Source: a virus (lineage: Duplodnaviria > Caudoviricetes). From it: DNA of 52,290 bases. This document shows positions 1-52,290 of this stretch, in pieces (the stretch's first letter is position 1; every line of letters begins with the position of its first letter). The position numbers and the translations under genes are program-made. The notes beneath the pieces were generated by a model, which ran no database searches, was not told the origin of the DNA, and saw only the letters and a list, made by a program, of their open reading frames with translations. The stretch covers positions 1 to 52,290 of the IMG/VR virus record IMGVR_UViG_3300037628_000403, one strand, 5' to 3'.

Positions 1-127
1 GTATCATGGTCCGACGTGTACAGCATTCAGCTGTACCGAAACACCAATTATTGATGGCAAATGTAAGGGGCACGGCAATGGCTGATTATCCATGCGATGA
101 AACAATGAGAGCAGTTTATGAAGAGGT
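1..127. repeat. Terminal direct repeat (assembly overlap), copy 1
   Basis: 1-127 is identical to 52164-52290; 127 is a typical assembler k-mer size, which indicates a circular contig. Confidence 0.95.
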
Positions 128-437
128 GCTTAGGGCAAGAACGCTGTACCCAGACAACAAGCACCTGACCGTTGCATTAATGGAAGAGGTTGGTGAACTC
201 GCCCAGGTACAACTGGACGACGATGGCAGGGATCGCGCCATCGAAGAAGCCAAACAAGTTGCATGCTTAGCAATTCGCATCATGGAAGAGGGTGACGCTG
301 ACTTCGCATTCCAAGGCCCAGATTCAGTCTGCCCTATGTGTTGCGCTGCCGACATCATCCAATCGCAGGCATTTTGTGTTAGTTGTGGAGCGAATTTGAC
401 AGTGGACCGTTATCCTGACGATGATATTCCATTCTGA
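78..437 (+). CDS. MazG-like NTP pyrophosphohydrolase with C-terminal Cys-rich tail
   Basis: ALMEEVGELAQ...EEAKQVACLAIR is a MazG-type acidic motif; ATG 78 overlaps the end of the upstream gene across the join. Confidence 0.75.
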   Translation: MADYPCDETMRAVYEEVLRARTLYPDNKHLTVALMEEVGELAQVQLDDDGRDRAIEEAKQVACLAIRIMEEGDADFAFQGPDSVCPMCCAADIIQSQAFCVSCGANLTVDRYPDDDIPF

Positions 438-541
438 TGCCTTGGGCTTATGGATATTGCGCTGACCCGCTGCGAACTATCAGAGCGGTTGGTCCAATTT
501 TAATGATACGAAACAACGTAGCAATTTGTAGAGGAGAGGCA

Positions 542-838
542 ATGGAGCCAGAGGATGAACCCAAACGATACGGCGTGGCTGATACCACCGACATTGCTGT
601 CGCCTTATACAGTGAAGCAAATCAAGAAAATTGTGATGGGCCTGAATACGATTTGATGCAGGCCGCAGCCCACTATATTCGCAAGTTGGAGAAACGCCCT
701 GAAACGGTTTGTTGTAAAGGGTGCCCGGATTGCGTGGGCATCGGTGTGCGCGAGCAGCTCAAAGGTGACATGCTCGAAATCAAGGAATTGAAAGAAGAGA
801 TTGAACGTCTCAAGGAGAAAGACAATGCAAGCAGCTAG
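542..838 (+). CDS. Hypothetical protein
   Basis: GAGGAG RBS before ATG 542; CCKGCPDC motif and coiled-coil C-terminus. Confidence 0.6.
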   Translation: MEPEDEPKRYGVADTTDIAVALYSEANQENCDGPEYDLMQAAAHYIRKLEKRPETVCCKGCPDCVGIGVREQLKGDMLEIKELKEEIERLKEKDNASS

Positions 839-1142
839 TCCACCCGACCTGCCAGTTGAGCCAAAGCCAGACAAAAAGAAAAAGGTAGCATCCACGCGCA
901 GCATCCAGATGAAGACTTACGCCACAGCCTTGGTCTGCCCCTGCGGCACCGTTATGAATTACACCAATACGGATGCTATGTCTGGAAATCACTTGTACGA
1001 TTGTTCGGAATGCGATCACACCGAGATACGTGAGAGAAAGTACCCGGCAATAGATTACCAACCGGTCAATCCGGGTGGAAACAGAAATCAACGGCGATCC
1101 AAAAACAAAAACAAGAACAAAAACAAAGGGAAAAGCAAATGA
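825..1142 (+). CDS. Hypothetical zinc-ribbon protein with basic NK-repeat tail
   Basis: AAGGAG RBS; CPC...CSEC; ATGA overlap with next gene. Confidence 0.6.
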   Translation: MQAASPPDLPVEPKPDKKKKVASTRSIQMKTYATALVCPCGTVMNYTNTDAMSGNHLYDCSECDHTEIRERKYPAIDYQPVNPGGNRNQRRSKNKNKNKNKGKSK

Positions 1143-1966
1143 CTGTGGCGTTGCAATCTATCGACGAGGCAATTGAAGACACCGGCATCAAGATTCTAGT
1201 CCACGGTCCAGCAGGATCGGGCAAGACGGTCTTATCAACTACGACCGGGGCAAGGACACTAATCATTAGCGCAGAATCAGGATTGCTTTCTTTGAAACAC
1301 GCACCCAAGGAGATCAAACGCCGAATCAAAGTGGTCCAGATTGACACGATGCAAGACATGGGCGAGGTCTTCAAATTGCTTGATGTCAAAGAGCGCGTGT
1401 TTGATTGGATTGTGCTAGATTCAATCTCTGAAATTGCCGAAGTCATCCTGGCAACTGAGAAGAAAAACACAAAAGACCCAAGACAAGCCTATGGAATTCT
1501 GGCTGATCTAATGATGGGCTTCATTCGGGCGTTCCGTGACTTGGAAGGTTACAACGTCCTCATGACTGCGAAGCAAGATCGCAGTCAAGATGAAGCTGGT
1601 AGGACAAGGTATGGGCCAATGTTCCCAGGACGACAATTGCCCCAGCAAATGCCCTACCTTTTTGACGAGGTCTTTGCGCTGCGTGTTGAGAAAAACGAAG
1701 CAGGTGAAGAATATCGCACTTTGCAAACTGGATTGGACGTTCAGTACGAGGCAAAAGATCGCAGTGGGCGGTTGGACATGTTCGAAGGTGCGGACATCGA
1801 GACCATTGCCGCCAAAATCAACGGTACATTCAAAACTAAGGAGGAGAAATTAGCAGAACAAAAAGAAAACGATGCAAAACAAAACGATGAAACAAATGAT
1901 GGACCAAAGCCTGACGACACTCAGGTGTCTCAGGAAACTATGACAGTAAAAACAAAGGAGCCATAA
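1139..1966 (+). CDS. Sak4-like / AAA_24 P-loop ATPase (ssDNA annealing)
   Basis: Walker A GPAGSGKT, Walker B IVLDSISE, AKDRSG motif; lies next to an SSB and a Cas4-like nuclease. Confidence 0.85.
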   Translation: MTVALQSIDEAIEDTGIKILVHGPAGSGKTVLSTTTGARTLIISAESGLLSLKHAPKEIKRRIKVVQIDTMQDMGEVFKLLDVKERVFDWIVLDSISEIAEVILATEKKNTKDPRQAYGILADLMMGFIRAFRDLEGYNVLMTAKQDRSQDEAGRTRYGPMFPGRQLPQQMPYLFDEVFALRVEKNEAGEEYRTLQTGLDVQYEAKDRSGRLDMFEGADIETIAAKINGTFKTKEEKLAEQKENDAKQNDETNDGPKPDDTQVSQETMTVKTKEP

Positions 1967-1967
1967 C

Positions 1968-2456
1968 ATGGCAGAGTTACCAAGCGCGTTTAACAGCGAC
2001 GATCATGAAGAATTAGCTGGTTTTGATGCAATCCCAGCTGGTGATTATATCGCTGAAGTCATCGCATCTGAAATGAAGGATACAAAAGCTCAAACTGGCA
2101 AGTATTTGCAGCTTACCTTCAAAATCTTGGAAGGTGATTTTGTAAATCGCCAACTTTGGACGCGCCTCAATTTGGTCAACCCCAATGAAAAGGCAGTCGA
2201 AATCGCTCAGCGTCATTTGGCCACGCTCTGTAAGGCAATTGGCGTGGGTGCGTTGAAGGATTCCGAGGAAGTGCACGGAAAGCCGATGACTATCAAGGTA
2301 GTAGTCAAAGCGGCAACCGCGCAGTACCAAGAATCCAACGAGATCAAAGGATATGCTGCCCTTGAAGGGCCAGCACCAGCCAAAACTGAAGGTGGTGGAA
2401 CGTCCCCAACTCCAGATTCGGGTGGCACCAAGCAACAACCTTGGGATAAGAAATAA
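1968..2456 (+). CDS. DUF669-family single-stranded DNA-binding protein
   Basis: IPAGDY...GKYLQLTFKILEG...NEIKGY and a PW-type tail. Confidence 0.85.
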   Translation: MAELPSAFNSDDHEELAGFDAIPAGDYIAEVIASEMKDTKAQTGKYLQLTFKILEGDFVNRQLWTRLNLVNPNEKAVEIAQRHLATLCKAIGVGALKDSEEVHGKPMTIKVVVKAATAQYQESNEIKGYAALEGPAPAKTEGGGTSPTPDSGGTKQQPWDKK

Positions 2457-2487
2457 TCCAAAGGTGAATTGAAGCAACATTGCATAC

Positions 2488-2519
2488 AAATAGGCAGCCA
2501 TTTCGGTGGCTGCCTATTT
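2488..2519 (+). terminator. Hairpin, probable intrinsic terminator after SSB
   Basis: AAATAGGCAGCCA-tTTCGg-TGGCTGCCTATTT, 13-bp stem. Confidence 0.7.
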
Positions 2520-2534
2520 CAAGGAGATTTTTCA

Positions 2535-3413
2535 GTGGTACTAATTCCGACAAACACGCAAACTACGCAATTCCAACTCGACGCTTTGATCGAGAACAAC
2601 GAACAACGTCCATACCTTGGAATGTCTGCAATCGGAGACCCCTGTGAGAGAAAGCTATGGTACAACTGGCGCTGGTGCTCGCCGCCTCAGTTGATTACTG
2701 GTAGGGTACAGCGAATTTTTGACACCGGCCATCGCGCTGAAGCATTCATGGTAGCAGATTTGAACAAAATCGGCATTGAAACTTTCATGAACATCGATGG
2801 TATAAGCATACCAATGACGGGTCACAAGGACGAGAGGCAAGAAGAGATAGTTGGGATTGCCGGGCACGCAAAAGGGCACATCGATGGTAGGTGTCTTGGT
2901 GTAATCGAGGCACCCAGGACAGTACATTTACTGGAAATGAAAACTCACAACGAGAAATCGTTCAATGACGTCAAGAAGAAAGGCGTCAAAGCTTCAAAAC
3001 CAGTTCACTACGCTCAGATGCAGCGGTACATGACAGGGTTGGGATTGGATCGCGCTTTGTATATGGCGTATAACAAGAATACCAGCGCATATTACATCGA
3101 GCGAGTCAAGCTTGACGAGTCATTCGCTCAAGATTTGATCCGCAAAGAAGAAATCATCATCATCAGCGAACATCCACCTGAGAAAAAGTTTGATAAGACT
3201 TGGTTCGAATGTAAGTGGTGTAACAATTTCGATATTTGCCACGGTGATTCCCCAGTTCAAAAAAGTTGCCGCACCTGCGAACACTCGGATTTGCAATCTG
3301 AAGGTCGATGGGTCTGTACTATCACCGAGGCAAACGAACCATTACCCACAGAGTTGCAAAGAGTCGGTTGTGGTCTTTGGGCTCTTGGGATTCACGACAC
3401 CGAGGACGCTTGA
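2535..3413 (+). CDS. Cas4-like PD-(D/E)XK exonuclease
   Basis: RPYLGMSAIGDPCERKLWY, GHIDG, LLEMKT, QMQRYM, CKWC...C; GTG start after AAGGAG. Confidence 0.85.
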   Translation: MVLIPTNTQTTQFQLDALIENNEQRPYLGMSAIGDPCERKLWYNWRWCSPPQLITGRVQRIFDTGHRAEAFMVADLNKIGIETFMNIDGISIPMTGHKDERQEEIVGIAGHAKGHIDGRCLGVIEAPRTVHLLEMKTHNEKSFNDVKKKGVKASKPVHYAQMQRYMTGLGLDRALYMAYNKNTSAYYIERVKLDESFAQDLIRKEEIIIISEHPPEKKFDKTWFECKWCNNFDICHGDSPVQKSCRTCEHSDLQSEGRWVCTITEANEPLPTELQRVGCGLWALGIHDTEDA

Positions 3414-5039
3414 TTGGATTTGGATTCTGAAGAAGAAATAGTGATGCGATGGTACCAAGACGGTGCCGTTGACGCTTTGGAAGAAGACGTGCAAGATCCA
3501 AAGTGTCATCCTGTCGCCGTCATTCCAACTGGCGGTGGCAAGACGTTTGTCATCTGCGAATTTGTCAATCGTGTACTTACAAGAAATCCATACGGCAAAG
3601 TGTTAGTTTTATCACACGTCAAGAAAATTTTATCACAAGACTACAATGCGCTTGATAAATATTTTGGTGGATTTGGGATTGGGATGTATAGCGCCAGCTT
3701 TAAGTCAAGGGAAGTCAAACAAATTACAGTTGCCGGCATCCAATCAGTCCATCGCAAGGCAGCACTATTCAAAGATTACGACATCATTATCATTGACGAG
3801 TGCCATTTGGTAACAATTCGTGAAACTGGAATGTATAGGAAATTCCTTTCTCAAATTAAGGCCAACTATGTAGGCTTAACAGCAACCCACTTCAGATTGG
3901 GCCACGGATATATCCACCGGGGTGAAGGCGCGCTATTCAATAAGATTTCCTATGACTTGTCGTCCCCTGAAAACTATGCGCGCCTTGTGAGTGAGGGATT
4001 CCTGTGCCGCTTAGTCTCCAAAGGCACGCTGATGCGGATGGATACAACAAAGACAAAGATCCGCGCTGGAGATTTTGCGGTCAATGCCCTATCAGATCAG
4101 TTTGACCGTGAGGCAATTACAAAAGAGGCAGTCAAAGAGATTGTTCAGTTTGGTGAAAACTATAGAAAATGGCTGACGTTCGCCATCGACATTCCTCATG
4201 CCGAACATATCACACAGGAATTTAAAAATCTCGGTGTGAGTGCGGTCTGCGTCCACTCCAAAATGTCTGGTGACTTCGATGACGCGCTTGATGCTTTCGA
4301 GGCAGGCAAATATCGTGTTGGGGTTTCTGTTGACATGCTAACAACCGGTGTTGACATCCCCGCCATCGATTTGATCGCATTGTTGCGCCCCACGAAATCA
4401 CCTGTAATTCACGTGCAAACGATTGGTCGTGGTGGGCGCCCATACACTTGCGACGAATACACAAAAGATCATACGCTTGTGCTGGATTTTGCCGGCAACA
4501 CCGCAAGGCTTGGCCCGATTGATAACGTCCAGATCAAAGTCAAGGGTGACAAGATCGGACCTGGCGAACCAATTATGAAAGAGTGCCCGAGTTGCCAGGG
4601 GCTTTGGCACCCAACAGTAAAGGTTTGCGATTATTGCGGTCACGTTTTTCAGTTTAAGCAAAAGCTACAAACAAGCGCGGGCCACGAGGACATTACAACG
4701 CCGACAACGCCAACAACTGCGGAGTGGCACGACGTTCATAACATATCGTACAGCGTTCATAACAAAGCTGGCAAGCCGCCGATTCTCAAAGTGACGTATA
4801 AGATCGGTGAGAATGTACTAAGCCAAAGAATCATCCACGAGTGGATTTGCTACGATTATGAGGAAGGGTTTGCAAGGCGTAAGGCAAGGCATTGGGTACG
4901 GTACAGGATGCCTAATGGTAGTATGCTACCGCTTGATACTGCGGAGTTACACGCTCAGTCTAGCCACCTTAAAAAGCCTTGGCGGATCTTGGTAAACTTG
5001 AACGATAAATTTCCACAGATAAAGGATGCTAAGTTTTGA
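3414..5039 (+). CDS. Superfamily 2 DExH helicase (RadD/YejH-like) with zinc finger
   Basis: PTGGGKT, DECH, GLTAT, QTIGRGGR, CPSC...CDYC. Confidence 0.9.
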   Translation: MDLDSEEEIVMRWYQDGAVDALEEDVQDPKCHPVAVIPTGGGKTFVICEFVNRVLTRNPYGKVLVLSHVKKILSQDYNALDKYFGGFGIGMYSASFKSREVKQITVAGIQSVHRKAALFKDYDIIIIDECHLVTIRETGMYRKFLSQIKANYVGLTATHFRLGHGYIHRGEGALFNKISYDLSSPENYARLVSEGFLCRLVSKGTLMRMDTTKTKIRAGDFAVNALSDQFDREAITKEAVKEIVQFGENYRKWLTFAIDIPHAEHITQEFKNLGVSAVCVHSKMSGDFDDALDAFEAGKYRVGVSVDMLTTGVDIPAIDLIALLRPTKSPVIHVQTIGRGGRPYTCDEYTKDHTLVLDFAGNTARLGPIDNVQIKVKGDKIGPGEPIMKECPSCQGLWHPTVKVCDYCGHVFQFKQKLQTSAGHEDITTPTTPTTAEWHDVHNISYSVHNKAGKPPILKVTYKIGENVLSQRIIHEWICYDYEEGFARRKARHWVRYRMPNGSMLPLDTAELHAQSSHLKKPWRILVNLNDKFPQIKDAKF

Positions 5040-5040
5040 G

Positions 5041-5205
5041 ACTAATACGAATTAGTAGTATACAATTAATCAAGTTTTGACATCAGCTAATACGAATTAG
5101 TAGTCGAGTTGTAATCAAGTTTTGAAAACAGCTAATACGAATTAGTAGTTTAGTCCAATTCAAGTTGAAAACTAATACGAATTAGTAGGTGAGGAGGAAT
5201 CAAGT
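5041..5205. repeat. Four tandem ~40-45 bp units with palindromic core (A/G)CTAATACGAATTAGT
   Basis: Cores at 5041, 5086, 5131, 5171, each followed by AG-N~10-TCAAG. Confidence 0.9.
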
Positions 5206-5251
5206 GGGGCTAATTATATACCTACATTCAATGGAGCCGTTTCCGGGCGTT

Positions 5252-5281
5252 TCTAGTGGGCTAAAACGACCTCTAGAATCA
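5252..5281 (+). repeat. 30-bp direct repeat, copy 1, within periodic non-coding DNA
   Basis: TCTAGTGGGCTAAAACGACCTCTAGAATCA is identical at 7122-7151. Confidence 0.9.
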
Positions 5282-5692
5282 GCCCCTACGCGCAAATTCC
5301 GGGTAGGCCCTGGCGCTAGTACCACCAGAAGGGATCGTGCCTTTAGAGCCCCACAGGGGCCTTTAGAGCGTATTCTACGGCAAAAAGCTCCTTCTATTAT
5401 AGGTACTTTTTGGGGTGCTAGGTGGGCGTCCAGGGGCCGTTTCCGGGGCCTAGGCCCTAAAACGCCGTCTAAGGGGTCTAGGATCGCGCCTAAGCTGTGA
5501 TCTCTAAAGATAGGTATAGGGATACGGGAAAATCGTAAACGTCGCTTAGAAGCGATTGCAAGCTGTTAGGAGGGAAAAGCACAAAAACACAAAAGAGCTA
5601 TAGCTTTAGGTCCAGAATTCGATACAGTATAGGCAAGTCAAAGGGGATAGGCCCCAAGGACTTCAAAACGAAAGAAAACTAGGAGTAACAAA

Positions 5693-6292
5693 ATGACCGA
5701 AAGTACGGAAGAAACTTCCAACCCGGTAGTAACGAAAGAGCCAACCGCATTCGAGAAAGCGTCGGTAACAATCGCCGCCGCCCACTCGGAAGGCCAAAAC
5801 GAAAACGAGATAGTAGTCGCCCTTATCCAGGGAGACGGTCTCAATTTCAAAATCGCCGGTAGCTTCATTACTCGGTGGCTCCAGGAAAACGGATTCGCAC
5901 TTTCCGCGAAAGACCGTTACACGCTCGTCGAAGAAATTTTGGTAAACCACGAATTCGCACCGGAAGAATGGAGCGACGTAGTTTCCAAGGCCAATTTCCT
6001 CGTCGAAACAATCGGGGATACCAACCAGAAGCAAGCTCTCAACTCGATTCGCAAATTCGCGAAAGAGCACGAGATCGAACTTCCCAAGAAACAAAAAGGA
6101 TCGGGACTCGGTACCACCGGATTCCGCGCCCAGAGTTTCGACTGGATGGTCGAAAATATCGACGCCACGGAAGCGGAACTTCTCGAATTCCTTACGGTCA
6201 ACGAGAAGTCCGATAACCTCAAGAAACGGATGACGAGTATTTTCGTCCTCGGCAAAAGGATGGTAGAAGCTTCTCGCACCGACGAGGAGTAG
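5693..6292 (+). CDS. Hypothetical protein, putative early gene
   Basis: 199-aa ORF with AAACTAGGAG RBS; no recognisable family. Confidence 0.85.
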   Translation: MTESTEETSNPVVTKEPTAFEKASVTIAAAHSEGQNENEIVVALIQGDGLNFKIAGSFITRWLQENGFALSAKDRYTLVEEILVNHEFAPEEWSDVVSKANFLVETIGDTNQKQALNSIRKFAKEHEIELPKKQKGSGLGTTGFRAQSFDWMVENIDATEAELLEFLTVNEKSDNLKKRMTSIFVLGKRMVEASRTDEE

Positions 6293-6298
6293 CAAAAC

Positions 6299-6367
6299 GG
6301 GCGGGAGGGGCCCAACCCCTCCACGCCCCATCCTTTAAGCTAGCAAAATTTTGGTAGCTTAAAGGAT
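6299..6367 (+). other. Two adjacent intergenic hairpins
   Basis: GGGCGGGAGGGG/CCCCTCCACGCCC followed by ATCCTTTAAGCTA/TAGCTTAAAGGAT. Confidence 0.65.
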
Positions 6368-6419
6368 CGGACGATCCAAAACGCGATACAACGATACAAA
6401 AACTAGGAGCACCAAAATT

Positions 6420-6650
6420 ATGTCCATCGAAAACTCAGCCGCAGAAGTTTCAATCCAGACCCGTACCATCGAGACCATCGTCGAAGATTTCGCCGACATC
6501 GCGCCACTCGGTTACACGCGACGAAATAGCCTTCAAAAGCACATCGACGCCATCACCAAAATCGCCGATCACCAGGAAGATCGCACGCCAGAAAGAGCCG
6601 AAGCAATTCGCCACGCAGCGGCACTTTTACAGGGGCTCGTTAACAACTAG
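6420..6650 (+). CDS. Hypothetical protein, putative early gene
   Basis: 76-aa ORF with AAACTAGGAG RBS. Confidence 0.8.
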   Translation: MSIENSAAEVSIQTRTIETIVEDFADIAPLGYTRRNSLQKHIDAITKIADHQEDRTPERAEAIRHAAALLQGLVNN

Positions 6651-6666
6651 GTCCAAAATAAGAAAC

Positions 6667-6694
6667 GGCCCCCTTCACCGGGGGCCATTTTTTT
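6667..6694 (+). terminator. Rho-independent terminator
   Basis: GGCCCCC-ttcacc-GGGGGCC followed by a T7 tract. Confidence 0.85.
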
Positions 6695-6701
6695 CGCGGC
6701 A

Positions 6702-6756
6702 ACTAATACGAATTAGTAGGCTAATGCAATTCAAGCACCAACTAATACGAATTAGT
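6702..6756. repeat. Two copies of the ACTAATACGAATTAGT palindrome
   Basis: Copies at 6702 and 6741; the second abuts the RBS of the 6775 gene. Confidence 0.9.
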
Positions 6757-6774
6757 AAACTAGGAGATATCAAG

Positions 6775-7026
6775 ATGAAAAACGTAGATACCATTTTGAA
6801 ATTGGAAGACGCGCTTTCCGACGTTTTGGTGCGCTTGAACGCAGCAGACTCGTCGGTTGAGAAATCGGACAAAACGAAAAAGGAATTGACCAAAGAGAAA
6901 AACGAAATTATCAATTTGGAAACGGCGTGGGAAGCTATCAAGATGGCGAGGCAGGCGCTCTACAAAATTGAAAACTACGATAGGGAAGTGGCGTACCGAG
7001 AATCAAAAGCCAAAGCAAAAGAATAG
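6775..7026 (+). CDS. Hypothetical coiled-coil protein
   Basis: AAACTAGGAG RBS, ATG 6775. Confidence 0.75.
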   Translation: MKNVDTILKLEDALSDVLVRLNAADSSVEKSDKTKKELTKEKNEIINLETAWEAIKMARQALYKIENYDREVAYRESKAKAKE

Positions 7027-7036
7027 AAACGAGCGT

Positions 7037-7091
7037 CAACTAACTCGTATTAGTAGGCTAGTAGTTTTCAACTACTAATACGAGTTAGTTG
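7037..7091. repeat. Perfect 20-bp inverted repeat formed by two palindrome variants
   Basis: CAACTAACTCGTATTAGTAG (7037-7056) / CTACTAATACGAGTTAGTTG (7072-7091). Confidence 0.9.
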
Positions 7092-7121
7092 GACCGTTTT
7101 AAGGATCAAGGAGACCAACGC

Positions 7122-7151
7122 TCTAGTGGGCTAAAACGACCTCTAGAATCA
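7122..7151 (+). repeat. 30-bp direct repeat, copy 2
   Basis: Identical to 5252-5281. Confidence 0.9.
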
Positions 7152-7438
7152 ACGTCTAAGCTGACTTATCGTGATTTAGGTACTAGAGTGCCTAGAACTA
7201 TTTGATGGGCTTAGAAGCGACCCTAGGGCCACAGAGAGCGTCCTAGGCTAAAACGCCGATATAGCACGTTACAGGCTGAGATCGCGTCTAAGTGACGAAA
7301 GCGGTTTGGTACGTATAGGTATACTGGGTTGGTCGAGATCTCAGCCCTGAGGTGATTCTAGGTGGCTTAGATGGCGTTTTAGCGCACGGTAGCGGTGGAA
7401 CGCCCCTAGGAGACTCGGTTGGATCCCCTGGGGGACCG

Positions 7439-7467
7439 TTGACAAAAAGTCAGGAATCAGCTAAAGT
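7439..7467 (+). promoter_or_regulatory. Sigma70-type promoter
   Basis: TTGACA-17 bp-TAAAGT upstream of the 7520 gene. Confidence 0.7.
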
Positions 7468-7519
7468 TTTTTCTCGGGCAGCCGATAAGTTACTTGTAAC
7501 TTAAACTAGGAGGGGCAAA

Positions 7520-7711
7520 ATGTTAGCAAAACGAATCACCGATAGAATCGAAAAAGTAAAGGGTTGGCGCTTACAGATAGTCGAAATGAAAAACGCCAAT
7601 TATTTGGAACTCGTCGAAGTTTTGGAAGACGAACTCATCGAATTAGAATCGTCAAAACCCACTTTCATCGACGTAGTTTCTGCGATGGTCGCAGACAACG
7701 CGTCAAACTAG
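7520..7711 (+). CDS. Hypothetical protein
   Basis: AAACTAGGAGG RBS; 63 aa. Confidence 0.75.
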   Translation: MLAKRITDRIEKVKGWRLQIVEMKNANYLELVEVLEDELIELESSKPTFIDVVSAMVADNASN

Positions 7712-7722
7712 GAGATAGAAAA

Positions 7723-7932
7723 ATGAAACGAGCGGAAGTAGAAGAAGCAAAAGCAAAAAATCTCGACACGGTTGTCGATCTGGAAAAGTGGATTGATAAG
7801 ATCGAGACTAGCAAGAATCAAGCCGATACCAACTTATACCGAAAGATCGGAAAGTTGATGGCGGTGATGAACGCTTCGGACGCGCTTTTTGAAAGCGTCC
7901 AAGCCGAAATGGAACTACTCAAAAAAGAGTAG
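7723..7932 (+). CDS. Hypothetical protein
   Basis: The upstream TAG stop is part of the AAACTAGGAG RBS. Confidence 0.75.
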   Translation: MKRAEVEEAKAKNLDTVVDLEKWIDKIETSKNQADTNLYRKIGKLMAVMNASDALFESVQAEMELLKKE

Positions 7933-7940
7933 GGCCAACG

Positions 7941-7981
7941 AAAACCGGGGCGGTTAACACCGTCCCGCGTTTTCACGTTTT
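7941..7981 (+). terminator. Possible intrinsic terminator
   Basis: GGGGCGGT-taac-ACCGTCCC stem followed by T-rich sequence. Confidence 0.5.
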
Positions 7982-7988
7982 GCAAACT

Positions 7989-8080
7989 TGAATACAACTA
8001 AGCTACTAATACGAGTTAGTTGATGTTCAGGATGAATACAACTCTACTACTAATTCGTATTAGTTGATGTTCAGGATGAA
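7989..8080. repeat. Two tandem 44-bp units with the palindromic core, reverse orientation
   Basis: TGAATACAACT...CTACTAAT(ACGAG/TCGTA)TTAGTTGATGTTCAGGA; cores at 8005 and 8049. Confidence 0.9.
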
Positions 8081-8095
8081 ACTAGGAGAACCAAA

Positions 8096-8362
8096 ATGGA
8101 ATTTGAAATTGATGGCTTGAAGAAAAAGATCAAAGATGGTGATTGGCTAACCTTCTGTGGTGTTTTGACGGGTGGCTGCGAATTGAAATGGATAGAAGCG
8201 CCGGTCACAATCGGACGTGACGAGGCAGGGAACCCAGGAATCATTTTTGATTATCCGGTTGGCGGGGAGCAGGTCATTTTTGATGGGGACGATATTTACA
8301 CGACGCACTTTGGAGAGGTGTTTCTGGAGAACGTCAAGATTACAAAACGAAACAAAAACTAG
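8096..8362 (+). CDS. Hypothetical protein
   Basis: AAACTAGGAG RBS; 88 aa. Confidence 0.75.
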   Translation: MEFEIDGLKKKIKDGDWLTFCGVLTGGCELKWIEAPVTIGRDEAGNPGIIFDYPVGGEQVIFDGDDIYTTHFGEVFLENVKITKRNKN

Positions 8363-8372
8363 GAGAATCAAA

Positions 8373-8570
8373 GTGGCAGTATCAATGCACCAGGGCAGGC
8401 TAGATCACTTCAAAGGAAAAGTTGACGAAATGATGGCGGAGTTTGACGACATGCTCCACCAACTATTCGATGACGAGACTGACAGCAATGAAACTCAGGT
8501 CCGTGTAGTTGGGGATCTTTGTGATTCGCTTTTGAAAACAAAAACTGAAATGGATGAGATCAAACTCTAG
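8373..8570 (+). CDS. Hypothetical protein
   Basis: GTG start after AAACTAGGAG. Confidence 0.7.
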   Translation: MAVSMHQGRLDHFKGKVDEMMAEFDDMLHQLFDDETDSNETQVRVVGDLCDSLLKTKTEMDEIKL

Positions 8571-8580
8571 GAGAATCAAC

Positions 8581-8805
8581 ATGACGCCAGAAAGACTATC
8601 AGAAATCAAAGGTCAGATCACCGCAATGGCCGATGAACTCGAAGATTACAAAAGAGAAGTTTTTGAAAATACCGACAGCGTTGAAGGTGACGCTTTGGTT
8701 AGTGCGCTGGAGGATGTTGTTATTACAATCAGTGAAGCAGATAGTGAAATTTCTGGGATCCAGATTTTGGAAACTGATACGGATTTCATTAAGAAGCCGA
8801 GTTGA
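8581..8805 (+). CDS. Hypothetical acidic helical protein
   Basis: CTAGGAG RBS, ATG 8581. Confidence 0.7.
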   Translation: MTPERLSEIKGQITAMADELEDYKREVFENTDSVEGDALVSALEDVVITISEADSEISGIQILETDTDFIKKPS

Positions 8806-8841
8806 ATACAGCTAAGCTACTAATTCGTATTAGCTGATTTT
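8802..8841. repeat. Single copy of the extended palindromic element, reverse orientation
   Basis: TTGAATACAGCTAAGCTACTAATTCGTATTAGCTGATTTT resembles the reverse complement of the 5131 unit. Confidence 0.85.
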
Positions 8842-8885
8842 CGACCCGAACCAGTTGCAGCCTAGCCACTCGAATGTTAGGGGGC

Positions 8886-8916
8886 TAGCGCTGCAACTAG
8901 AAATAGGCTATACTCT
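8886..8916 (+). promoter_or_regulatory. Conserved phage promoter for the nucleotide-metabolism/replication operon
   Basis: TAGCGC-17 bp-TATACT; TAGCGCTGCAACTA...TATACTCT is shared with 49319-49349. Confidence 0.7.
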
Positions 8917-8945
8917 AAGTAGAGTATACCACACAAGGGGGCCAG

Positions 8946-9548
8946 ATGTCCGGGGCAAAGCAATGGATAAATACCATCAAAGAGATCGGTTGCGTCGTAA
9001 GATTCAGTCAAGCTCATCTTTCAAAAACAGAAAACGTGCTAGAGCACCTAGGCTTCACCGCTTTGATTGCTCTGCATATATCAGAACGCTTGCGCGATGA
9101 AGGCCACCAACTCGATCAGGCGATGATAGTCAAGGCCGCGTTGATTCACGATTTGGAAGAGTCTATGGTCGGTGACGTTTCTAGGCCAACGAAATATCAT
9201 AGCCAAGAAATGCGGCAATCATTTGCCGAATTGGAATCTGATATTGCTCTGGTTATTTTCAACAGAGCAGAGTGCCCAGGGTTCTATCACCATTGGGTAA
9301 ATGCAAAGGAAGGGCCTGAAGGCAAGATCATGAAGTTTGTTGACTTGCTCGCTGTGCTAACAAAAGTACACGACGAGTCTGTGCTGCGCGGGAACAAAAG
9401 CCTGATGGTAATTGTCCGCTCAGCATTGTACGATGGCGTCAATGTATCACTTAGTGATCTTTGGAGATTGTTCCCAGAGAGCAGGGTGATTGGAGAATAC
9501 TCGGATCATTGTGAAGAAATGATCAACGAATTGAAGGGGCTGAAATGA
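8946..9548 (+). CDS. HD-domain 5'-deoxynucleotidase/dNTPase (YfbR/DatZ-like fold)
   Basis: RF...ENVLEH, AALIHDLEESMVGDV..PTK, KFVD. Confidence 0.85.
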   Translation: MSGAKQWINTIKEIGCVVRFSQAHLSKTENVLEHLGFTALIALHISERLRDEGHQLDQAMIVKAALIHDLEESMVGDVSRPTKYHSQEMRQSFAELESDIALVIFNRAECPGFYHHWVNAKEGPEGKIMKFVDLLAVLTKVHDESVLRGNKSLMVIVRSALYDGVNVSLSDLWRLFPESRVIGEYSDHCEEMINELKGLK

Positions 9549-10642
9549 AATTGAAGTTGATGAACGTGCCGGATCTACATCAGAATTTACACGCTTGGAA
9601 TAACTCGCGTCCAAACGATACGCAAGTAAGTTTGGAAGAGGTTCTTGCTATAGACTTACCAACCAATGAATTCTGTACTCTGAATTTGTTCGTTGAGTCT
9701 ACTATACTGGAGCGTGAGATATTCGCGACAATGCGAAACCATATCATGTGGGCGCAGTCTTCCAGGATACACGATCCACTAAAGTTCGAGATAGATCCAA
9801 ACGCCCCAGAACATCTTGAGGCTTTCTACAAAGGTGTACGCACCTCGATGGAAACAAGAAGTGTTCACGAGAGGCAGGATGATTACCGTCTTGGACTTCC
9901 TTTGCTATCAATGACGAAGTACTCAGTCTCGATCTCATTGCGGATGCTCGTGAAGCTTGGGAACTACTTCGATCACCTCGCAGTCAACACAGAGTTGAAG
10001 GATATTTTTCAAGTAGCATCTGAAGAGATCTATCAAATGATCAAATACCTAGGGTTGGACATAAGCATCTTTCGCAAATACAAGCCCCACAAAATACTGA
10101 ACGAGCATTACATCAAAGTGGATGGAAGCCGCAGGTTTGGAAGTGCCGTTGTAGTTAGCGGGGCACTCCCATTCCACCTACGCGCTCAGCTTGTTCGCCA
10201 CCGTGGGATTAGCTTTGAGGACAACCTGTTCAATCTCTTACAAAGTCAGAAAGTCTTCACCTCTTCATTGAGGAAAGAACTGCACGTTACCATCATGGGA
10301 TCTACCGACAGCTTCAGAGAAATTCTCAGGCGTCGTACATGTTGGATTGCTAACTATCGTGTTTGGGGTGGGTTCCTCGCAAAGATCGAAGAGCAGATTG
10401 GCGAGGGAATTGACCTGCCCTGCACGGATGGAACTTGTCCCTATCCGACGGATGCAAAGATCAGGTATGAAGGCAAAGAGCCAAATCCACCTTGCCCGAT
10501 CTACTGTGATATGGAAAGGCTCCCAATCACCAGAGAGCAATTCAGAGCAATGGATCAGATGATTGACGCGGATCGGCGTCCAAAAAGATTTTGGGATAAC
10601 AAGATGAATCAACTAACGTTGATTGAAGGGGAAGAGTCATGA
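9545..10642 (+). CDS. thyX: Divergent tandem-domain ThyX-like flavoprotein
   Basis: N-half TMR-x7-SSR and DDYRLGLP; C-half RAQLVRHR and ILRRRTC..A; Cys-rich tail. Confidence 0.65.
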   Translation: MKLKLMNVPDLHQNLHAWNNSRPNDTQVSLEEVLAIDLPTNEFCTLNLFVESTILEREIFATMRNHIMWAQSSRIHDPLKFEIDPNAPEHLEAFYKGVRTSMETRSVHERQDDYRLGLPLLSMTKYSVSISLRMLVKLGNYFDHLAVNTELKDIFQVASEEIYQMIKYLGLDISIFRKYKPHKILNEHYIKVDGSRRFGSAVVVSGALPFHLRAQLVRHRGISFEDNLFNLLQSQKVFTSSLRKELHVTIMGSTDSFREILRRRTCWIANYRVWGGFLAKIEEQIGEGIDLPCTDGTCPYPTDAKIRYEGKEPNPPCPIYCDMERLPITREQFRAMDQMIDADRRPKRFWDNKMNQLTLIEGEES

Positions 10643-11064
10643 TAGTGAAGGTCTATATAGCAGCACCATTCTTCAACGAGCGCCAGCTTGCGATTGTATC
10701 GGAAGTTGAGAACTTTCTCACAAGCAAAGGGATTGACTTTTTCAGTCCACGATGCACCGGTACGCTGAAGGATATGTCGAAGGAAAGGCAACAGCAAACC
10801 AAGCGACAAATTTACGATACCAATATCAGAATGATGGATGCTTGTACCCACATGATTGCTTGCGTGGAAGAAAAAGACCAAGGTACCACGTTTGAGATTG
10901 GGTACTACGCTGCTAAGCAAAAGCCAATCGTGCTATTCTCTGAGAAGGTAGGCACGGTGAATGTAATGCTTGCCGAGGCTGCGATGTCTGTTTGTGATGG
11001 CCTTTACCTTTTGGACTCGGCTCTCATCGGTGACTACACAAGCCCACCCGCGAGTTTGACCTGA
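10639..11064 (+). CDS. Nucleoside 2-deoxyribosyltransferase / dNMP N-glycosidase family protein
   Basis: VYIAAPFF, FFSPR, DQGTTFEIGY (catalytic Glu), NVML. Confidence 0.85.
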   Translation: MIVKVYIAAPFFNERQLAIVSEVENFLTSKGIDFFSPRCTGTLKDMSKERQQQTKRQIYDTNIRMMDACTHMIACVEEKDQGTTFEIGYYAAKQKPIVLFSEKVGTVNVMLAEAAMSVCDGLYLLDSALIGDYTSPPASLT

Positions 11065-11354
11065 TGTCGGTCCAAGGAAATTTACGTGAGGCTGCCGAGC
11101 TATTTGAGAATCGCAACCCAGAGTACGGTGACGGCTGGAAGCGATCTCAAAAGCTCCTTGAAGCATTCTTCCCAAATGGAGTTGTGTTGAAAACTCCAGA
11201 GGACATGGCCCGCTTTGCTAACTTTAATATGCTGATCGTCAAGCTGGTCCGGTATGCGACCATGATGGAAGAGGGCGGCCACCTTGACTCCATTGAAGAC
11301 TTGATGGTGTACGCTGCGATGTTGAAGGAGAGGACGCATGGCTCTGTATCCTAA
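11064..11354 (+). CDS. All-alpha nucleotide-modification-associated protein (DUF6378/Nmad1-like)
   Basis: RNPEYGD...KLVRY...HLDSIEDLMVYAAML. Confidence 0.65.
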   Translation: MSVQGNLREAAELFENRNPEYGDGWKRSQKLLEAFFPNGVVLKTPEDMARFANFNMLIVKLVRYATMMEEGGHLDSIEDLMVYAAMLKERTHGSVS

Positions 11355-12177
11355 TGTTCGTCATACCAACTATACAGTTCCAAATTTCTACATTCTTGGA
11401 GCGGCAAAGTGCGGTACTACATCGCTAGCAAAATGGCTAGGCAGGCATCCAGACATCTGCATATCCAGGCCGAAAGAGCCACGCTACTTCACGATGGAAT
11501 ATCACAACGGTCCAGAATGGTATTCCAAAAACTACTTCCCTCATTATGATGGGGAGTATTACATGGGGGACGCTTCAGCGCTGAACCTAATGGTTCATTT
11601 TGTTACCAAGCGGATCAAGGAAACGTCGGGCAGCAACGCGAAGTTCATCGTGTTAGTACGCAACCCGATTCAAAGGGCATACTCTTTTTGGAGCAAGTAC
11701 TCCAGGATGAGGCCAGGCCGCGAAACTGGAACATTTGATGAAGTGATATTGGAAAACTTCAGGCTGCTTGATGATAATATATTTGAGACTGAAGAAGAGT
11801 TCATGGTTACGGCTGATGCCAAGGGTGGAAGTTATCGCCCAACGTACATCGAGCATGGAATGTACGCGACACATATCAAAAGATTTCAGGCCGAGTTTGG
11901 TTTGGAGTCGGTAGGTGTTTGGACGCTCGATCAGTTGTCTGAAAATCCAAAGCTGACGATGAATGAAGTATACAAATTCCTTGGTGTTAAAAACTGGTGT
12001 TTGGATATGAGCCTTGAAGAAGAGAATTGGTCAAGTGCTAAGCGAACAACGGAGTTGCCTTTGGATACAATGCATACAACAACGTATAACGATCTGCAAA
12101 GATTCTATCAGCCAGGGGTGGAAGAGCTAAGCAATATGTTTGGAATCAACTTCTTAGAGCAGTGGGGATTTAAATGA
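11338..12177 (+). CDS. PAPS-dependent sulfotransferase
   Basis: 5'-PSB loop PNFYILGAAKCGTTSL, HP..KEPRYF, 3'-PB motif LVRNPIQRAYS. Confidence 0.9.
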   Translation: MALYPNVRHTNYTVPNFYILGAAKCGTTSLAKWLGRHPDICISRPKEPRYFTMEYHNGPEWYSKNYFPHYDGEYYMGDASALNLMVHFVTKRIKETSGSNAKFIVLVRNPIQRAYSFWSKYSRMRPGRETGTFDEVILENFRLLDDNIFETEEEFMVTADAKGGSYRPTYIEHGMYATHIKRFQAEFGLESVGVWTLDQLSENPKLTMNEVYKFLGVKNWCLDMSLEEENWSSAKRTTELPLDTMHTTTYNDLQRFYQPGVEELSNMFGINFLEQWGFK

Positions 12178-12713
12178 TATTCTGGGATACTGAAACTACA
12201 GGGCTGCTACGGCCGCAAGCGGTTGACGTAGGCTTACAACCTTTCATTACAGAATTGTATTGTGTAAAGGTAGATGCCGAATTCAATTTCATTGACGAGA
12301 TAGATACATTCTTGAAGCCGCCGGTCCCAATAACTGAAGAGATCACAAAGATCACAGGCATCGACGATGCGATGGTTCGGAACGCGCCAAGCTTCATCCA
12401 GATATATGATAAGCTTTGTGACTTCTTTTTGGGCGAGCGGATTCTGATAGCGCACAATAATTCGTTCGACACTTGGGTGCTGAAGGGTGAGCTTGAAAGG
12501 CACGAATTGGAATTCCAATTCCCATATCCTTGCCGCCAAATCTGCACGGTTGAGGCTAGCTTTCCGATTGAGAATAAACGCTTAACACTCGGCAAGCTCC
12601 ACGAGATAGCAACGGGCAGGCCACTCGAAACTTCGCATCGAGCAAAGGACGATACTTTTGCTCTGATACGCTGCGCTCAATGGCTTTGGGAAAAGGGGTT
12701 GATAAATGATTAA
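12174..12713 (+). CDS. dnaQ: DEDDh 3'-5' exonuclease (DnaQ/epsilon-like)
   Basis: DTETTG, AHNNSFD, HRAKDD. Confidence 0.9.
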   Translation: MIFWDTETTGLLRPQAVDVGLQPFITELYCVKVDAEFNFIDEIDTFLKPPVPITEEITKITGIDDAMVRNAPSFIQIYDKLCDFFLGERILIAHNNSFDTWVLKGELERHELEFQFPYPCRQICTVEASFPIENKRLTLGKLHEIATGRPLETSHRAKDDTFALIRCAQWLWEKGLIND

Positions 12714-15534
12714 CTTGGCCCTGAGGACTGAGTATAGCTTCAAGAACTGTTTCGGCCCAATCAAAGCAATTGCCGAAGGGCAATCGGTAGTTGGCATTGC
12801 CGACGTTAACAACACGTTTGGGCATGTTGCTTTCGAGCAGATCTGTATTAAGGCATTTGCAAAGCCAGTCTTTGGTGTTCGTCTAATGGTAGTTGACGGA
12901 GACCTTGATGAAAAAATCAAAAGACATGGTCCAGTCTACATTTTCCTGGCCAAGAATGACGATGGCCTTTCAGAAATAAATGACTTGGTAAAGCAAGCTT
13001 ATGATAATTTCTACTATCATCCGAGGATCAACAAAACGATTCTCAAAAGGGTAAGTGAAAATGTATTTGTAATCACCGACAACTTCACGAGTCCTGATCG
13101 AGTTGATTACATCGCGCTAACTACCACTACTCCAAAAGCAGTGGCTGAATGGGATCTCCCAAAGGTAGCAATAAATTTTAACTTCTATCCAACAGCCGCA
13201 GACAGGGAAGTTTATCAGTTGCTTGCCGGCAGTCGTAATGGAAAGCCGATGTTTGAAAACCAGACATACCCTCAGTATATTTTGGGGGATGATGAGTGGT
13301 CGCGGCTTTGGCCTGATAATCCAGAGGCGCTGGATAACACCAAGAAGATTGCCGATGCTTGTAACGCCAGTTTGAAAAAGTCTGGGATGATTAAATACAA
13401 CGGCAAAATAAATTTGAAGAGCCTGTGTAGAATGGGAGCAAGACGACGCGGCATTGATTTAGAAGGCACGGTGTACGGTGATCGGTTGGATAGTGAGCTG
13501 AAGCTGATTGAGGAAAAGGAATACACCGATTACTTTCTCATCGTGGCTGAAATGGTTCGCGATGCCAAGAAGAAAATGTTTGTTGGGCCATCGCGTGGGT
13601 CTTCCGCTGGATCGCTGGTTTGCTATTTGATAAACATTACTGAAGTTGATCCTATCGAATTCGGTTTGCTCTTTGAGCGGTTCATTGATATCAACCGGCA
13701 CGACCTTCCAGACATTGACGTTGACTTTCCAGATACAAAAAGAAAGTTAGTCATCAAAGACTTAGCAAAGAAACACGGCAAAGATAACGTAGCGCACATC
13801 GCGACAATCTCCAGGCTGAAACCAAAATCGGCAATCGGAGAATTCGCAATGGAGCTTGGTATACCTGCCTATGAAACTGACGCAGTCAAAGACGCGATCA
13901 TCGAAAGGTCTGGTGGTGATGCTCGTGCTGCTATGTGCGTGGCGGATACATTTGAAACTACTGAAGTTGGGAAAGCGTTTATTCAGCAATACCCAGCGAT
14001 GAAATTAGTTTCTAGAATTGAAAGCCACGCGAGACATGCTGGAGTTCACGCGGCTGGTATCCTTGTAAGCAACGATCCAATTACAAAATACGTCGGAGTG
14101 AATACCCGCGACAATGTCGCGATGATGGATGGTAAGGATGCCGAGTACATTAATCTTTTGAAGATCGATGTGCTTGGATTGAGAACGCTTGCTATTCTTG
14201 AAGAGGTGGCCGACATGATTGGGATGAGCTATTCTGATTACTACAAGTTGCCGCTTGACGATAAGAAAACGCTCGACATCTTCAACGACATGCGGCTGTC
14301 TGGGATATTCCAATTCCAAGGGTACGCTCTTCAATCTACAACAAGGGAAATGGGAGTCCATGATTTCAACGACATCGTAGTCATCACTGCGCTTGCTCGA
14401 CCTGGCCCGCTACACTCAGGCGGTACACAATTATATATTAGCAGAAAGATTGGCGAGACGCCGGTGGAATATCTCAGTGATGATCCGGCAGTAGTCAGGA
14501 ATACAAAAGAGACTCTTGGGATTATCATCTACCAAGAACAGCTAATGATGATTGGAAAAGATTACGGTGGATTGTCCTGGAAGGATGTTAGTGCGTTGCG
14601 ACGCGCCGCCTCAAAAAGTCTTGGTGAAGAATTCTTCGGGAAATACAAAGACGCATTCCTGAAAGGCACAAGGTCAAGAGGAATCAAAGATGAAGAGGCA
14701 GTTTCAGTTTGGGAGAACATGGTTACGTTTGGATCTTGGGGTTTCAATAAATCCCATGCTGTATCCTACGCAATGATTTCGTACTGGACTGCTTGGGCCA
14801 AAGCCAACCATCCGTTGGAATTCGCCGTTGCTAATATGAACCATGCGAAAAGTGAAGGTGACGCGGTCAAGTTGCTAAGGGATATGGTTGAGAACGATGG
14901 CATCGAGTATACTGCGTTTGACCCTGACGAGTCAGTTGCAAAGTGGACGGTCAAAGATGGGAAGATGCTTGGCGGATTATTAAGCATACCTGGAATTGGC
15001 CCAAAGAAGGCAGCCGACATTATCAAGAGAAGAAACGGGGCAAAGAATTTCACGCCATCGATGGTAGAGAAACTCATGAACCCCAATACAGTTTTTGAAA
15101 TCCTGTTTCCTTGTAGGCATTTTTGGGGCGACATTTACGAGAATCCAAAACGACACGGGCTTAACAAAGCGCCTGTGATGTTGAGGGATATAACTGAGCC
15201 TGGTACTTACGTCTTCATCGGACGCTTGGTTGATAGGAACCTTCGTGATTTGAACGAGTATCAGTCAGTCGTGAAACGTGGCGGAACAATCATCACGGAT
15301 CATACTTTGTTTCTCAACCTGACTGTTGAGGATGATACTGACTCTATCATCTGTACGATTGATAGGTACAAGTATCAAGAGATAGGAAGAGTGATTGCTG
15401 AAACTGGGAAGATAGACAAAGACTGGTATTTAATCAAGGGCAAGATTCGCGACAAGTGGCGACGAATCAGTGTTCAAGAAATTATGAAACTGGAGGTTGG
15501 AAAACATGGATGTAGACCCGACAACACTGTATAG
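12706..15534 (+). CDS. dnaE: Family C DNA polymerase (Pol III alpha)
   Basis: Degenerate PHP domain, RGSSAGSLV, PDIDVDF, KIDVLGL, GFNKSHA, C-terminal OB fold. Confidence 0.95.
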   Translation: MINLALRTEYSFKNCFGPIKAIAEGQSVVGIADVNNTFGHVAFEQICIKAFAKPVFGVRLMVVDGDLDEKIKRHGPVYIFLAKNDDGLSEINDLVKQAYDNFYYHPRINKTILKRVSENVFVITDNFTSPDRVDYIALTTTTPKAVAEWDLPKVAINFNFYPTAADREVYQLLAGSRNGKPMFENQTYPQYILGDDEWSRLWPDNPEALDNTKKIADACNASLKKSGMIKYNGKINLKSLCRMGARRRGIDLEGTVYGDRLDSELKLIEEKEYTDYFLIVAEMVRDAKKKMFVGPSRGSSAGSLVCYLINITEVDPIEFGLLFERFIDINRHDLPDIDVDFPDTKRKLVIKDLAKKHGKDNVAHIATISRLKPKSAIGEFAMELGIPAYETDAVKDAIIERSGGDARAAMCVADTFETTEVGKAFIQQYPAMKLVSRIESHARHAGVHAAGILVSNDPITKYVGVNTRDNVAMMDGKDAEYINLLKIDVLGLRTLAILEEVADMIGMSYSDYYKLPLDDKKTLDIFNDMRLSGIFQFQGYALQSTTREMGVHDFNDIVVITALARPGPLHSGGTQLYISRKIGETPVEYLSDDPAVVRNTKETLGIIIYQEQLMMIGKDYGGLSWKDVSALRRAASKSLGEEFFGKYKDAFLKGTRSRGIKDEEAVSVWENMVTFGSWGFNKSHAVSYAMISYWTAWAKANHPLEFAVANMNHAKSEGDAVKLLRDMVENDGIEYTAFDPDESVAKWTVKDGKMLGGLLSIPGIGPKKAADIIKRRNGAKNFTPSMVEKLMNPNTVFEILFPCRHFWGDIYENPKRHGLNKAPVMLRDITEPGTYVFIGRLVDRNLRDLNEYQSVVKRGGTIITDHTLFLNLTVEDDTDSIICTIDRYKYQEIGRVIAETGKIDKDWYLIKGKIRDKWRRISVQEIMKLEVGKHGCRPDNTV

Positions 15535-16597
15535 CAAGGACGCGGCTGGGACAATTCGTTTTTGGAGAATTGAGGCGATTGATTTTGAAATCATAATCAC
15601 CCACGGCGTCGTAGGTGGTGAAGAGCAGGAAAAGACTGAAGAGGTTGAGGAAGGATTGGCAGGACGGTCCCAAGAGGACCAGGTGCTTTCAAGAATCAAT
15701 TCTAGGATTGGCAAGAAAAAGGACAAAGGCTATGTTACATCGATTGATGCTGCGGTTGAAGGATCACGTGGGAACGCATTGGGATTAGCCAGGCCGATGC
15801 TTGCCAGGAAATTCAAAGACATACACAAGCGTGATTTGTCCCAGGCCAAATTGGATATTGCTTGCTTCCAGTACAAGTATGACGGTCACCGTTGTTTAAT
15901 AACCAAACAACACGGAAGGGTGATTGCCTACTCCCGCAATGGGAAGTTGATGACTTCCATCGGGCACATCATTGACTCGATGATTATCCCTGAAGGGGTA
16001 ACGCTTGATGGCGAGCTTTATCATCATGGGACGCACCTCCAGACAATTTCCAGTTGGGTGAAGAGAAAGCAAGCGAGCACTCTCAAGCTGAAATACATGT
16101 GTTACGACGCCATGGTGCCCGGGAATTATCTTGATCGCTTGGCAATCCTAGAGACAATCCATCTTGGGGATAATGCGATGTTGGCACCGACCACGGTGGG
16201 TGGGACCACTTACGCGGGAATCAATCTCAAACTTGCCGAGGCAAGGCGCTTGGGCTATGAGGGTTTGATCATCAGGCCTCACGGATACAAGTATGAAGAT
16301 GGCAAGCGTTCAAAAGGTCTTATCAAAGTGAAGACCTGGATGGACGATGAGTTTAGGGTTGTTAGGATTGAGGCATCAGCCGATGGCTGGGCCGTTTTGC
16401 GTTGTGCGTTAAATGACGACACGGGCAGAACATTTGGGGTAAGTGCTCCTGGTGATATGCCAACGAGGGAACGCACGCTAACAAATAAAGAGGACTTCAT
16501 CGGCAAGAGTGTAAAGGTGGAGTTTGCTTGTTACACGGTGGAAAAGAAACCGTTCCACCCAGTAGCAATTTGTTGGCGAGAGAAGGGGGAAGAGTGA
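15506..16597 (+). CDS. ATP-dependent DNA ligase with N-terminal WGR-like domain
   Basis: KYDGHR, LDGELY, GYEGLIIR, KRS..LIKVK. Confidence 0.9.
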   Translation: MDVDPTTLYSKDAAGTIRFWRIEAIDFEIIITHGVVGGEEQEKTEEVEEGLAGRSQEDQVLSRINSRIGKKKDKGYVTSIDAAVEGSRGNALGLARPMLARKFKDIHKRDLSQAKLDIACFQYKYDGHRCLITKQHGRVIAYSRNGKLMTSIGHIIDSMIIPEGVTLDGELYHHGTHLQTISSWVKRKQASTLKLKYMCYDAMVPGNYLDRLAILETIHLGDNAMLAPTTVGGTTYAGINLKLAEARRLGYEGLIIRPHGYKYEDGKRSKGLIKVKTWMDDEFRVVRIEASADGWAVLRCALNDDTGRTFGVSAPGDMPTRERTLTNKEDFIGKSVKVEFACYTVEKKPFHPVAICWREKGEE

Positions 16598-16806
16598 TGG
16601 GGCAACACGCAGACGACGCTATTGAAATGATAGAGCACGCGAATGAATTGGCCGCGTCACACAGGGCAGGCAGGTGCGGAGGGTTTGAAAACGGATGCCC
16701 GGTTTGTGACGGATTGATTAACATGGGCGAGCCCGATGGTGATGAGCCTGACCCGCTAGCACCACGTAGCAAACTGCCTGACGCGTTTTCAAGGAGAAGG
16801 CGATGA
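16597..16806 (+). CDS. Hypothetical protein
   Basis: TGATG coupling to the ligase gene; H...C..CPVC. Confidence 0.6.
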   Translation: MGQHADDAIEMIEHANELAASHRAGRCGGFENGCPVCDGLINMGEPDGDEPDPLAPRSKLPDAFSRRRR

Positions 16807-17063
16807 GTAACTTCAAAAGATCAACAGACGTGGAGTGGGCAAGGTTGGCAAAAGCACTTGGCCGTAGAATTGCCAAGCAACGGGGGATAGGGGATATTTC
16901 CCAACATGAATTAGGGCGACGCACTGGTATTTCCAGGTCATCAATCGCCAACTATGAAACAGGTGTTAACCTGCCAAGTGCAATGCATCTTTTAAGATTG
17001 GCCAGGATGCTCCGCGTCACCACAGATTACCTGTTAGGCAAGGAGGTTGGTGATGGAAATTGA
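16803..17063 (+). CDS. XRE-family helix-turn-helix regulator
   Basis: SQHELGRRTGISRSSIANYETG...P...LARMLRVTTDYLLG. Confidence 0.9.
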   Translation: MSNFKRSTDVEWARLAKALGRRIAKQRGIGDISQHELGRRTGISRSSIANYETGVNLPSAMHLLRLARMLRVTTDYLLGKEVGDGN

Positions 17064-17319
17064 GATCACCCTTGCGTTCAAGGATCTGCGAAACAAGATG
17101 AAGGTCATCGGCACCTGCGAGGGTGGTGAAATGTTCATGGGCAAACCTGATCGCTGGTGGGAGGCCGGTTTGTTCCGCTGCGAGAACGATCACATATCAA
17201 ACCACTTGTTGAAAAGTGACGCGCTAGGGGCAAGCGTTTGTATGTCTTGCTTTGGATTTGTGGTGCTTACCTTTCCGGAAGATGTTGACGGGCCAATTGT
17301 TATACCGGAGGTGAAATAG
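17053..17319 (+). CDS. Hypothetical protein
   Basis: GGAGG RBS; CENDH...CMSC. Confidence 0.65.
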   Translation: MEIEITLAFKDLRNKMKVIGTCEGGEMFMGKPDRWWEAGLFRCENDHISNHLLKSDALGASVCMSCFGFVVLTFPEDVDGPIVIPEVK

Positions 17320-17741
17320 TGCTAAGTAGAAGATCAACCTATATGCTACACCAGTGCCACCCAGACCTCATCAGGCTATTTCTTGAGGTGTCGATACACA
17401 CCAACATCAAGATACTTTGCGGCAAGCGAGGCCAAGAAGAACAGACGCGCATGTTTGAAATGGGGCGCAGCAAAGTTGAGTGGCCGAATAGTTTACACAA
17501 TGCCCATCCAACCGTTGGCCCTCGTAGGGTGTCCCACGCGGTTGATGTTTCTCCTGATCCTATCCCATTCAAGTGGGGACAGGATTGGAAAGATCGCGTC
17601 AAGTTCTATGAGATCGCCGCAGTTGTGCGCTATGAAGCAAGGCGCATGAATTTGAGTATTCGATGGGGCGGTGATTGGGATGGTGACGGGGATTACAAAG
17701 ACCAGACCTTTGACGATTTGCTACACTTTGAAATTCATTGA
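17319..17741 (+). CDS. Endolysin, M15 family L-Ala-D-Glu peptidase
   Basis: R...EQ, SLHN...SHAVD, IRWGGDW, DLLHFE. Confidence 0.9.
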   Translation: MLSRRSTYMLHQCHPDLIRLFLEVSIHTNIKILCGKRGQEEQTRMFEMGRSKVEWPNSLHNAHPTVGPRRVSHAVDVSPDPIPFKWGQDWKDRVKFYEIAAVVRYEARRMNLSIRWGGDWDGDGDYKDQTFDDLLHFEIH

Positions 17742-17895
17742 AACGCTGTACAGTGCCTATATTTCTGCATAGGTCGTAGGATACCCGGTTACGATTTCCA
17801 CAGCTTAGGCGCGAACACAGGGGCCTTAGAAACGGTTCTATAGCCTCTGGATACAGAAAAAGCGAGACAACGATACAACGATGAAAGGTAAACAA

Positions 17896-18147
17896 ATGAA
17901 GAAAATTTCTCAATCAAGACATTACAAATGCGACAATTGTCCACGAAAGTTTCAAAGCAAGCGTGGGCGCAATATTCACAAAGCACATTGCGGGAAGGTC
18001 AGTAAAGGAATTCCAACTCGCATAGTTCAATCGCCGCCAGGCAAAGCGCCTGTGAGGAAGGTACGGGTCGCCACCAAAGGGGTGGAGGTTCACATAACAA
18101 TCTGCAATGGGACCGCAGATGTAGTTATCAAAAGTGGGGTACAGTAA
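17896..18147 (+). CDS. Basic protein with C2H2-type zinc finger
   Basis: YKCDNCPRKFQSKRGRNIHKAHC. Confidence 0.7.
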   Translation: MKKISQSRHYKCDNCPRKFQSKRGRNIHKAHCGKVSKGIPTRIVQSPPGKAPVRKVRVATKGVEVHITICNGTADVVIKSGVQ

Positions 18148-18440
18148 TGGGCAAGGTCAAGATTGTACGCGTGATTAAGAATTGGGATATGCGAAAGACA
18201 AGAGGTCTTGCATTTTCCTTACCAGCAAACCGTTTGAAGAAAGGCGAGGCACTGATTGCCTTTAATGCAAGCGGCACAATGGCTCGGCTGGTTGACTCTT
18301 GCCATAGCTGCATTACACTTTGGTCAAACGGTGGGGAAGTCTTTGATATCAACGCGGTGACTGCCAAGTTGAAGAAGGGGATGTTCATAGAGTTCATCAC
18401 CAAACAAAGAAAGGTAAAAGCGGCTCACAAAGCGGCATGA
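18147..18440 (+). CDS. Hypothetical protein, weakly IS66 Orf2-like
   Basis: DMRKTRGL...GEALIAFN; TAATG coupling to the upstream gene. Confidence 0.55.
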   Translation: MGKVKIVRVIKNWDMRKTRGLAFSLPANRLKKGEALIAFNASGTMARLVDSCHSCITLWSNGGEVFDINAVTAKLKKGMFIEFITKQRKVKAAHKAA

Positions 18441-18444
18441 CAAA

Positions 18445-18478
18445 TGGTAGTATCCTCATCCCCAAGAGGATACTACCA
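18445..18478. terminator. Hairpin between convergent transcription units
   Basis: TGGTAGTATCCTC/GAGGATACTACCA perfect 13-bp stem. Confidence 0.7.
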
Positions 18479-18492
18479 CCCCACCCCACGGG

Positions 18493-18801
18493 CTATCCAC
18501 CTTTTAAAATCTCTCCAATCATATTCGCAAGCGCGTACACCCCACCTCCAGCTGCACCCGCTCCGCCAAAAATACCAACCTGCTGCTTTACAGTTCGGTG
18601 ATCGGTGCGAACTGGAGCATTCAAATCGCATCTTTGTTCTAGAAGGTTGATCTGTCCGGCCACCTTTTCGTTGTTAACTTTCATTTCGAGATTGATTCCT
18701 TCTGTACGCTCCTTCACTTCTGATACTTGCTCGCCAATCGTATCAAGCTTGCTATGGATGTGCTTGATAGCACGTCTTAATTCTGGATCTTCAATTGCCA
18801 A
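18493..18801 (-). CDS. Putative holin-like protein (coiled coil plus C-terminal hydrophobic segment)
   Basis: Last gene of the late operon; GIFGGAGAAGGGVYALANMIG. Confidence 0.45.
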   Translation of the reverse strand: MAIEDPELRRAIKHIHSKLDTIGEQVSEVKERTEGINLEMKVNNEKVAGQINLLEQRCDLNAPVRTDHRTVKQQVGIFGGAGAAGGGVYALANMIGEILKGG

Positions 18802-18813
18802 AGTGTACTCCTA

Positions 18814-20388
18814 TTACCAAATCTTTGAAACGCTAATGGTGGCATTAACATCCATGTCACCGCCGTTATCGTGTGCACCCTGAACACGAACAATAGCTCC
18901 AGCAGATAAAAACAATTTCTCAGGTATCGTCATAAACGTATCACCACTCGCTGTCGGTGACCTCCTATCCTGACCGGTTGGACCAGTCAGCGCGCCATTG
19001 ATTGTAATGGCACCGTGCCGGAAGTCACCGACATTTGCTACCCCACCGGCAGCTGCAGTTGATTCATCAAATTGAATTACACCAACAATTTCGTACAGAC
19101 CGTCAGTTACAATCGTGCAACGATCTTTATTTGTTACCTGCTCCATCAATCCACCGACGTCATAAGCCTCGGTATCAAAATCAATGTTCGTTAGGGCGGC
19201 TTGGCCAATTGTAAACGCCGACGCAGTTGCTCTGACCCTGTGCTGTGTGACTGAACTGATAGTCTGATTCGCATTGACGGTTGCCGCCACAATCGCGTTT
19301 GAGATAAACTCGATAATATCGCCACCAGGCATTCGCACACCAGTGTTAGGATCGGCAGCGGTAGAAAGGCTTGGCAACAATACAGTCCCAGTCGGGCTGA
19401 GGAATGCTTGTGATACGCTACCAGTTTTCAGCCAAGACATCGCCAAGACACCACCGGCAGATACCCCAAAGTGATCGGCAACGATCCAGTAGAAACCAGA
19501 GTTCTTATCAGCAGTCCAGTAAAATGCCGGAGACCCAACAGACCCAGGCTGCGCGCCGATTCCATCAAGGCCAAACTCCAATCTCTTTGTTCCACCGGCG
19601 CTGTATGATACGGTGTCATCTGTCGACCAGTAGAACCCAGTGTTTCCATCGGTAACACCGGCACCGTTTCCAAATGTAAGTCCTGGCGTTCCAGCAGAAC
19701 CACCTGGTGCTATGATAGGCCCAAGCGCGTCACCGTCAACGTCAGTATTGCGCCCACTGATCAGACGCTCGATGGCCTCCACCCGCTTTGCAAAACTATC
19801 GTACACCTTGGTTGGGAATGACGTTCCAGTCCCACTGGGTGTAAGCATGCGTTGGTATTGATCACCGTCCATGAGAACGTTGACCAGCCTGGTGAAGCTT
19901 GTAAAGGCCGCCCCATCCCAAACTGCTGTATAGATATCCAAAACCTTTTGGACGGCCAATGTACTCAGTGATGGGATTCCGTTCGCATCCACCGCAACAT
20001 AGATTGTACTAGCGCCGCCTGTGTAGGGCAGAACGGCATCGATCAACAGTGCGCCACGAATCCCGTTTATCATTATGGGGCCGGACTGTAAAGTCAGTGA
20101 CGCCCCGCCGCCAGTTATGCTGGCCGCGTAGCTATGCGATCCGATGAACCCGCTATCACTGACGTCAATTGGCCCGTCAGCATCATCGACAACCATTAGG
20201 TCTTTGCCAAGTACCGCGTTGGATCCTCCAACTGCGTCAAGCGAATCAGCATTCGCATTGATAGCCAATCGCAACGCCAGGAAATTGGAATCCATATCAT
20301 CAGAGTATGTTTTGTACGCGCCTGCTCCGCCACCTTGCCCGCCGGAAAAGTCCTCAAAATAACTATCAGTATCAATCTTAACTGCCAT
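18814..20388 (-). CDS. Tail fibre / receptor-binding protein
   Basis: Repeated PG(S/T)...P...NTGFYW units and a C1q/TNF-like C-terminus; end of tail module. Confidence 0.7.
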   Translation of the reverse strand: MAVKIDTDSYFEDFSGGQGGGAGAYKTYSDDMDSNFLALRLAINANADSLDAVGGSNAVLGKDLMVVDDADGPIDVSDSGFIGSHSYAASITGGGASLTLQSGPIMINGIRGALLIDAVLPYTGGASTIYVAVDANGIPSLSTLAVQKVLDIYTAVWDGAAFTSFTRLVNVLMDGDQYQRMLTPSGTGTSFPTKVYDSFAKRVEAIERLISGRNTDVDGDALGPIIAPGGSAGTPGLTFGNGAGVTDGNTGFYWSTDDTVSYSAGGTKRLEFGLDGIGAQPGSVGSPAFYWTADKNSGFYWIVADHFGVSAGGVLAMSWLKTGSVSQAFLSPTGTVLLPSLSTAADPNTGVRMPGGDIIEFISNAIVAATVNANQTISSVTQHRVRATASAFTIGQAALTNIDFDTEAYDVGGLMEQVTNKDRCTIVTDGLYEIVGVIQFDESTAAAGGVANVGDFRHGAITINGALTGPTGQDRRSPTASGDTFMTIPEKLFLSAGAIVRVQGAHDNGGDMDVNATISVSKIW

Positions 20389-20397
20389 TTTTATCTC

Positions 20398-20880
20398 CTA
20401 AACTGGATCGCCGTTGGCGTCAACTATTCTTGTTAGTGGAAACGGATGTATTCCATCATTCCAATATGAGTCACCACCGATTCCTTGATAGAATTCAAAC
20501 GGCACTTTGTCATGTTTGTAGCCACGGCTCGTTTGTGAATCTGCTAGCTCGGTTGCCATATCATACTCTGTAATAGTAGCATCACCGGTGACCTTGTCGG
20601 CTGGTCCGATAATAACAAACCTGCCTCCAGCCATCTTTTTCATCAAGACAGCGCGACCAGGATCGGCATATGCCCGTCCACCATTATGCTCTCTGATTAA
20701 GACCTTACTCATAAATCTCGTTTGGCCTATATCAACTGAGACGACCCAAACATTACCGCCAGAAATGCTAGCGTCAACGCTGCGCATCACCCGTTCGCTG
20801 ATGACAGTGCCGACCAAGAATTCAGTTGAGTCCTTTATCTGGCGCTTGACGTATCGTGAAATATCACCTGAGTTTTCCAT
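20398..20880 (-). CDS. Tail tip-associated protein
   Basis: Position in tail operon, coupled to upstream gene. Confidence 0.5.
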   Translation of the reverse strand: MENSGDISRYVKRQIKDSTEFLVGTVISERVMRSVDASISGGNVWVVSVDIGQTRFMSKVLIREHNGGRAYADPGRAVLMKKMAGGRFVIIGPADKVTGDATITEYDMATELADSQTSRGYKHDKVPFEFYQGIGGDSYWNDGIHPFPLTRIVDANGDPV

Positions 20881-22517
20881 TACCCGTATACCCCGCTGGT
20901 GATTTCAAATACGCTAACTGAAGCACGATTTGCATTTTGAGATCTGGTAAGTATTCTGCTAATTGATTGAACGAAATAAGTTGACCCGTCAAATCGCTGG
21001 AATACGTCATCGGGCTCAAGCAAAAGATCATGTAGCATTTCGATGTCTCTTGGATTACCCTTTGCCATTTCTCTGAACAACGCGGTCTTTGCCATGGCTT
21101 TTGCCACGGACTCTTCGGTGATTAGGTGGTTAGTGATATCAAAATTTGAAGTCTCAAGCGCAAGAGTTCCAGCTGCGCGGGCAATTTCTTTTATCTCTTT
21201 GTGAATCCATTCGATTGGAGTCCCATGCCATTCATAGACGCCGTTGCCGATATTCGTCATGATGAATAACGCGGCACCCAACGATGCGGATTGCACTGCG
21301 GAGCCAGTACGTCCTTGAATCCAAACAGTACCCAATCCGCCAGAACCAAAGTTGGGCGCCCAAGCCATGCCGACATACGTTCCCATAAAGAACGCGGCAA
21401 GCCAAGGGGCCCAACCGGTGGATGCACTTAACACCGCCCCATAAGTACCATCGCCAAGCTGGGCGTCCAGGTCACTGCTACTCTCTTCACCACCGAATGA
21501 TAATGCCTTGATGACTTTCAGGCTTACCCCTTCAGCAATTGTAGTTTTATCATCGCTCCAATACACAGGCATTTCGATTTCAGAATCAAAGAATCCGCTT
21601 GTGAGATTCATGCTAGCAAGTAACTGATGCCGACCTTCAATTTTTGTAAGATCAGTATCCAATCCAATTACAGTTATTTGATTGTATGGATCTATTTCAT
21701 GATACGGCGCGTCAACTCTGATAAACAAATCGTCATCTGTATATACTCGATCAGCACTACGAGCCACGCTAGCAAATTGGTGCGTTAACTTTCCTTCACC
21801 GTTGAATCTGGGTAGCAAGCCTTCAGTAAACATCAACTTTGCTATTGATGTCATAGGAAGCTCGTCAACAAATTGGATTGGATCGTGACCTGCAGGAGTA
21901 GCACCCCAGGACGAAAAACTTATTTCACCTTCGGCAAGACCCATTTCGTCTTGTGCTATAGCATTTGCCATGGTTATATATTGAGTAGCAATTACAAAGT
22001 CTTCAGTTGTAACTTTATTCTGATTGAACGATGCCGTTCTGTCTACAGCCTTGAACGTAATTCCAGCGCGGCCCCCATCGGTGCGCCCCCTGGCAACGCC
22101 AGCCTGGCCCTTGATGACGCCGGTGAAAGTTATGGGCCAAGAATCTGGATCGACTCTTGTATCACCTTCCCAAATTCTGATAACATTTCCTCTACGAAAC
22201 CACCGTGCGTTACCAGTAGGATTAGCAGCAAAATTGGCAGGATTAAAATCACCGTCCTTATCAAGAACAGAAATCGTGACATCAGATACCCCCACTTCAC
22301 CGGTTGAGTAATCGCCGCCAACTTCATTTATTGCCGCCTGGACTACCATATCGGTTATGTCAAGCGGCCCAGTCGTTGGGTCCAAACTTGCACCGGTGAC
22401 AATATCACCGATTGTATCAATCCCATTGCGGGTATCGTAAACGAGAATCATGTAATCTGGACGACGATTTTCATCAACCATTATCGCGTTCAGCGTTGCA
22501 TTCAAACTTCTTGCCAC
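20880..22517 (-). CDS. Putative tail tip / baseplate hub protein
   Basis: 545 aa, position after the distal-tail-like gene, hub-like C-terminus. Confidence 0.55.
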   Translation of the reverse strand: MARSLNATLNAIMVDENRRPDYMILVYDTRNGIDTIGDIVTGASLDPTTGPLDITDMVVQAAINEVGGDYSTGEVGVSDVTISVLDKDGDFNPANFAANPTGNARWFRRGNVIRIWEGDTRVDPDSWPITFTGVIKGQAGVARGRTDGGRAGITFKAVDRTASFNQNKVTTEDFVIATQYITMANAIAQDEMGLAEGEISFSSWGATPAGHDPIQFVDELPMTSIAKLMFTEGLLPRFNGEGKLTHQFASVARSADRVYTDDDLFIRVDAPYHEIDPYNQITVIGLDTDLTKIEGRHQLLASMNLTSGFFDSEIEMPVYWSDDKTTIAEGVSLKVIKALSFGGEESSSDLDAQLGDGTYGAVLSASTGWAPWLAAFFMGTYVGMAWAPNFGSGGLGTVWIQGRTGSAVQSASLGAALFIMTNIGNGVYEWHGTPIEWIHKEIKEIARAAGTLALETSNFDITNHLITEESVAKAMAKTALFREMAKGNPRDIEMLHDLLLEPDDVFQRFDGSTYFVQSISRILTRSQNANRASVSVFEITSGVYG

Positions 22518-23155
22518 TACGGCACCTCGCTAAGAATCAAAAACTTCAATCGCACTTCACGGTCTACCAGGCCAGTCTTAACAATGTCGATGCTATCAAA
22601 CGCATTCGGAATATCACCACCGTTAAAAGTTCCACCAGCCGCCAAGACTTCCTTAACATCGAACCACTCGTCCTCGGTGGTTCCACCCACCTCAAGCGAA
22701 ATCAGTTCAACGTTGTATGTAACGTCGTTGCGGTCAGCGGGTTCCCACTGAACATACGTGGGCGTAAACAAATCAAACGCTGGAGGGTTAATGATGTACT
22801 CGTACAACATCCTGAGGAAATTTGACGGCATGGACGCTCGCGATTCGTCACCTGGCCAAACTTCCGTTATGATGATGTCGTCTTGGTTGCGTTCAAATCG
22901 TACTACCTTGGTAGTCCCCAACGTCATTACAGTACTTGAAACCGGATGCCTCATCGGGACGTTGTCCAAATTCATAGTGCGTTCTGGATTCAGGTAATAT
23001 GAAATTGGAACAAAATTTCCAGCGTCTGGGTGGACCAACCTGCGTGGCGAGGCAGGGGTCTGTGCTGAACCGACCGCCACAATTTCAATTGTAGAAGTGG
23101 CCGATGCTTCCGGCCCCAGCTGGATTTCATACGCTCGCTCTGAAGTTACCGTCAT
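22517..23155 (-). CDS. Putative distal tail protein
   Basis: Size and synteny only. Confidence 0.45.
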   Translation of the reverse strand: MTVTSERAYEIQLGPEASATSTIEIVAVGSAQTPASPRRLVHPDAGNFVPISYYLNPERTMNLDNVPMRHPVSSTVMTLGTTKVVRFERNQDDIIITEVWPGDESRASMPSNFLRMLYEYIINPPAFDLFTPTYVQWEPADRNDVTYNVELISLEVGGTTEDEWFDVKEVLAAGGTFNGGDIPNAFDSIDIVKTGLVDREVRLKFLILSEVP

Positions 23156-24219
23156 GTGCTCACCTTTATTACTGCCGTTGTGTCTCCATAGGCAGGATCA
23201 GTTGGCGCGGTGTATCGACAAGTTTGTTGGCCATCTTCATCGGCCACGTCCTCGTCGTAATCAATGCTTCCACCGCCTGAAACTATTGTCCAATCCATAT
23301 TTGTAACTGGCAACGGTGTTCCGTCTTGCGCAGTGAAAGATCCTACAAGCTTACAACCACCGCCAATTACGGTTTTCCTATCTTGCTCGACTGCGATTTG
23401 CCCTGCTATACCAGCAGGAGAATTCACAATCAAGAATCCACCACTGACGCCAGCGTCATTGTCGTAAAAGATACCAACGGCGCAAGAAGTAGCACGCGGA
23501 TACACCGGCGATATCACCTCTTGCCGAACAAGGAATGGAGGGAATTGCGTAGAATACGCTGAAGTCATATTCGTCCAAGACGGGATAGCAGTTTCATAAC
23601 TGTAAGGCGCCAGCCAACCCTCGGATACTTTCTTTGTATTTGTGAGCAGCGAATCAGAAAAATCAGGCTCAGCTTCCTCGTTAACCATTTGGTATGCCGG
23701 AGTTTTGAAAGTATAATCCAACATGATCTTGTGACTAAAAGGCCCGGAATCATAATTGATAACGTACATCTTGCCGGATGAATTACCAGCCGACCTGCCT
23801 ACAAAAAGTGTTCGGTGCCTAGTGGGGGCATCAACAGACTTTTCGGGTGTAAGATCCAAAAACAAATTCCCAGGAGCAAATAGCTTATATGTATCACCCG
23901 ACAGAGCAAGCGTTGAAAACTTTCCATCAAGAACAAACTCGCCAGTAACACTATCAAAAGAACGAATCCGTTGAGCTTGAAATTCATTTGTCCCGTCTGC
24001 AAAAAGGATCCAACTATCAGCGTGGATATCAACCCCGTCACCTATGCGTACTGTATCAATGAACCTATCCTTGAGAGTCATGTTGGATGTAAGCGTACCA
24101 CGATCTTCATCAAGGTAAGTGCTTGACGCATAGTTCCCAAGTGAAAGCTCTGGATCGGTTTGGACCCCACTGTGACTACTCGCCCCTGATAGGCGGAATT
24201 GTAAAAGCAAGTCACTCAT
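23152..24219 (-). CDS. Minor tail protein with Ig-like C-terminus
   Basis: W..VSGGGSI...ADEDGQQTCRYTAP Big-like motif. Confidence 0.55.
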   Translation of the reverse strand: MSDLLLQFRLSGASSHSGVQTDPELSLGNYASSTYLDEDRGTLTSNMTLKDRFIDTVRIGDGVDIHADSWILFADGTNEFQAQRIRSFDSVTGEFVLDGKFSTLALSGDTYKLFAPGNLFLDLTPEKSVDAPTRHRTLFVGRSAGNSSGKMYVINYDSGPFSHKIMLDYTFKTPAYQMVNEEAEPDFSDSLLTNTKKVSEGWLAPYSYETAIPSWTNMTSAYSTQFPPFLVRQEVISPVYPRATSCAVGIFYDNDAGVSGGFLIVNSPAGIAGQIAVEQDRKTVIGGGCKLVGSFTAQDGTPLPVTNMDWTIVSGGGSIDYDEDVADEDGQQTCRYTAPTDPAYGDTTAVIKVST

Positions 24220-25868
24220 GACGTTTCCGCTTTCAATCTATCATAGTGGCCGACCAAAGTATCATCGTCCGGGTATCTAACATTCAAAGTTGCGTCGCCA
24301 CGCTCATCTGTAATAGCAGAGGTATTCAACAGTGTTCCCCAGGCTGGTGTTGCCTCGACGTCAAGGTGGCGATATTTTGCCAAGTAATCAGCGCCAGTAT
24401 CCAACGCTGTCACCCAAGTAACCAAACCTGTGGCATAGTTGACTGTGTAATCGGTAGTCTCCTCCAGCGCCACGTCATTCTTAGTGATCGTCAAGTAGCC
24501 TTCATCAAGAGGGGATTGAGTCAGCTGCGAAGTTGGCGGGTCAAGGGTAACGTCAAGAATGTCTTCGGACGAAACCCTTACCAGTGCCCCGTTGACAGTC
24601 TTGCCAGTCATTGGGTGGTTAAGATCGTCCAAAGCACGAACGAGATTTGTTACAATTGTATTGGTCTTTGGCGTCGTCAAGTACGTTGGAGTCTCCAGAA
24701 TATCAGCAGGCCCACTCGGAGCAAACTCGTATCTTCCAAAGTTGTTGTAATCCATCTTTACGTTGTAACTGATGTTTGAGAAATTCCAAACGACAATCCG
24801 CCCCACGGTATCATCAAAGTAAATTACCACCGGGTTGAATTGAGTAGATGTCCAGGCACCGCCACCTCCAACTGGCTCGCCAGCACCACCGTCGGCAATA
24901 TCACCCTCAAGGATTTTGATACGGTTCACCATCAATTCTTTCCAATGGGTCCGCGATGTACTTGTTCCGCCATAGTCAGCGTTGGTTGGATTGAATTCGT
25001 ATACGGCAAAATACATAGCCCAAAAACCATCGGCGGCACGACGATTATTTGAATCATACCCAAATATGAATATGCGCCCTTTGGGTCTTGCCATGGTGCT
25101 ATCTGAATCTGGTACCCACTGGGGCTTGCCCAGCCAGAACGAATCGCCGTCAATCGGACCACGATAGTGGCCGCCAGTAACAGCAGATGAACTATACCGC
25201 GTGTAAACATCATCAAGCAACTTAGCGTGTCCGGTGTTCCAATCTATTTCAACTGGCGCGCTTCGGTGTGCCCCTGATACTGGATCTTGTAACCACTCCG
25301 CATATGCGGCAATCGTTATCTCAAGGCCTTCAAATTGAAGGTGTGTACGCCTGCCGTTTGCCTGGTGGATGCCCCTATAATTTCCATCCACTCCAGCAGC
25401 AGCGGTGATGGAATTGTTAAAGGACATATTCTTCCAGAGCGCAGTATCATAAGCTGGCGTGGCCATGTTGCCCGACGCTATATAGTATTCCAATACAGCG
25501 TTGAAACCGTCGACAGGATCACTTATTGGCGGATCTGAAACTTCAGTATTCAGCTTGCCCCACCAAAGTCTTTGAAGGTTTGCCTCCTTATCCCAATCAC
25601 CTATTTGCATTGACCTCGGGAAATTTATCGGCACCCCGTCAATATGCTTTCCGGCACTAGGGTCTAGCATATCAGCGTCAAACGTGTTCAGCGAGCTTTG
25701 GCCGAATCCACCACCACCGGTTTGTAATGCTACGATCTGCCTAGTTGCTTGGTGAAACGGGAAGTAGCCAAGCTGGAGCGGATTGCCATTGACCGAAAAA
25801 TCCCAAGGTCCGGCAGGGTCCAGGAAAAACAGATCAGCCCTCTCAGCTTTGAAAACGGTCCAACTCAT
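24216..25868 (-). CDS. Minor tail / virion protein
   Basis: 550 aa; DYTVNYATGLVTW motif typical of tail proteins. Confidence 0.55.
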   Translation of the reverse strand: MSWTVFKAERADLFFLDPAGPWDFSVNGNPLQLGYFPFHQATRQIVALQTGGGGFGQSSLNTFDADMLDPSAGKHIDGVPINFPRSMQIGDWDKEANLQRLWWGKLNTEVSDPPISDPVDGFNAVLEYYIASGNMATPAYDTALWKNMSFNNSITAAAGVDGNYRGIHQANGRRTHLQFEGLEITIAAYAEWLQDPVSGAHRSAPVEIDWNTGHAKLLDDVYTRYSSSAVTGGHYRGPIDGDSFWLGKPQWVPDSDSTMARPKGRIFIFGYDSNNRRAADGFWAMYFAVYEFNPTNADYGGTSTSRTHWKELMVNRIKILEGDIADGGAGEPVGGGGAWTSTQFNPVVIYFDDTVGRIVVWNFSNISYNVKMDYNNFGRYEFAPSGPADILETPTYLTTPKTNTIVTNLVRALDDLNHPMTGKTVNGALVRVSSEDILDVTLDPPTSQLTQSPLDEGYLTITKNDVALEETTDYTVNYATGLVTWVTALDTGADYLAKYRHLDVEATPAWGTLLNTSAITDERGDATLNVRYPDDDTLVGHYDRLKAETS

Positions 25869-25870
25869 TT

Positions 25871-26197
25871 TTATCCCTTTGCCAATTCAATTGGCGTCTT
25901 GGCATTGCTGGCCATCAAGTCCATAAAAACTTTCATCGCGGTCTGCATCGAGGCAACGGGGTCATGTTGATCCGCTTTTTGCGCACTCTCGGCAATCACG
26001 CTAAGTGTAGCAACCTGAATTTTATGTAGCTGGGCTAGCTGAAGGTTCAGGGTGAATAACAAAACGCCAACGTCATTACCCTCGCTCAGCAGTGCCGGAA
26101 GCTTGATGGCATAATCCTCAAACGCCATCGTGGTTCCGTTATCTCCAAATACAAAAACAGGTTTCGGTGCCTCTGCTCTTTCACTTTTCTCGCTCAT
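25871..26197 (-). CDS. Hypothetical protein
   Basis: ORF with GGGGG RBS after the tape measure gene. Confidence 0.65.
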   Translation of the reverse strand: MSEKSERAEAPKPVFVFGDNGTTMAFEDYAIKLPALLSEGNDVGVLLFTLNLQLAQLHKIQVATLSVIAESAQKADQHDPVASMQTAMKVFMDLMASNAKTPIELAKG

Positions 26198-26210
26198 GTT
26201 GCCCCCATTG

Positions 26211-28067
26211 CTATGCCGTTCTGTTGGCTAGGCTTTGGCCTGATGAAGTTACACCAGCAAAGTTCGCCATTTGATTTCCTTCTTTCATTAGCATTACCAT
26301 TTGTTCCAATAATAGATTGGTAGGAATGAACGCGTCATCTAGCGTTTGATCCTTCCCAATTCCAATCTCTTTCCTACCGGCAACGACACCGGACAAAGGC
26401 TCGATAGCATCAATCTCGACCGATGCCAAATTGTTCCTGACGGACGATTCAGTATCCCTCATCAAAGCCGAGGCAATTGACGCGGCAGCACCAAGAGTAG
26501 CACCAAGCGCATCACCCATCCCGTCAAACATACCGTCAAACATTCCGATTACATTATCAAAAACATCGGTCAACGCATCTTCCATGCTACCGGAAAACGC
26601 GCTGGCAAACACATCCAGGCCAGAACTAAAGTCACCCTTCAGGGCTTCAGACATTCCAGCGGCCATCCCCATTCCAAGGCTGCTCTTGAAGTCTTCCAAC
26701 TCTTGCTCTTCTGGTGTGAGCTTTACTTTGACCGGCACTTCCAATTTCTTAGATGGCTCCAGCTTGGGGTCTGGAGCTGAAGGAACAAAAACGCCGGTGC
26801 CCTTGCGGGTGCCGATATCATTGACCGTCTTCTCCATGTTCTGTAGCTCGTTCACCCACTCTCTCGCAGTCTCGCCAATGCCCCTAATTTGATTTGATAA
26901 TTCATGAGGATCGGAAACATCTTCACGCGCTGTAAACAAATCAACAACCGAGTCAGACAAGGCAATGAGGGCCTTGCCAGTTTCTTCAGCCGACTCGACC
27001 AATTTCGCATTAGCCACCTGAGATCTCAGAACACTCTCGGCCAATTCTTCGTCACTTATCAGGTGAAACTTATTTCTAATCCCGTCAATTCCTGCGACCG
27101 CTGCCTTGATAGAAGCAACTACTGCGAGCACCCCGGTCTTCAATCCTGCGAACATTCCGTTGACTATATTCCAAACCACCGTGGCCGCTTCTGATATCTC
27201 GTCCATGCCTAGCCCAACAGATTCAAACTGGCGGACCAGATCGGCAAGGACACCCATCAAAAGGTCAACCCCGTCAACAATGGCTAGGATGCCTTCCTTC
27301 ACGAAATCTTGAGACGCGTCACGATTCTCTGAAACGGCGGAAGTCCAATTCTCGATGATTGGAAGCAAGACCCCACCGATCAAGTTGCCCATCCCGTCAC
27401 TCTTTGTAATTACAAATCCAACTTCCTCTTGAAGATCGCCAAATGCATTCCCAAGCTGAGTCATCTTGCCTTTGTAGGTATCAGCTTTTGCTGCCGCCGA
27501 TCCAGCAAACCTCTTATTCAGATTGAAGATTGCCGAATCAAAACGCTCAGTTGATCCAACTGCGCCGGTGACTTCAATACCATATCGTGACATGGCATTC
27601 ATCGAAGTACCGATTGATCTAGAAACCATGTCAGCAGCGGCAGTCAGGTTCATACCCTTCGCAGCCGCCAAATCCAAAACGGCAGCGGTGACTTGCTTGA
27701 TCTGCTCCTCGTCTTTTATGAACATCGCAATACGGGCCTGTGCTTCGAGGATCGCCTCATCACCGAACGTCGTGTTCTTCTGAAGTTGGCTAGCGTAGAG
27801 ACCCAACTTTGCAACCAGGCTATCAGTCTCGTCACCCAGGTCATTCAAGGCAACGGTCAATGAAACAACTGCCTCCTCTTGGATGTTTGCTAACTCGATT
27901 GACTTCTTCAAGAAGACACCGATGGCAACTGCGGCCATGGCGGCAACTAACTTACCAACCATTGCCGCTGACGAGCTTGCCGATTTGCCAACCTTGTCAA
28001 TATCTCTTGCTGACTTGTCCGCACCGTCAGTCCTTACTTTGATATTGATGGTTTCGTTAACTGCCAC
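26211..28067 (-). CDS. Tail tape measure protein
   Basis: 618 aa, helical and Ala/Gly-rich; LQKNTTFGDE and QLGNAFGDLQEEVG motifs. Confidence 0.85.
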   Translation of the reverse strand: MAVNETINIKVRTDGADKSARDIDKVGKSASSSAAMVGKLVAAMAAVAIGVFLKKSIELANIQEEAVVSLTVALNDLGDETDSLVAKLGLYASQLQKNTTFGDEAILEAQARIAMFIKDEEQIKQVTAAVLDLAAAKGMNLTAAADMVSRSIGTSMNAMSRYGIEVTGAVGSTERFDSAIFNLNKRFAGSAAAKADTYKGKMTQLGNAFGDLQEEVGFVITKSDGMGNLIGGVLLPIIENWTSAVSENRDASQDFVKEGILAIVDGVDLLMGVLADLVRQFESVGLGMDEISEAATVVWNIVNGMFAGLKTGVLAVVASIKAAVAGIDGIRNKFHLISDEELAESVLRSQVANAKLVESAEETGKALIALSDSVVDLFTAREDVSDPHELSNQIRGIGETAREWVNELQNMEKTVNDIGTRKGTGVFVPSAPDPKLEPSKKLEVPVKVKLTPEEQELEDFKSSLGMGMAAGMSEALKGDFSSGLDVFASAFSGSMEDALTDVFDNVIGMFDGMFDGMGDALGATLGAAASIASALMRDTESSVRNNLASVEIDAIEPLSGVVAGRKEIGIGKDQTLDDAFIPTNLLLEQMVMLMKEGNQMANFAGVTSSGQSLANRTA

Positions 28068-28519
28068 TATGGTACCCCACTAAATCGGCGATCTTTAATT
28101 GAGTTTATGAAACCCTTTCTATCCAACTCGTCAAGCACAACTTTCGCAGCTTGAGCAAAAGTCTTTCCAATGAAGCCTGGGTCTGCTTGAGGTGACGTTC
28201 CTTCATCTAGGTAGATGACATACTTCACCGAGTTATGAATGTAGATGGTATCATCACCCTTTGCCGCTTTGATAACTTGGTTTCCCATTGCGATTGTAGA
28301 AGCTGCTGAACGAATTCCGACAACGCGACCACGCGCTGTATTGATAGAAACCAACCAGCCAGACCTAGCAAATCCGGTTAACACCGGAGTGGCATGAACT
28401 ACACCCTTCACAGACAAATAGGCAATTTTTCGCGTCACTAGAACGCTGCCCCTTTTGACTACGATGGCGTGCTTTTTCATGACCTTTGCAAATTGGCCTA
28501 TGCTTTGTTTACGTGGCAT
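28067..28519 (-). CDS. HK97 gp10-like tail completion protein
   Basis: TPVLTGFARSGW...IHNSVKYVIYLDEGTSPQA. Confidence 0.8.
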   Translation of the reverse strand: MPRKQSIGQFAKVMKKHAIVVKRGSVLVTRKIAYLSVKGVVHATPVLTGFARSGWLVSINTARGRVVGIRSAASTIAMGNQVIKAAKGDDTIYIHNSVKYVIYLDEGTSPQADPGFIGKTFAQAAKVVLDELDRKGFINSIKDRRFSGVP

Positions 28520-28841
28520 CGGATTCCTCAAAATTCTTTATTGACTCTGCCATCGGTACTACATAATTTGAAAACAGTTCCTCATTTCCCCTGATCCAAA
28601 GTTCTGGGTCTACATCCTCACCCTTCACCGTAACTTTCTTGATGATTGACTTGGCATAAATCTTCGTCATTACCTCAAGAGCAGTCGGTGGAGTAATCGC
28701 ACCGGCAATTGCCGCAAGCTTATACGGTGCTGAAAATTCCTCAATGGCGTTTGCATAATCCTCGTTTGTTTTTGGATCTGCAAAAACGATGTTTACAATC
28801 GTTTCCTCGATTTCAAATTCGATGTTCAAAAATTTAGCCAT
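28509..28841 (-). CDS. Hypothetical, second tail-assembly-chaperone-like protein
   Basis: 110 aa, acidic, lies between the TAC locus and the tape measure gene. Confidence 0.5.
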   Translation of the reverse strand: MAKFLNIEFEIEETIVNIVFADPKTNEDYANAIEEFSAPYKLAAIAGAITPPTALEVMTKIYAKSIIKKVTVKGEDVDPELWIRGNEELFSNYVVPMAESIKNFEESDAT

Positions 28842-29213
28842 TCTTCATCCCTACCAGTCCCTTGAGCATCTTTTGGATATCGTTCTTCATCCCACCCTCG
28901 GCACCGCTTGCTTTCAATTTCTTACCAAACGACTCAAGTGCTTTTTTGTTCCCGGTGAATCCATAATTAGATCCTACGGCAACAGCAGTAGCAAACAAAA
29001 ATGCTTCATCCGCTTCAACTTCCTTAGCAACCTTGGTTAACAAAATCACCTGGGTTGCAGTATACGCACTTGCTATTTCATCTACAGCTCCAGCACCGCG
29101 ACTGGCCAAAAACAAAATTGCTTTCAGGACTTCTTTGTCAACGTCTTCTCTCGTAGCGACTCGATCACTGCCCCGGCGATTGCTTCTGGTGTTATGCCCG
29201 CCAGGGCCATGGC
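28834..29213 (-). CDS. Frameshifted C-terminal extension (gpT-like) of the tail assembly chaperone
   Basis: -1 frame is open from the slippery site at 29214-29220 to the stop at 28834 (SHGPGG...VLKAILFLASRG...). Confidence 0.75.
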
Positions 29214-29558
29214 TTTTCCCAAGACTCCACCGACCTCGTCACCGTCAACGCGGTAGACGCAAACTTGGAAAACCTCTTGCGCTAATACCAACAAATCTTC
29301 GACTGGCCGATCATCAATCCAACTTCGCGGCTTGCCTAGTGTAAGGCATACGATGTTCGCCATGTCAGTGACGCTACCGTTCAAAAAATCCTTCAGCGAA
29401 AACGACTCGCTGCCTCGCTTGTCCAATAAGCCTAGTATATCAGGCATAATCTCAGACTGCTGCTTCACAGTCCAAGGCTTTATATGGACCAACTCTCCAT
29501 CGGCAAGTTTGACTTCCTTGCCGACGGAGAACAATTGTTCCAGATTGGTTTTTCCCAT
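29124..29558 (-). CDS. Tail assembly chaperone (gpG-like)
   Basis: Follows the major tail gene; contains an in-frame G GGA AAA heptamer. Confidence 0.8.
   Translation of the reverse strand: MGKTNLEQLFSVGKEVKLADGELVHIKPWTVKQQSEIMPDILGLLDKRGSESFSLKDFLNGSVTDMANIVCLTLGKPRSWIDDRPVEDLLVLAQEVFQVCVYRVDGDEVGGVLGKAMALAGITPEAIAGAVIESLREKTLTKKS
29214..29220 (-). promoter_or_regulatory. -1 programmed ribosomal frameshift site GGGAAAA
   Basis: TTG GGA AAA fits X XXY YYZ (lambda G/T uses GGGAAAG). Confidence 0.8.
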
Positions 29559-29571
29559 TGACTTCTATTCC

Positions 29572-30639
29572 TTATGATGCGTCTGGATAGGTTTCCCAAG
29601 TACCAAACGGTGCCGCAGATCCATCGCTCAGGATGTTCATCTTCAGCATCCCAACCGCGAACTGATCGGCGGCCCATTCAAAATCATCATCGGTGATGAT
29701 GATCGAAACACTCGGCACTTCCCACTCGAAGTTGATACCAAGTTTGGTTGCCTGACGAATGATCGCGCTGCCGACAAACGAGTTCTGAGTGAACGGGCTC
29801 ATCGTGTGGCTGGCAGCCTGAGCGTAGGTGTAACTCAACGCCAGCAATTGGCCACCGACAACCAGGTCAGTATCCAAGAACCGAACATTGCCGTTCAGCA
29901 AGTCCATCGTGTAGTCGGTATTCAGCGTGAAGTCACCGATAGCAAAACTCGGTGTATACGTCGCGACAATCGCGCCGGTTACATTCGCGGCAATACCACC
30001 CTCGAAGAATTGAAGATCGCCGTTGGTAGCTCCAACGGTAATAACCACCGCAACTTCATTGCCTGCGGCAGCAGCACCAACCGCAATTGCGGTATAGGCA
30101 ACACCCGCAACCGTCACCGAAGTAACATCAGCAACCGCTTTGACCGGTGTGGTCAATGAGAAGTCGCCAGAAGTGTCACCGCTAGTTCCATCACCGGTCC
30201 CAACTGCCTCGGCAGTGACTTCCTGTGGCGTAATCGCGGTCAGCGGCTCGGCCACATGCGTCTTCTTGAGCGCGCCGAATTCGGTGATGTCCGTCGGCAC
30301 CGTGAATGCTTCGTCAGCGACTACAACTGCGGGGTTTACCGCTTGTGCATCCAACGTCGCAGACCCCAAGAACATTCGCAGGTTCTCAGGCTCGAAATTG
30401 AAGATGCCGATTGCGAGCGAGAGTTCCAACTTGGAAACATCTTCGCGCTCGGTCACTTCAAAACCGCTTTGGCGATTTGGGAGTGTGATTGTTTCCAACA
30501 CCTTTTGGAGCGCGTTGGAATCGACAATCCCCAACCAGCGAGGAGTTCCACCTTCAGGGGTGAACTGAATGAACGGCATACCGATCATCAAGTTCTCTTT
30601 GGTAATGTTATCTACTGGACTCGGTAACGTAGCACTCAT
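29572..30639 (-). CDS. Major tail (tube) protein
   Basis: 355 aa after the tail terminator; NLMIG...WLG...FEPENLRMFLG. Confidence 0.8.
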   Translation of the reverse strand: MSATLPSPVDNITKENLMIGMPFIQFTPEGGTPRWLGIVDSNALQKVLETITLPNRQSGFEVTEREDVSKLELSLAIGIFNFEPENLRMFLGSATLDAQAVNPAVVVADEAFTVPTDITEFGALKKTHVAEPLTAITPQEVTAEAVGTGDGTSGDTSGDFSLTTPVKAVADVTSVTVAGVAYTAIAVGAAAAGNEVAVVITVGATNGDLQFFEGGIAANVTGAIVATYTPSFAIGDFTLNTDYTMDLLNGNVRFLDTDLVVGGQLLALSYTYAQAASHTMSPFTQNSFVGSAIIRQATKLGINFEWEVPSVSIIITDDDFEWAADQFAVGMLKMNILSDGSAAPFGTWETYPDAS

Positions 30640-30650
30640 TTTTATTTCTC

Positions 30651-31070
30651 CTAATCAGTGGCTATATAATCATAGCCGGACTTCATTAAAACTGCAAAAG
30701 TTTGGACAGATAACCAACGACCACCATTGGATCCGCCATCACGACCAGCTGGAATGGCTGGACCAGTTGCCGTATAGCTAGCAACTGGAACCCCTTGAAC
30801 GTCTCCTGAATTATCACCTTCTTCTAGATCCAAATACTTCCAAATATCTCTGGATGTTTGGAGACAAGTTTCAAAATCGGGATCGCGTACCATTATAGAT
30901 ACCAATACCGATTCTGATATTCTTTGTTGCTCGCCGCCACCAACCATGGCTACGCTGATGGCGTGATCTGGCTCGGGCTCCAGTTCGGGAACAAAGATAT
31001 CAACATTCATCGTACCAAATCCATTTGCAGCTAGGTCTTTGGCAGTTGCGAAAGTTACATCAGCCCCCAT
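30651..31070 (-). CDS. Tail terminator (minor capsid-3-like)
   Basis: IFVPELEPEPD, IMVR, GRD..GR; synteny. Confidence 0.65.
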   Translation of the reverse strand: MGADVTFATAKDLAANGFGTMNVDIFVPELEPEPDHAISVAMVGGGEQQRISESVLVSIMVRDPDFETCLQTSRDIWKYLDLEEGDNSGDVQGVPVASYTATGPAIPAGRDGGSNGGRWLSVQTFAVLMKSGYDYIATD

Positions 31071-31434
31071 AATTCATCCCCTCAAGTGTCAGCGCTAGAT
31101 GAGAGATCCTTCTCAACTTAATGTGGATTGCGCCTGTCACTTCTATATCAGTATATTCCACACCTTGGCCGTCTACGATTGTTAATAAATCGCCAGTTTT
31201 AACCAATAGTTCCTTTCCACTTGGTAGTAGATGATCAATCAAAATCCTAGTTACCCGATCCACATCCGTACCAGACTCGCCACCGCGTGTTCTGACTCTA
31301 TCAGATATCAGAATGGCATCCACCGGGTTGTCGATCAGATCAATTTCTTTGACCGATTTTCCACCCAACCCTTTTTCAACCACGCGTCGGATGCGTTTCA
31401 CACTGGCATTTATCAGCTTAGTAGGTATCCCCAT
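31060..31434 (-). CDS. Head closure / stopper protein
   Basis: Size, synteny, VKTGDLLTI. Confidence 0.55.
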   Translation of the reverse strand: MGIPTKLINASVKRIRRVVEKGLGGKSVKEIDLIDNPVDAILISDRVRTRGGESGTDVDRVTRILIDHLLPSGKELLVKTGDLLTIVDGQGVEYTDIEVTGAIHIKLRRISHLALTLEGMNYGG

Positions 31435-31952
31435 TATCTCACCAAATATGTCGCGTTGTTTTCAAGGATCGGTTTAAGCAATGACTCGATGAGTGGAAAT
31501 TCCTTTTGGTCAGGATTCAAACCGTTCCCAGAATACGATTCAGAAACGGTTATGCCGCCGCCACTCTCACTCACGGAAACGCCGCTGATTGAGCCTGCTA
31601 CCTTGACCCCATCAAGTTCATTGGTCAAAGCGTAGCGCGCCAATTCGGCAGTGGCCTTCTGCAATTCAACGGGCAAGATGGTTGACAAATAGTAATTCCC
31701 AAATCTATCAACAACATTATCACGCGGGAATAACAGTGCCTGTGTAGTAGTGGCTAGCTCGCCTTGGAAATCCCGACAGAACCTCATGTTGATATCATCG
31801 GTCGCACGAACAATCGCAGACTTCAACAAATTGGCATCCATGTCTTGGATTTCACTGCGGCCACGATCAAAAAAGTAAGCCTTCATGTACGCAATGCTAA
31901 TGAAAGCGTTCGCACTAGCAAGCCCTGATCCATCTTCAACTACGAAAGACAT
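31434..31952 (-). CDS. Head-tail adaptor (DnaT-like-annotated family)
   Basis: VVEDGSGLASANAFIS...QALLFPR...LQKATAELA. Confidence 0.8.
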   Translation of the reverse strand: MSFVVEDGSGLASANAFISIAYMKAYFFDRGRSEIQDMDANLLKSAIVRATDDINMRFCRDFQGELATTTQALLFPRDNVVDRFGNYYLSTILPVELQKATAELARYALTNELDGVKVAGSISGVSVSESGGGITVSESYSGNGLNPDQKEFPLIESLLKPILENNATYLVR

Positions 31953-31961
31953 TGCTCTCTC

Positions 31962-32348
31962 CTATGGCCCAGGCGTGATGATGTCACGCTTCAAGGCAAT
32001 TGACCCGTAAAGTATTGTGGTAGGCTTACCACCTAAAATCATTTGAAGCTCGTGGTAGTATCCAAGTGGAGCCACGCGGGTTGTTGTATCCCCGGAGCCA
32101 ATGTCAACTCTACCCTGGCCCGTCAGCGCATCAACGATCACGATGCCACTTCCGATTTCCTTTGTTACCAGCGCGGCGTCGGTTGTTGGTTGCGGCTCAA
32201 CCGAATCAGTATCAAGCAAGGCAAGCGCCCAGATGAACGTCGCAGTCGTGATATCAATTGGGTCGAAATTCTCATCCACCACGGTGAACGGGATCTCGCG
32301 TGCGTCCCCACGGTGCATATCGAAATTTAATTGCTTAGGCAAACTCAT
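31962..32348 (-). CDS. BppU N-terminal-like virion protein
   Basis: RGD...PIDIT...YYHELQM. Confidence 0.6.
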   Translation of the reverse strand: MSLPKQLNFDMHRGDAREIPFTVVDENFDPIDITTATFIWALALLDTDSVEPQPTTDAALVTKEIGSGIVIVDALTGQGRVDIGSGDTTTRVAPLGYYHELQMILGGKPTTILYGSIALKRDIITPGP

Positions 32349-32674
32349 TCGTTCCGTCCTTCACCAGTGAAAATTTCATCAGCGTCGTTTGAAGTAATGC
32401 GTACTACATCCTTGGCGTCTTCGACCAGGTTCTGGTGCAAACTCCCGGCATCCTGATTGATGTTTCTGGATATTTCACCAGCGTTCTCAACTAAATGCCG
32501 AGCTGTTTCATCAGCTTGTTCAACTAGATTCCGTTCAAGTTGACCGGCATCTTCTACCCTGATGTAGTACGCAAAATCAGTATTCATCCCCGGAGAAAGA
32601 ATGGACATCGGCATCGGCAGGATTGTTAATCCGCGAGACAAACCTAGTCCAATTCCAGGTGTTCTAATCAGCAT
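32345..32674 (-). CDS. Hypothetical protein with 11-residue repeats
   Basis: Repeated (R/Q)NLVEDAG-like units. Confidence 0.6.
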   Translation of the reverse strand: MLIRTPGIGLGLSRGLTILPMPMSILSPGMNTDFAYYIRVEDAGQLERNLVEQADETARHLVENAGEISRNINQDAGSLHQNLVEDAKDVVRITSNDADEIFTGEGRNE

Positions 32675-34506
32675 TATATTTTCGTCACCCTCGCAATCGT
32701 GTCCTTGCTAGCAATGAAATCAAGCACCGTCTTTGATGCTGGTATTCTAGCAAATGCGTGGTCATACAAATTCGCACGTGATATCTCGGTACCATTTCGG
32801 TCATAGACTACAAGCTGCCAACCAAGCAAATCGTTCCCACTGAAATCAATGGAGCTTCGCAGGGTGTTACCGAACAGTAGCAACTCGCCAGTCTCGCCAG
32901 CCGCCGCAAGCTGGACTTCGCTGATTCCCCAGATGGCAGCCGTTATCTGATTGACTTCATATCTAGCATCGTCGCTGAGAGTCATCGCACCACCGGCGTT
33001 ATCAGTGACGGTAAAGTGACCGCGTATTGCGATGACTCCACCGGTGCAACTGGCGGCAATGATTATCTGGCCATGGCCTTCCAAGCTCATGGCATCATCC
33101 CCAGCCGTACCCATATTCCTGACTTCAACCCCACCAGAATAATGCCGTAGATTCAATTGCGTATCGGCAGCAGCACCGAAGTCAATAACAGGCGATCCAG
33201 TTCCAGCCACGGCACTAAGACAATTGTCAAATACATACGGCCCAGCACTCAAAAGCGTTAACACATCCGTTAGTCCGCAAGTATTAAACACGCACCTAGT
33301 CAGACTCAAAGCGAGAAGTCTACAGGCCCGGAATCTAGCATCCAGCCCAGCACCCGTTCCATGAACCGTAGCACCTTCAACAAACGCATTGGCGATGGAT
33401 TGGCCGTTCAAATCCAAATCATATTCGATGCCGATGATATGGAAGTTATCGCTGTTGCCTGTCAGGATGAGGCTGCTACCACCGGCAACTCTGAAGCGTT
33501 TGATTTTCAGCGCCGCAGATAGTGATAAAGCATTAGCCCAGGTCTTCACTGGGTTATCAGCAACTCCGTTGATAAATACCGTTGACCCGTCAACGCCATC
33601 AATCGTATCAATCCAAATAGCACCGTCGGCATATCCAACCGACCGATTGACGATAGCGTACCCAAGGATGATTTGGTCTGTGTAGAAATTCGCATTAGTC
33701 AAACCCGCAGCTGTGTAGAATCGGACTCGCACCTTGCCGAGATCCCCGCCAGTCCCTATGTGTTGCGCGAACATATTGTAGGTACTCAATTCATCAGATG
33801 GAGAATTCTTCCCCTCCAGCGTCCCAATTTGTTCCCACTGAGTATCACCCCAGTTGTAAGCTAACACGTCAAGGTCATCACCAGATCCTGATACTCGACC
33901 ATCGAATGAGACAGTCGATGGAACGCCATCGGAAGGAATCAAAAACTCGTAATACATATCAATCTGACCACCGACATCAGCAATCTGCCAGTATATATCA
34001 TCTAGTAACTGCGAATCGAGATACGTTCCAGAGACAACGTTGCCGATAGTGACTACGCTGTCAGAGTTGGCGACTGTATTCAACGCGGCACCGGTAACCA
34101 CCGATTGCTGCCACGATCCAGCGCCGTGATCGGCGGTCAAATTTGTTTCAGTGTCGTCGATGAAAATCATATCCATCGTGGTACTAGCTACCAACGCTGG
34201 CGCGGTCACTTCGTACACAACGATCAAGTGTTTCGTGTTGGCGGAAAGATTTGTAATAGCAGTCAAGTCCAAACCTGGGTTTGCCGTATAGAGTCCATCC
34301 TGTATTGTTGACTCTGTCAGGGCAGATTGTAGAGTCGTCCAGCCAGCCGCCTTGAAAGTCATATCGTTGAAATCAAGCCAAGAATCTTCAACGTCACCGT
34401 CACGCACCGAGTACACGGCTGTAGCACCGGTCACAGGACCACTTTTGGAAAGGGTCAGGGTGATTGGGACTTCAGTCTCAGTTCTGATTGTATGAATCGT
34501 ACTCAT
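32674..34506 (-). CDS. Large putative virion accessory protein
   Basis: 610 aa, Gly/Thr/Asp-rich; NGVADNPVKTWANAL resembles a beta-helix start. Confidence 0.6.
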   Translation of the reverse strand: MSTIHTIRTETEVPITLTLSKSGPVTGATAVYSVRDGDVEDSWLDFNDMTFKAAGWTTLQSALTESTIQDGLYTANPGLDLTAITNLSANTKHLIVVYEVTAPALVASTTMDMIFIDDTETNLTADHGAGSWQQSVVTGAALNTVANSDSVVTIGNVVSGTYLDSQLLDDIYWQIADVGGQIDMYYEFLIPSDGVPSTVSFDGRVSGSGDDLDVLAYNWGDTQWEQIGTLEGKNSPSDELSTYNMFAQHIGTGGDLGKVRVRFYTAAGLTNANFYTDQIILGYAIVNRSVGYADGAIWIDTIDGVDGSTVFINGVADNPVKTWANALSLSAALKIKRFRVAGGSSLILTGNSDNFHIIGIEYDLDLNGQSIANAFVEGATVHGTGAGLDARFRACRLLALSLTRCVFNTCGLTDVLTLLSAGPYVFDNCLSAVAGTGSPVIDFGAAADTQLNLRHYSGGVEVRNMGTAGDDAMSLEGHGQIIIAASCTGGVIAIRGHFTVTDNAGGAMTLSDDARYEVNQITAAIWGISEVQLAAAGETGELLLFGNTLRSSIDFSGNDLLGWQLVVYDRNGTEISRANLYDHAFARIPASKTVLDFIASKDTIARVTKI

Positions 34507-34511
34507 TGGCT

Positions 34512-35294
34512 TTATCCTTGGAAGCGCATTTCTCTGTTGAAATATGGGTACTGGGCCATGATGTGTTTGACGACGTCATCTGGTAATTTGCGCTTTGGTC
34601 TAACTTCCACCTTTCCAGTGGCATCGTCGTGCGGGAACTTGTTGTGATACAAGGGATCAATATCAGTCGCAGTTGACTGCACATTATCAAAATCGTAAGT
34701 GAATGTAGCAAGCTTGGCACCAAGCCCAATGTGTTGGAGCGTCTTGTCCGGATGCTTACACAGATTATCATAATCAACAAACAAGACGTTCTCTGCAGCT
34801 CTACGCTTCAAATCTTCAACAGCCAGAATCGACGCTCCGATGATCCCCTTGTTGCTGATCATGGTTGAAGCGCGTTCAGCCATCGTTCCAGGCATTGGTT
34901 GAAGCTCTGCCGTTTCTTCATCCCTGGCCTCAATGCTGGCAAATACATCAGCGGGGTTGCGATACACGCATACAATCAAACTTTCTGGATACAACCTGCG
35001 TAATAGCGCTGCCTGTGTAGACCATCCGCGCCCTTTATCAAAGACGCATCCTTTGTTCTGATTTTTATACCAGCCTTCAATCGTGCCGCGTTCTGCATCG
35101 ATGATCCTGTTGTTATTGCCGTTGATCACTTCGCTTGTTATTTCTGGCTGAGTTGCCATGCCTTGGGCCAGCGCGGACACCATTTCGCAAACCGGGCTGG
35201 TGCTGGATGCGTGAACGTCTGGATGCTGATTGAGTATATTACAGAGGAGCGTGCTGCCCGATCTTGGCATTCCTGTTACAACATTAAGTTTCAT
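34512..35294 (-). CDS. Sulfotransferase-family protein (structural module)
   Basis: GMPRSGSTLLCNILNQHP, DKGRGW, RNPADVFAS, VDYDNL...P. Confidence 0.9.
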   Translation of the reverse strand: MKLNVVTGMPRSGSTLLCNILNQHPDVHASSTSPVCEMVSALAQGMATQPEITSEVINGNNNRIIDAERGTIEGWYKNQNKGCVFDKGRGWSTQAALLRRLYPESLIVCVYRNPADVFASIEARDEETAELQPMPGTMAERASTMISNKGIIGASILAVEDLKRRAAENVLFVDYDNLCKHPDKTLQHIGLGAKLATFTYDFDNVQSTATDIDPLYHNKFPHDDATGKVEVRPKRKLPDDVVKHIMAQYPYFNREMRFQG

Positions 35295-35606
35295 TTAAAT
35301 CCCCATTGCGTCTTCTAGTTCTTGGATAACATCTTTTTTATCATTCACCAATAGCAGCTGTTCTTCTTGAGTTGCCAGCATCGAAGCCTGCTGCTCGGCT
35401 TGCTGGTCACTGATCAATGTCAAAGTGCTTTCACGTTCACGATACTCAAGTGCTGCTACAATCAAAGCACGACGCGCGAAATCGGCAGCACTCTCGCCAC
35501 CCAGCTTCTTTGCCTGATAAAACGGCGTCAAGTATGCCATTTCATCAGCTGAAAAATCAATCATAGTTGAATATGCCGCTGTTGGTAGCAGTCTAAAATG
35601 TCCCAT
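35295..35606 (-). CDS. Hypothetical protein
   Basis: AAGGAG RBS; 103 aa. Confidence 0.7.
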   Translation of the reverse strand: MGHFRLLPTAAYSTMIDFSADEMAYLTPFYQAKKLGGESAADFARRALIVAALEYRERESTLTLISDQQAEQQASMLATQEEQLLLVNDKKDVIQELEDAMGI

Positions 35607-35614
35607 TGTGCTCC

Positions 35615-37861
35615 TTATACGATTTTAACGCTGACGCCGTTTGACCTAATATAAACATAACCAGTGCCGGTGTGTTTCCAGATTGTGCCGTCACCAGGCG
35701 TTCCGATGGGGTTTGCTGATAAAAGTTTAATCCCATATCCCATCTGTAAGGAACCCGGAGTTGAGTTTGTTCCAGTGCCAAATTGAACTGAACCTAAACC
35801 ACTAGCAATAATGTCCCCTGCTGAAGCATCACCTTGGGCAAAGGCTCCTTTGCCAGAAGCCATAACTCTGGAACCGGCGCTTTGTGAAACACCCTGAGCA
35901 AAAGAACCAATGCCAGACGCTTCAATTAGGCCGCCCACTCCCAATGCTTGCCCTTGGGCAAATGAGCCACTATTTGTTGATTTTATTTCACCACCAATAA
36001 ACGAAAGCCCCTGAGCAAACGATCCAGAGCCACTTGCCTGTATCTTGCCACTCGTTCCAAACAGTATTGCCCCCTGAGCAAAACAGCCGAAGCTTGCCGC
36101 GATTATTTGTCCATTTGTCGATGCCCCTGCTGCGAAAGCTCCAGCCTGGTATGCCGCAATTCTTGTCTTAGCCCCAGCAATAATAGCAGAGTCAGCAAAG
36201 CCAAAGGCAAAAGAACCAGTAACCGATGCCAAGACTTCGGCATCGCCAGTATTAGCAGCACTTGCTATACCGGCGGCAAATGTTCCCAAGGCTGTTGCTG
36301 CTACCGTAGCATTTCCAGTGCTCGTTCCTTTTGCGTAACCAAGAGCAACCGCCCCATGCTCGGCAGAACTTACCAGGGAAGTGCTTATGCCGGTTGTTTT
36401 AGCAAAACCGGCAGCAAAGCCACCAGCCTTCAGGCACTTAACATAGGACTCGCCACCAGCGTCACCTGTTTCACAGAACCCAGATACAAAGCTAGGTGAC
36501 GGGACAGTGAGATTGCCTAGTGTAATCTTTCCAGTACCAGGTCCAGTTATTGCTCCAGCAACGATCCCACCAGTTGTCCCGGCATCAAGAATCTCTACAG
36601 TGCCAGGTGCCTCAATGTGCCCAAATATCGCTTGGCGAGCATGGGATCTTTTGAACTTAAAGGCTTCGCTGCCTAAATCAAATCCTACACCAAAACCACC
36701 AGCTACGTTTGGTATAGCAGGAGCACCTATCGCATTCAATCCATTCTTAGAACTGAACATCACTTCATCGGCAGCATTCAAAGTTTCAAATATTGCTTCG
36801 ACGCCAGCAGTACCGTCTTTGAATGTAACCGCTTTGCGCGTAGCGTCCGTGACGATCTCGGGCACCGCGCCATCCAGCGAGAGCTCATAAGCTTGCTGTA
36901 GAGTTGTATTGGCGCCACCAGCACCAGCAGCAATCGCAAAAGCAATGTCAACGAATTTGGCCTGGGATGGGTCACTAAGATCAGTAGCACCTTCTTGCAC
37001 TATCAGGGCAGTGGTAAACGTGCCTTGCGCAAATATTGGATCCAAGATAGGCGATTCTGTGAAGATGGCAGCCTCGGCTGCGAGCATAGAATTGTAAACA
37101 ACTTGCCCATACGATATTGTAGTGTTAACGGCTTGGCCAAAGAAGTAAAGGCGCTGAATAGTCCAATCGTTGTTAGGCACCGCGCCCAACCCGCCGTCAC
37201 CATCGTCGTATTGATTCGGATCAATATCAGTCTGCCCAGGCGCAGGCGTGAATCCACCAATACCATCCTGGTAGTAGTAAGTGAAATCAGGCACCGGTGA
37301 TTGTGCGTCGTTTGTTTTGATCGTTGGGTTTTCTGTATCGTTATTACGGTTGATGAACGGCAGCGTTGTCGTGCCAACAGTTTTGTCAACGGTCAGATTT
37401 ACACCATTGGCAAAATAGTCATTAAGGCTGTTGATAGGGCCCAGCACGTCAATGTAGTCCAATATGGCATCGGGCACTTGATATGCTGGGACGCTGCTTC
37501 CGGCGACTGAATCAATTTGCAACCCATCACTATGGATCAAGGATTGTAGGCCAATGTGAACACGAAAATCACTGCGCGCCGGTAGAGCACCAGACTCTTT
37601 GTGTAGGGTGCCACCCACCTCAACGTGGACAGTTGTAAATATAGCGGCCATGATCGGGATGGATTCGCCTATCTTCGCATCCCAAGAAACTAATGTTCTT
37701 GTGGGATTGGCTGGGTCGGACCAATCTACGATGACACCGGTGCCGGCTGCCACGTCAAATTTTGTAGGATCAACGTTGATGGTAATCTCGCCACCAGTAA
37801 GCAGCCCTGATTTCAGGTTATGCTCTGGTTGGATCGGACCATCTAAAGTTATCGCACCCAT
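35615..37861 (-). CDS. Fibre-like protein with YadA-head-like repeats
   Basis: Many (I/V)xASGxG(S/A)FAQG repeats in the C-terminal half. Confidence 0.7.
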   Translation of the reverse strand: MGAITLDGPIQPEHNLKSGLLTGGEITINVDPTKFDVAAGTGVIVDWSDPANPTRTLVSWDAKIGESIPIMAAIFTTVHVEVGGTLHKESGALPARSDFRVHIGLQSLIHSDGLQIDSVAGSSVPAYQVPDAILDYIDVLGPINSLNDYFANGVNLTVDKTVGTTTLPFINRNNDTENPTIKTNDAQSPVPDFTYYYQDGIGGFTPAPGQTDIDPNQYDDGDGGLGAVPNNDWTIQRLYFFGQAVNTTISYGQVVYNSMLAAEAAIFTESPILDPIFAQGTFTTALIVQEGATDLSDPSQAKFVDIAFAIAAGAGGANTTLQQAYELSLDGAVPEIVTDATRKAVTFKDGTAGVEAIFETLNAADEVMFSSKNGLNAIGAPAIPNVAGGFGVGFDLGSEAFKFKRSHARQAIFGHIEAPGTVEILDAGTTGGIVAGAITGPGTGKITLGNLTVPSPSFVSGFCETGDAGGESYVKCLKAGGFAAGFAKTTGISTSLVSSAEHGAVALGYAKGTSTGNATVAATALGTFAAGIASAANTGDAEVLASVTGSFAFGFADSAIIAGAKTRIAAYQAGAFAAGASTNGQIIAASFGCFAQGAILFGTSGKIQASGSGSFAQGLSFIGGEIKSTNSGSFAQGQALGVGGLIEASGIGSFAQGVSQSAGSRVMASGKGAFAQGDASAGDIIASGLGSVQFGTGTNSTPGSLQMGYGIKLLSANPIGTPGDGTIWKHTGTGYVYIRSNGVSVKIV

Positions 37862-37873
37862 AATATCTCCAAT

Positions 37874-37903
37874 GAGTCAGCCCTGCGCTAGCAGGGCAGA
37901 CTC
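37874..37903 (-). terminator. Hairpin after the capsid-adjacent gene
   Basis: GAGTCAGCCCTGC/GCAGGGCAGACTC. Confidence 0.55.
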
Positions 37904-37911
37904 AAGCTGAA

Positions 37912-38112
37912 TCACTTCGCTACTGGCTTCACCGGATTCACCGGAGGCTTCACCGGAGGCTTCACAGGAGGCTTCGGATCGCCAACTGGCGCACTTCCAC
38001 CACTGTTGCCTTCAGGCACAGCGTTGGGCTTATCCGCCCAACCAGCTTTTCGCATGTCGCTCATCTGATGAAGATCGACATCACAGCTGTTTCCCTCTTT
38101 GTACATTTTCAT
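37912..38112 (-). CDS. Small protein with KPPV repeats
   Basis: 66 aa; 12-bp DNA repeats GGCTTCACCGGA. Confidence 0.7.
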   Translation of the reverse strand: MKMYKEGNSCDVDLHQMSDMRKAGWADKPNAVPEGNSGGSAPVGDPKPPVKPPVKPPVNPVKPVAK

Positions 38113-38191
38113 AACTTACAGTTCTCCATTGCCTTTTGCGATACTCAGGGAATGGCGCCACTCGACGCCATCCCCGTCATATCAGTTCCTG

Positions 38192-39337
38192 CTAGAACTC
38201 ACGCAGGTTAACGATGCGGCGTGCATCGTAAGCCTTCGCACCCAACAGACAATCGATGGACAGCACCTCTTTCTTGAGCTGAATATCGTATGCCTGGACC
38301 AGTCGCAGGCTGAATCCATTGCTGGATACAACCGAACTGATGGCGTTGGATGGTTTGTCGAGCAAGGGCATCGCGAGTGCGATTGCGTTGCTGTCGAGGA
38401 TTGACCCAACGTAATTGCCAGCAGCACCACCGGAACCGATGGTTGTGATTGCAGCACCGTCAGGAATGATCTGATCGATGGGCTCGGTGAGCAGAATGCT
38501 CGTGCCGGTCGCGGCCAACTGAGTGGACACAACCAACGGACGACGAACACCGGCAACCACGATACGGTCACCAGGCTCGAACTGGCCTGTGCTGGAATCC
38601 GTGGTCAGCACCGACAGACCAATCAGGTTGGTCGTTCCGGTGTTGTTCGTAACACCGACACCGCTGCCAGGGGTGTGAGCATCCACCGGCAGTTGGAGGC
38701 TGGCATAGAAGTTCATGCCCATGGCACGCCCCAGCTTGGCTTCCTGGAATACCGTTTGGCCTTCCTCGCCACGTGCGTTGTACTGATTGAAGTACGTCGC
38801 ACCAAGCAACTCGGCTTCCAGCGTGTCGTTCACCAAACAGAATCGACCTTGAACGTCGAGTTGCTGGTTGTTGGCAGCCTTGCGGGACAATGCCATGTCT
38901 GCAGCGGTCGCATACATGTCATCGGACCGATACAACCCAGTGCCTTCCAGCACTTTGGTACCGACATGCTCGTCGATTTCCACTGCCAGTCGATACAAGG
39001 CAGGCTTGAGGACTTCATCGGAGAATCCGTCAAAGTTCAATGCCAATTCCTTCGCATTGAGTTCAATCGACACGTCCAAGTGTCGCTCAATGGTGAAGTC
39101 ACGCTGCGAAGCGCGGATGTCTTGGATCGTGATTGGCGTGCCAGGCGTGAAGTCATTCACGGTGAAATCGCCGTACTGCTTGATGCGTACGGTATCACCA
39201 ACGGCATAGCCATTCGGCTTCGTGTTGAAGTCCGAGGTTTTGTCCCGAGAGACGAGGTTGGAAAGCACCAACGCATCTTCCATATGCGATAGTGATTCTG
39301 CTGCGATCATGTCGATGTTGTGCCAGGTATTAGCCAT
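38192..39337 (-). CDS. Major capsid protein (P22 coat-like)
   Basis: MANT..., GDTVRI, LKPALYRLA..ID, SIDCLLGAK; AGGAGG RBS. Confidence 0.9.
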   Translation of the reverse strand: MANTWHNIDMIAAESLSHMEDALVLSNLVSRDKTSDFNTKPNGYAVGDTVRIKQYGDFTVNDFTPGTPITIQDIRASQRDFTIERHLDVSIELNAKELALNFDGFSDEVLKPALYRLAVEIDEHVGTKVLEGTGLYRSDDMYATAADMALSRKAANNQQLDVQGRFCLVNDTLEAELLGATYFNQYNARGEEGQTVFQEAKLGRAMGMNFYASLQLPVDAHTPGSGVGVTNNTGTTNLIGLSVLTTDSSTGQFEPGDRIVVAGVRRPLVVSTQLAATGTSILLTEPIDQIIPDGAAITTIGSGGAAGNYVGSILDSNAIALAMPLLDKPSNAISSVVSSNGFSLRLVQAYDIQLKKEVLSIDCLLGAKAYDARRIVNLREF

Positions 39338-39587
39338 TGAGATGGCCTCCTATTACTAAAAGTTCATTCCTCATCCAAAATAGATGAGGACAAAACCTAG
39401 ATCGGGCCACCCGATTTTGATTGTCCAAGATTTACTCAACCAGCCACTGGCGATTACAGCAACCGGCCACCGGTCCACTATAATCAGAGTTTTTCTTGCT
39501 ACATGCTATTTTTGAATCGAGCGCAGAGCCGATAACGGCAATGGGTTGGAGACAGCCACATGGCTGCCTCCACGTCTCGACTCCACG

Positions 39588-40397
39588 CTACTTCTTTGCT
39601 TTCCTTTCATTCTTTTCTTTCTTCAACTTCCGATACAAAGTTTGGTTGCCTTCGGATGCTGCTTTTTCCATTTGCGCTTCAATGTCGCTTCCGCCTCCAC
39701 CGCCGCCACCTTCAGCACCGGCACCGACTGAGTCTGGCCAGTAGTGCGGGTACTTGGTTTGCAATTCCTTGATCATATCACCAGGAGTGAAGAGCCCACC
39801 AGCCTCGTTCTTGCGTAGAGTTTTGTCGGCATTGCGTGCTTCCAAAATTCCATCGGCATCAACGCCGAACACTTCACGAATGCGGCGCTTAATGTCGTCC
39901 ATCGCCTCTGGGCGCGGTTTTGCTTCCAGGGCGACTGCTGCCGAATCAGTCGCATCATCAATTGCCTTTCCCACGGCGGTTTGTCGCAAACCGTCACGCT
40001 CTGTAGTAGCAGTACCAAGTTGAGTGGTCAAATCGGCGATTGTAGTCTCAAAGCCCAACCGCATTTTCTCGGTGTGCTTTGTGAGAACCTCGTCAAGCTT
40101 ACCAGCCTTCAGAAGTGTAGCAGTCTCGTCTTCACTTGCTGCGGCGATCATTGCCCGGTACTCGGCAGCATCTACACCGTCAAATGCCTTCAGCTTGTCG
40201 GCCAGTGCTTGCTTCTCGCCAATCAAAGCATCGGTGTTCGTTTTCAAACCGGCAGTCGTAGCATCGACAGCGGTCTGAATCGCAGCAAGTACCAATGGAT
40301 CTTTGAGATCAATGGCAGGTGGATTTCCACCGCCACCACCGCCACCTGGTGGATCTTTCTCTTCAAACAATTCCCCACGCACAAATCTATTGAACAT
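39588..40397 (-). CDS. Capsid scaffolding protein
   Basis: Coiled coil; GLK.N.D.L..EK and GAGAEGGGGGG; precedes the capsid gene. Confidence 0.8.
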   Translation of the reverse strand: MFNRFVRGELFEEKDPPGGGGGGGNPPAIDLKDPLVLAAIQTAVDATTAGLKTNTDALIGEKQALADKLKAFDGVDAAEYRAMIAAASEDETATLLKAGKLDEVLTKHTEKMRLGFETTIADLTTQLGTATTERDGLRQTAVGKAIDDATDSAAVALEAKPRPEAMDDIKRRIREVFGVDADGILEARNADKTLRKNEAGGLFTPGDMIKELQTKYPHYWPDSVGAGAEGGGGGGGSDIEAQMEKAASEGNQTLYRKLKKEKNERKAKK

Positions 40398-40608
40398 TTT
40401 CTTCTCCCATTGTCTCAAAAATTTCAGGCTCGTCTGATTCCAGATCCTCTATCTGAACATCAGTGGTTTTCTTCATATCAAACCGTCCCAAACTCTCTCC
40501 GCTCATTACTCGCTGAGTCTGCTTAGCACCCAACAAATCCTCCAAAAAATCTTTGCCTTTCTGACCGCACTTGGCTTGTCTCGCCAAGAAATCATCGTAT
40601 GCCGTCAC
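40387..40608 (-). CDS. Hypothetical; resembles a detached C-terminal part of gp7/MuF proteins
   Basis: TAYDDFLARQ...FLEDLLG; GTGA overlap with the gp7 stop codon. Confidence 0.55.
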   Translation of the reverse strand: MTAYDDFLARQAKCGQKGKDFLEDLLGAKQTQRVMSGESLGRFDMKKTTDVQIEDLESDEPEIFETMGEENVQ

Positions 40609-41402
40609 GCCGCTGCCGCTATCATAATGGAAGTGCTACGGCAGCCCCAGTGGATTTCACCTGGGCCTTCTTCCCAAGCAAAATCGTGACCAATCGGCTC
40701 ATGGTCCACAGTGTATTTCTGTCCGGCACGATCAAGACAAATATCAGTAGTAGCATTGTCCAAAACTGCATCCCAAATCAAATACGCAATGTTCTTGCCG
40801 TTCAATTTCTGAATCGCGTTGCTCGAAGTAGCAGATGCGTGATTCAACCCACCGCGTGTTAACGCTTGGGCGTTTGCTTTTGCTAACTTGAAAGTAGTCC
40901 TCTCCAATTGGGTCATGATCTCGGCCATTGACTGTCCATCACGCAATCCGCGCTTAATGGCAATCGTAACACGCTTCGAGTGATCCTTGGCCAACTTGCC
41001 CCACCAAGATGATATCGTGCGTCCATTATAGCTGGACCGTTTGAACACGTTCTTCAATTTGCTCAAAACCGGTGTCTTAATTTTCACTGCCTTGCCCAAT
41101 TGGACTCGCAACGCCTTAGCGTGCCAAGCAGCTTCCACTTCGATCAGCTTACCAGCGCGAACTGTTTGTTTTGCTAGCATAGCAGAGTATTCTTCAGCAT
41201 AGTGGCGCTGGACCATTTTGATAACGTGCCGTTCTTGCCGACTGCCAGAAGGGACTGTGCCGATGCGTCGCAGGCCAGCAGCAAGAGACCTATCGGCACC
41301 GCCGACAAGACTGCTGGCATTCCTAGCTTGGCTTTCGATATGGCGCAAAACGCGTGTTTGGCGTCGTGTATACATATCGGCAATTTGTTTACTGGTCGGC
41401 AT
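40605..41402 (-). CDS. Head morphogenesis protein (SPP1 gp7/MuF family)
   Basis: WDAVLDNATTDIC...HWGCRS. Confidence 0.85.
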   Translation of the reverse strand: MPTSKQIADMYTRRQTRVLRHIESQARNASSLVGGADRSLAAGLRRIGTVPSGSRQERHVIKMVQRHYAEEYSAMLAKQTVRAGKLIEVEAAWHAKALRVQLGKAVKIKTPVLSKLKNVFKRSSYNGRTISSWWGKLAKDHSKRVTIAIKRGLRDGQSMAEIMTQLERTTFKLAKANAQALTRGGLNHASATSSNAIQKLNGKNIAYLIWDAVLDNATTDICLDRAGQKYTVDHEPIGHDFAWEEGPGEIHWGCRSTSIMIAAAA

Positions 41403-41565
41403 CTTGTTTCCTAACAAGTCTCAAATTCGATATTGCATCAGCAATAAGTTCCGATGACAAATCAACAAGCTCGCGATCATCAAGATCATTGATCCGCTCA
41501 ACAATATCGCCAAGCTCGCCAAGACCTTCGATCTCAAATTTGATCTCAAGCTTATTCGTCGCCAT
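41389..41565 (-). CDS. Small acidic hypothetical protein (58 aa, absent from ORF track)
   Basis: MATNKLEIKFEIEGLGELGD...RKQDADQ fills the portal-gp7 gap and overlaps both neighbours. Confidence 0.6.
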   Translation of the reverse strand: MATNKLEIKFEIEGLGELGDIVERINDLDDRELVDLSSELIADAISNLRLVRKQDADQ

Positions 41566-43072
41566 CTATTGGGTTCCCATCCTCGTCCAACTCGACCTCT
41601 TCATCACCCTCGGCAGGAACAACCGTCTTCTCACCATCATCAATCAGCTTTGGCTCGTTGTTCTCATTCTCAAGCTCTTCAATGATTTCCTCTTCAGTCT
41701 TTTCCGAATCAGGCAACATCCCAGCACGACGCAAATTCCATCGGTACTCGGCAAACGTAATGCCGCTGTTCGTCCAACTATCCATCAGTGCTGCCAGGGC
41801 AGGCGCATCAAGCGATATATCAGAGAACTCTTTTGAGCCACTGAACGAAACATCATCTTCATTTGCGCTGGTCCAATCAGCGGCAATTTTAAGAGCAGAC
41901 GTGATTGCCTCTGAAGCTTGCTCGACCAATGAAGACAAGTTCGCACCGGATGCCGCTTGTCGTAATCGCAACGACTCGGCTGACTCGGCAACTTTCTTTG
42001 AAGAGCCAAGCAGGTTCGCACCATAATTGGCGGCCTCTTCAAAAAGTTTGTCGATGTGGGTCATTACATGTTGAAGCGCGCTGGTGTCCGTTTTTGTGTA
42101 GTCAACTTTTGACGCGACGTTACTGACACCGAGCACAACTTGCGAACCAACAACCTGTGGTACTTGGTCCTTCTCGACGCCTGTGATATAGAGCATCGGG
42201 TTACAAGACATGAATTCGCTGGCTGCTAAGTCAGCAGACCGCATGTAAATTTGAAGAGCGCAGTTTGCGATACCAGACATTGGGACAATGTCAGGATCAG
42301 GCGTGTTCTTCAAACTTCCAGCAATAACCATCGGGATGTAATCAAGGGTCTTGCCCTGAATTGATGGTTCAACAACATCGCCGGTTTGCTCACACTCGAC
42401 ATAAACAGCCGTTTCATACTTACCATCTTTAATACGAACAACGCGATGCTTCAACTCGTCAGTGTGATCGAATTCATCCTCAGCCAACATCTGCTCTGTA
42501 AGGACACCAAGGGACAATTTCTTTTTGTTATTTACAACTGTCTCTTTCCAGTTGATAAAGTCTTCAGCCAAATACACTGCTATATAAGGCTTATTCGTGG
42601 TAGGGTCCACGTCAACTAGCATAATGCATCGACCGGTCTGAATGATCTCGCTCAAGACGGTGCTATACAACTCCGTCAAAGACAATCCGTCATTGGTTGC
42701 CTCGTTCTCCATGTGCTCCAGGCTTGAAGGAAGATTGAACTCTGGCTCTTCATTCAACGCAATCCCAAGCAGGCCGCGCAACGTAGCAGCGACCATATCT
42801 GGAACGTGTGCGCGTTGAAGGTATGATCGGTAAGCTGGATTGGAGTGCCACCATGGCGCTGACTCAACACTGCTCGTGTATAGACCACCATCTAGTTGTT
42901 GATCACCCGTTATATCTGGCGCTGGAGTTTTCGCAGTGGCCATTGAAGACGGCATCGGCAAGTACGCGATGTTTGCGCGCTTGACAGACTTTACCCCATC
43001 AAGAAAATCACGTACCAGTCGCCATTCCCATAGTGATGCTGTATATAGAGGGTGAGTTGATTCAACCGTCAT
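41552..43072 (-). CDS. Portal protein (DUF4055-type)
   Basis: Follows TerL; YLP, Y.SYLQRA, GRCIMLVD, ESAESLRLR. Confidence 0.9.
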   Translation of the reverse strand: MTVESTHPLYTASLWEWRLVRDFLDGVKSVKRANIAYLPMPSSMATAKTPAPDITGDQQLDGGLYTSSVESAPWWHSNPAYRSYLQRAHVPDMVAATLRGLLGIALNEEPEFNLPSSLEHMENEATNDGLSLTELYSTVLSEIIQTGRCIMLVDVDPTTNKPYIAVYLAEDFINWKETVVNNKKKLSLGVLTEQMLAEDEFDHTDELKHRVVRIKDGKYETAVYVECEQTGDVVEPSIQGKTLDYIPMVIAGSLKNTPDPDIVPMSGIANCALQIYMRSADLAASEFMSCNPMLYITGVEKDQVPQVVGSQVVLGVSNVASKVDYTKTDTSALQHVMTHIDKLFEEAANYGANLLGSSKKVAESAESLRLRQAASGANLSSLVEQASEAITSALKIAADWTSANEDDVSFSGSKEFSDISLDAPALAALMDSWTNSGITFAEYRWNLRRAGMLPDSEKTEEEIIEELENENNEPKLIDDGEKTVVPAEGDEEVELDEDGNPIDGDE

Positions 43073-44382
43073 TAATGTAGCCCCACTACCGAGGTGGTTG
43101 TTGCCACCGGTTTTGTAATCGAGAATTCATACGCAATTGGGTAACCAAACGCGTCATTAACGTCATCCCACTTGCCCTCACCCTTTTCAGGCTGACCGTT
43201 CTTGTCATAGACTTGTTGTTCTAGCCCGGCAACTAAATTCGGGCACATCGAAGCATTTACAAACAAACCACGCTCGCCTTTGCCATTACAGAACTTGGCG
43301 TTGACCGACATGATGCGATCTTTGACCAATGGGTTCGTTTCATTCTTCCGAATCAAAAATCCAGCAGTCCTGAGCAGCGACATATCGGTCTCAGTAGCAT
43401 TCACTGATTTTCGATTCTGACCAGTCGCATCTGGATAAACCATGATCTGATTCTTTGGATAACGCTCTTGGAGAATTTGGATTGTCTCAGGCGTATCAAA
43501 CGAATCAATAATTTCATCAACGGCATGCCAACCATCTTCACGCGGCACATAAATAACAGCACATCCACGCTGAACGTTGAAGTCCATCCCAACTCGCAGT
43601 GTCTCGTTGCCTTCAACGATTTCTTTGGAGCCGCTGGCTTTGCGATCATAACTCTTGTAAACTTTTCCAGCGGTCAGGTTGACGAATTTGCCTTCTATAT
43701 AAGCCTCAACCAATTCCTTGGTATACGAGGCACGCAAAGCATCAACATACTCGCTACCAACATGCGGATTGGAGTATGTCGGTGCGCGATAGACTCTGTA
43801 ATCAGGTGTAGTATTCAATTCCCACCGCTTGTAGCAAAAACGGAATCCTTCAGGTGTCGTATATGCAGACACCTTGTTTTGCTCGCGAACCATTTCCTGA
43901 TTGCCATCGTGATTTTCAAAATACTGGATCTCACCGTCTTCATCCAAGATCGGCATCTTTTGGCGATTACGAGCAATGATTTTGTTCCATGCCTCTTCAG
44001 CTTTCTTCTGAGGCAGCGTATCAAGCTCATCGATGTGAGATCGAAAAACTTCATACGCAATAATGCGTTCTGGCCGATCCAATGATCGCATGATGATTTT
44101 GCCGTATCCGTGTACTCTGAAAATGTACTCTGATTTGTTGTAACTAAACTTCATCCCCATTACGATCAAGTATTCTTCAATGCGCGGCATAAGCGACAAG
44201 CGCAACAAATCGTATGTTGGGGAATACACTGCTATATTAGCACCAGGGAAGTGTTCCAAGTCCATCAACGTGTTCAGGATCAAGACCTCCGTCTTGCCCG
44301 AACCAAACCCGCCACAGAAAAGTTTAAACTTTCCCTCGCCAACAAAGAACTCGGTTTGTGGTACGGTTAATGCAATTTCCAA
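43072..44382 (-). CDS. terL: Terminase large subunit
   Basis: GGFGSGKT, IDE, TTPEG, GMDFN, YPDATG, DDVNDAFGY. Confidence 0.95.
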   Translation of the reverse strand: MEIALTVPQTEFFVGEGKFKLFCGGFGSGKTEVLILNTLMDLEHFPGANIAVYSPTYDLLRLSLMPRIEEYLIVMGMKFSYNKSEYIFRVHGYGKIIMRSLDRPERIIAYEVFRSHIDELDTLPQKKAEEAWNKIIARNRQKMPILDEDGEIQYFENHDGNQEMVREQNKVSAYTTPEGFRFCYKRWELNTTPDYRVYRAPTYSNPHVGSEYVDALRASYTKELVEAYIEGKFVNLTAGKVYKSYDRKASGSKEIVEGNETLRVGMDFNVQRGCAVIYVPREDGWHAVDEIIDSFDTPETIQILQERYPKNQIMVYPDATGQNRKSVNATETDMSLLRTAGFLIRKNETNPLVKDRIMSVNAKFCNGKGERGLFVNASMCPNLVAGLEQQVYDKNGQPEKGEGKWDDVNDAFGYPIAYEFSITKPVATTTSVVGLH

Positions 44383-44434
44383 TGAAACAATGAACCTTTA
44401 CAACACCAAAAAAAATCAACACCCATCCGGGACA

Positions 44435-44463
44435 ATTATAGCCTATCTATACCTATAAGTAAA
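44435..44463 (-). promoter_or_regulatory. Sigma70-type promoter for the terminase/structural operon
   Basis: TTTACT-17 bp-TATAAT on the - strand. Confidence 0.7.
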
Positions 44464-44570
44464 GGATTGTTTTTATATTTTGTTTTCAGAATGGACGATT
44501 GATGATTATAGAAACACAATGCCAGCAATGATGATTATCACTGCTATTACAGTGCAAATTTGATCAGCCA

Positions 44571-44831
44571 TCACGTGCCTTGCTCTTCACTATTCACAAT
44601 GTGACCGTCCTCAACCCGTCTATGCAATATATCAATGGAGCCAAGCATCAGCGCTGGCCACTCATCGCAAACATATATCCCGCCGGTACAACCATCATTG
44701 AATGTGTATGCTATCGCAGCACCGCGTATCTCACCAGTCTTTATTTGTTCGATGACTCGCTCAAGCATATCTACAATATCAAGCCTTGGCTTGATGTTTG
44801 GCATTGGCCTAAGATTATTTGAATCAGACAT
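44571..44831 (-). CDS. Hypothetical protein
   Basis: ORF coupled to neighbours; GEIRGAAIAY. Confidence 0.65.
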   Translation of the reverse strand: MSDSNNLRPMPNIKPRLDIVDMLERVIEQIKTGEIRGAAIAYTFNDGCTGGIYVCDEWPALMLGSIDILHRRVEDGHIVNSEEQGT

Positions 44832-45105
44832 TTGGGACACTCCATTTAGCACCAGTCAGCAAATCCTCCGCCAACCACCCGTCATATTCTGACGGTAATT
44901 TCACACCAGCCCCATTCAGAAGCGTGAGTATGAGCGGGCTATCAGTTCCCCACATTTCAGTATCAGCGCCGATCATATACCGATTCTCATCTTTCAACAC
45001 GCCATCAGGAACGGCCATGAAACCAATCACCATGTATATGGGTGTTCCTTTGCTAGTTTCACGATCAGTTTTTCTAAATAGCAATTGCCCTGCTACATTA
45101 CCCAT
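44824..45105 (-). CDS. Hypothetical protein
   Basis: GAGG RBS; coupled to neighbours. Confidence 0.6.
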   Translation of the reverse strand: MGNVAGQLLFRKTDRETSKGTPIYMVIGFMAVPDGVLKDENRYMIGADTEMWGTDSPLILTLLNGAGVKLPSEYDGWLAEDLLTGAKWSVPNV

Positions 45106-45107
45106 TT

Positions 45108-45593
45108 TCAACCTCTCGATATTGGCTGAGTGCTACCAGGAAAACCACCGGCAACACTAACATTGATTTCAGGATTCGCACCGCCCAATGCCATCTTGTT
45201 TTCTTGATACCACTCAATACGCTTCTTGGCGTATGGGACGAACACCCTCTGAGGCACATGCATATACCCATTATCAACGCCAATCAATTTAGCGGCAATA
45301 AGGAACTCCCAATCTTGATGATTGCGTCTGAATGCGACGATGGGCTCAAGACTGAGCTTTCGTGCTGCTATTACAGACTGTAACCACCAACCACCGAAAT
45401 TCATTTTCTCGCAGCGCTTCACCTCCACCGCAAATGGCGGATAAATAACATCTGTGCCGCCAGACCGCACTTGCTCCAGATTACGTTCAGGATTTTTGCG
45501 TTCAGGATGTAAGTTCAGATGGTCCTTCATCCATCGACAGAATTCACGTTCACCACCGGCACCTTTGGCTCTTACATTGATCTTTCCCATCAA
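45108..45593 (-). CDS. Holliday junction resolvase-like PD-(D/E)XK nuclease
   Basis: RAKGAGGERE...GGTD...AVEVKR. Confidence 0.8.
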   Translation of the reverse strand: MMGKINVRAKGAGGEREFCRWMKDHLNLHPERKNPERNLEQVRSGGTDVIYPPFAVEVKRCEKMNFGGWWLQSVIAARKLSLEPIVAFRRNHQDWEFLIAAKLIGVDNGYMHVPQRVFVPYAKKRIEWYQENKMALGGANPEINVSVAGGFPGSTQPISRG

Positions 45594-45814
45594 CTTCCTT
45601 CCGTATCACGCTTGAAACGCATAATCGCATTTCCCATAGCCTTCATTTGGATATTCTGGCCAGCCAGGGCATCAACGCAGTCATCCGCATGCATCCAGTT
45701 AATTGCCTCTGTGGTAGCCGCCTCAACAATTGCCTCAAGACTCTCCACCAGGCCATCATCCAAGATGTACCCATGCGTATTCAACAACGCTTTGGTGATT
45801 GCTTCCTTTTTCAT
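45590..45814 (-). CDS. Hypothetical protein
   Basis: GGGAG RBS, ATG 45814. Confidence 0.6.
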   Translation of the reverse strand: MKKEAITKALLNTHGYILDDGLVESLEAIVEAATTEAINWMHADDCVDALAGQNIQMKAMGNAIMRFKRDTEGS

Positions 45815-45830
45815 TTTACTACTCCCATTG

Positions 45831-46277
45831 CTATTTGGCTTTCTCTTTCTCAACATCAGCAAATTTGATTATCAAACGCTTGCCAGCTTCAGGTGTAACA
45901 CTTCCAGCACCGATCAAGGATTCCAAGATCGTCAACGCAATTTCCTTGACCTCCTTGGCTGGTGTTTGACTGTCTTCAAGTCGATGAAGCAGCGAGCCAA
46001 TTACATTACCAAGCAACCAGTCATTTGTTGACTTGTGGATTAGCTTTAAGCCAGTCTTTTGATCGTCTGTTAGCTCAGCACCGTGATACGCTACGCAGGC
46101 AGACTCAAAGTCACAACCAATAGCCATCTGTTGGAAGTAGACCAACATGTCGGCACAAGCGAAGTGCCTCTTTGTAATTTCAGGTACATTACCAAATCCA
46201 GCGTCAACATACAAATCAACGGACTTTGCTATCGCAATAGCAAACTGTGTAGGCAAGACGCGATTGACTATTGTCAT
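45831..46277 (-). CDS. Hypothetical protein (possible terminase small subunit)
   Basis: ~148 aa, helical, with terminal strand KRLIIKF; no other TerS candidate seen; function weakly supported. Confidence 0.45.
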   Translation of the reverse strand: MTIVNRVLPTQFAIAIAKSVDLYVDAGFGNVPEITKRHFACADMLVYFQQMAIGCDFESACVAYHGAELTDDQKTGLKLIHKSTNDWLLGNVIGSLLHRLEDSQTPAKEVKEIALTILESLIGAGSVTPEAGKRLIIKFADVEKEKAK

Positions 46278-46317
46278 TTCAAACTCCCAACTCAAAAAAT
46301 TTTTGTTTCAAAATCCA

Positions 46318-46673
46318 TACCTACACTATACCTACATCTTACCTACTACCTTACCTACACTAACTATATAGAACTACTGGGTTTTTCGTCTTTATCTGGT
46401 AAGTAGGTAAGCTACCCCTCGCCATAGACACCAACACCAACCATATCCATACGAGAAACAATTTTCCCACCCCATCAACCGCCACGATTGTCTCCACTAT
46501 ACTAGCTCCAATCAACACACCAACTCACGAACACCCACATTGACGCCCTCTCGCCCTACCCCTTACCTACTAGGCCCGAAAAGCCGAAAAACCCAGTAAA
46601 AACAGGCACTTAGAGTAGGTAAGAAGTAGGTATAGAGTAGGTATGATGTAGGTATACACCCCCCATGTAGGTA
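46318..46673. repeat. Inverted arrays of 11-bp-phased TACCTAC repeats; candidate replication origin
   Basis: TACCTAC at 46318/46329/46340/46352; GTAGGTA at 46615/46626/46637/46648/46667; inner IR TACTGGGTTTTTCG/CGAAAAACCCAGTA. Confidence 0.8.
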
Positions 46674-46706
46674 AGCAAAAATCCAACATTCTTAGTAATA
46701 TATCAA

Positions 46707-48992
46707 TCAAGATGCATTTCCCTCATCCAATAACACCCTCATATCGTCAGTAATGCGATAAGCAACTTTGACTCTCTTGGCTAATGCCAAATCAGCAGGG
46801 CCACACTTTACAATCAATCCAGTGTTGACCATATACTCAACCGTTTTTTGTATTCCCGTTTTAGGATTGCTTGCCCTTTCTGGATCATCAGCCATTTGCT
46901 TCACCGCTTCATTATTCTTGATGGCATGGGTCAAATTTGAGAAAGTGAAAATACCCTTGCCCCGCAGTGCCTTCGGGACTGCTTTTGTACGGTCTTTGTA
47001 TTTGTTGTTTATGATCCTGGAAATTGCCGGGCCAACAATGCCCTTAATAACAGCGAGCATATCATCAGAGCTACCTTGCGTCACAGTATCTTCGATGAAC
47101 TCGATCTCATCACGTATTGCGGTTTGCGCCCAATCATATTCTTCCTGCTCAATATCATTAGAGCCATTAAACAAGGAGCAGATTGCTGAGATTTTGATGA
47201 TCTTGATGAATGCCCTGCTAGTCAGCGCCCTACGCAATTGATCATCGGCATGCTTGTATTTGTTTTCTAAATCAGTCCAGTGATTTGAGTCAGCTTGGAT
47301 ACTTATTCCAGATGTTCCGATTTTACAAACTTGCTTTGTATCACTTTCGACTCCTTGCCTTGGCTCGCAAAGCTTTACCAAATGGCGGATTGTTTCTACC
47401 ACAGGCTGGCTGAATCCAGCACGTCTATCAATATTCAAGTATGCTTTATCACGCATGGAACGTATCATCCAAACGCGTGCTATTTCTCCTGACTGGGCAG
47501 CATCCTTGCTTTTAAGTTGCTTGATATACGACATAGGCGTAGAAACATGAGCAATGGTAAGAGACGGGCTTGGTATGGTTGGGACACTGTTTTCCTTGTT
47601 GCTATACTCTTCTCCGCCTGCAAATTTTCCAACACCGCTGGACGAGAAAATATCGAGCAGTACACGAGTGAGCCCTGCTTGATCACCCGCGCGGCTGGCT
47701 TGCATGAGACCGCTTTCTTCAAAGACGCAGACCCTGGACAATCCTTTCGACAACATATCGAACAAGGACTTGGGTCCAGTAAATCGTGAAGCACCTTTGA
47801 AGCTGATTCCCTTATCGAGTTTGCAAACGTCCATGAGCGCATAATTGATCGTGTCCTTTATGTTTGCTTTGCCTACGCCTGAATCAGCTAGCAGGGCAGT
47901 GTATAAATTGAGTCCAGTTCCCATGACGTTGTATTGGCGTCCAGCGATTCCAGCAATCAAGCTGAATGCTGCGATAATAGCAACTTCCTCGTTTGGATGC
48001 GGTGCCATTTCATAAATCTCTCTACAGAGTTGACCCATTAGACCAGGCGGATAGCCATAATCAGTATGCCTAATAGAATCGTCCACATCAGGTAACTCAA
48101 CTACGGTATCGACTGGATTGTCTTTTACAAACTTTACACAATCCCTTACATTTGCTTCAAGATAGTCCTTGGCTGTCCTGGCCCGCCAGCGTGCATCCTG
48201 CACTGCCGACGAGTTCATCTTAGTCATTGCCATGCCGTATAGCAAAGGTTCGTCAGTTATGCCTTTGTTAACCCAATGGTTCAGTAACCAAATGATTGCG
48301 CCGTGGAAATTAGTACCATTTTCAATTGCTTCACTTGCCTCATCTGCGTTTTTGAATTTCTTGTTCTTAGTTGGCTTGGAATTCACGCGATGAGGCGGTG
48401 CTTCGTGATCCGGTGGGAATGCTTCGCGGATTTGCTCCCATGGATATGGAATGTCTGAATCTATTTCAGTGGTTACTAGATGAGGGTCACTTTTGTGATG
48501 GTAGAACCCAGGCACCCGTAACACGCGAACCAAATCCTTCGCATTGCCGTCCATACCGTAGTTGTTACAAATCCCGTTCATCACCAGGGCCCACTCGTCC
48601 AAATCATCGGTCGTGGTAAGCCAGTAATAATGGTATTTGCCTGGTGAGCTATTTACTACAATATTGGGTGTGAGTTTGAAGTCTGTTCTCGGGCCATCGC
48701 GCTTGTTATCATCTTCTGCCCAGACAGCACGAATCTTGGTGACCATTTTGGAGGTACGATGACGCACCTTCCCATCAGGCCCCGTGCGATCCAGATTTCT
48801 ATCTAGCTCGTTGACGCAGAAAAACGCACCATAATCTTTTTGGTTTGAGATTCCTAGTTCGGCCAAAATCTGTTCACGAGATTTATCATAACCCTCGTGA
48901 TAATGCGTGAGCCGATGGTCTATCTTTTTGTCGTCTATCGCACAGTATACGTGCGACCCTGCAAATAGCGAAAGAAAATCTGTTGTTGACAA
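46707..48992 (-). CDS. RepB-like primase fused to a DUF3987-like P-loop helicase domain
   Basis: VWAEDD, SSPGKYHYYW, RVLRVPGFYH, NLYTALLADSGVGK. Confidence 0.85.
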   Translation of the reverse strand: MSTTDFLSLFAGSHVYCAIDDKKIDHRLTHYHEGYDKSREQILAELGISNQKDYGAFFCVNELDRNLDRTGPDGKVRHRTSKMVTKIRAVWAEDDNKRDGPRTDFKLTPNIVVNSSPGKYHYYWLTTTDDLDEWALVMNGICNNYGMDGNAKDLVRVLRVPGFYHHKSDPHLVTTEIDSDIPYPWEQIREAFPPDHEAPPHRVNSKPTKNKKFKNADEASEAIENGTNFHGAIIWLLNHWVNKGITDEPLLYGMAMTKMNSSAVQDARWRARTAKDYLEANVRDCVKFVKDNPVDTVVELPDVDDSIRHTDYGYPPGLMGQLCREIYEMAPHPNEEVAIIAAFSLIAGIAGRQYNVMGTGLNLYTALLADSGVGKANIKDTINYALMDVCKLDKGISFKGASRFTGPKSLFDMLSKGLSRVCVFEESGLMQASRAGDQAGLTRVLLDIFSSSGVGKFAGGEEYSNKENSVPTIPSPSLTIAHVSTPMSYIKQLKSKDAAQSGEIARVWMIRSMRDKAYLNIDRRAGFSQPVVETIRHLVKLCEPRQGVESDTKQVCKIGTSGISIQADSNHWTDLENKYKHADDQLRRALTSRAFIKIIKISAICSLFNGSNDIEQEEYDWAQTAIRDEIEFIEDTVTQGSSDDMLAVIKGIVGPAISRIINNKYKDRTKAVPKALRGKGIFTFSNLTHAIKNNEAVKQMADDPERASNPKTGIQKTVEYMVNTGLIVKCGPADLALAKRVKVAYRITDDMRVLLDEGNAS

Positions 48993-49041
48993 GACACCCT
49001 ACCTATTTATGCTGCCCCCACAAAAAACAAAAATGAACGCA

Positions 49042-49076
49042 GCGTCTCAACCGGGGATCAATTCCGATTGAGACGC
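49042..49076. other. Hairpin in the primase leader
   Basis: GCGTCTCAACCGG/CCGATTGAGACGC. Confidence 0.55.
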
Positions 49077-49123
49077 CACTTGACCTTGCGCCGGTGGGGC
49101 CGAACGCACTAGTCACGTTTATG

Positions 49124-49152
49124 AGTATAACGTACTTCGGTCGGAAAGTAAA
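49124..49152 (-). promoter_or_regulatory. Sigma70-type promoter for the primase gene
   Basis: TTTACT-17 bp-TATACT on the - strand. Confidence 0.7.
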
Positions 49153-49318
49153 GCTTTGTTTCTATTTATTTTTTATGGAAAATTTTTTGGTGCTGCTATA
49201 CAAGTGCATTTATGAATACTGCTATATTGGTAACAATCATACATTTTGCTACGTTAGGTGTATTCAAAATTTTTCTAATAGACGTTAGAATTGTTTTTAC
49301 TTATTTTCTGCCAGGGTA

Positions 49319-49349
49319 TAGCGCTGCAACTAAAAATTCGTTATACTCT
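49319..49349 (+). promoter_or_regulatory. Conserved phage promoter, second copy
   Basis: TAGCGCTGCAACTAAAAATTCGTTATACTCT matches 8886-8916. Confidence 0.7.
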
Positions 49350-49408
49350 TCCGGTAAAGGCCAGCAAACGATACATACATTTTAAAGTTCAACGGGGGGC
49401 AACACGCA

Positions 49409-49795
49409 ATGGGGCTAACAGTTGTTGATATTCTTGAGTGGAACATCGCAAAGAACAAGCTAGACAAATTCAAAGAGTTGGAAATGAGGCTGCGGCTTGA
49501 AGTCTGCGGCGAATTGTTCATTGGCAAGAAGCCAGGCAAATTCACAATCAAGAAAAACATCGAAGGGCTAGAAGTCAAAGCAGTCGCAACTGTAAATGTA
49601 TCAGTAGACCCAAAGGGGCTTGAAGCCGTTTGGGACAATCTGACACCACTCGAAAAATCCTGTATCAGTCACAAGCCGAAACTGGTCCCAAAGCAGCTGA
49701 AGCAACTGTTAATTGACGATCCTAAGTCAAAGCTGTTTGAGTTGATTACATCCAAACCAGGTGCACCTACACTTACAATCATTGAAGAGGAATAA
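49409..49795 (+). CDS. Hypothetical phage protein
   Basis: 128 aa, first gene after the promoter; KPGAPTLTI end. Confidence 0.75.
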   Translation: MGLTVVDILEWNIAKNKLDKFKELEMRLRLEVCGELFIGKKPGKFTIKKNIEGLEVKAVATVNVSVDPKGLEAVWDNLTPLEKSCISHKPKLVPKQLKQLLIDDPKSKLFELITSKPGAPTLTIIEEE

Positions 49796-49900
49796 TTGGG
49801 GCAAGGCCAGTCGCTTTTCTCAAAGGGCATCCTAGTGCCAGAGAGAGATAACAACGACGTCATCCATGGCCTTGCTCCTCCAATTCTTGGGGGAGGTTTT

Positions 49901-50329
49901 ATGTTGTTCTTGATTTACAGTTTTGATAAGAGTAGGGGCAAGTATCCTTACAAAGTTGAAGAAGAGTTTGAAATGTTCATTCCAGAAATGGCCTCTGTGG
50001 AAATACGCACCGAGCATTTCAAAATCATATATGGACTGCTTACTGTGTATACGACGTATTCTTGGGATGGTCCATCCGGCCCAACATTCGACAAAACCAA
50101 GTGGTTGTTTAGATTCTACCGCGTTTTCATTCCTGCAAGTTTGCCGCACGACATCATATATCAGTGTCTGCGTGAAAACCTACTCAACTGGACGTACCGT
50201 TTGGTTGGTGACTTGTTAATCCGATCTTTGCTCTTGAAGGGCATGAACGGATTCAAGGGTGTATCCAAGTTCCGTGCCGGTTACATCTTCCGCGTGTTGC
50301 ACATGTTTGGAGGTAAGTATGCCCGATAA
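49901..50329 (+). CDS. DUF1353-like protein
   Basis: WDGPSGP...ASLPHDIIYQ; GGAGG RBS. Confidence 0.7.
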   Translation: MLFLIYSFDKSRGKYPYKVEEEFEMFIPEMASVEIRTEHFKIIYGLLTVYTTYSWDGPSGPTFDKTKWLFRFYRVFIPASLPHDIIYQCLRENLLNWTYRLVGDLLIRSLLLKGMNGFKGVSKFRAGYIFRVLHMFGGKYAR

Positions 50330-50570
50330 GCCAATGGTTAGCAGTAGGGTCATGAAAATTCAGCGTAGGTTGGGTGAAATTCCAGACTTGCTTATCTACG
50401 ATGAAGGCAGGAATTTTGAGGACATCATAACTGATCGTGATATGGGAAAAGTAATCATTGATGAATACTTCCCAAACGATTTGGTCTTCAAGGTTTATGT
50501 GATTTGCGAGGTTGACTCCAAGGGCGTGCTTCATTGCGGCGAAGAAGTTGCTGCTGAAGGGGATTGGTAA
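50319..50570 (+). CDS. Hypothetical protein
   Basis: GGAGG RBS, ATG 50319. Confidence 0.65.
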   Translation: MPDKPMVSSRVMKIQRRLGEIPDLLIYDEGRNFEDIITDRDMGKVIIDEYFPNDLVFKVYVICEVDSKGVLHCGEEVAAEGDW

Positions 50571-50878
50571 TGGCCGATAACAATAAGCCAGTTCTCTTGC
50601 CGCACTTTTTCACGTTTGGAATGGGGCAGGGTTACGACAACTGCTACGTCAAAATCAATGCCATAAATCACATGGTCGCCCGCGAGGCAATGCATAGGCA
50701 TTATGGAACTTGCTTTTGCTCGCAGTACGATGATGAAGAGCTTTTCCAAAAGCAACTTGACCGATACAGCATCACAATGTCCGAGGAAATCACCGTGAAT
50801 ACGACATGTCATAGTGATCGTCGCCAAGCACTTTTGGAGCGTGGGTATGAAAACTACGGTGGATTGTTGAATGGATGA
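50570..50878 (+). CDS. Hypothetical protein
   Basis: TAATG coupling; FFTFGMGQ...ARE.M...FCSQY. Confidence 0.7.
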   Translation: MADNNKPVLLPHFFTFGMGQGYDNCYVKINAINHMVAREAMHRHYGTCFCSQYDDEELFQKQLDRYSITMSEEITVNTTCHSDRRQALLERGYENYGGLLNG

Positions 50879-51281
50879 TTTCAATCACGCGGAAGCGTAT
50901 TGCATGATGGAGTACGCCAGTGAGAACGGGCGGCAAATCGTCACAATCTGGAATACTCGTGATGGAGTGACTCCATTTGGAGTCCAGATCAACGGCGTTA
51001 CAATGTTGCATCGAAACGTCTCAAAGGATCGCTTGGTATCACGCATGTATATGCCTGATCCTGGTGATTGGATTTTTGTAAGCTTTACACCAGAGAATTT
51101 CAAGGAGTTGATGACCGAGCGCGTTGACGAGAATCTGGAATATGCGTTGGAGATTTTTGGATCAACAAGAGAAGACGCAATTGAGAAGGTGTTTGAGAAA
51201 GAATGGCAAGAGGGCATGCCAAGACTAATCCAAGTAACACAGGATTGGTTTGATAATTTTTGTCCAAGAGGCGTGCACTAA
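50871..51281 (+). CDS. Hypothetical protein
   Basis: HAEAYCMM.Y...IWNTRDGVTPF. Confidence 0.7.
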   Translation: MDDFNHAEAYCMMEYASENGRQIVTIWNTRDGVTPFGVQINGVTMLHRNVSKDRLVSRMYMPDPGDWIFVSFTPENFKELMTERVDENLEYALEIFGSTREDAIEKVFEKEWQEGMPRLIQVTQDWFDNFCPRGVH

Positions 51282-51314
51282 CAAAGCGATACAACAAAAT
51301 AGGAGATAGGTGCA

Positions 51315-51566
51315 ATGGGAAACCCTTACGACGATCAGCCAGATCCAATAGCCAACAGGCCAAGCAGGACAGAAGAAACAATTGACGATATTCTTTGCGT
51401 CGGAGACTTTGAGCGTTTTGATAACGTGAAGTGTATCGACAAAAACGGTCAGGCGGATGTTTTGTACTTCTACAACGTGGACTGCGAAAATTGGGAAGAA
51501 GTGTTGGAACAGCTTTTTATGCACTGGTACCCAAGAGACATCATTCGAGTGGAGACAACGGCATGA
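51315..51566 (+). CDS. Hypothetical protein
   Basis: AGGAG/AGGT RBS; 83 aa. Confidence 0.65.
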   Translation: MGNPYDDQPDPIANRPSRTEETIDDILCVGDFERFDNVKCIDKNGQADVLYFYNVDCENWEEVLEQLFMHWYPRDIIRVETTA

Positions 51567-51805
51567 CTCCTGAACAAGCCGGATACTCTACATTTGGTGT
51601 TGGTGCTAGGATTGCGAAGTGTGTCTCAGAAAGTGGCAAAACTCTGTCCGAATTGTCGAGGAATGCAGAAGTTGATCTTCGACAGATAAGACGATACGTT
51701 TGTCCAACAGACAGGCGACAGCCAAACATTGAGACACTAGCAAAATTAGCAGTAGCACTTGATGTAACCACGGATCACTTGCTAGGGATTGGAGACAGGG
51801 CATGA
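51563..51805 (+). CDS. XRE-family helix-turn-helix regulator
   Basis: TLSELSRNAEV...IRRY...PNIETLAKLAVALDVTTDHLLG. Confidence 0.85.
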   Translation: MTPEQAGYSTFGVGARIAKCVSESGKTLSELSRNAEVDLRQIRRYVCPTDRRQPNIETLAKLAVALDVTTDHLLGIGDRA

Positions 51806-51930
51806 AGAAAAATCAAATTGCGTCGTGTGCTGCTATAATACTATCAATCACACACTTGCTATTGCTGTATTTTTATCACGAGGAATTTTATGAAAGTTTT
51901 TGTGAAACATACAGCCACTTCTGCGGGTGA
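51802..51930 (+). CDS. Small membrane protein (42 aa, absent from ORF track)
   Basis: MKKNQIASCAAIILSITHLLLLYFY...; ATGA overlap with the HTH gene. Confidence 0.5.
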   Translation: MKKNQIASCAAIILSITHLLLLYFYHEEFYESFCETYSHFCG

Positions 51931-51942
51931 AGGGAATAAACG

Positions 51943-52248
51943 ATGACTGATCCTAAGTACACGATGGTAAATGAATTGGTTGCCGCTGCTAGGAAGGCAG
52001 GCGCTGAAAAGATGCGTGTTGATATTCTTGTTGGTATTGGCAAGTGTAAGCAGAAACAGAAAGATGACAGGGATGATGCCGCAGCAAAGCTCATCGTCGC
52101 CGAACAAAAGGTCTGTGAGAGCATCGCAAGAATTGAGTTTCATTCATTGTACCCTAACCAGGTGTATCATGGTCCGACGTGTACAGCATTCAGCTGTACC
52201 GAAACACCAATTATTGATGGCAAATGTAAGGGGCACGGCAATGGCTGA
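51943..52248 (+). CDS. Hypothetical protein spanning the circular junction
   Basis: 101 aa; its stop overlaps the start of the MazG-like gene. Confidence 0.65.
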   Translation: MTDPKYTMVNELVAAARKAGAEKMRVDILVGIGKCKQKQKDDRDDAAAKLIVAEQKVCESIARIEFHSLYPNQVYHGPTCTAFSCTETPIIDGKCKGHGNG

Positions 52249-52290
52249 TTATCCATGCGATGAAACAATGAGAGCAGTTTATGAAGAGGT
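52164..52290. repeat. Terminal direct repeat (assembly overlap), copy 2
   Basis: Identical to 1-127. Confidence 0.95.

Follow-up and report, generated by a model that had tools for sequence, protein, structure and literature searches.

One block of this phage genome has been purged of the dinucleotide TG, on one strand, in coding and non-coding sequence alike, and the purge is absent from homologues of the first of its two genes. The window that we analysed is a complete virus record of 52,290 bp with direct terminal repeats; the block (5565..6724, + strand) holds 10 TG in 1,160 nt, and only the + strand is depleted. A sliding segment of 1,157 nt reaches its genome-wide minimum at the block, with 10 TG against a median of 78 and a 5th percentile of 52, which bears out, and even strengthens, the original prediction of an operon almost free of TG. 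For seven other dinucleotides, the minimum never drops below 0.43 of the median. The block also contains four of the genome’s five longest runs without TG (304, 182, 174, and 130 nt). The best reading of these facts, which we rank first and hold tentatively, is selection on the mRNA against a putative single-strand RNA effector that reads UG. The observation is solid; the mechanism is a proposal.

Between 5581 and 6720, the + strand has 10 TG and 83 CA, and the ratio of observed to expected TG (o/e) is 0.22, compared with 1.15 in the whole genome. The 10 TG of the block consist of five Met ATG, three Trp TGG, and two TTTTGGTA, in agreement with the original counts for 5581..6720 (10 TG, of which eight in Met or Trp codons and two in TTTTGGTA). 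One of the two TTTTGGTA TGs belongs to a Leu TTG codon and the other is intergenic. Outside the genes, 326 nt of leader, spacer, and 3′ end contain 1 TG, whereas base composition predicts about 12, and the 3′ untranslated end has none in 74 nt. Because these untranslated parts are TG-poor too, codon effects alone do not explain the depletion.

The block begins with an A-rich and CA-rich leader (5566..5692, +), which has no TG in the 125 nt of 5568-5692 (4.0 expected from composition) and contains a strong Shine-Dalgarno sequence. The 3′ end of the leader carries a ribosome-binding motif, AAACTAGGAG-N-CAAAATG, that is common to other genes of the phage (motif families D4-D6). Promoter prediction found no convincing sigma-70-type promoter at the 5′ edge (5565). 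The first gene (5693..6292, +) encodes a protein of 199 aa, and its eight TG correspond to four Met, three Trp, and one Leu TTG codon. It is followed by an intergenic spacer with two strong hairpins (6296..6375, +), the first with its stem at 6298-6314 and the second with arms at 6324-6348 and 6349-6373 that are 88% complementary (I13). The sole TG of the spacer (6352-6353) lies within the second stem, with pairing probabilities of 0.96 and 1.00; base pairing is not predicted to be higher for the remaining UGs than for other dinucleotides (0.70, compared with 0.74 for CG and 0.69 for UC). The second gene (6420..6650, +) encodes an acidic protein of 76 aa, and its start codon is its only TG, as had been noted from the start. 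An intrinsic terminator (6667..6695, +), made of seven G-C pairs followed by a T-run and readable on both strands, sits at the 3′ end of the block, and TG comes back about 30 nt beyond it. The original description of the block as an ‘early’ operon finds nothing in our analysis that supports early expression.

The virus is a tailed phage according to PHROGs and Pfam. With the same resources, the + strand of the first 18 kb was identified as a replication and nucleotide-metabolism arm, which encodes a Sak4-like annealing protein, an SSB, a Cas4-domain exonuclease, a helicase, an HD dNTPase, a nucleoside deoxyribosyltransferase, a DNA polymerase, and a ligase; the structural genes are on the − strand. 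We found no RNA polymerase gene in the phage with PHROGs and Pfam, no tRNA in a tRNA scan, and no Rfam family at E≤1 in 4900-9000. The endolysin is of the bacterial type, and both Shine-Dalgarno sites and intrinsic terminators are present. The portal protein of the phage shares no more than 32% identity with that of any cultured phage. Relatives of its TerL, at 37-47% identity, occur in proteobacterial genomes (seven loci), which gives a weak hint to the host. Many ORFs of the phage have no assigned family.

We tested 51 ORFs for TG depletion, including the two genes of the block, using two null models: permutation of the gene’s own synonymous codons (500 shuffles) and resampling from the codon usage of the phage. 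The 199-aa gene has 8 TG, against 18.4±2.2 in the own-codon shuffle (z = −4.8; 0 of 500 shuffles as low) and 38.9±4.3 expected from phage codon usage. The 76-aa gene has 1 TG, against 3.9±1.1 (z = −2.6; fraction 0.014) and 11.8±2.2, respectively. The depletion thus survives codon-preserving shuffles in both genes. When the two are pooled, their 9 TG compare with 50.7±4.7 under genome codon usage, with a minimum of 34 in 2,000 simulations. Eight of the nine are Met or Trp codons. None of the 38 NNT codons is followed by a G (about 14.5 expected), with 38% of the codons of the two genes beginning with G, whereas T|G codon junctions are favoured elsewhere in the genome (o/e 1.29). Among 20 Leu codons there is no CTG and one TTG, none of the 17 Val codons is GTG, and Cys and TGA are absent. 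Our recount therefore agrees with the claim that the two genes use no CTG, GTG, Cys, or TGA codons and no NNT-GNN junctions. The amino-acid sequence itself is hardly pushed by TG avoidance: Met, Trp, and Cys make up 3.5% of the 199-aa protein, compared with 4.6±1.3% in the aligned region of 59 homologues, 10 of which are as low.

None of the other 49 genes comes near this depletion. The next lowest is a small neighbouring gene (7520..7711, +; z = −3.8) that had been singled out as a weaker version of the block, which it is: it has 7 TG, four of them in TGG, against 16.1±2.4 expected from genome codon usage, and its own-codon z is only −1.7. The genes at 7723-7932 and 2469-3413 follow, both with z = −2.2 relative to genome codon usage.

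Such figures could in principle reflect translation, either through the removal of spurious NUG starts and off-frame UGA or through extreme codon-pair optimisation for very high expression. TG is part of each of the start codons ATG, GTG, and TTG, whose counts barely exceed the obligatory minimum, if at all; C-ending codons are strongly preferred in two-fold families of the block genes (TTC 12:0, CAC 6:0), and a strong Shine-Dalgarno sequence stands in the A/CA-rich leader. However, an internal start would need a Shine-Dalgarno sequence of its own, which makes it unnecessary to remove NUG wholesale, and CTG has been removed as thoroughly as the real start codons. The codon-context effects that we know of are modest and never reach 0 of 38. 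The TG-free 3′ untranslated end is not accounted for, and TG is abundant (o/e 1.41) in the major capsid gene, whose expression is surely high. We regard a translation-level cause as very unlikely. Codon-usage or codon-pair bias was rejected as an explanation in itself, because the own-codon shuffle still gives z = −4.8 and the non-coding parts are purged as well.

The purge is specific to one strand. When the proteins are held fixed, the z values of the two genes are −7.6 and −4.3 for TG, and −0.4 and +2.6 for its complement CA; since CA is not depleted given the proteins, the strand specificity claimed in the original prediction holds. Its argument that neither restriction of double-stranded DNA nor CpG decay fits was equally well founded. 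Avoidance of restriction sites in double-stranded DNA was rejected because the depletion is unequal between strands, with CA untouched, and methylation-deamination decay of the CpG type because it would leave the reverse pattern (CG o/e is 1.46 in the block and TG o/e 0.22).

The avoided unit is the dinucleotide itself. All four TGN are depleted (observed/expected: TGA 2/19.1, TGC 0/11.1, TGG 6/13.9, TGT 1/6.5), and so are ATG, CTG, GTG, and TTG, each taken separately. The suggestion that the target might be narrowed to UG[ACU] fails on TGG, which is among the depleted trinucleotides and five of whose six occurrences are obligatory (Trp or Met-Val). The losses of TG are offset by CG (+6.9), CC (+4.7), and TC (+4.3). 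Synonymous loss of T|G junctions would require T>C changes, and that of CTG, GTG, and TTG would require changing the G. No single context-specific mutation bias could produce both kinds of change and leave the proteins intact, which makes selection against TG the economical reading. In particular, we rejected a bias of TG>CG or TG>TA, since it cannot remove CTG or GTG synonymously and TA is not raised (o/e 0.74). Taken together, the facts suggest that selection acted on the RNA or on the DNA strand of like sense.

We considered whether the − strand could be the one that matters. A 222-aa ORF at 5663-6331 (−) was rejected as an antisense gene: it is the exact reverse frame of a gene without TTA, CTA, and TCA codons, and its translation has an antisense look. 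A transcript of the − strand was rejected too, because the bidirectional terminator at 6663-6690 would stop it.

Selection on DNA rather than on RNA would mean that TG in the non-template strand, or CA in the template, is avoided by some strand-specific process. The candidates are primer-site selection close to an origin, a nickase, and a toxin acting on bases where heavy transcription exposes single-stranded DNA; we consider this alternative, with any of them, quite unlikely. Strand specificity is what it predicts, and sequence alone cannot separate the RNA from the DNA strand of like sense. Four 45-bp tandem repeats, each with a 16-bp palindrome, lie directly after the helicase gene, about 380 nt upstream of the block, and could be an origin; the phage also encodes its own primase. 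On the other hand, all four NTG contexts are avoided, not CTG alone, the 3′ limit of the block matches a terminator, which is a landmark of transcription, and the block itself has no mark of a replication feature. We know of no primase, nickase, or single-stranded DNA toxin that reads bare TG; the motif of DnaG is CTG, that of the T7 primase GTC, and those of DarT are of the TNTC type.

The block lies in a region of distinct composition, and this raises another alternative: the segment, or the whole island of 5.2-8.0 kb, may have been acquired recently from a TG-purged phage and have no present function. The codon usage of the island (5190-8000) is unlike that of its flanks, third positions in the two block genes have C at 0.40 and T at 0.14, compared with 0.24 and 0.29 in the genome, and the island is CG-rich, with TG and CA low throughout. 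The 76-aa gene has no relatives, and in related phages the region of the block is the variable part of the replication module, where the place of the 199-aa gene is conserved. Yet the ribosome-binding motif and an operator palindrome of the phage are common to the block and to genes outside it. The palindrome, ACTAATACGAATTAGT, has 11 copies in the 3.8-kb region 5041-8834, those of the four tandem repeats included, where 0.33 would be expected by chance; an exact 17-mer of it occurs at one locus in IMG/VR (L006), probably by chance. The purge also goes far beyond that of the three neighbouring island genes: their codon usage predicts 40.3±4.3 TG for the two block genes (minimum 26), against the 9 observed, a result on which we also rejected a uniform foreign compositional island. 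No donor was found, as the closest protein to the 199-aa product is 40% identical and a nucleotide search of 5050-8050 against 50,697 phage records gave no match. A relic of transfer would, moreover, merely shift the question of the TG purge to the donor, and we think it unlikely.

Homologues of the 199-aa gene place the purge in this lineage. Two alignments, A2 and A3, yielded seven and three homologous loci, which gave 10 genes with DNA (seven from IMG/VR and three from metagenome contigs) at 33-42% identity; scans of IMG/VR with single-protein patterns of the 199-aa protein and of the helicase found no relatives. All 10 have normal TG, with o/e from 0.99 to 1.70 and own-codon z from −0.8 to +5.4, and their NNT|G junctions range from 12 of 31 to 72 of 114. 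In four of the loci (L008, L010, L011, and L012), the gene stands between the helicase and the HD dNTPase, as it does here, so these are positional counterparts. The absence of the purge from homologues is an outcome that the original prediction had counted against itself. Since all 10 homologues have normal TG, the purge is specific to this lineage and derived, and it is a property of the putative transcription unit rather than of a protein family because it is also seen in an orphan gene without kinship to the first and in untranslated sequence.

Chance or an artefact of assembly is extremely unlikely as the cause. The genome is a metagenome assembly, and among the contigs listed no independent one bridges the left edge of the block (5565). 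But none of the 2,000 simulations came near the observed count, the right edge is bridged by a 10.8-kb contig, albeit one from the probable source sample, and motifs of the phage recur within the block and beyond it. Four DNA runs from marine sediment, the source habitat, contain the stretch in whole or in part; no RNA sequencing run is listed with it. The parts of the block that are covered in two other sediment runs are identical there (5984-6299 in X2 and 6410-6560 in X3). The non-coding interval 7122-7278 differs between sediment runs at 5-7 positions per approximately 150 nt. The contigs leave 5619-5969 uncovered in all four runs, and the gap is wider, about 5268-6320, in the probable source run (X1); such holes prove nothing. 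An apparent joint at 6416|8373 was rejected as a deletion variant, since it is really a 27-nt repeat of the ribosome-binding site aligning to its other copy.

The two proteins of the block give few indications of their function. The 199-aa protein is a member of an uncharacterised phage family, for which we found 187 representative clusters at E≤1e-3 (111 at E≤1e-10); about 65 extra N-terminal residues are present in many members. Its AlphaFold model (pLDDT 93.2) has nine helices in three small bundles. Foldseek against the PDB returned no match at E≤0.001, and the wide VIA-align search gave a best Z of 6.6, to single modules of the three-helix or winged-helix-like kind, which is in the uninformative range for helical proteins. 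The structural comparison of 5693-6292 proposed with the original prediction has produced nothing nuclease-like in these fold searches. Pfam matches among 60 family members are weak and scattered: five members match DNA_Packaging_2 (best E 0.0019), and HeH, SAP, and Lsr2 have one weak match each. That this helical protein binds DNA or RNA is a guess. For the 76-aa protein, a search of 5.8 billion proteins found only itself, and a second search gave no match above the range of chance. The proteins of 199, 76, 83, and 63 aa have no match in Pfam, PHROGs, NCBIfam, or PADLOC, and a protein of 69 aa has only a weak one in PADLOC (SP_VI, E 0.00035).

The original prediction had also considered that the phage itself might encode the nuclease. 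We found no RNase or toxin domain among 49 + 45 of its ORFs searched against PHROGs and Pfam and 24 searched against PADLOC, so this variant received no support. Family scans did reveal a PinA-like Lon-inhibitor domain at 437-838. PinA inhibits Lon, the protease by which antitoxins are turned over, and the domain is circumstantial support for a toxin-linked reading.

Under the explanation that we favour, 5565-6724 would be one transcription unit made of the leader, the 199-aa gene, the hairpin spacer, the 76-aa gene, and the terminator, and selection would have purged from its RNA every UG that could be removed without changing the proteins. The putative reader could be a factor of the host or of the phage, either a MazF-like endoribonuclease cutting U↓GN or a toxin that modifies RNA. 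The benefit would be a several-fold lower rate of hits, the two genes having 9 sites rather than about 50, and the two proteins would still be made while the TG-rich messages of phage and host are disabled. We infer that the target is RNA and not a DNA strand, that the reader is a nuclease or a modifier, and that the phage requires both proteins as long as the reader is active, possibly to antagonise it. We find it doubtful, if worth stating, that the unit is a natural ‘stealth’ message whose products, one helical and nucleic-acid-binding and the other an acidic orphan, antagonise a two-base, UG-reading effector (nuclease or modifier) that silences all other messages. The initial proposal of an mRNA escaping a UG-directed effector is thus upheld in part: the purge is strand-specific, includes untranslated parts, and ends near the terminator, but the homologues are unpurged and immunity would be incomplete. 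Ten UG remain in the block, and AUG, GUG, and UUG start codons contain UG, so escape could be only partial. The other genes of the phage are TG-rich and would be fully exposed, which also counts against an effector. The probability not taken up by these explanations belongs to causes that we have not thought of.

Two kinds of motif avoidance offer comparisons. Messages without ACA resist MazF of Escherichia coli, which is the principle of single-protein production. As in the block, the sense strand alone lacks a short motif through synonymous choice, which would spare one message from an interferase of single-stranded RNA. However, those messages are engineered and their trinucleotide can be removed entirely, whereas the purge of the block arose naturally, affects a dinucleotide, extends to untranslated parts, and can never be complete, since Met, Trp, and start codons contain UG. 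By analogy, the block may work like a motif-less, MazF-resistant message; with an effector that is putative, membership in that class cannot be claimed. Phages are also known to avoid restriction sites, and in T7 the sites of Type III enzymes have a single-strand orientation bias. The likeness is that phage sequence is shaped by shunning the short target of a host enzyme, but restriction avoidance concerns double-stranded DNA, motifs of 4-6 bp, and whole genomes, while here the unit is 2 nt long and is avoided on one strand of one 1.16-kb unit.

Enzymes that read such short targets in RNA have been described. Tth-MazF1 cleaves RNA ‘like a two-base cutter’, at U↓GN (PMC13107127), and in the part of that paper dealing with a screen of 186 MazF homologues, those characterised all had UG in their motif. 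MazF of Nitrosomonas europaea reads UGG (PMC6186784). Two- or three-base cutters of single-stranded RNA centred on UG therefore exist, and the depletion of all four UGN in the block is what a U↓GN cutter would demand. Tth-MazF1 is archaeal and thermophilic, unlike our phage, whose endolysin is of bacterial type and which has Shine-Dalgarno sites and intrinsic terminators. Nor does such a reader have to be a nuclease: CmdT ADP-ribosylates GA in single-stranded RNA as an anti-phage defence (PMC11618068), and is an effector with dinucleotide specificity on mRNA. Its dinucleotide is GA, not UG, and the part of that paper concerned with it reports no GA-purged phage message.

Motif avoidance is already well known for restriction sites in double-stranded DNA, and MazF-resistant messages are known as an engineering trick. 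A narrow full-text search of the literature, which missed subscription journals, found no description of a natural, transcript-sized, strand-specific dinucleotide purge in a phage. If the reading that we favour is true, bacteria of marine sediments would have an unrecognised UG-directed RNA effector, both proteins of the block would be candidates for counter-defence, and one-strand dinucleotide deserts would offer a sequence-only route to effectors and to the genes that counter them. Even if it is wrong, the block offers an exceptionally clean case for testing the forces behind the dinucleotide content of a single operon. The signature, one dinucleotide absent from one strand of one operon, is computable and could be screened for in phage genomes. 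We scanned the seven homologous IMG/VR loci (L007-L013) for ORFs lacking a dinucleotide, with a crude ORF caller that also took the antisense frame of the 199-aa gene. The scan, from which we draw no conclusion, gave modest cases only, such as L007 3592-3837, with 5 TG against 15.5 expected, and L008 4565-4756, with 2 CA against 8.4.

A 16-bp palindrome, ACTAATACGAATTAGT, recurs through the replication module: it is found 11 times at positions 5041-8834 of the window, against 0.33 occurrences expected by chance, and reaches 20 bp once its flanks are counted. Four 45-bp tandem units immediately 3' of the helicase gene (5042-5216) each carry the palindrome, and paired copies at 7037-7091 and at 8003-8066 could each form a long hairpin. 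These copies look like putative operators or iterons of a candidate dimeric DNA binder. None of them is a sigma-70 promoter.

The module also includes two long non-coding stretches rich in CTAG, CTAA, and TCTA (5190-5567 and 7090-7519), and 30 of the genome's 113 copies of CTAG lie within positions 5000-8900. In these stretches, TG and CA are both low (observed/expected ratios of 0.3-0.7) and TA is high (1.3-1.7). A direct repeat of 40 nt, 90% identical between the two, is common to both, as is an inverted repeat of 51 nt; a search of Rfam gave no match for these stretches. The same compositional signature is repeated in syntenic relatives, i.e., IMG/VR loci encoding a homologue of the 199-aa protein (L008:3270-4420; L010:150-800 and 5580-6035). 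Within the CTAG-rich non-coding region of L008, a 22-nt unit resembling GTAGATAGCGTTAGAAACGCGT is repeated about five times in tandem (positions 3806-3900).

Several translation starts are marked by a conserved cassette of about 25 nt, AAACTAGGAG-N3-4-CAAAATG, located at 5671-5695, 6395-6419, 7498-7522, 8074-8098, 8351-8375, and 8561-8579. Its Shine-Dalgarno sequence often includes the TAG stop of the preceding gene. On the minus strand, a 222-aa ORF (5663-6331) lies exactly antisense to the entire 199-aa gene, and stays open because this gene lacks TTA, CTA, and TCA codons. Its translation has the look of an antisense product, with many F, R, L, V, and G residues. We took this ORF as a by-product. 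Crude gene calling by the longest ORF selects it over the real gene.

Elsewhere in the window, the protein encoded at 437-838 carries a Lon-protease-inhibitor domain of the PinA type, matched in Pfam at E = 1.4e-9. Inhibitors of this type could dampen toxin-antitoxin defences whose activation is Lon-dependent. A nucleotide-metabolism cluster and two sulfotransferase-domain proteins, encoded at 8946-12177 and 34512-35294, could be involved in the production of modified DNA or glycans. The cluster encodes an HD dNTPase (with a PHROG match of the dATP-triphosphohydrolase type), a nucleoside 2-deoxyribosyltransferase, and a 365-aa protein that was assigned to no family. The pair of HD and transferase genes is kept in two of the syntenic loci, L010 and L011.

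What the first reader, a model, noticed from the sequence alone, without database searches (positions are those of the whole stretch)
8946..15534. Candidate undescribed DNA base-modification pathway: HD nucleotidase, ThyX-like, NDT-like, all-alpha protein, sulfotransferase, DnaQ, DnaE
Seen: seven genes with overlapping stops and starts behind one promoter, plus a MazG-like gene at 78-437. Known: phages that replace a base typically combine three things. These are enzymes that destroy the canonical nucleotide (HD DatZ and MazZ in Z-genomes; NDT-fold MilB and DNPH1 are nucleotide N-glycosidases), a synthase-family enzyme that makes the new nucleotide, and their own polymerase. Here purZ, ThyA-type hydroxymethylase, queuosine/dpdA, TET/JBP and glycosyltransferase genes are not evident. 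A divergent ThyX and a PAPS-type sulfotransferase sit in their place. Inference: the ThyX-like flavoenzyme makes a C5-modified pyrimidine nucleotide, the hydrolases purge the competing one, and the product is sulfated before or after replication. I know of no characterised sulfated DNA base in phages.
Basis: partly seen in the sequence, partly recalled or inferred. Interest (0 to 1): 0.85.

Follow-up and report, generated by a model that had tools for sequence, protein, structure and literature searches.

The report
Phage tandem-ThyX base-modification module
A marine-sediment phage carries a widely conserved but uncharacterised gene set, built around an unusual double ThyX-like enzyme, that probably makes an altered thymine-type DNA building block; the sulfotransferase beside it is an optional extra whose target is unknown.

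Summary
The seven overlapping genes exist as described: HD, ThyX-like, NDT, DUF6378, sulfotransferase, DnaQ, DnaE. The single promoter and the "MazG-like" gene are not confirmed.

HD-ThyX-like-NDT-DUF6378-DnaQ-DnaE recurs in 80 IMG/VR loci: NDT 80/80, HD 76/80. No ThyA or separate canonical ThyX was found in 51 records.

Among 50,697 phage records only six carry a homolog: YerA41, GN1, phiXF1, SP-15 (two records) and Carin-5. Three of these phages have C5-pentyl-type hypermodified thymidine. All four lineages also carry NDT.

The sulfotransferase has intact PAPS motifs but occurs in only 1/80 related loci. Its clade (7 of 127 leaves, support 0.95) sits before DnaQ-DnaE, mostly in phages with canonical ThyX and no NDT.

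Best reading: an SP-15-type pre-replicative dU-C5 modification core, with a decoupled accessory sulfotransferase. A sulfated base is unsupported but not excluded.

The parts
8946..9548 (+). HD-domain phosphohydrolase, YfbR-like 5'-deoxynucleotidase / DatZ-like
   Evidence: PF12917 E 1.9e-17 (64 bits, cut-off 25.9) and PF13023. phrog_7076 'dATP triphosphohydrolase' E 1.7e-15, with weaker hits to T5-type dNMP phosphatase PHROGs. PDB 3mzo E 4.5e-8 and YfbR 2paq E 3e-5. Found in 76 of 80 related loci.
9545..10642 (+). Tandem ThyX-like protein (365 aa): full ThyX fold (1-183), degenerate second ThyX-like repeat (about 186-292), Cys-rich C-terminal extension
10639..11064 (+). Nucleoside 2-deoxyribosyltransferase-family protein (NDT)
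   Evidence: PF05014 E 3.7e-21 (75.9 bits, cut-off 28.8). PDB 6evs E 4.1e-9 and 1s2d E 1.1e-4, with the catalytic-Glu block D-x-G-T-x-x-E-x-G aligned. E86 is invariant in 31 module NDTs. Present in 80 of 80 loci. It is the next gene after ThyX-like in 62 of 80 ORF calls, median gap -3 nt.
11064..11354 (+). DUF6378 small helical protein
   Evidence: PF19905 E 0.0029, below cut-off. phrog_4889 E 4.8e-14. Atlas features 0.96 to viral DUF6378 clusters, and structural match TM 0.75 to the C-terminus of 338-aa HAD_PNKP proteins. Found in 67 of 80 loci. It is the gene directly upstream of DnaQ in 40 of 56 cases.
11338..12177 (+). PAPS-type sulfotransferase (heparan-sulfate N-/3-O-sulfotransferase-like); lineage-specific accessory
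   Evidence: PF00685 E 4.7e-15 (56.1 bits, cut-off 22). PDB 3rnl E 7.8e-20, and NDST/3-OST E 1e-11 to 1e-12. K24, K46-E47, R108, P110 and R113 are invariant in 23 homologs. Found in 1 of 80 related loci and 1 of 50 records. It falls in a 7-leaf phage clade, support 0.95.
12174..12713 (+). DnaQ-like 3'-5' exonuclease
   Evidence: PF00929 E 1.7e-22. phrog_192 E 1.8e-33. Found in 67 of 80 loci.
12706..15534 (+). DnaE-type DNA polymerase III alpha
   Evidence: PF07733 E 2.2e-65, PF17657 and PF02811. phrog_405 E 6.3e-226. Found in 60 of 80 loci, many of which are cut by contig ends.
15497..16597 (+). ATP-dependent DNA ligase, co-linear with the cluster
   Evidence: PF01068 E 2e-19. phrog_114 E 2.6e-59. 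Found in 14 of 80 loci. It also follows DnaE in the sulfotransferase-bearing phages L081, L093 and L094.

Best explanation
The conserved core is HD phosphohydrolase, tandem ThyX-like flavoenzyme, NDT-family enzyme and DUF6378, placed beside the phage's own DnaQ-DnaE replicase. I read it as a pre-replicative pathway that makes a non-methyl, C5-substituted deoxyuridine nucleotide. It would be of the same kind as the still unsolved pathway of Bacillus phage SP-15, which makes 5-(4',5'-dihydroxypentyl)uracil.

Proposed working, all inferred:
- The tandem ThyX-like protein binds a pyrimidine dNMP in a composite site. The N-half keeps the equivalents of ThyX R80, S88, R90 and R147, and the C-half supplies an R-H-R triad.
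- It uses reduced flavin to install a carbon substituent at C5.
- The HD enzyme and the NDT-family enzyme act on the competing or precursor nucleotide: dNMP/dNTP to nucleoside, then cleavage or exchange at the glycosidic bond.
- The phage replicase incorporates the product.

Variable genes inside the module would tailor the substituent in different lineages. These are SDR, HAD phosphatase, O-methyltransferases and an aminotransferase.

The sulfotransferase at 11338-12177 is a genuine PAPS-type enzyme, but it is not part of this core. It belongs to a phage clade tied to the DnaQ-DnaE module whatever the ThyX type, and its acceptor is unknown.

Shown: folds, motifs, gene order, phyletic pattern, and the link to T-hypermodified isolates. 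Inferred: substrate, cofactor, product and incorporation.
For: (1) Conserved unit. Of 80 IMG/VR loci holding a ThyX-like relative, NDT is in 80, HD in 76, DUF6378 in 67, DnaQ in 67 and DnaE in 60. ThyX-like is followed directly by NDT in 62 of 80 ORF calls, with a gap of 20 nt or less in 60 of those 62.

(2) The enzyme has a ThyX fold but is far from canonical. There is no Pfam hit. It has a tandem architecture. Thirty-four columns are invariant, including four Cys. The family is large: 562, 353 and 200 representatives at E<=1e-3, 1e-10 and 1e-30 among 1.84 billion proteins.

(3) Link to hypermodified phages. Only 6 of 50,697 phage records hold a homolog: YerA41, vB_Yru_GN1, phiXF1, SP-15 (two records) and Carin-5. 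YerA41, SP-15 and Carin-5 have C5-linker hypermodified thymidine (passages of PMC9023294, PMC5977210, PMC12686479, PMC13697223). SP-15 also has a separate canonical ThyX (gp9). Its gp130 was proposed not to be the dTMP synthase (PMC5977210, passage).

(4) NDT (PF05014) is present in all four of those isolate lineages and absent from VA-RY-3. In SP-15 the order is NDT gp127, SDR gp129, ThyX-like gp130. In phiXF1 the NDT is the next gene.

(5) DHPU is reported to be made before DNA synthesis (PMC5977210 passage). A 1978 title in that paper's reference list reports label from ribose entering DHPU; I saw the title only.

(6) Group-transfer or redox enzymes are embedded in the module in other lineages. 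These are SDR (15 loci in-module, 23 within the fetched loci), HAD_PNKP (12), a class I/II aminotransferase (L001), TylF O-methyltransferase (L063), FkbM methyltransferase (L040) and Methyltransf_11 (L035/L050).

(7) The sulfotransferase is decoupled from the core.
Against: - No experiment bears on this family; every functional step is inferred.
- None of 51 records has a ThyA or a separate canonical ThyX. The ordinary thymidylate-synthase role is therefore vacant, and the ThyX-like protein could simply fill it.
- Identity to the SP-15 and Carin-5 proteins is only 22-23%, and about 30% to YerA41 and phiXF1. The RHR triad and the Cys cluster are not kept in SP-15 and Carin-5.
- The other phages with SP15-like polymerases named in PMC12686479 (RP13, phiLo, LiS04 and others) gave no tblastn hit.
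- These phages lack the usual dUMP-supply genes. dCMP deaminase is in 0 of 27 records and dUTPase in 1 of 27. No GT1 or GT2 glycosyltransferase is in the window.
- The genomes were assembled from ordinary metagenomes, so any modification does not block standard sequencing.
- The best solved relatives of the NDT are true nucleoside transferases. No dNMP glycosidase (DNPH1/MilB type) appeared at E<=0.01.
- The residue correspondences with ThyX rest on a structure match plus an hhalign alignment that is not significant in itself (probability 0.33%).
- The SDRs of SP-15 and Carin-5 do not match the module SDR by blastp at E<=1e-3.
Confidence: 0.5

Rival explanations
1. Ordinary thymidylate supply plus deoxynucleoside salvage. 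On this reading the tandem ThyX-like protein is just this lineage's very divergent dTMP synthase. HD (a T5 Dmp/YfbR-type 5'-deoxynucleotidase) and NDT recycle host-DNA breakdown products by dephosphorylation and base exchange. The DNA is canonical. The sulfotransferase and the other embedded enzymes are unrelated auxiliary genes.
For: - No other thymidylate synthase was found: ThyA in 0 of 51 records. PF02511 gave matches in 22 of 51 records, one place each, all weak (2 over the family's cut-off) and in open frames of 311-650 aa. The one I checked by coordinates (G004/L008) is the ThyX-like gene itself.
- The equivalents of the ThyX nucleotide-binding Arg/Ser residues are retained.
- HD matches YfbR and the T5-type dNMP phosphatase PHROGs.
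- The NDT's closest solved relatives are salvage transferases.
- There are no glycosyltransferase, dCMP deaminase or dUTPase genes.
- The genomes assemble from standard metagenomes.
Against: - Phages that need only dTMP commonly carry canonical ThyX; VA-RY-3, L093 and L094 do so beside the same type of DnaE. This family has instead lost Pfam-level similarity, fused two copies and gained a conserved Cys-rich tail.
- Its only isolate relatives include three phages with hypermodified T. SP-15 keeps a canonical ThyX as well.
- NDT linkage in 80 of 80 loci and 4 of 4 isolate lineages is not expected for a plain synthase.
Confidence: 0.3
2. The ThyX-like product, or the base once it is in DNA, carries a hydroxyl that the sulfotransferase O-sulfates. 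This phage would then have a sulfated DNA base.
For: - The sulfotransferase has intact PAPS motifs and a catalytic Lys-Glu pair.
- It is translationally coupled inside the module.
- Its solved relatives sulfate sugar hydroxyls or amines, which would suit a polyol side chain.
- The same region of the module holds O-methyltransferases and other tailoring enzymes in other lineages.
- L008 has the same enzyme directly after NDT.
Against: - It is present in 1 of 80 related loci and 1 of 50 records.
- Four of the six clade members with known context (VA-RY-3, L093, L094, L095) are in phages with canonical ThyX and no NDT or ThyX-like. That includes one record that is 100% complete.
- A second sulfotransferase lies among the structural genes. 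The phage comes from marine sediment, and the bacterial homologs with names come from marine-type phyla. Sulfation here therefore need not concern DNA.
- My searches of the held papers found no report linking a sulfotransferase to phage DNA modification: none of the 15 papers listed contains the word 'sulfotransferase'.
Confidence: 0.1
3. The sulfotransferase activates a 5-hydroxymethyl-type group as a leaving group. This would be a sulfate analogue of the 5-hmdU DNA kinase step in ViI/M6-type pathways, preparing the base for a later substitution rather than giving a final sulfated base.
For: - The logic follows the kinase-then-substitution pathways described in PMC8989533 (passages).
- The enzyme follows a ThyX-type gene in all six known contexts.
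Against: - No aGPT-Pplase-like transferase or other substituting enzyme has been identified next to it. I did not search for that family.
- A canonical ThyX is not known to make 5-hmdUMP.
- No data exist on any of these phages' DNA.
Confidence: 0.05

Closest known systems
Bacillus phage SP-15 genes 127-129-130 (NDT, FabG-like SDR, ThyX-like 'thymidylate synthetase') and its base 5-(4',5'-dihydroxypentyl)uracil; homologs in YerA41 (gp081) and Carin-5 (gene 049)
   Same: - A homologous ThyX-like protein: tblastn E 1e-7 to 4e-37 over 85-98% of the query.
- An NDT-family gene in the same genome or next door.
- An SDR nearby in many module variants.
- The modification is made at the nucleotide level before replication, according to a passage of PMC5977210.
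   Different: - Those are 145-222 kb myoviruses with UDG-fused PolA polymerases and glycosyltransferase clusters (PMC13697223 and PMC12686479, passages). This is a 52-kb phage with DnaQ/DnaE and no GT1 or GT2.
- The SP-15 and Carin-5 proteins lack the C-half RHR and most of the Cys cluster.
- The biochemical role of gp130 is itself only a hypothesis.
Canonical flavin-dependent thymidylate synthase ThyX (T. maritima TM0449, PBCV-1 A674R) and the UMP/dUMP C5-methylase PolB
   Same: - Equivalents of ThyX R80, S88, R90 and R147 in the N-half and an R-H-R triad in the C-half. This comes from reading together.
   Different: - No Pfam Thy1 hit, and the profile finds no PDB sequence at E<=10.
- A single chain with two ThyX-like repeats, in place of a homotetramer of about 220-aa subunits.
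- The signature motif is split between the halves.
- A conserved C-terminal extension of about 70 aa with Cys residues is added.
Thymidylate-synthase-family enzyme paired with an NDT-fold N-glycosidase (MilA/MilB of mildiomycin; DNPH1) - recalled, not from a call
   Same: A C5-modifying pyrimidine-nucleotide enzyme is genetically coupled to an NDT-fold enzyme.
   Different: - MilA is ThyA-type, not ThyX-type.
- The NDT here is closer in sequence to true nucleoside transferases.
- MilA/MilB make a free base for an antibiotic, not a DNA precursor.
5-hmdU-derived thymidine hypermodification (ThyA-type dUMP hydroxymethylase, 5-hmdU DNA kinase, aGPT-Pplase; PMC5889632 listing, PMC8989533 passages)
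   Same: The overall logic: a synthase-family enzyme acts on the nucleotide pool, followed by lineage-specific tailoring enzymes.
   Different: - No ThyA-family gene in 51 records.
- No P-loop DNA kinase was identified.
- The carbon-installing enzyme is ThyX-type.
Z-genome cluster (PurZ, DatZ, MazZ, DpoZ) - recalled
   Same: An HD phosphohydrolase (best PHROG 'dATP triphosphohydrolase') and a small helical protein sit beside the synthase and the phage's own polymerase.
   Different: PurZ is absent. The synthase is pyrimidine-type.
PAPS-dependent carbohydrate sulfotransferases (PDB 3rnl; heparan sulfate NDST and 3-OST)
   Same: The PAPS 5'- and 3'-phosphate binding motifs and the Lys-Glu catalytic pair.
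   Different: It is encoded directly upstream of a phage proofreading exonuclease, in a phage-only clade. The acceptor is unknown.

Membership tests
ThyX / flavin-dependent thymidylate synthase (Pfam Thy1, PF02511) | ThyX three-dimensional fold | tested here: met
   [not shown]
ThyX / flavin-dependent thymidylate synthase (Pfam Thy1, PF02511) | Sequence match to the family profile above the curated cut-off | tested here: not met
   The window protein has no PF02511 hit at E<=0.1 or at E<=10 in the genome search. Among 51 related records, 22 have weak hits on these genes and only 2 reach the cut-off.
ThyX / flavin-dependent thymidylate synthase (Pfam Thy1, PF02511) | Contiguous ThyX signature R-H-R-x7-S-x-R in one subunit of about 220-250 aa | tested here: not met
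   The N-half reads T-M-R...S-S-R. The C-half has R218-H219-R220 without the Ser/Arg (compared with the T. maritima sequence printed). The chain is 365 aa with two repeats.
ThyX / flavin-dependent thymidylate synthase (Pfam Thy1, PF02511) | FAD-dependent, methylene-tetrahydrofolate-dependent conversion of dUMP to dTMP | not testable with these tools
   Needs an enzyme assay or thyA complementation.
SP-15 gp130-type ThyX-like proteins of T-hypermodified phages | Detectable homology over most of the length | tested here: met
   tblastn results: phiXF1 E 1e-42, YerA41 4e-37, Carin-5 2e-8, SP-15 1e-7, covering 85-98% of the query.
SP-15 gp130-type ThyX-like proteins of T-hypermodified phages | NDT-family gene in the same genome | tested here: met
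   Window. 80 of 80 loci. 4 of 4 isolate lineages.
SP-15 gp130-type ThyX-like proteins of T-hypermodified phages | Hypermodified thymidine in virion DNA | not testable with these tools
   The window is a metagenomic genome. The only runs found are kept as contigs.
SP-15 gp130-type ThyX-like proteins of T-hypermodified phages | Sugar-modification / glycosyltransferase gene block | tested here: not met
   No PF00535 or PF00534 match in the complete genome. Other glycosyltransferase families were not searched.
PAPS-dependent sulfotransferase (PF00685) | Profile match above cut-off | tested here: met
   56.1 bits against a cut-off of 22. PDB 3rnl E 7.8e-20.
PAPS-dependent sulfotransferase (PF00685) | 5'-phosphosulfate loop (K-x-G-T-T/S), 3'-phosphate motif (R-x-P-x-x-R-x-x-S) and catalytic base. 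The motif definitions are recalled; the residues come from calls. | tested here: met
   The sequence has G-A-A-K-C-G-T-T-S, R-N-P-I-Q-R-A-Y-S and K46-E47. These align to the same blocks of 3rnl, NDST and 3-OST. K24, K46, E47, R108, P110 and R113 are invariant in 23 homologs.
PAPS-dependent sulfotransferase (PF00685) | Sulfotransfer activity and identity of the acceptor | not testable with these tools
   Needs an assay with PAPS and candidate acceptors.
Nucleoside 2-deoxyribosyltransferase family (PF05014) | Profile match and catalytic Glu | tested here: met
   75.9 bits against a cut-off of 28.8. The Glu block aligns with 6evs and 1s2d. E86 is invariant in 31 sequences.
Nucleoside 2-deoxyribosyltransferase family (PF05014) | Transferase on nucleosides, as opposed to hydrolase on dNMPs (DNPH1/MilB type) | tested here: inconclusive
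   Only transferase structures appear at E<=0.01. Sequence cannot settle the activity.
Z-genome (PurZ/DatZ/MazZ) system | PurZ (adenylosuccinate-synthetase homolog) | tested here: not met
   No PF00709 match in the complete genome. The control rang in 14 of 14 genomes.
5-hmdU-type thymidine hypermodification | ThyA-family dUMP hydroxymethylase | tested here: not met
   PF00303 in 0 of 51 records. The control rang in 10 of 14 genomes.
5-hmdU-type thymidine hypermodification | 5-hmdU DNA kinase and aGPT-Pplase transferase | not tested
   No family search was run for these.

The most novel reading that the evidence does not exclude
The tandem ThyX-like enzyme is not a one-carbon transferase. It would use reduced flavin to couple the open-chain aldehyde of a pentose to C5 of dUMP through an N5-iminium. 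The pentose would be 2-deoxyribose or its 5-phosphate. The translationally coupled NDT-family enzyme would release it from nucleosides that the HD nucleotidase produces.

The product would be a 5-(polyhydroxypentyl)-dUMP. That is the missing first step of SP-15-type dihydroxypentyluracil biosynthesis, and it would destroy the competing nucleotide while recycling its sugar as the side chain.

Lineage-specific enzymes would then tailor the polyol: SDR, phosphatase, O-methyltransferases and an aminotransferase. In this phage the carbohydrate-type sulfotransferase would O-sulfate it, giving the first sulfated DNA base.

This is consistent with several observations:
- a 1978 title reporting ribose label entering DHPU (title seen in the reference list of PMC5977210);
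- the side-chain phosphate reported for SP-15, YerA41 and Carin-5 (PMC12686479, passage);
- ThyX activating formaldehyde through a flavin carbinolamine (titles of PDB entries 7ndw and 7ndz).

No step has been tested.
Probability: 0.08. Interest if true: 0.95.

Novelty: new variant of a known kind. Interest (0 to 1): 0.7.

Why it matters
How SP-15 makes dihydroxypentyluracil has been open since the 1970s. The papers I could search still offer only gene-level guesses.

This work shows three things. The SP-15 gp130-type ThyX-like protein belongs to a large viral family of at least 200 clusters at 50% identity. The family is always accompanied by an NDT-family gene, in 80 of 80 loci and 4 of 4 isolate lineages. 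In many small phages the pair is packed into a four-gene, translationally coupled cassette next to the replicase.

That gives a compact, clonable gene set for testing the chemistry. If the reading holds, SP-15-type thymidine replacement is not a curiosity of a few jumbo phages. It would be common in marine DnaE phages of about 40-80 kb. That matters for restriction and CRISPR evasion, for sequencing bias in viromes, and as a source of enzymes that make and polymerise modified dNTPs.

Separately, a phage-only sulfotransferase clade sits immediately upstream of DnaQ-DnaE. My searches of the held papers turned up no description of it, it has no obvious role, and it can be tested in an isolated phage (Vibrio phage VA-RY-3).

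Tried and rejected
- DNA similarity to known phages found only short DnaE segments in 15 records, none covering 80% of the query or more. No named close relative exists.
- Sequence and profile searches of the ThyX-like protein against PDB gave nothing at E<=10. Only fold comparison worked.
- I tested whether the 222-aa gene next to the canonical ThyX of VA-RY-3 is a split-off C-half. It is not (hhalign probability 0.49%). It looks like a HAD-like domain plus a DUF3310 / nucleotide-kinase-associated domain.
- I tested whether presence of an SDR tracks the 88-Da versus 104-Da linker. YerA41 also has three SDR genes, so there is no contrast. The SP-15 and Carin-5 SDRs do not match the module SDR by blastp.
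- A search for canonical ThyX relatives of VA-RY-3 in viral contigs found none.
- A motif scan of 185,579 prokaryote genomes for ThyX-like relatives found none. It used two motifs only, so it is weak evidence for 'virus-only'.
- Sequencing runs: 4 marine-sediment runs hold the stretch or part of it, all kept as contigs, and no RNA holder is listed. I did not lay reads, because contigs cannot show base modification.
- Complex prediction on ThyX-like with NDT gave no verdict (score 0.29, mark 0.32, collected). It counts neither for nor against binding.
- The Tet_JBP search is uninformative because its control rang nowhere.
- Papers PMC353962 and PMC353984 (Walker and Mandel 1978) are not held. 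I know only their titles, from reference lists.
- Supplementary files were not opened. Supplementary tables of PMC5977210 and PMC12686479 may hold annotations of SP-15 gp127/gp129 and of Carin-5 genes that bear on the comparison.
- About 44 of my 76 ORF calls in the window were scanned against Pfam or PHROGs. The remainder are mostly under 100 aa.

Full report
WHAT IS THERE

The window is a complete 52,290-bp viral genome with direct terminal repeats. It recurs in marine-sediment metagenome runs.

Their stop/start overlaps are 4, 4, 1, 17, 4 and 8 nt. An ATP-dependent DNA ligase follows in the same way.

Pfam and PHROGs confirm most identities:
- HD/YfbR-like phosphohydrolase: PF12917 E 1.9e-17. 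The best PHROG is 'dATP triphosphohydrolase'.
- NDT-family protein: PF05014 E 3.7e-21.
- Sulfotransferase: PF00685 E 4.7e-15.
- DnaQ-like exonuclease and DnaE.
- The small 'all-alpha' protein is DUF6378. The Pfam hit is sub-threshold, phrog_4889 gives E 4.8e-14, and Atlas gives 0.96.

Two side claims are not confirmed. No sigma-70-like site lies in the 140-nt gap before 8946, and promoter-like sites are not enriched. The 'MazG-like' gene at 78-437 has only sub-threshold leads.

PurZ, ThyA, TGT and GT1/GT2 glycosyltransferase families are absent from the genome.

THE THYX-LIKE PROTEIN

It has no Pfam hit, and no PDB hit by sequence or profile. A 35-sequence alignment gave a confident model: pLDDT 93.6, pTM 0.88.

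The two halves are not detectably similar in sequence, so the tandem reading rests on the fold searches.

I compared the family alignment with the T. maritima sequence printed. The hhalign alignment gives the same register but is not significant. On this reading:
- The N-half keeps the equivalents of ThyX R80, S88/G89, R90 and R147. In the window protein these are R64, S72/S73, R74 and R115.
- The N-half lacks R78 and H79.
- The C-half supplies an R218-H219-R220 triad after a matching strand-helix element.

It suggests a composite pyrimidine-nucleotide site, but that is inference.

Four Cys (C266, C293, C298, C317) are invariant in the close family and in phiXF1. They are lost in YerA41 and mostly lost in SP-15. 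That points to a structural metal site more than to a catalytic cluster.

CONSERVATION

A scan of IMG/VR found 90 relatives, of which 80 loci were kept.

tblastn with the window's proteins finds NDT in 80 of 80 loci, HD in 76, DUF6378 in 67, DnaQ in 67, DnaE in 60 and ligase in 14. Many loci are cut by contig ends. The sulfotransferase is found in 1 locus, L008.

In my ORF calls the gene after ThyX-like is NDT in 62 of 80 cases. The median gap is -3 nt.

The family has 562, 353 and 200 representatives at E<=1e-3, 1e-10 and 1e-30 in a library of 1.84 billion cluster representatives. A two-motif scan found none in 185,579 prokaryotic genomes.

Searches of whole records (51, or 27 where stated) gave:
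- ThyA in 0 of 51.
- PF02511 matches in 22 of 51 records, one place each, all weak and in open frames of 311-650 aa. I checked coordinates only for G004/L008, where the match is the ThyX-like gene.
- dCMP deaminase in 0 of 27 and dUTPase in 1 of 27.

THE LINK TO KNOWN HYPERMODIFIED PHAGES

Of 50,697 deposited phage records, only six hold a homolog: YerA41, vB_Yru_GN1, phiXF1, SP-15 (two records of one phage) and Carin-5.

From passages of the papers:
- SP-15 replaces about half of T by 5-(4',5'-dihydroxypentyl)uracil carrying glucose and phosphoglucuronolactone. The base is made before DNA synthesis. The authors proposed gp9 as the true thymidylate synthase and gp130, my hit, as a hydroxymethyl-dUMP synthase 'with no homologs' (PMC5977210).
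- YerA41 has a roughly 1-kDa substitution on thymidine (PMC9023294).
- Carin-5 has an SP-15-like linker with phosphate and sugars (PMC12686479).
- The 2026 polymerase paper groups these phages as T-hypermodified and says all have 'a thymidylate synthase homolog' (PMC13697223).

The YerA41 protein listed as that homolog in Table 1 of PMC12686479 (QSM00782.1) is the gene my search hit.

NDT (PF05014) is present in all four isolate lineages and absent from VA-RY-3. It is the next gene in phiXF1. In SP-15 it lies two genes upstream of the ThyX-like gene, with an SDR directly before that gene.

My searches of the held papers found no description of this ThyX-like/NDT/HD module or of DHPU biosynthetic enzymes. 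phiXF1's DNA has not been examined in the one paper I found.

Results against this link:
- Identities are low, 22-31%.
- The other SP15-like-polymerase phages gave no hit.
- The SP-15 and Carin-5 SDRs do not match the module SDR by blastp.

VARIABLE GENES INSIDE THE MODULE

I counted non-core + strand ORFs of at least 100 aa lying between core genes. They fall into 42 clusters across 75 loci.

I scanned representatives of 38 of the 42 clusters. Those with a family assignment are:
- SDR / FabG-like (15 loci).
- HAD_PNKP phosphatase (12 loci).
- A phrog_624 'DNA binding protein' (20 loci).
- The sulfotransferase (2 loci).
- One class I/II aminotransferase.
- One TylF-type O-methyltransferase.
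- One FkbM-type methyltransferase.
- Methyltransf_11 (1 of these loci; the cluster occurs in L035 and L050).
- One dATP/dGTP pyrophosphohydrolase.
- HNH, HTH and DUF6551 proteins.

Most of the rest had no hit.

The gene directly upstream of DnaQ is DUF6378 in 40 of 56 cases. Otherwise it is a methyltransferase (3 cases), the sulfotransferase (1), an SDR (1), c14 (1), other or unknown (4), or there is a gap (6).

Several of these are hydroxyl- or keto-tailoring enzyme classes. That fits a hydroxylated side chain being decorated differently in different lineages, but it does not prove it.

THE SULFOTRANSFERASE

It is a bona fide PAPS-type enzyme by sequence:
- PF00685 scores above the cut-off.
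- 3rnl gives E 7.8e-20, and heparan-sulfate NDST and 3-OST give E 1e-11 to 1e-12.
- The phosphosulfate loop, the 3'-phosphate motif and a Lys-Glu pair are conserved. K24, K46, E47, R108, P110 and R113 are invariant in 23 homologs.

It is not a conserved member of the ThyX-like module. It occurs in 1 of 80 loci and 1 of 50 whole records, and in 0 of 10 near-complete records.

Of eight viral loci found with relatives, L093, L094 and L095 place it directly upstream of DnaQ-DnaE. So does the isolate Vibrio phage VA-RY-3, found separately in the phage collection. L097 is cut at the contig end within the gene. In L093, L094, L097 and VA-RY-3 it lies downstream of a canonical ThyX and a HAD-like/DUF3310 gene. 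In L095 the canonical ThyX lies downstream of DnaE.

Those records have neither NDT nor ThyX-like: 0 of 5 records, one of them 100% complete. VA-RY-3 has no NDT.

I built a tree of 127 sequences. I dropped database homologs shorter than 240 aa and the truncated L097, and rooted the tree on the window's second sulfotransferase. The six DnaQ-linked enzymes plus P0041, whose context is unknown, form a clade of exactly 7 leaves with support 0.95.

The gene therefore belongs to a sub-lineage of DnaE replication modules and does not depend on the ThyX-like/NDT pair.

The phage also has a second, dissimilar sulfotransferase at 34512-35294 (- strand) among the structural genes. It scores PF13469 E 5.2e-16, confirming note e1-6325689.

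VERDICT

This is a conserved, undescribed, ThyX-based nucleotide module whose only characterised relatives are in T-hypermodified phages.

The sulfation step is not supported as part of that pathway.

I put 0.5 on a pre-replicative, non-methyl C5 modification of dU, with the sulfotransferase as a decoupled accessory. I put 0.3 on plain dTMP synthesis plus salvage, 0.1 on a sulfated base, and 0.05 on sulfate as an activating group.

The boldest reading still open has probability about 0.08. In it, the NDT-family enzyme supplies a deoxyribose-derived aldehyde that the ThyX-like flavoenzyme attaches to C5, giving the pentyl chain of SP-15-type bases, which this phage then sulfates.

All functional steps are inferred. 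The decisive tests are LC-MS of phiXF1 and VA-RY-3 DNA, thyA complementation, and in-vitro assays.

Noticed in passing
window 34512-35294 (- strand): A second, dissimilar sulfotransferase (PF13469 E 5.2e-16, PF00685 E 2.4e-11) lies among large structural or fibre-like genes that have no family hits. Two sulfotransferases in one 52-kb phage from marine sediment is unusual.
   Followed up: partly
L081 (Vibrio phage VA-RY-3), L093, L094, L095, L097: A phage-only sulfotransferase clade sits directly upstream of DnaQ-DnaE-ligase in phages with a canonical ThyX and a HAD-like/DUF3310 gene, and with no NDT or ThyX-like. VA-RY-3 is an isolate in which this could be tested.
   Followed up: partly
L064:9197-11101, protein P0249, and YerA41 gene 080 (L083:7220-7984): A DUF559 (Vsr-like endonuclease) domain is fused to the N-terminus of the ThyX-like protein in two metagenomic members (PF04480 E 1.1e-6). 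In YerA41 it is encoded by the gene immediately upstream. This may be a homing-type element associated with the gene.
   Followed up: no
L001:12628-13536, L063:7566-8306, L040:14476-15174, L035:6116-6634: In related phages the region between NDT and DnaQ/DnaE carries an aminotransferase, a TylF O-methyltransferase, an FkbM methyltransferase and a Methyltransf_11 protein. The window has the sulfotransferase in the corresponding place.
   Followed up: partly
window 11064-11354 and related loci: DUF6378 is structurally like the C-terminal part of 338-aa viral HAD_PNKP phosphatase proteins (Atlas TM 0.75). It sits next to a stand-alone HAD_PNKP gene in 12 loci. It is probably a partner domain of a phosphatase.
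   Followed up: no
window 437-838 (+): This ORF has a PinA peptidase-inhibitor-like segment (PF10465 E 1.4e-9). It lies at the start of an early block that also encodes an AAA_24 ATPase, DUF669 and a ResIII/DEAD helicase.
   Followed up: no
window 46707-48992 (-) and 38192-44382 (-): A primase-like gene (phrog_3022 E 2.1e-53), a major head protein, a portal and a large terminase were identified. Most large tail or fibre ORFs (524-748 aa) have no PHROG or Pfam hit.
   Followed up: no
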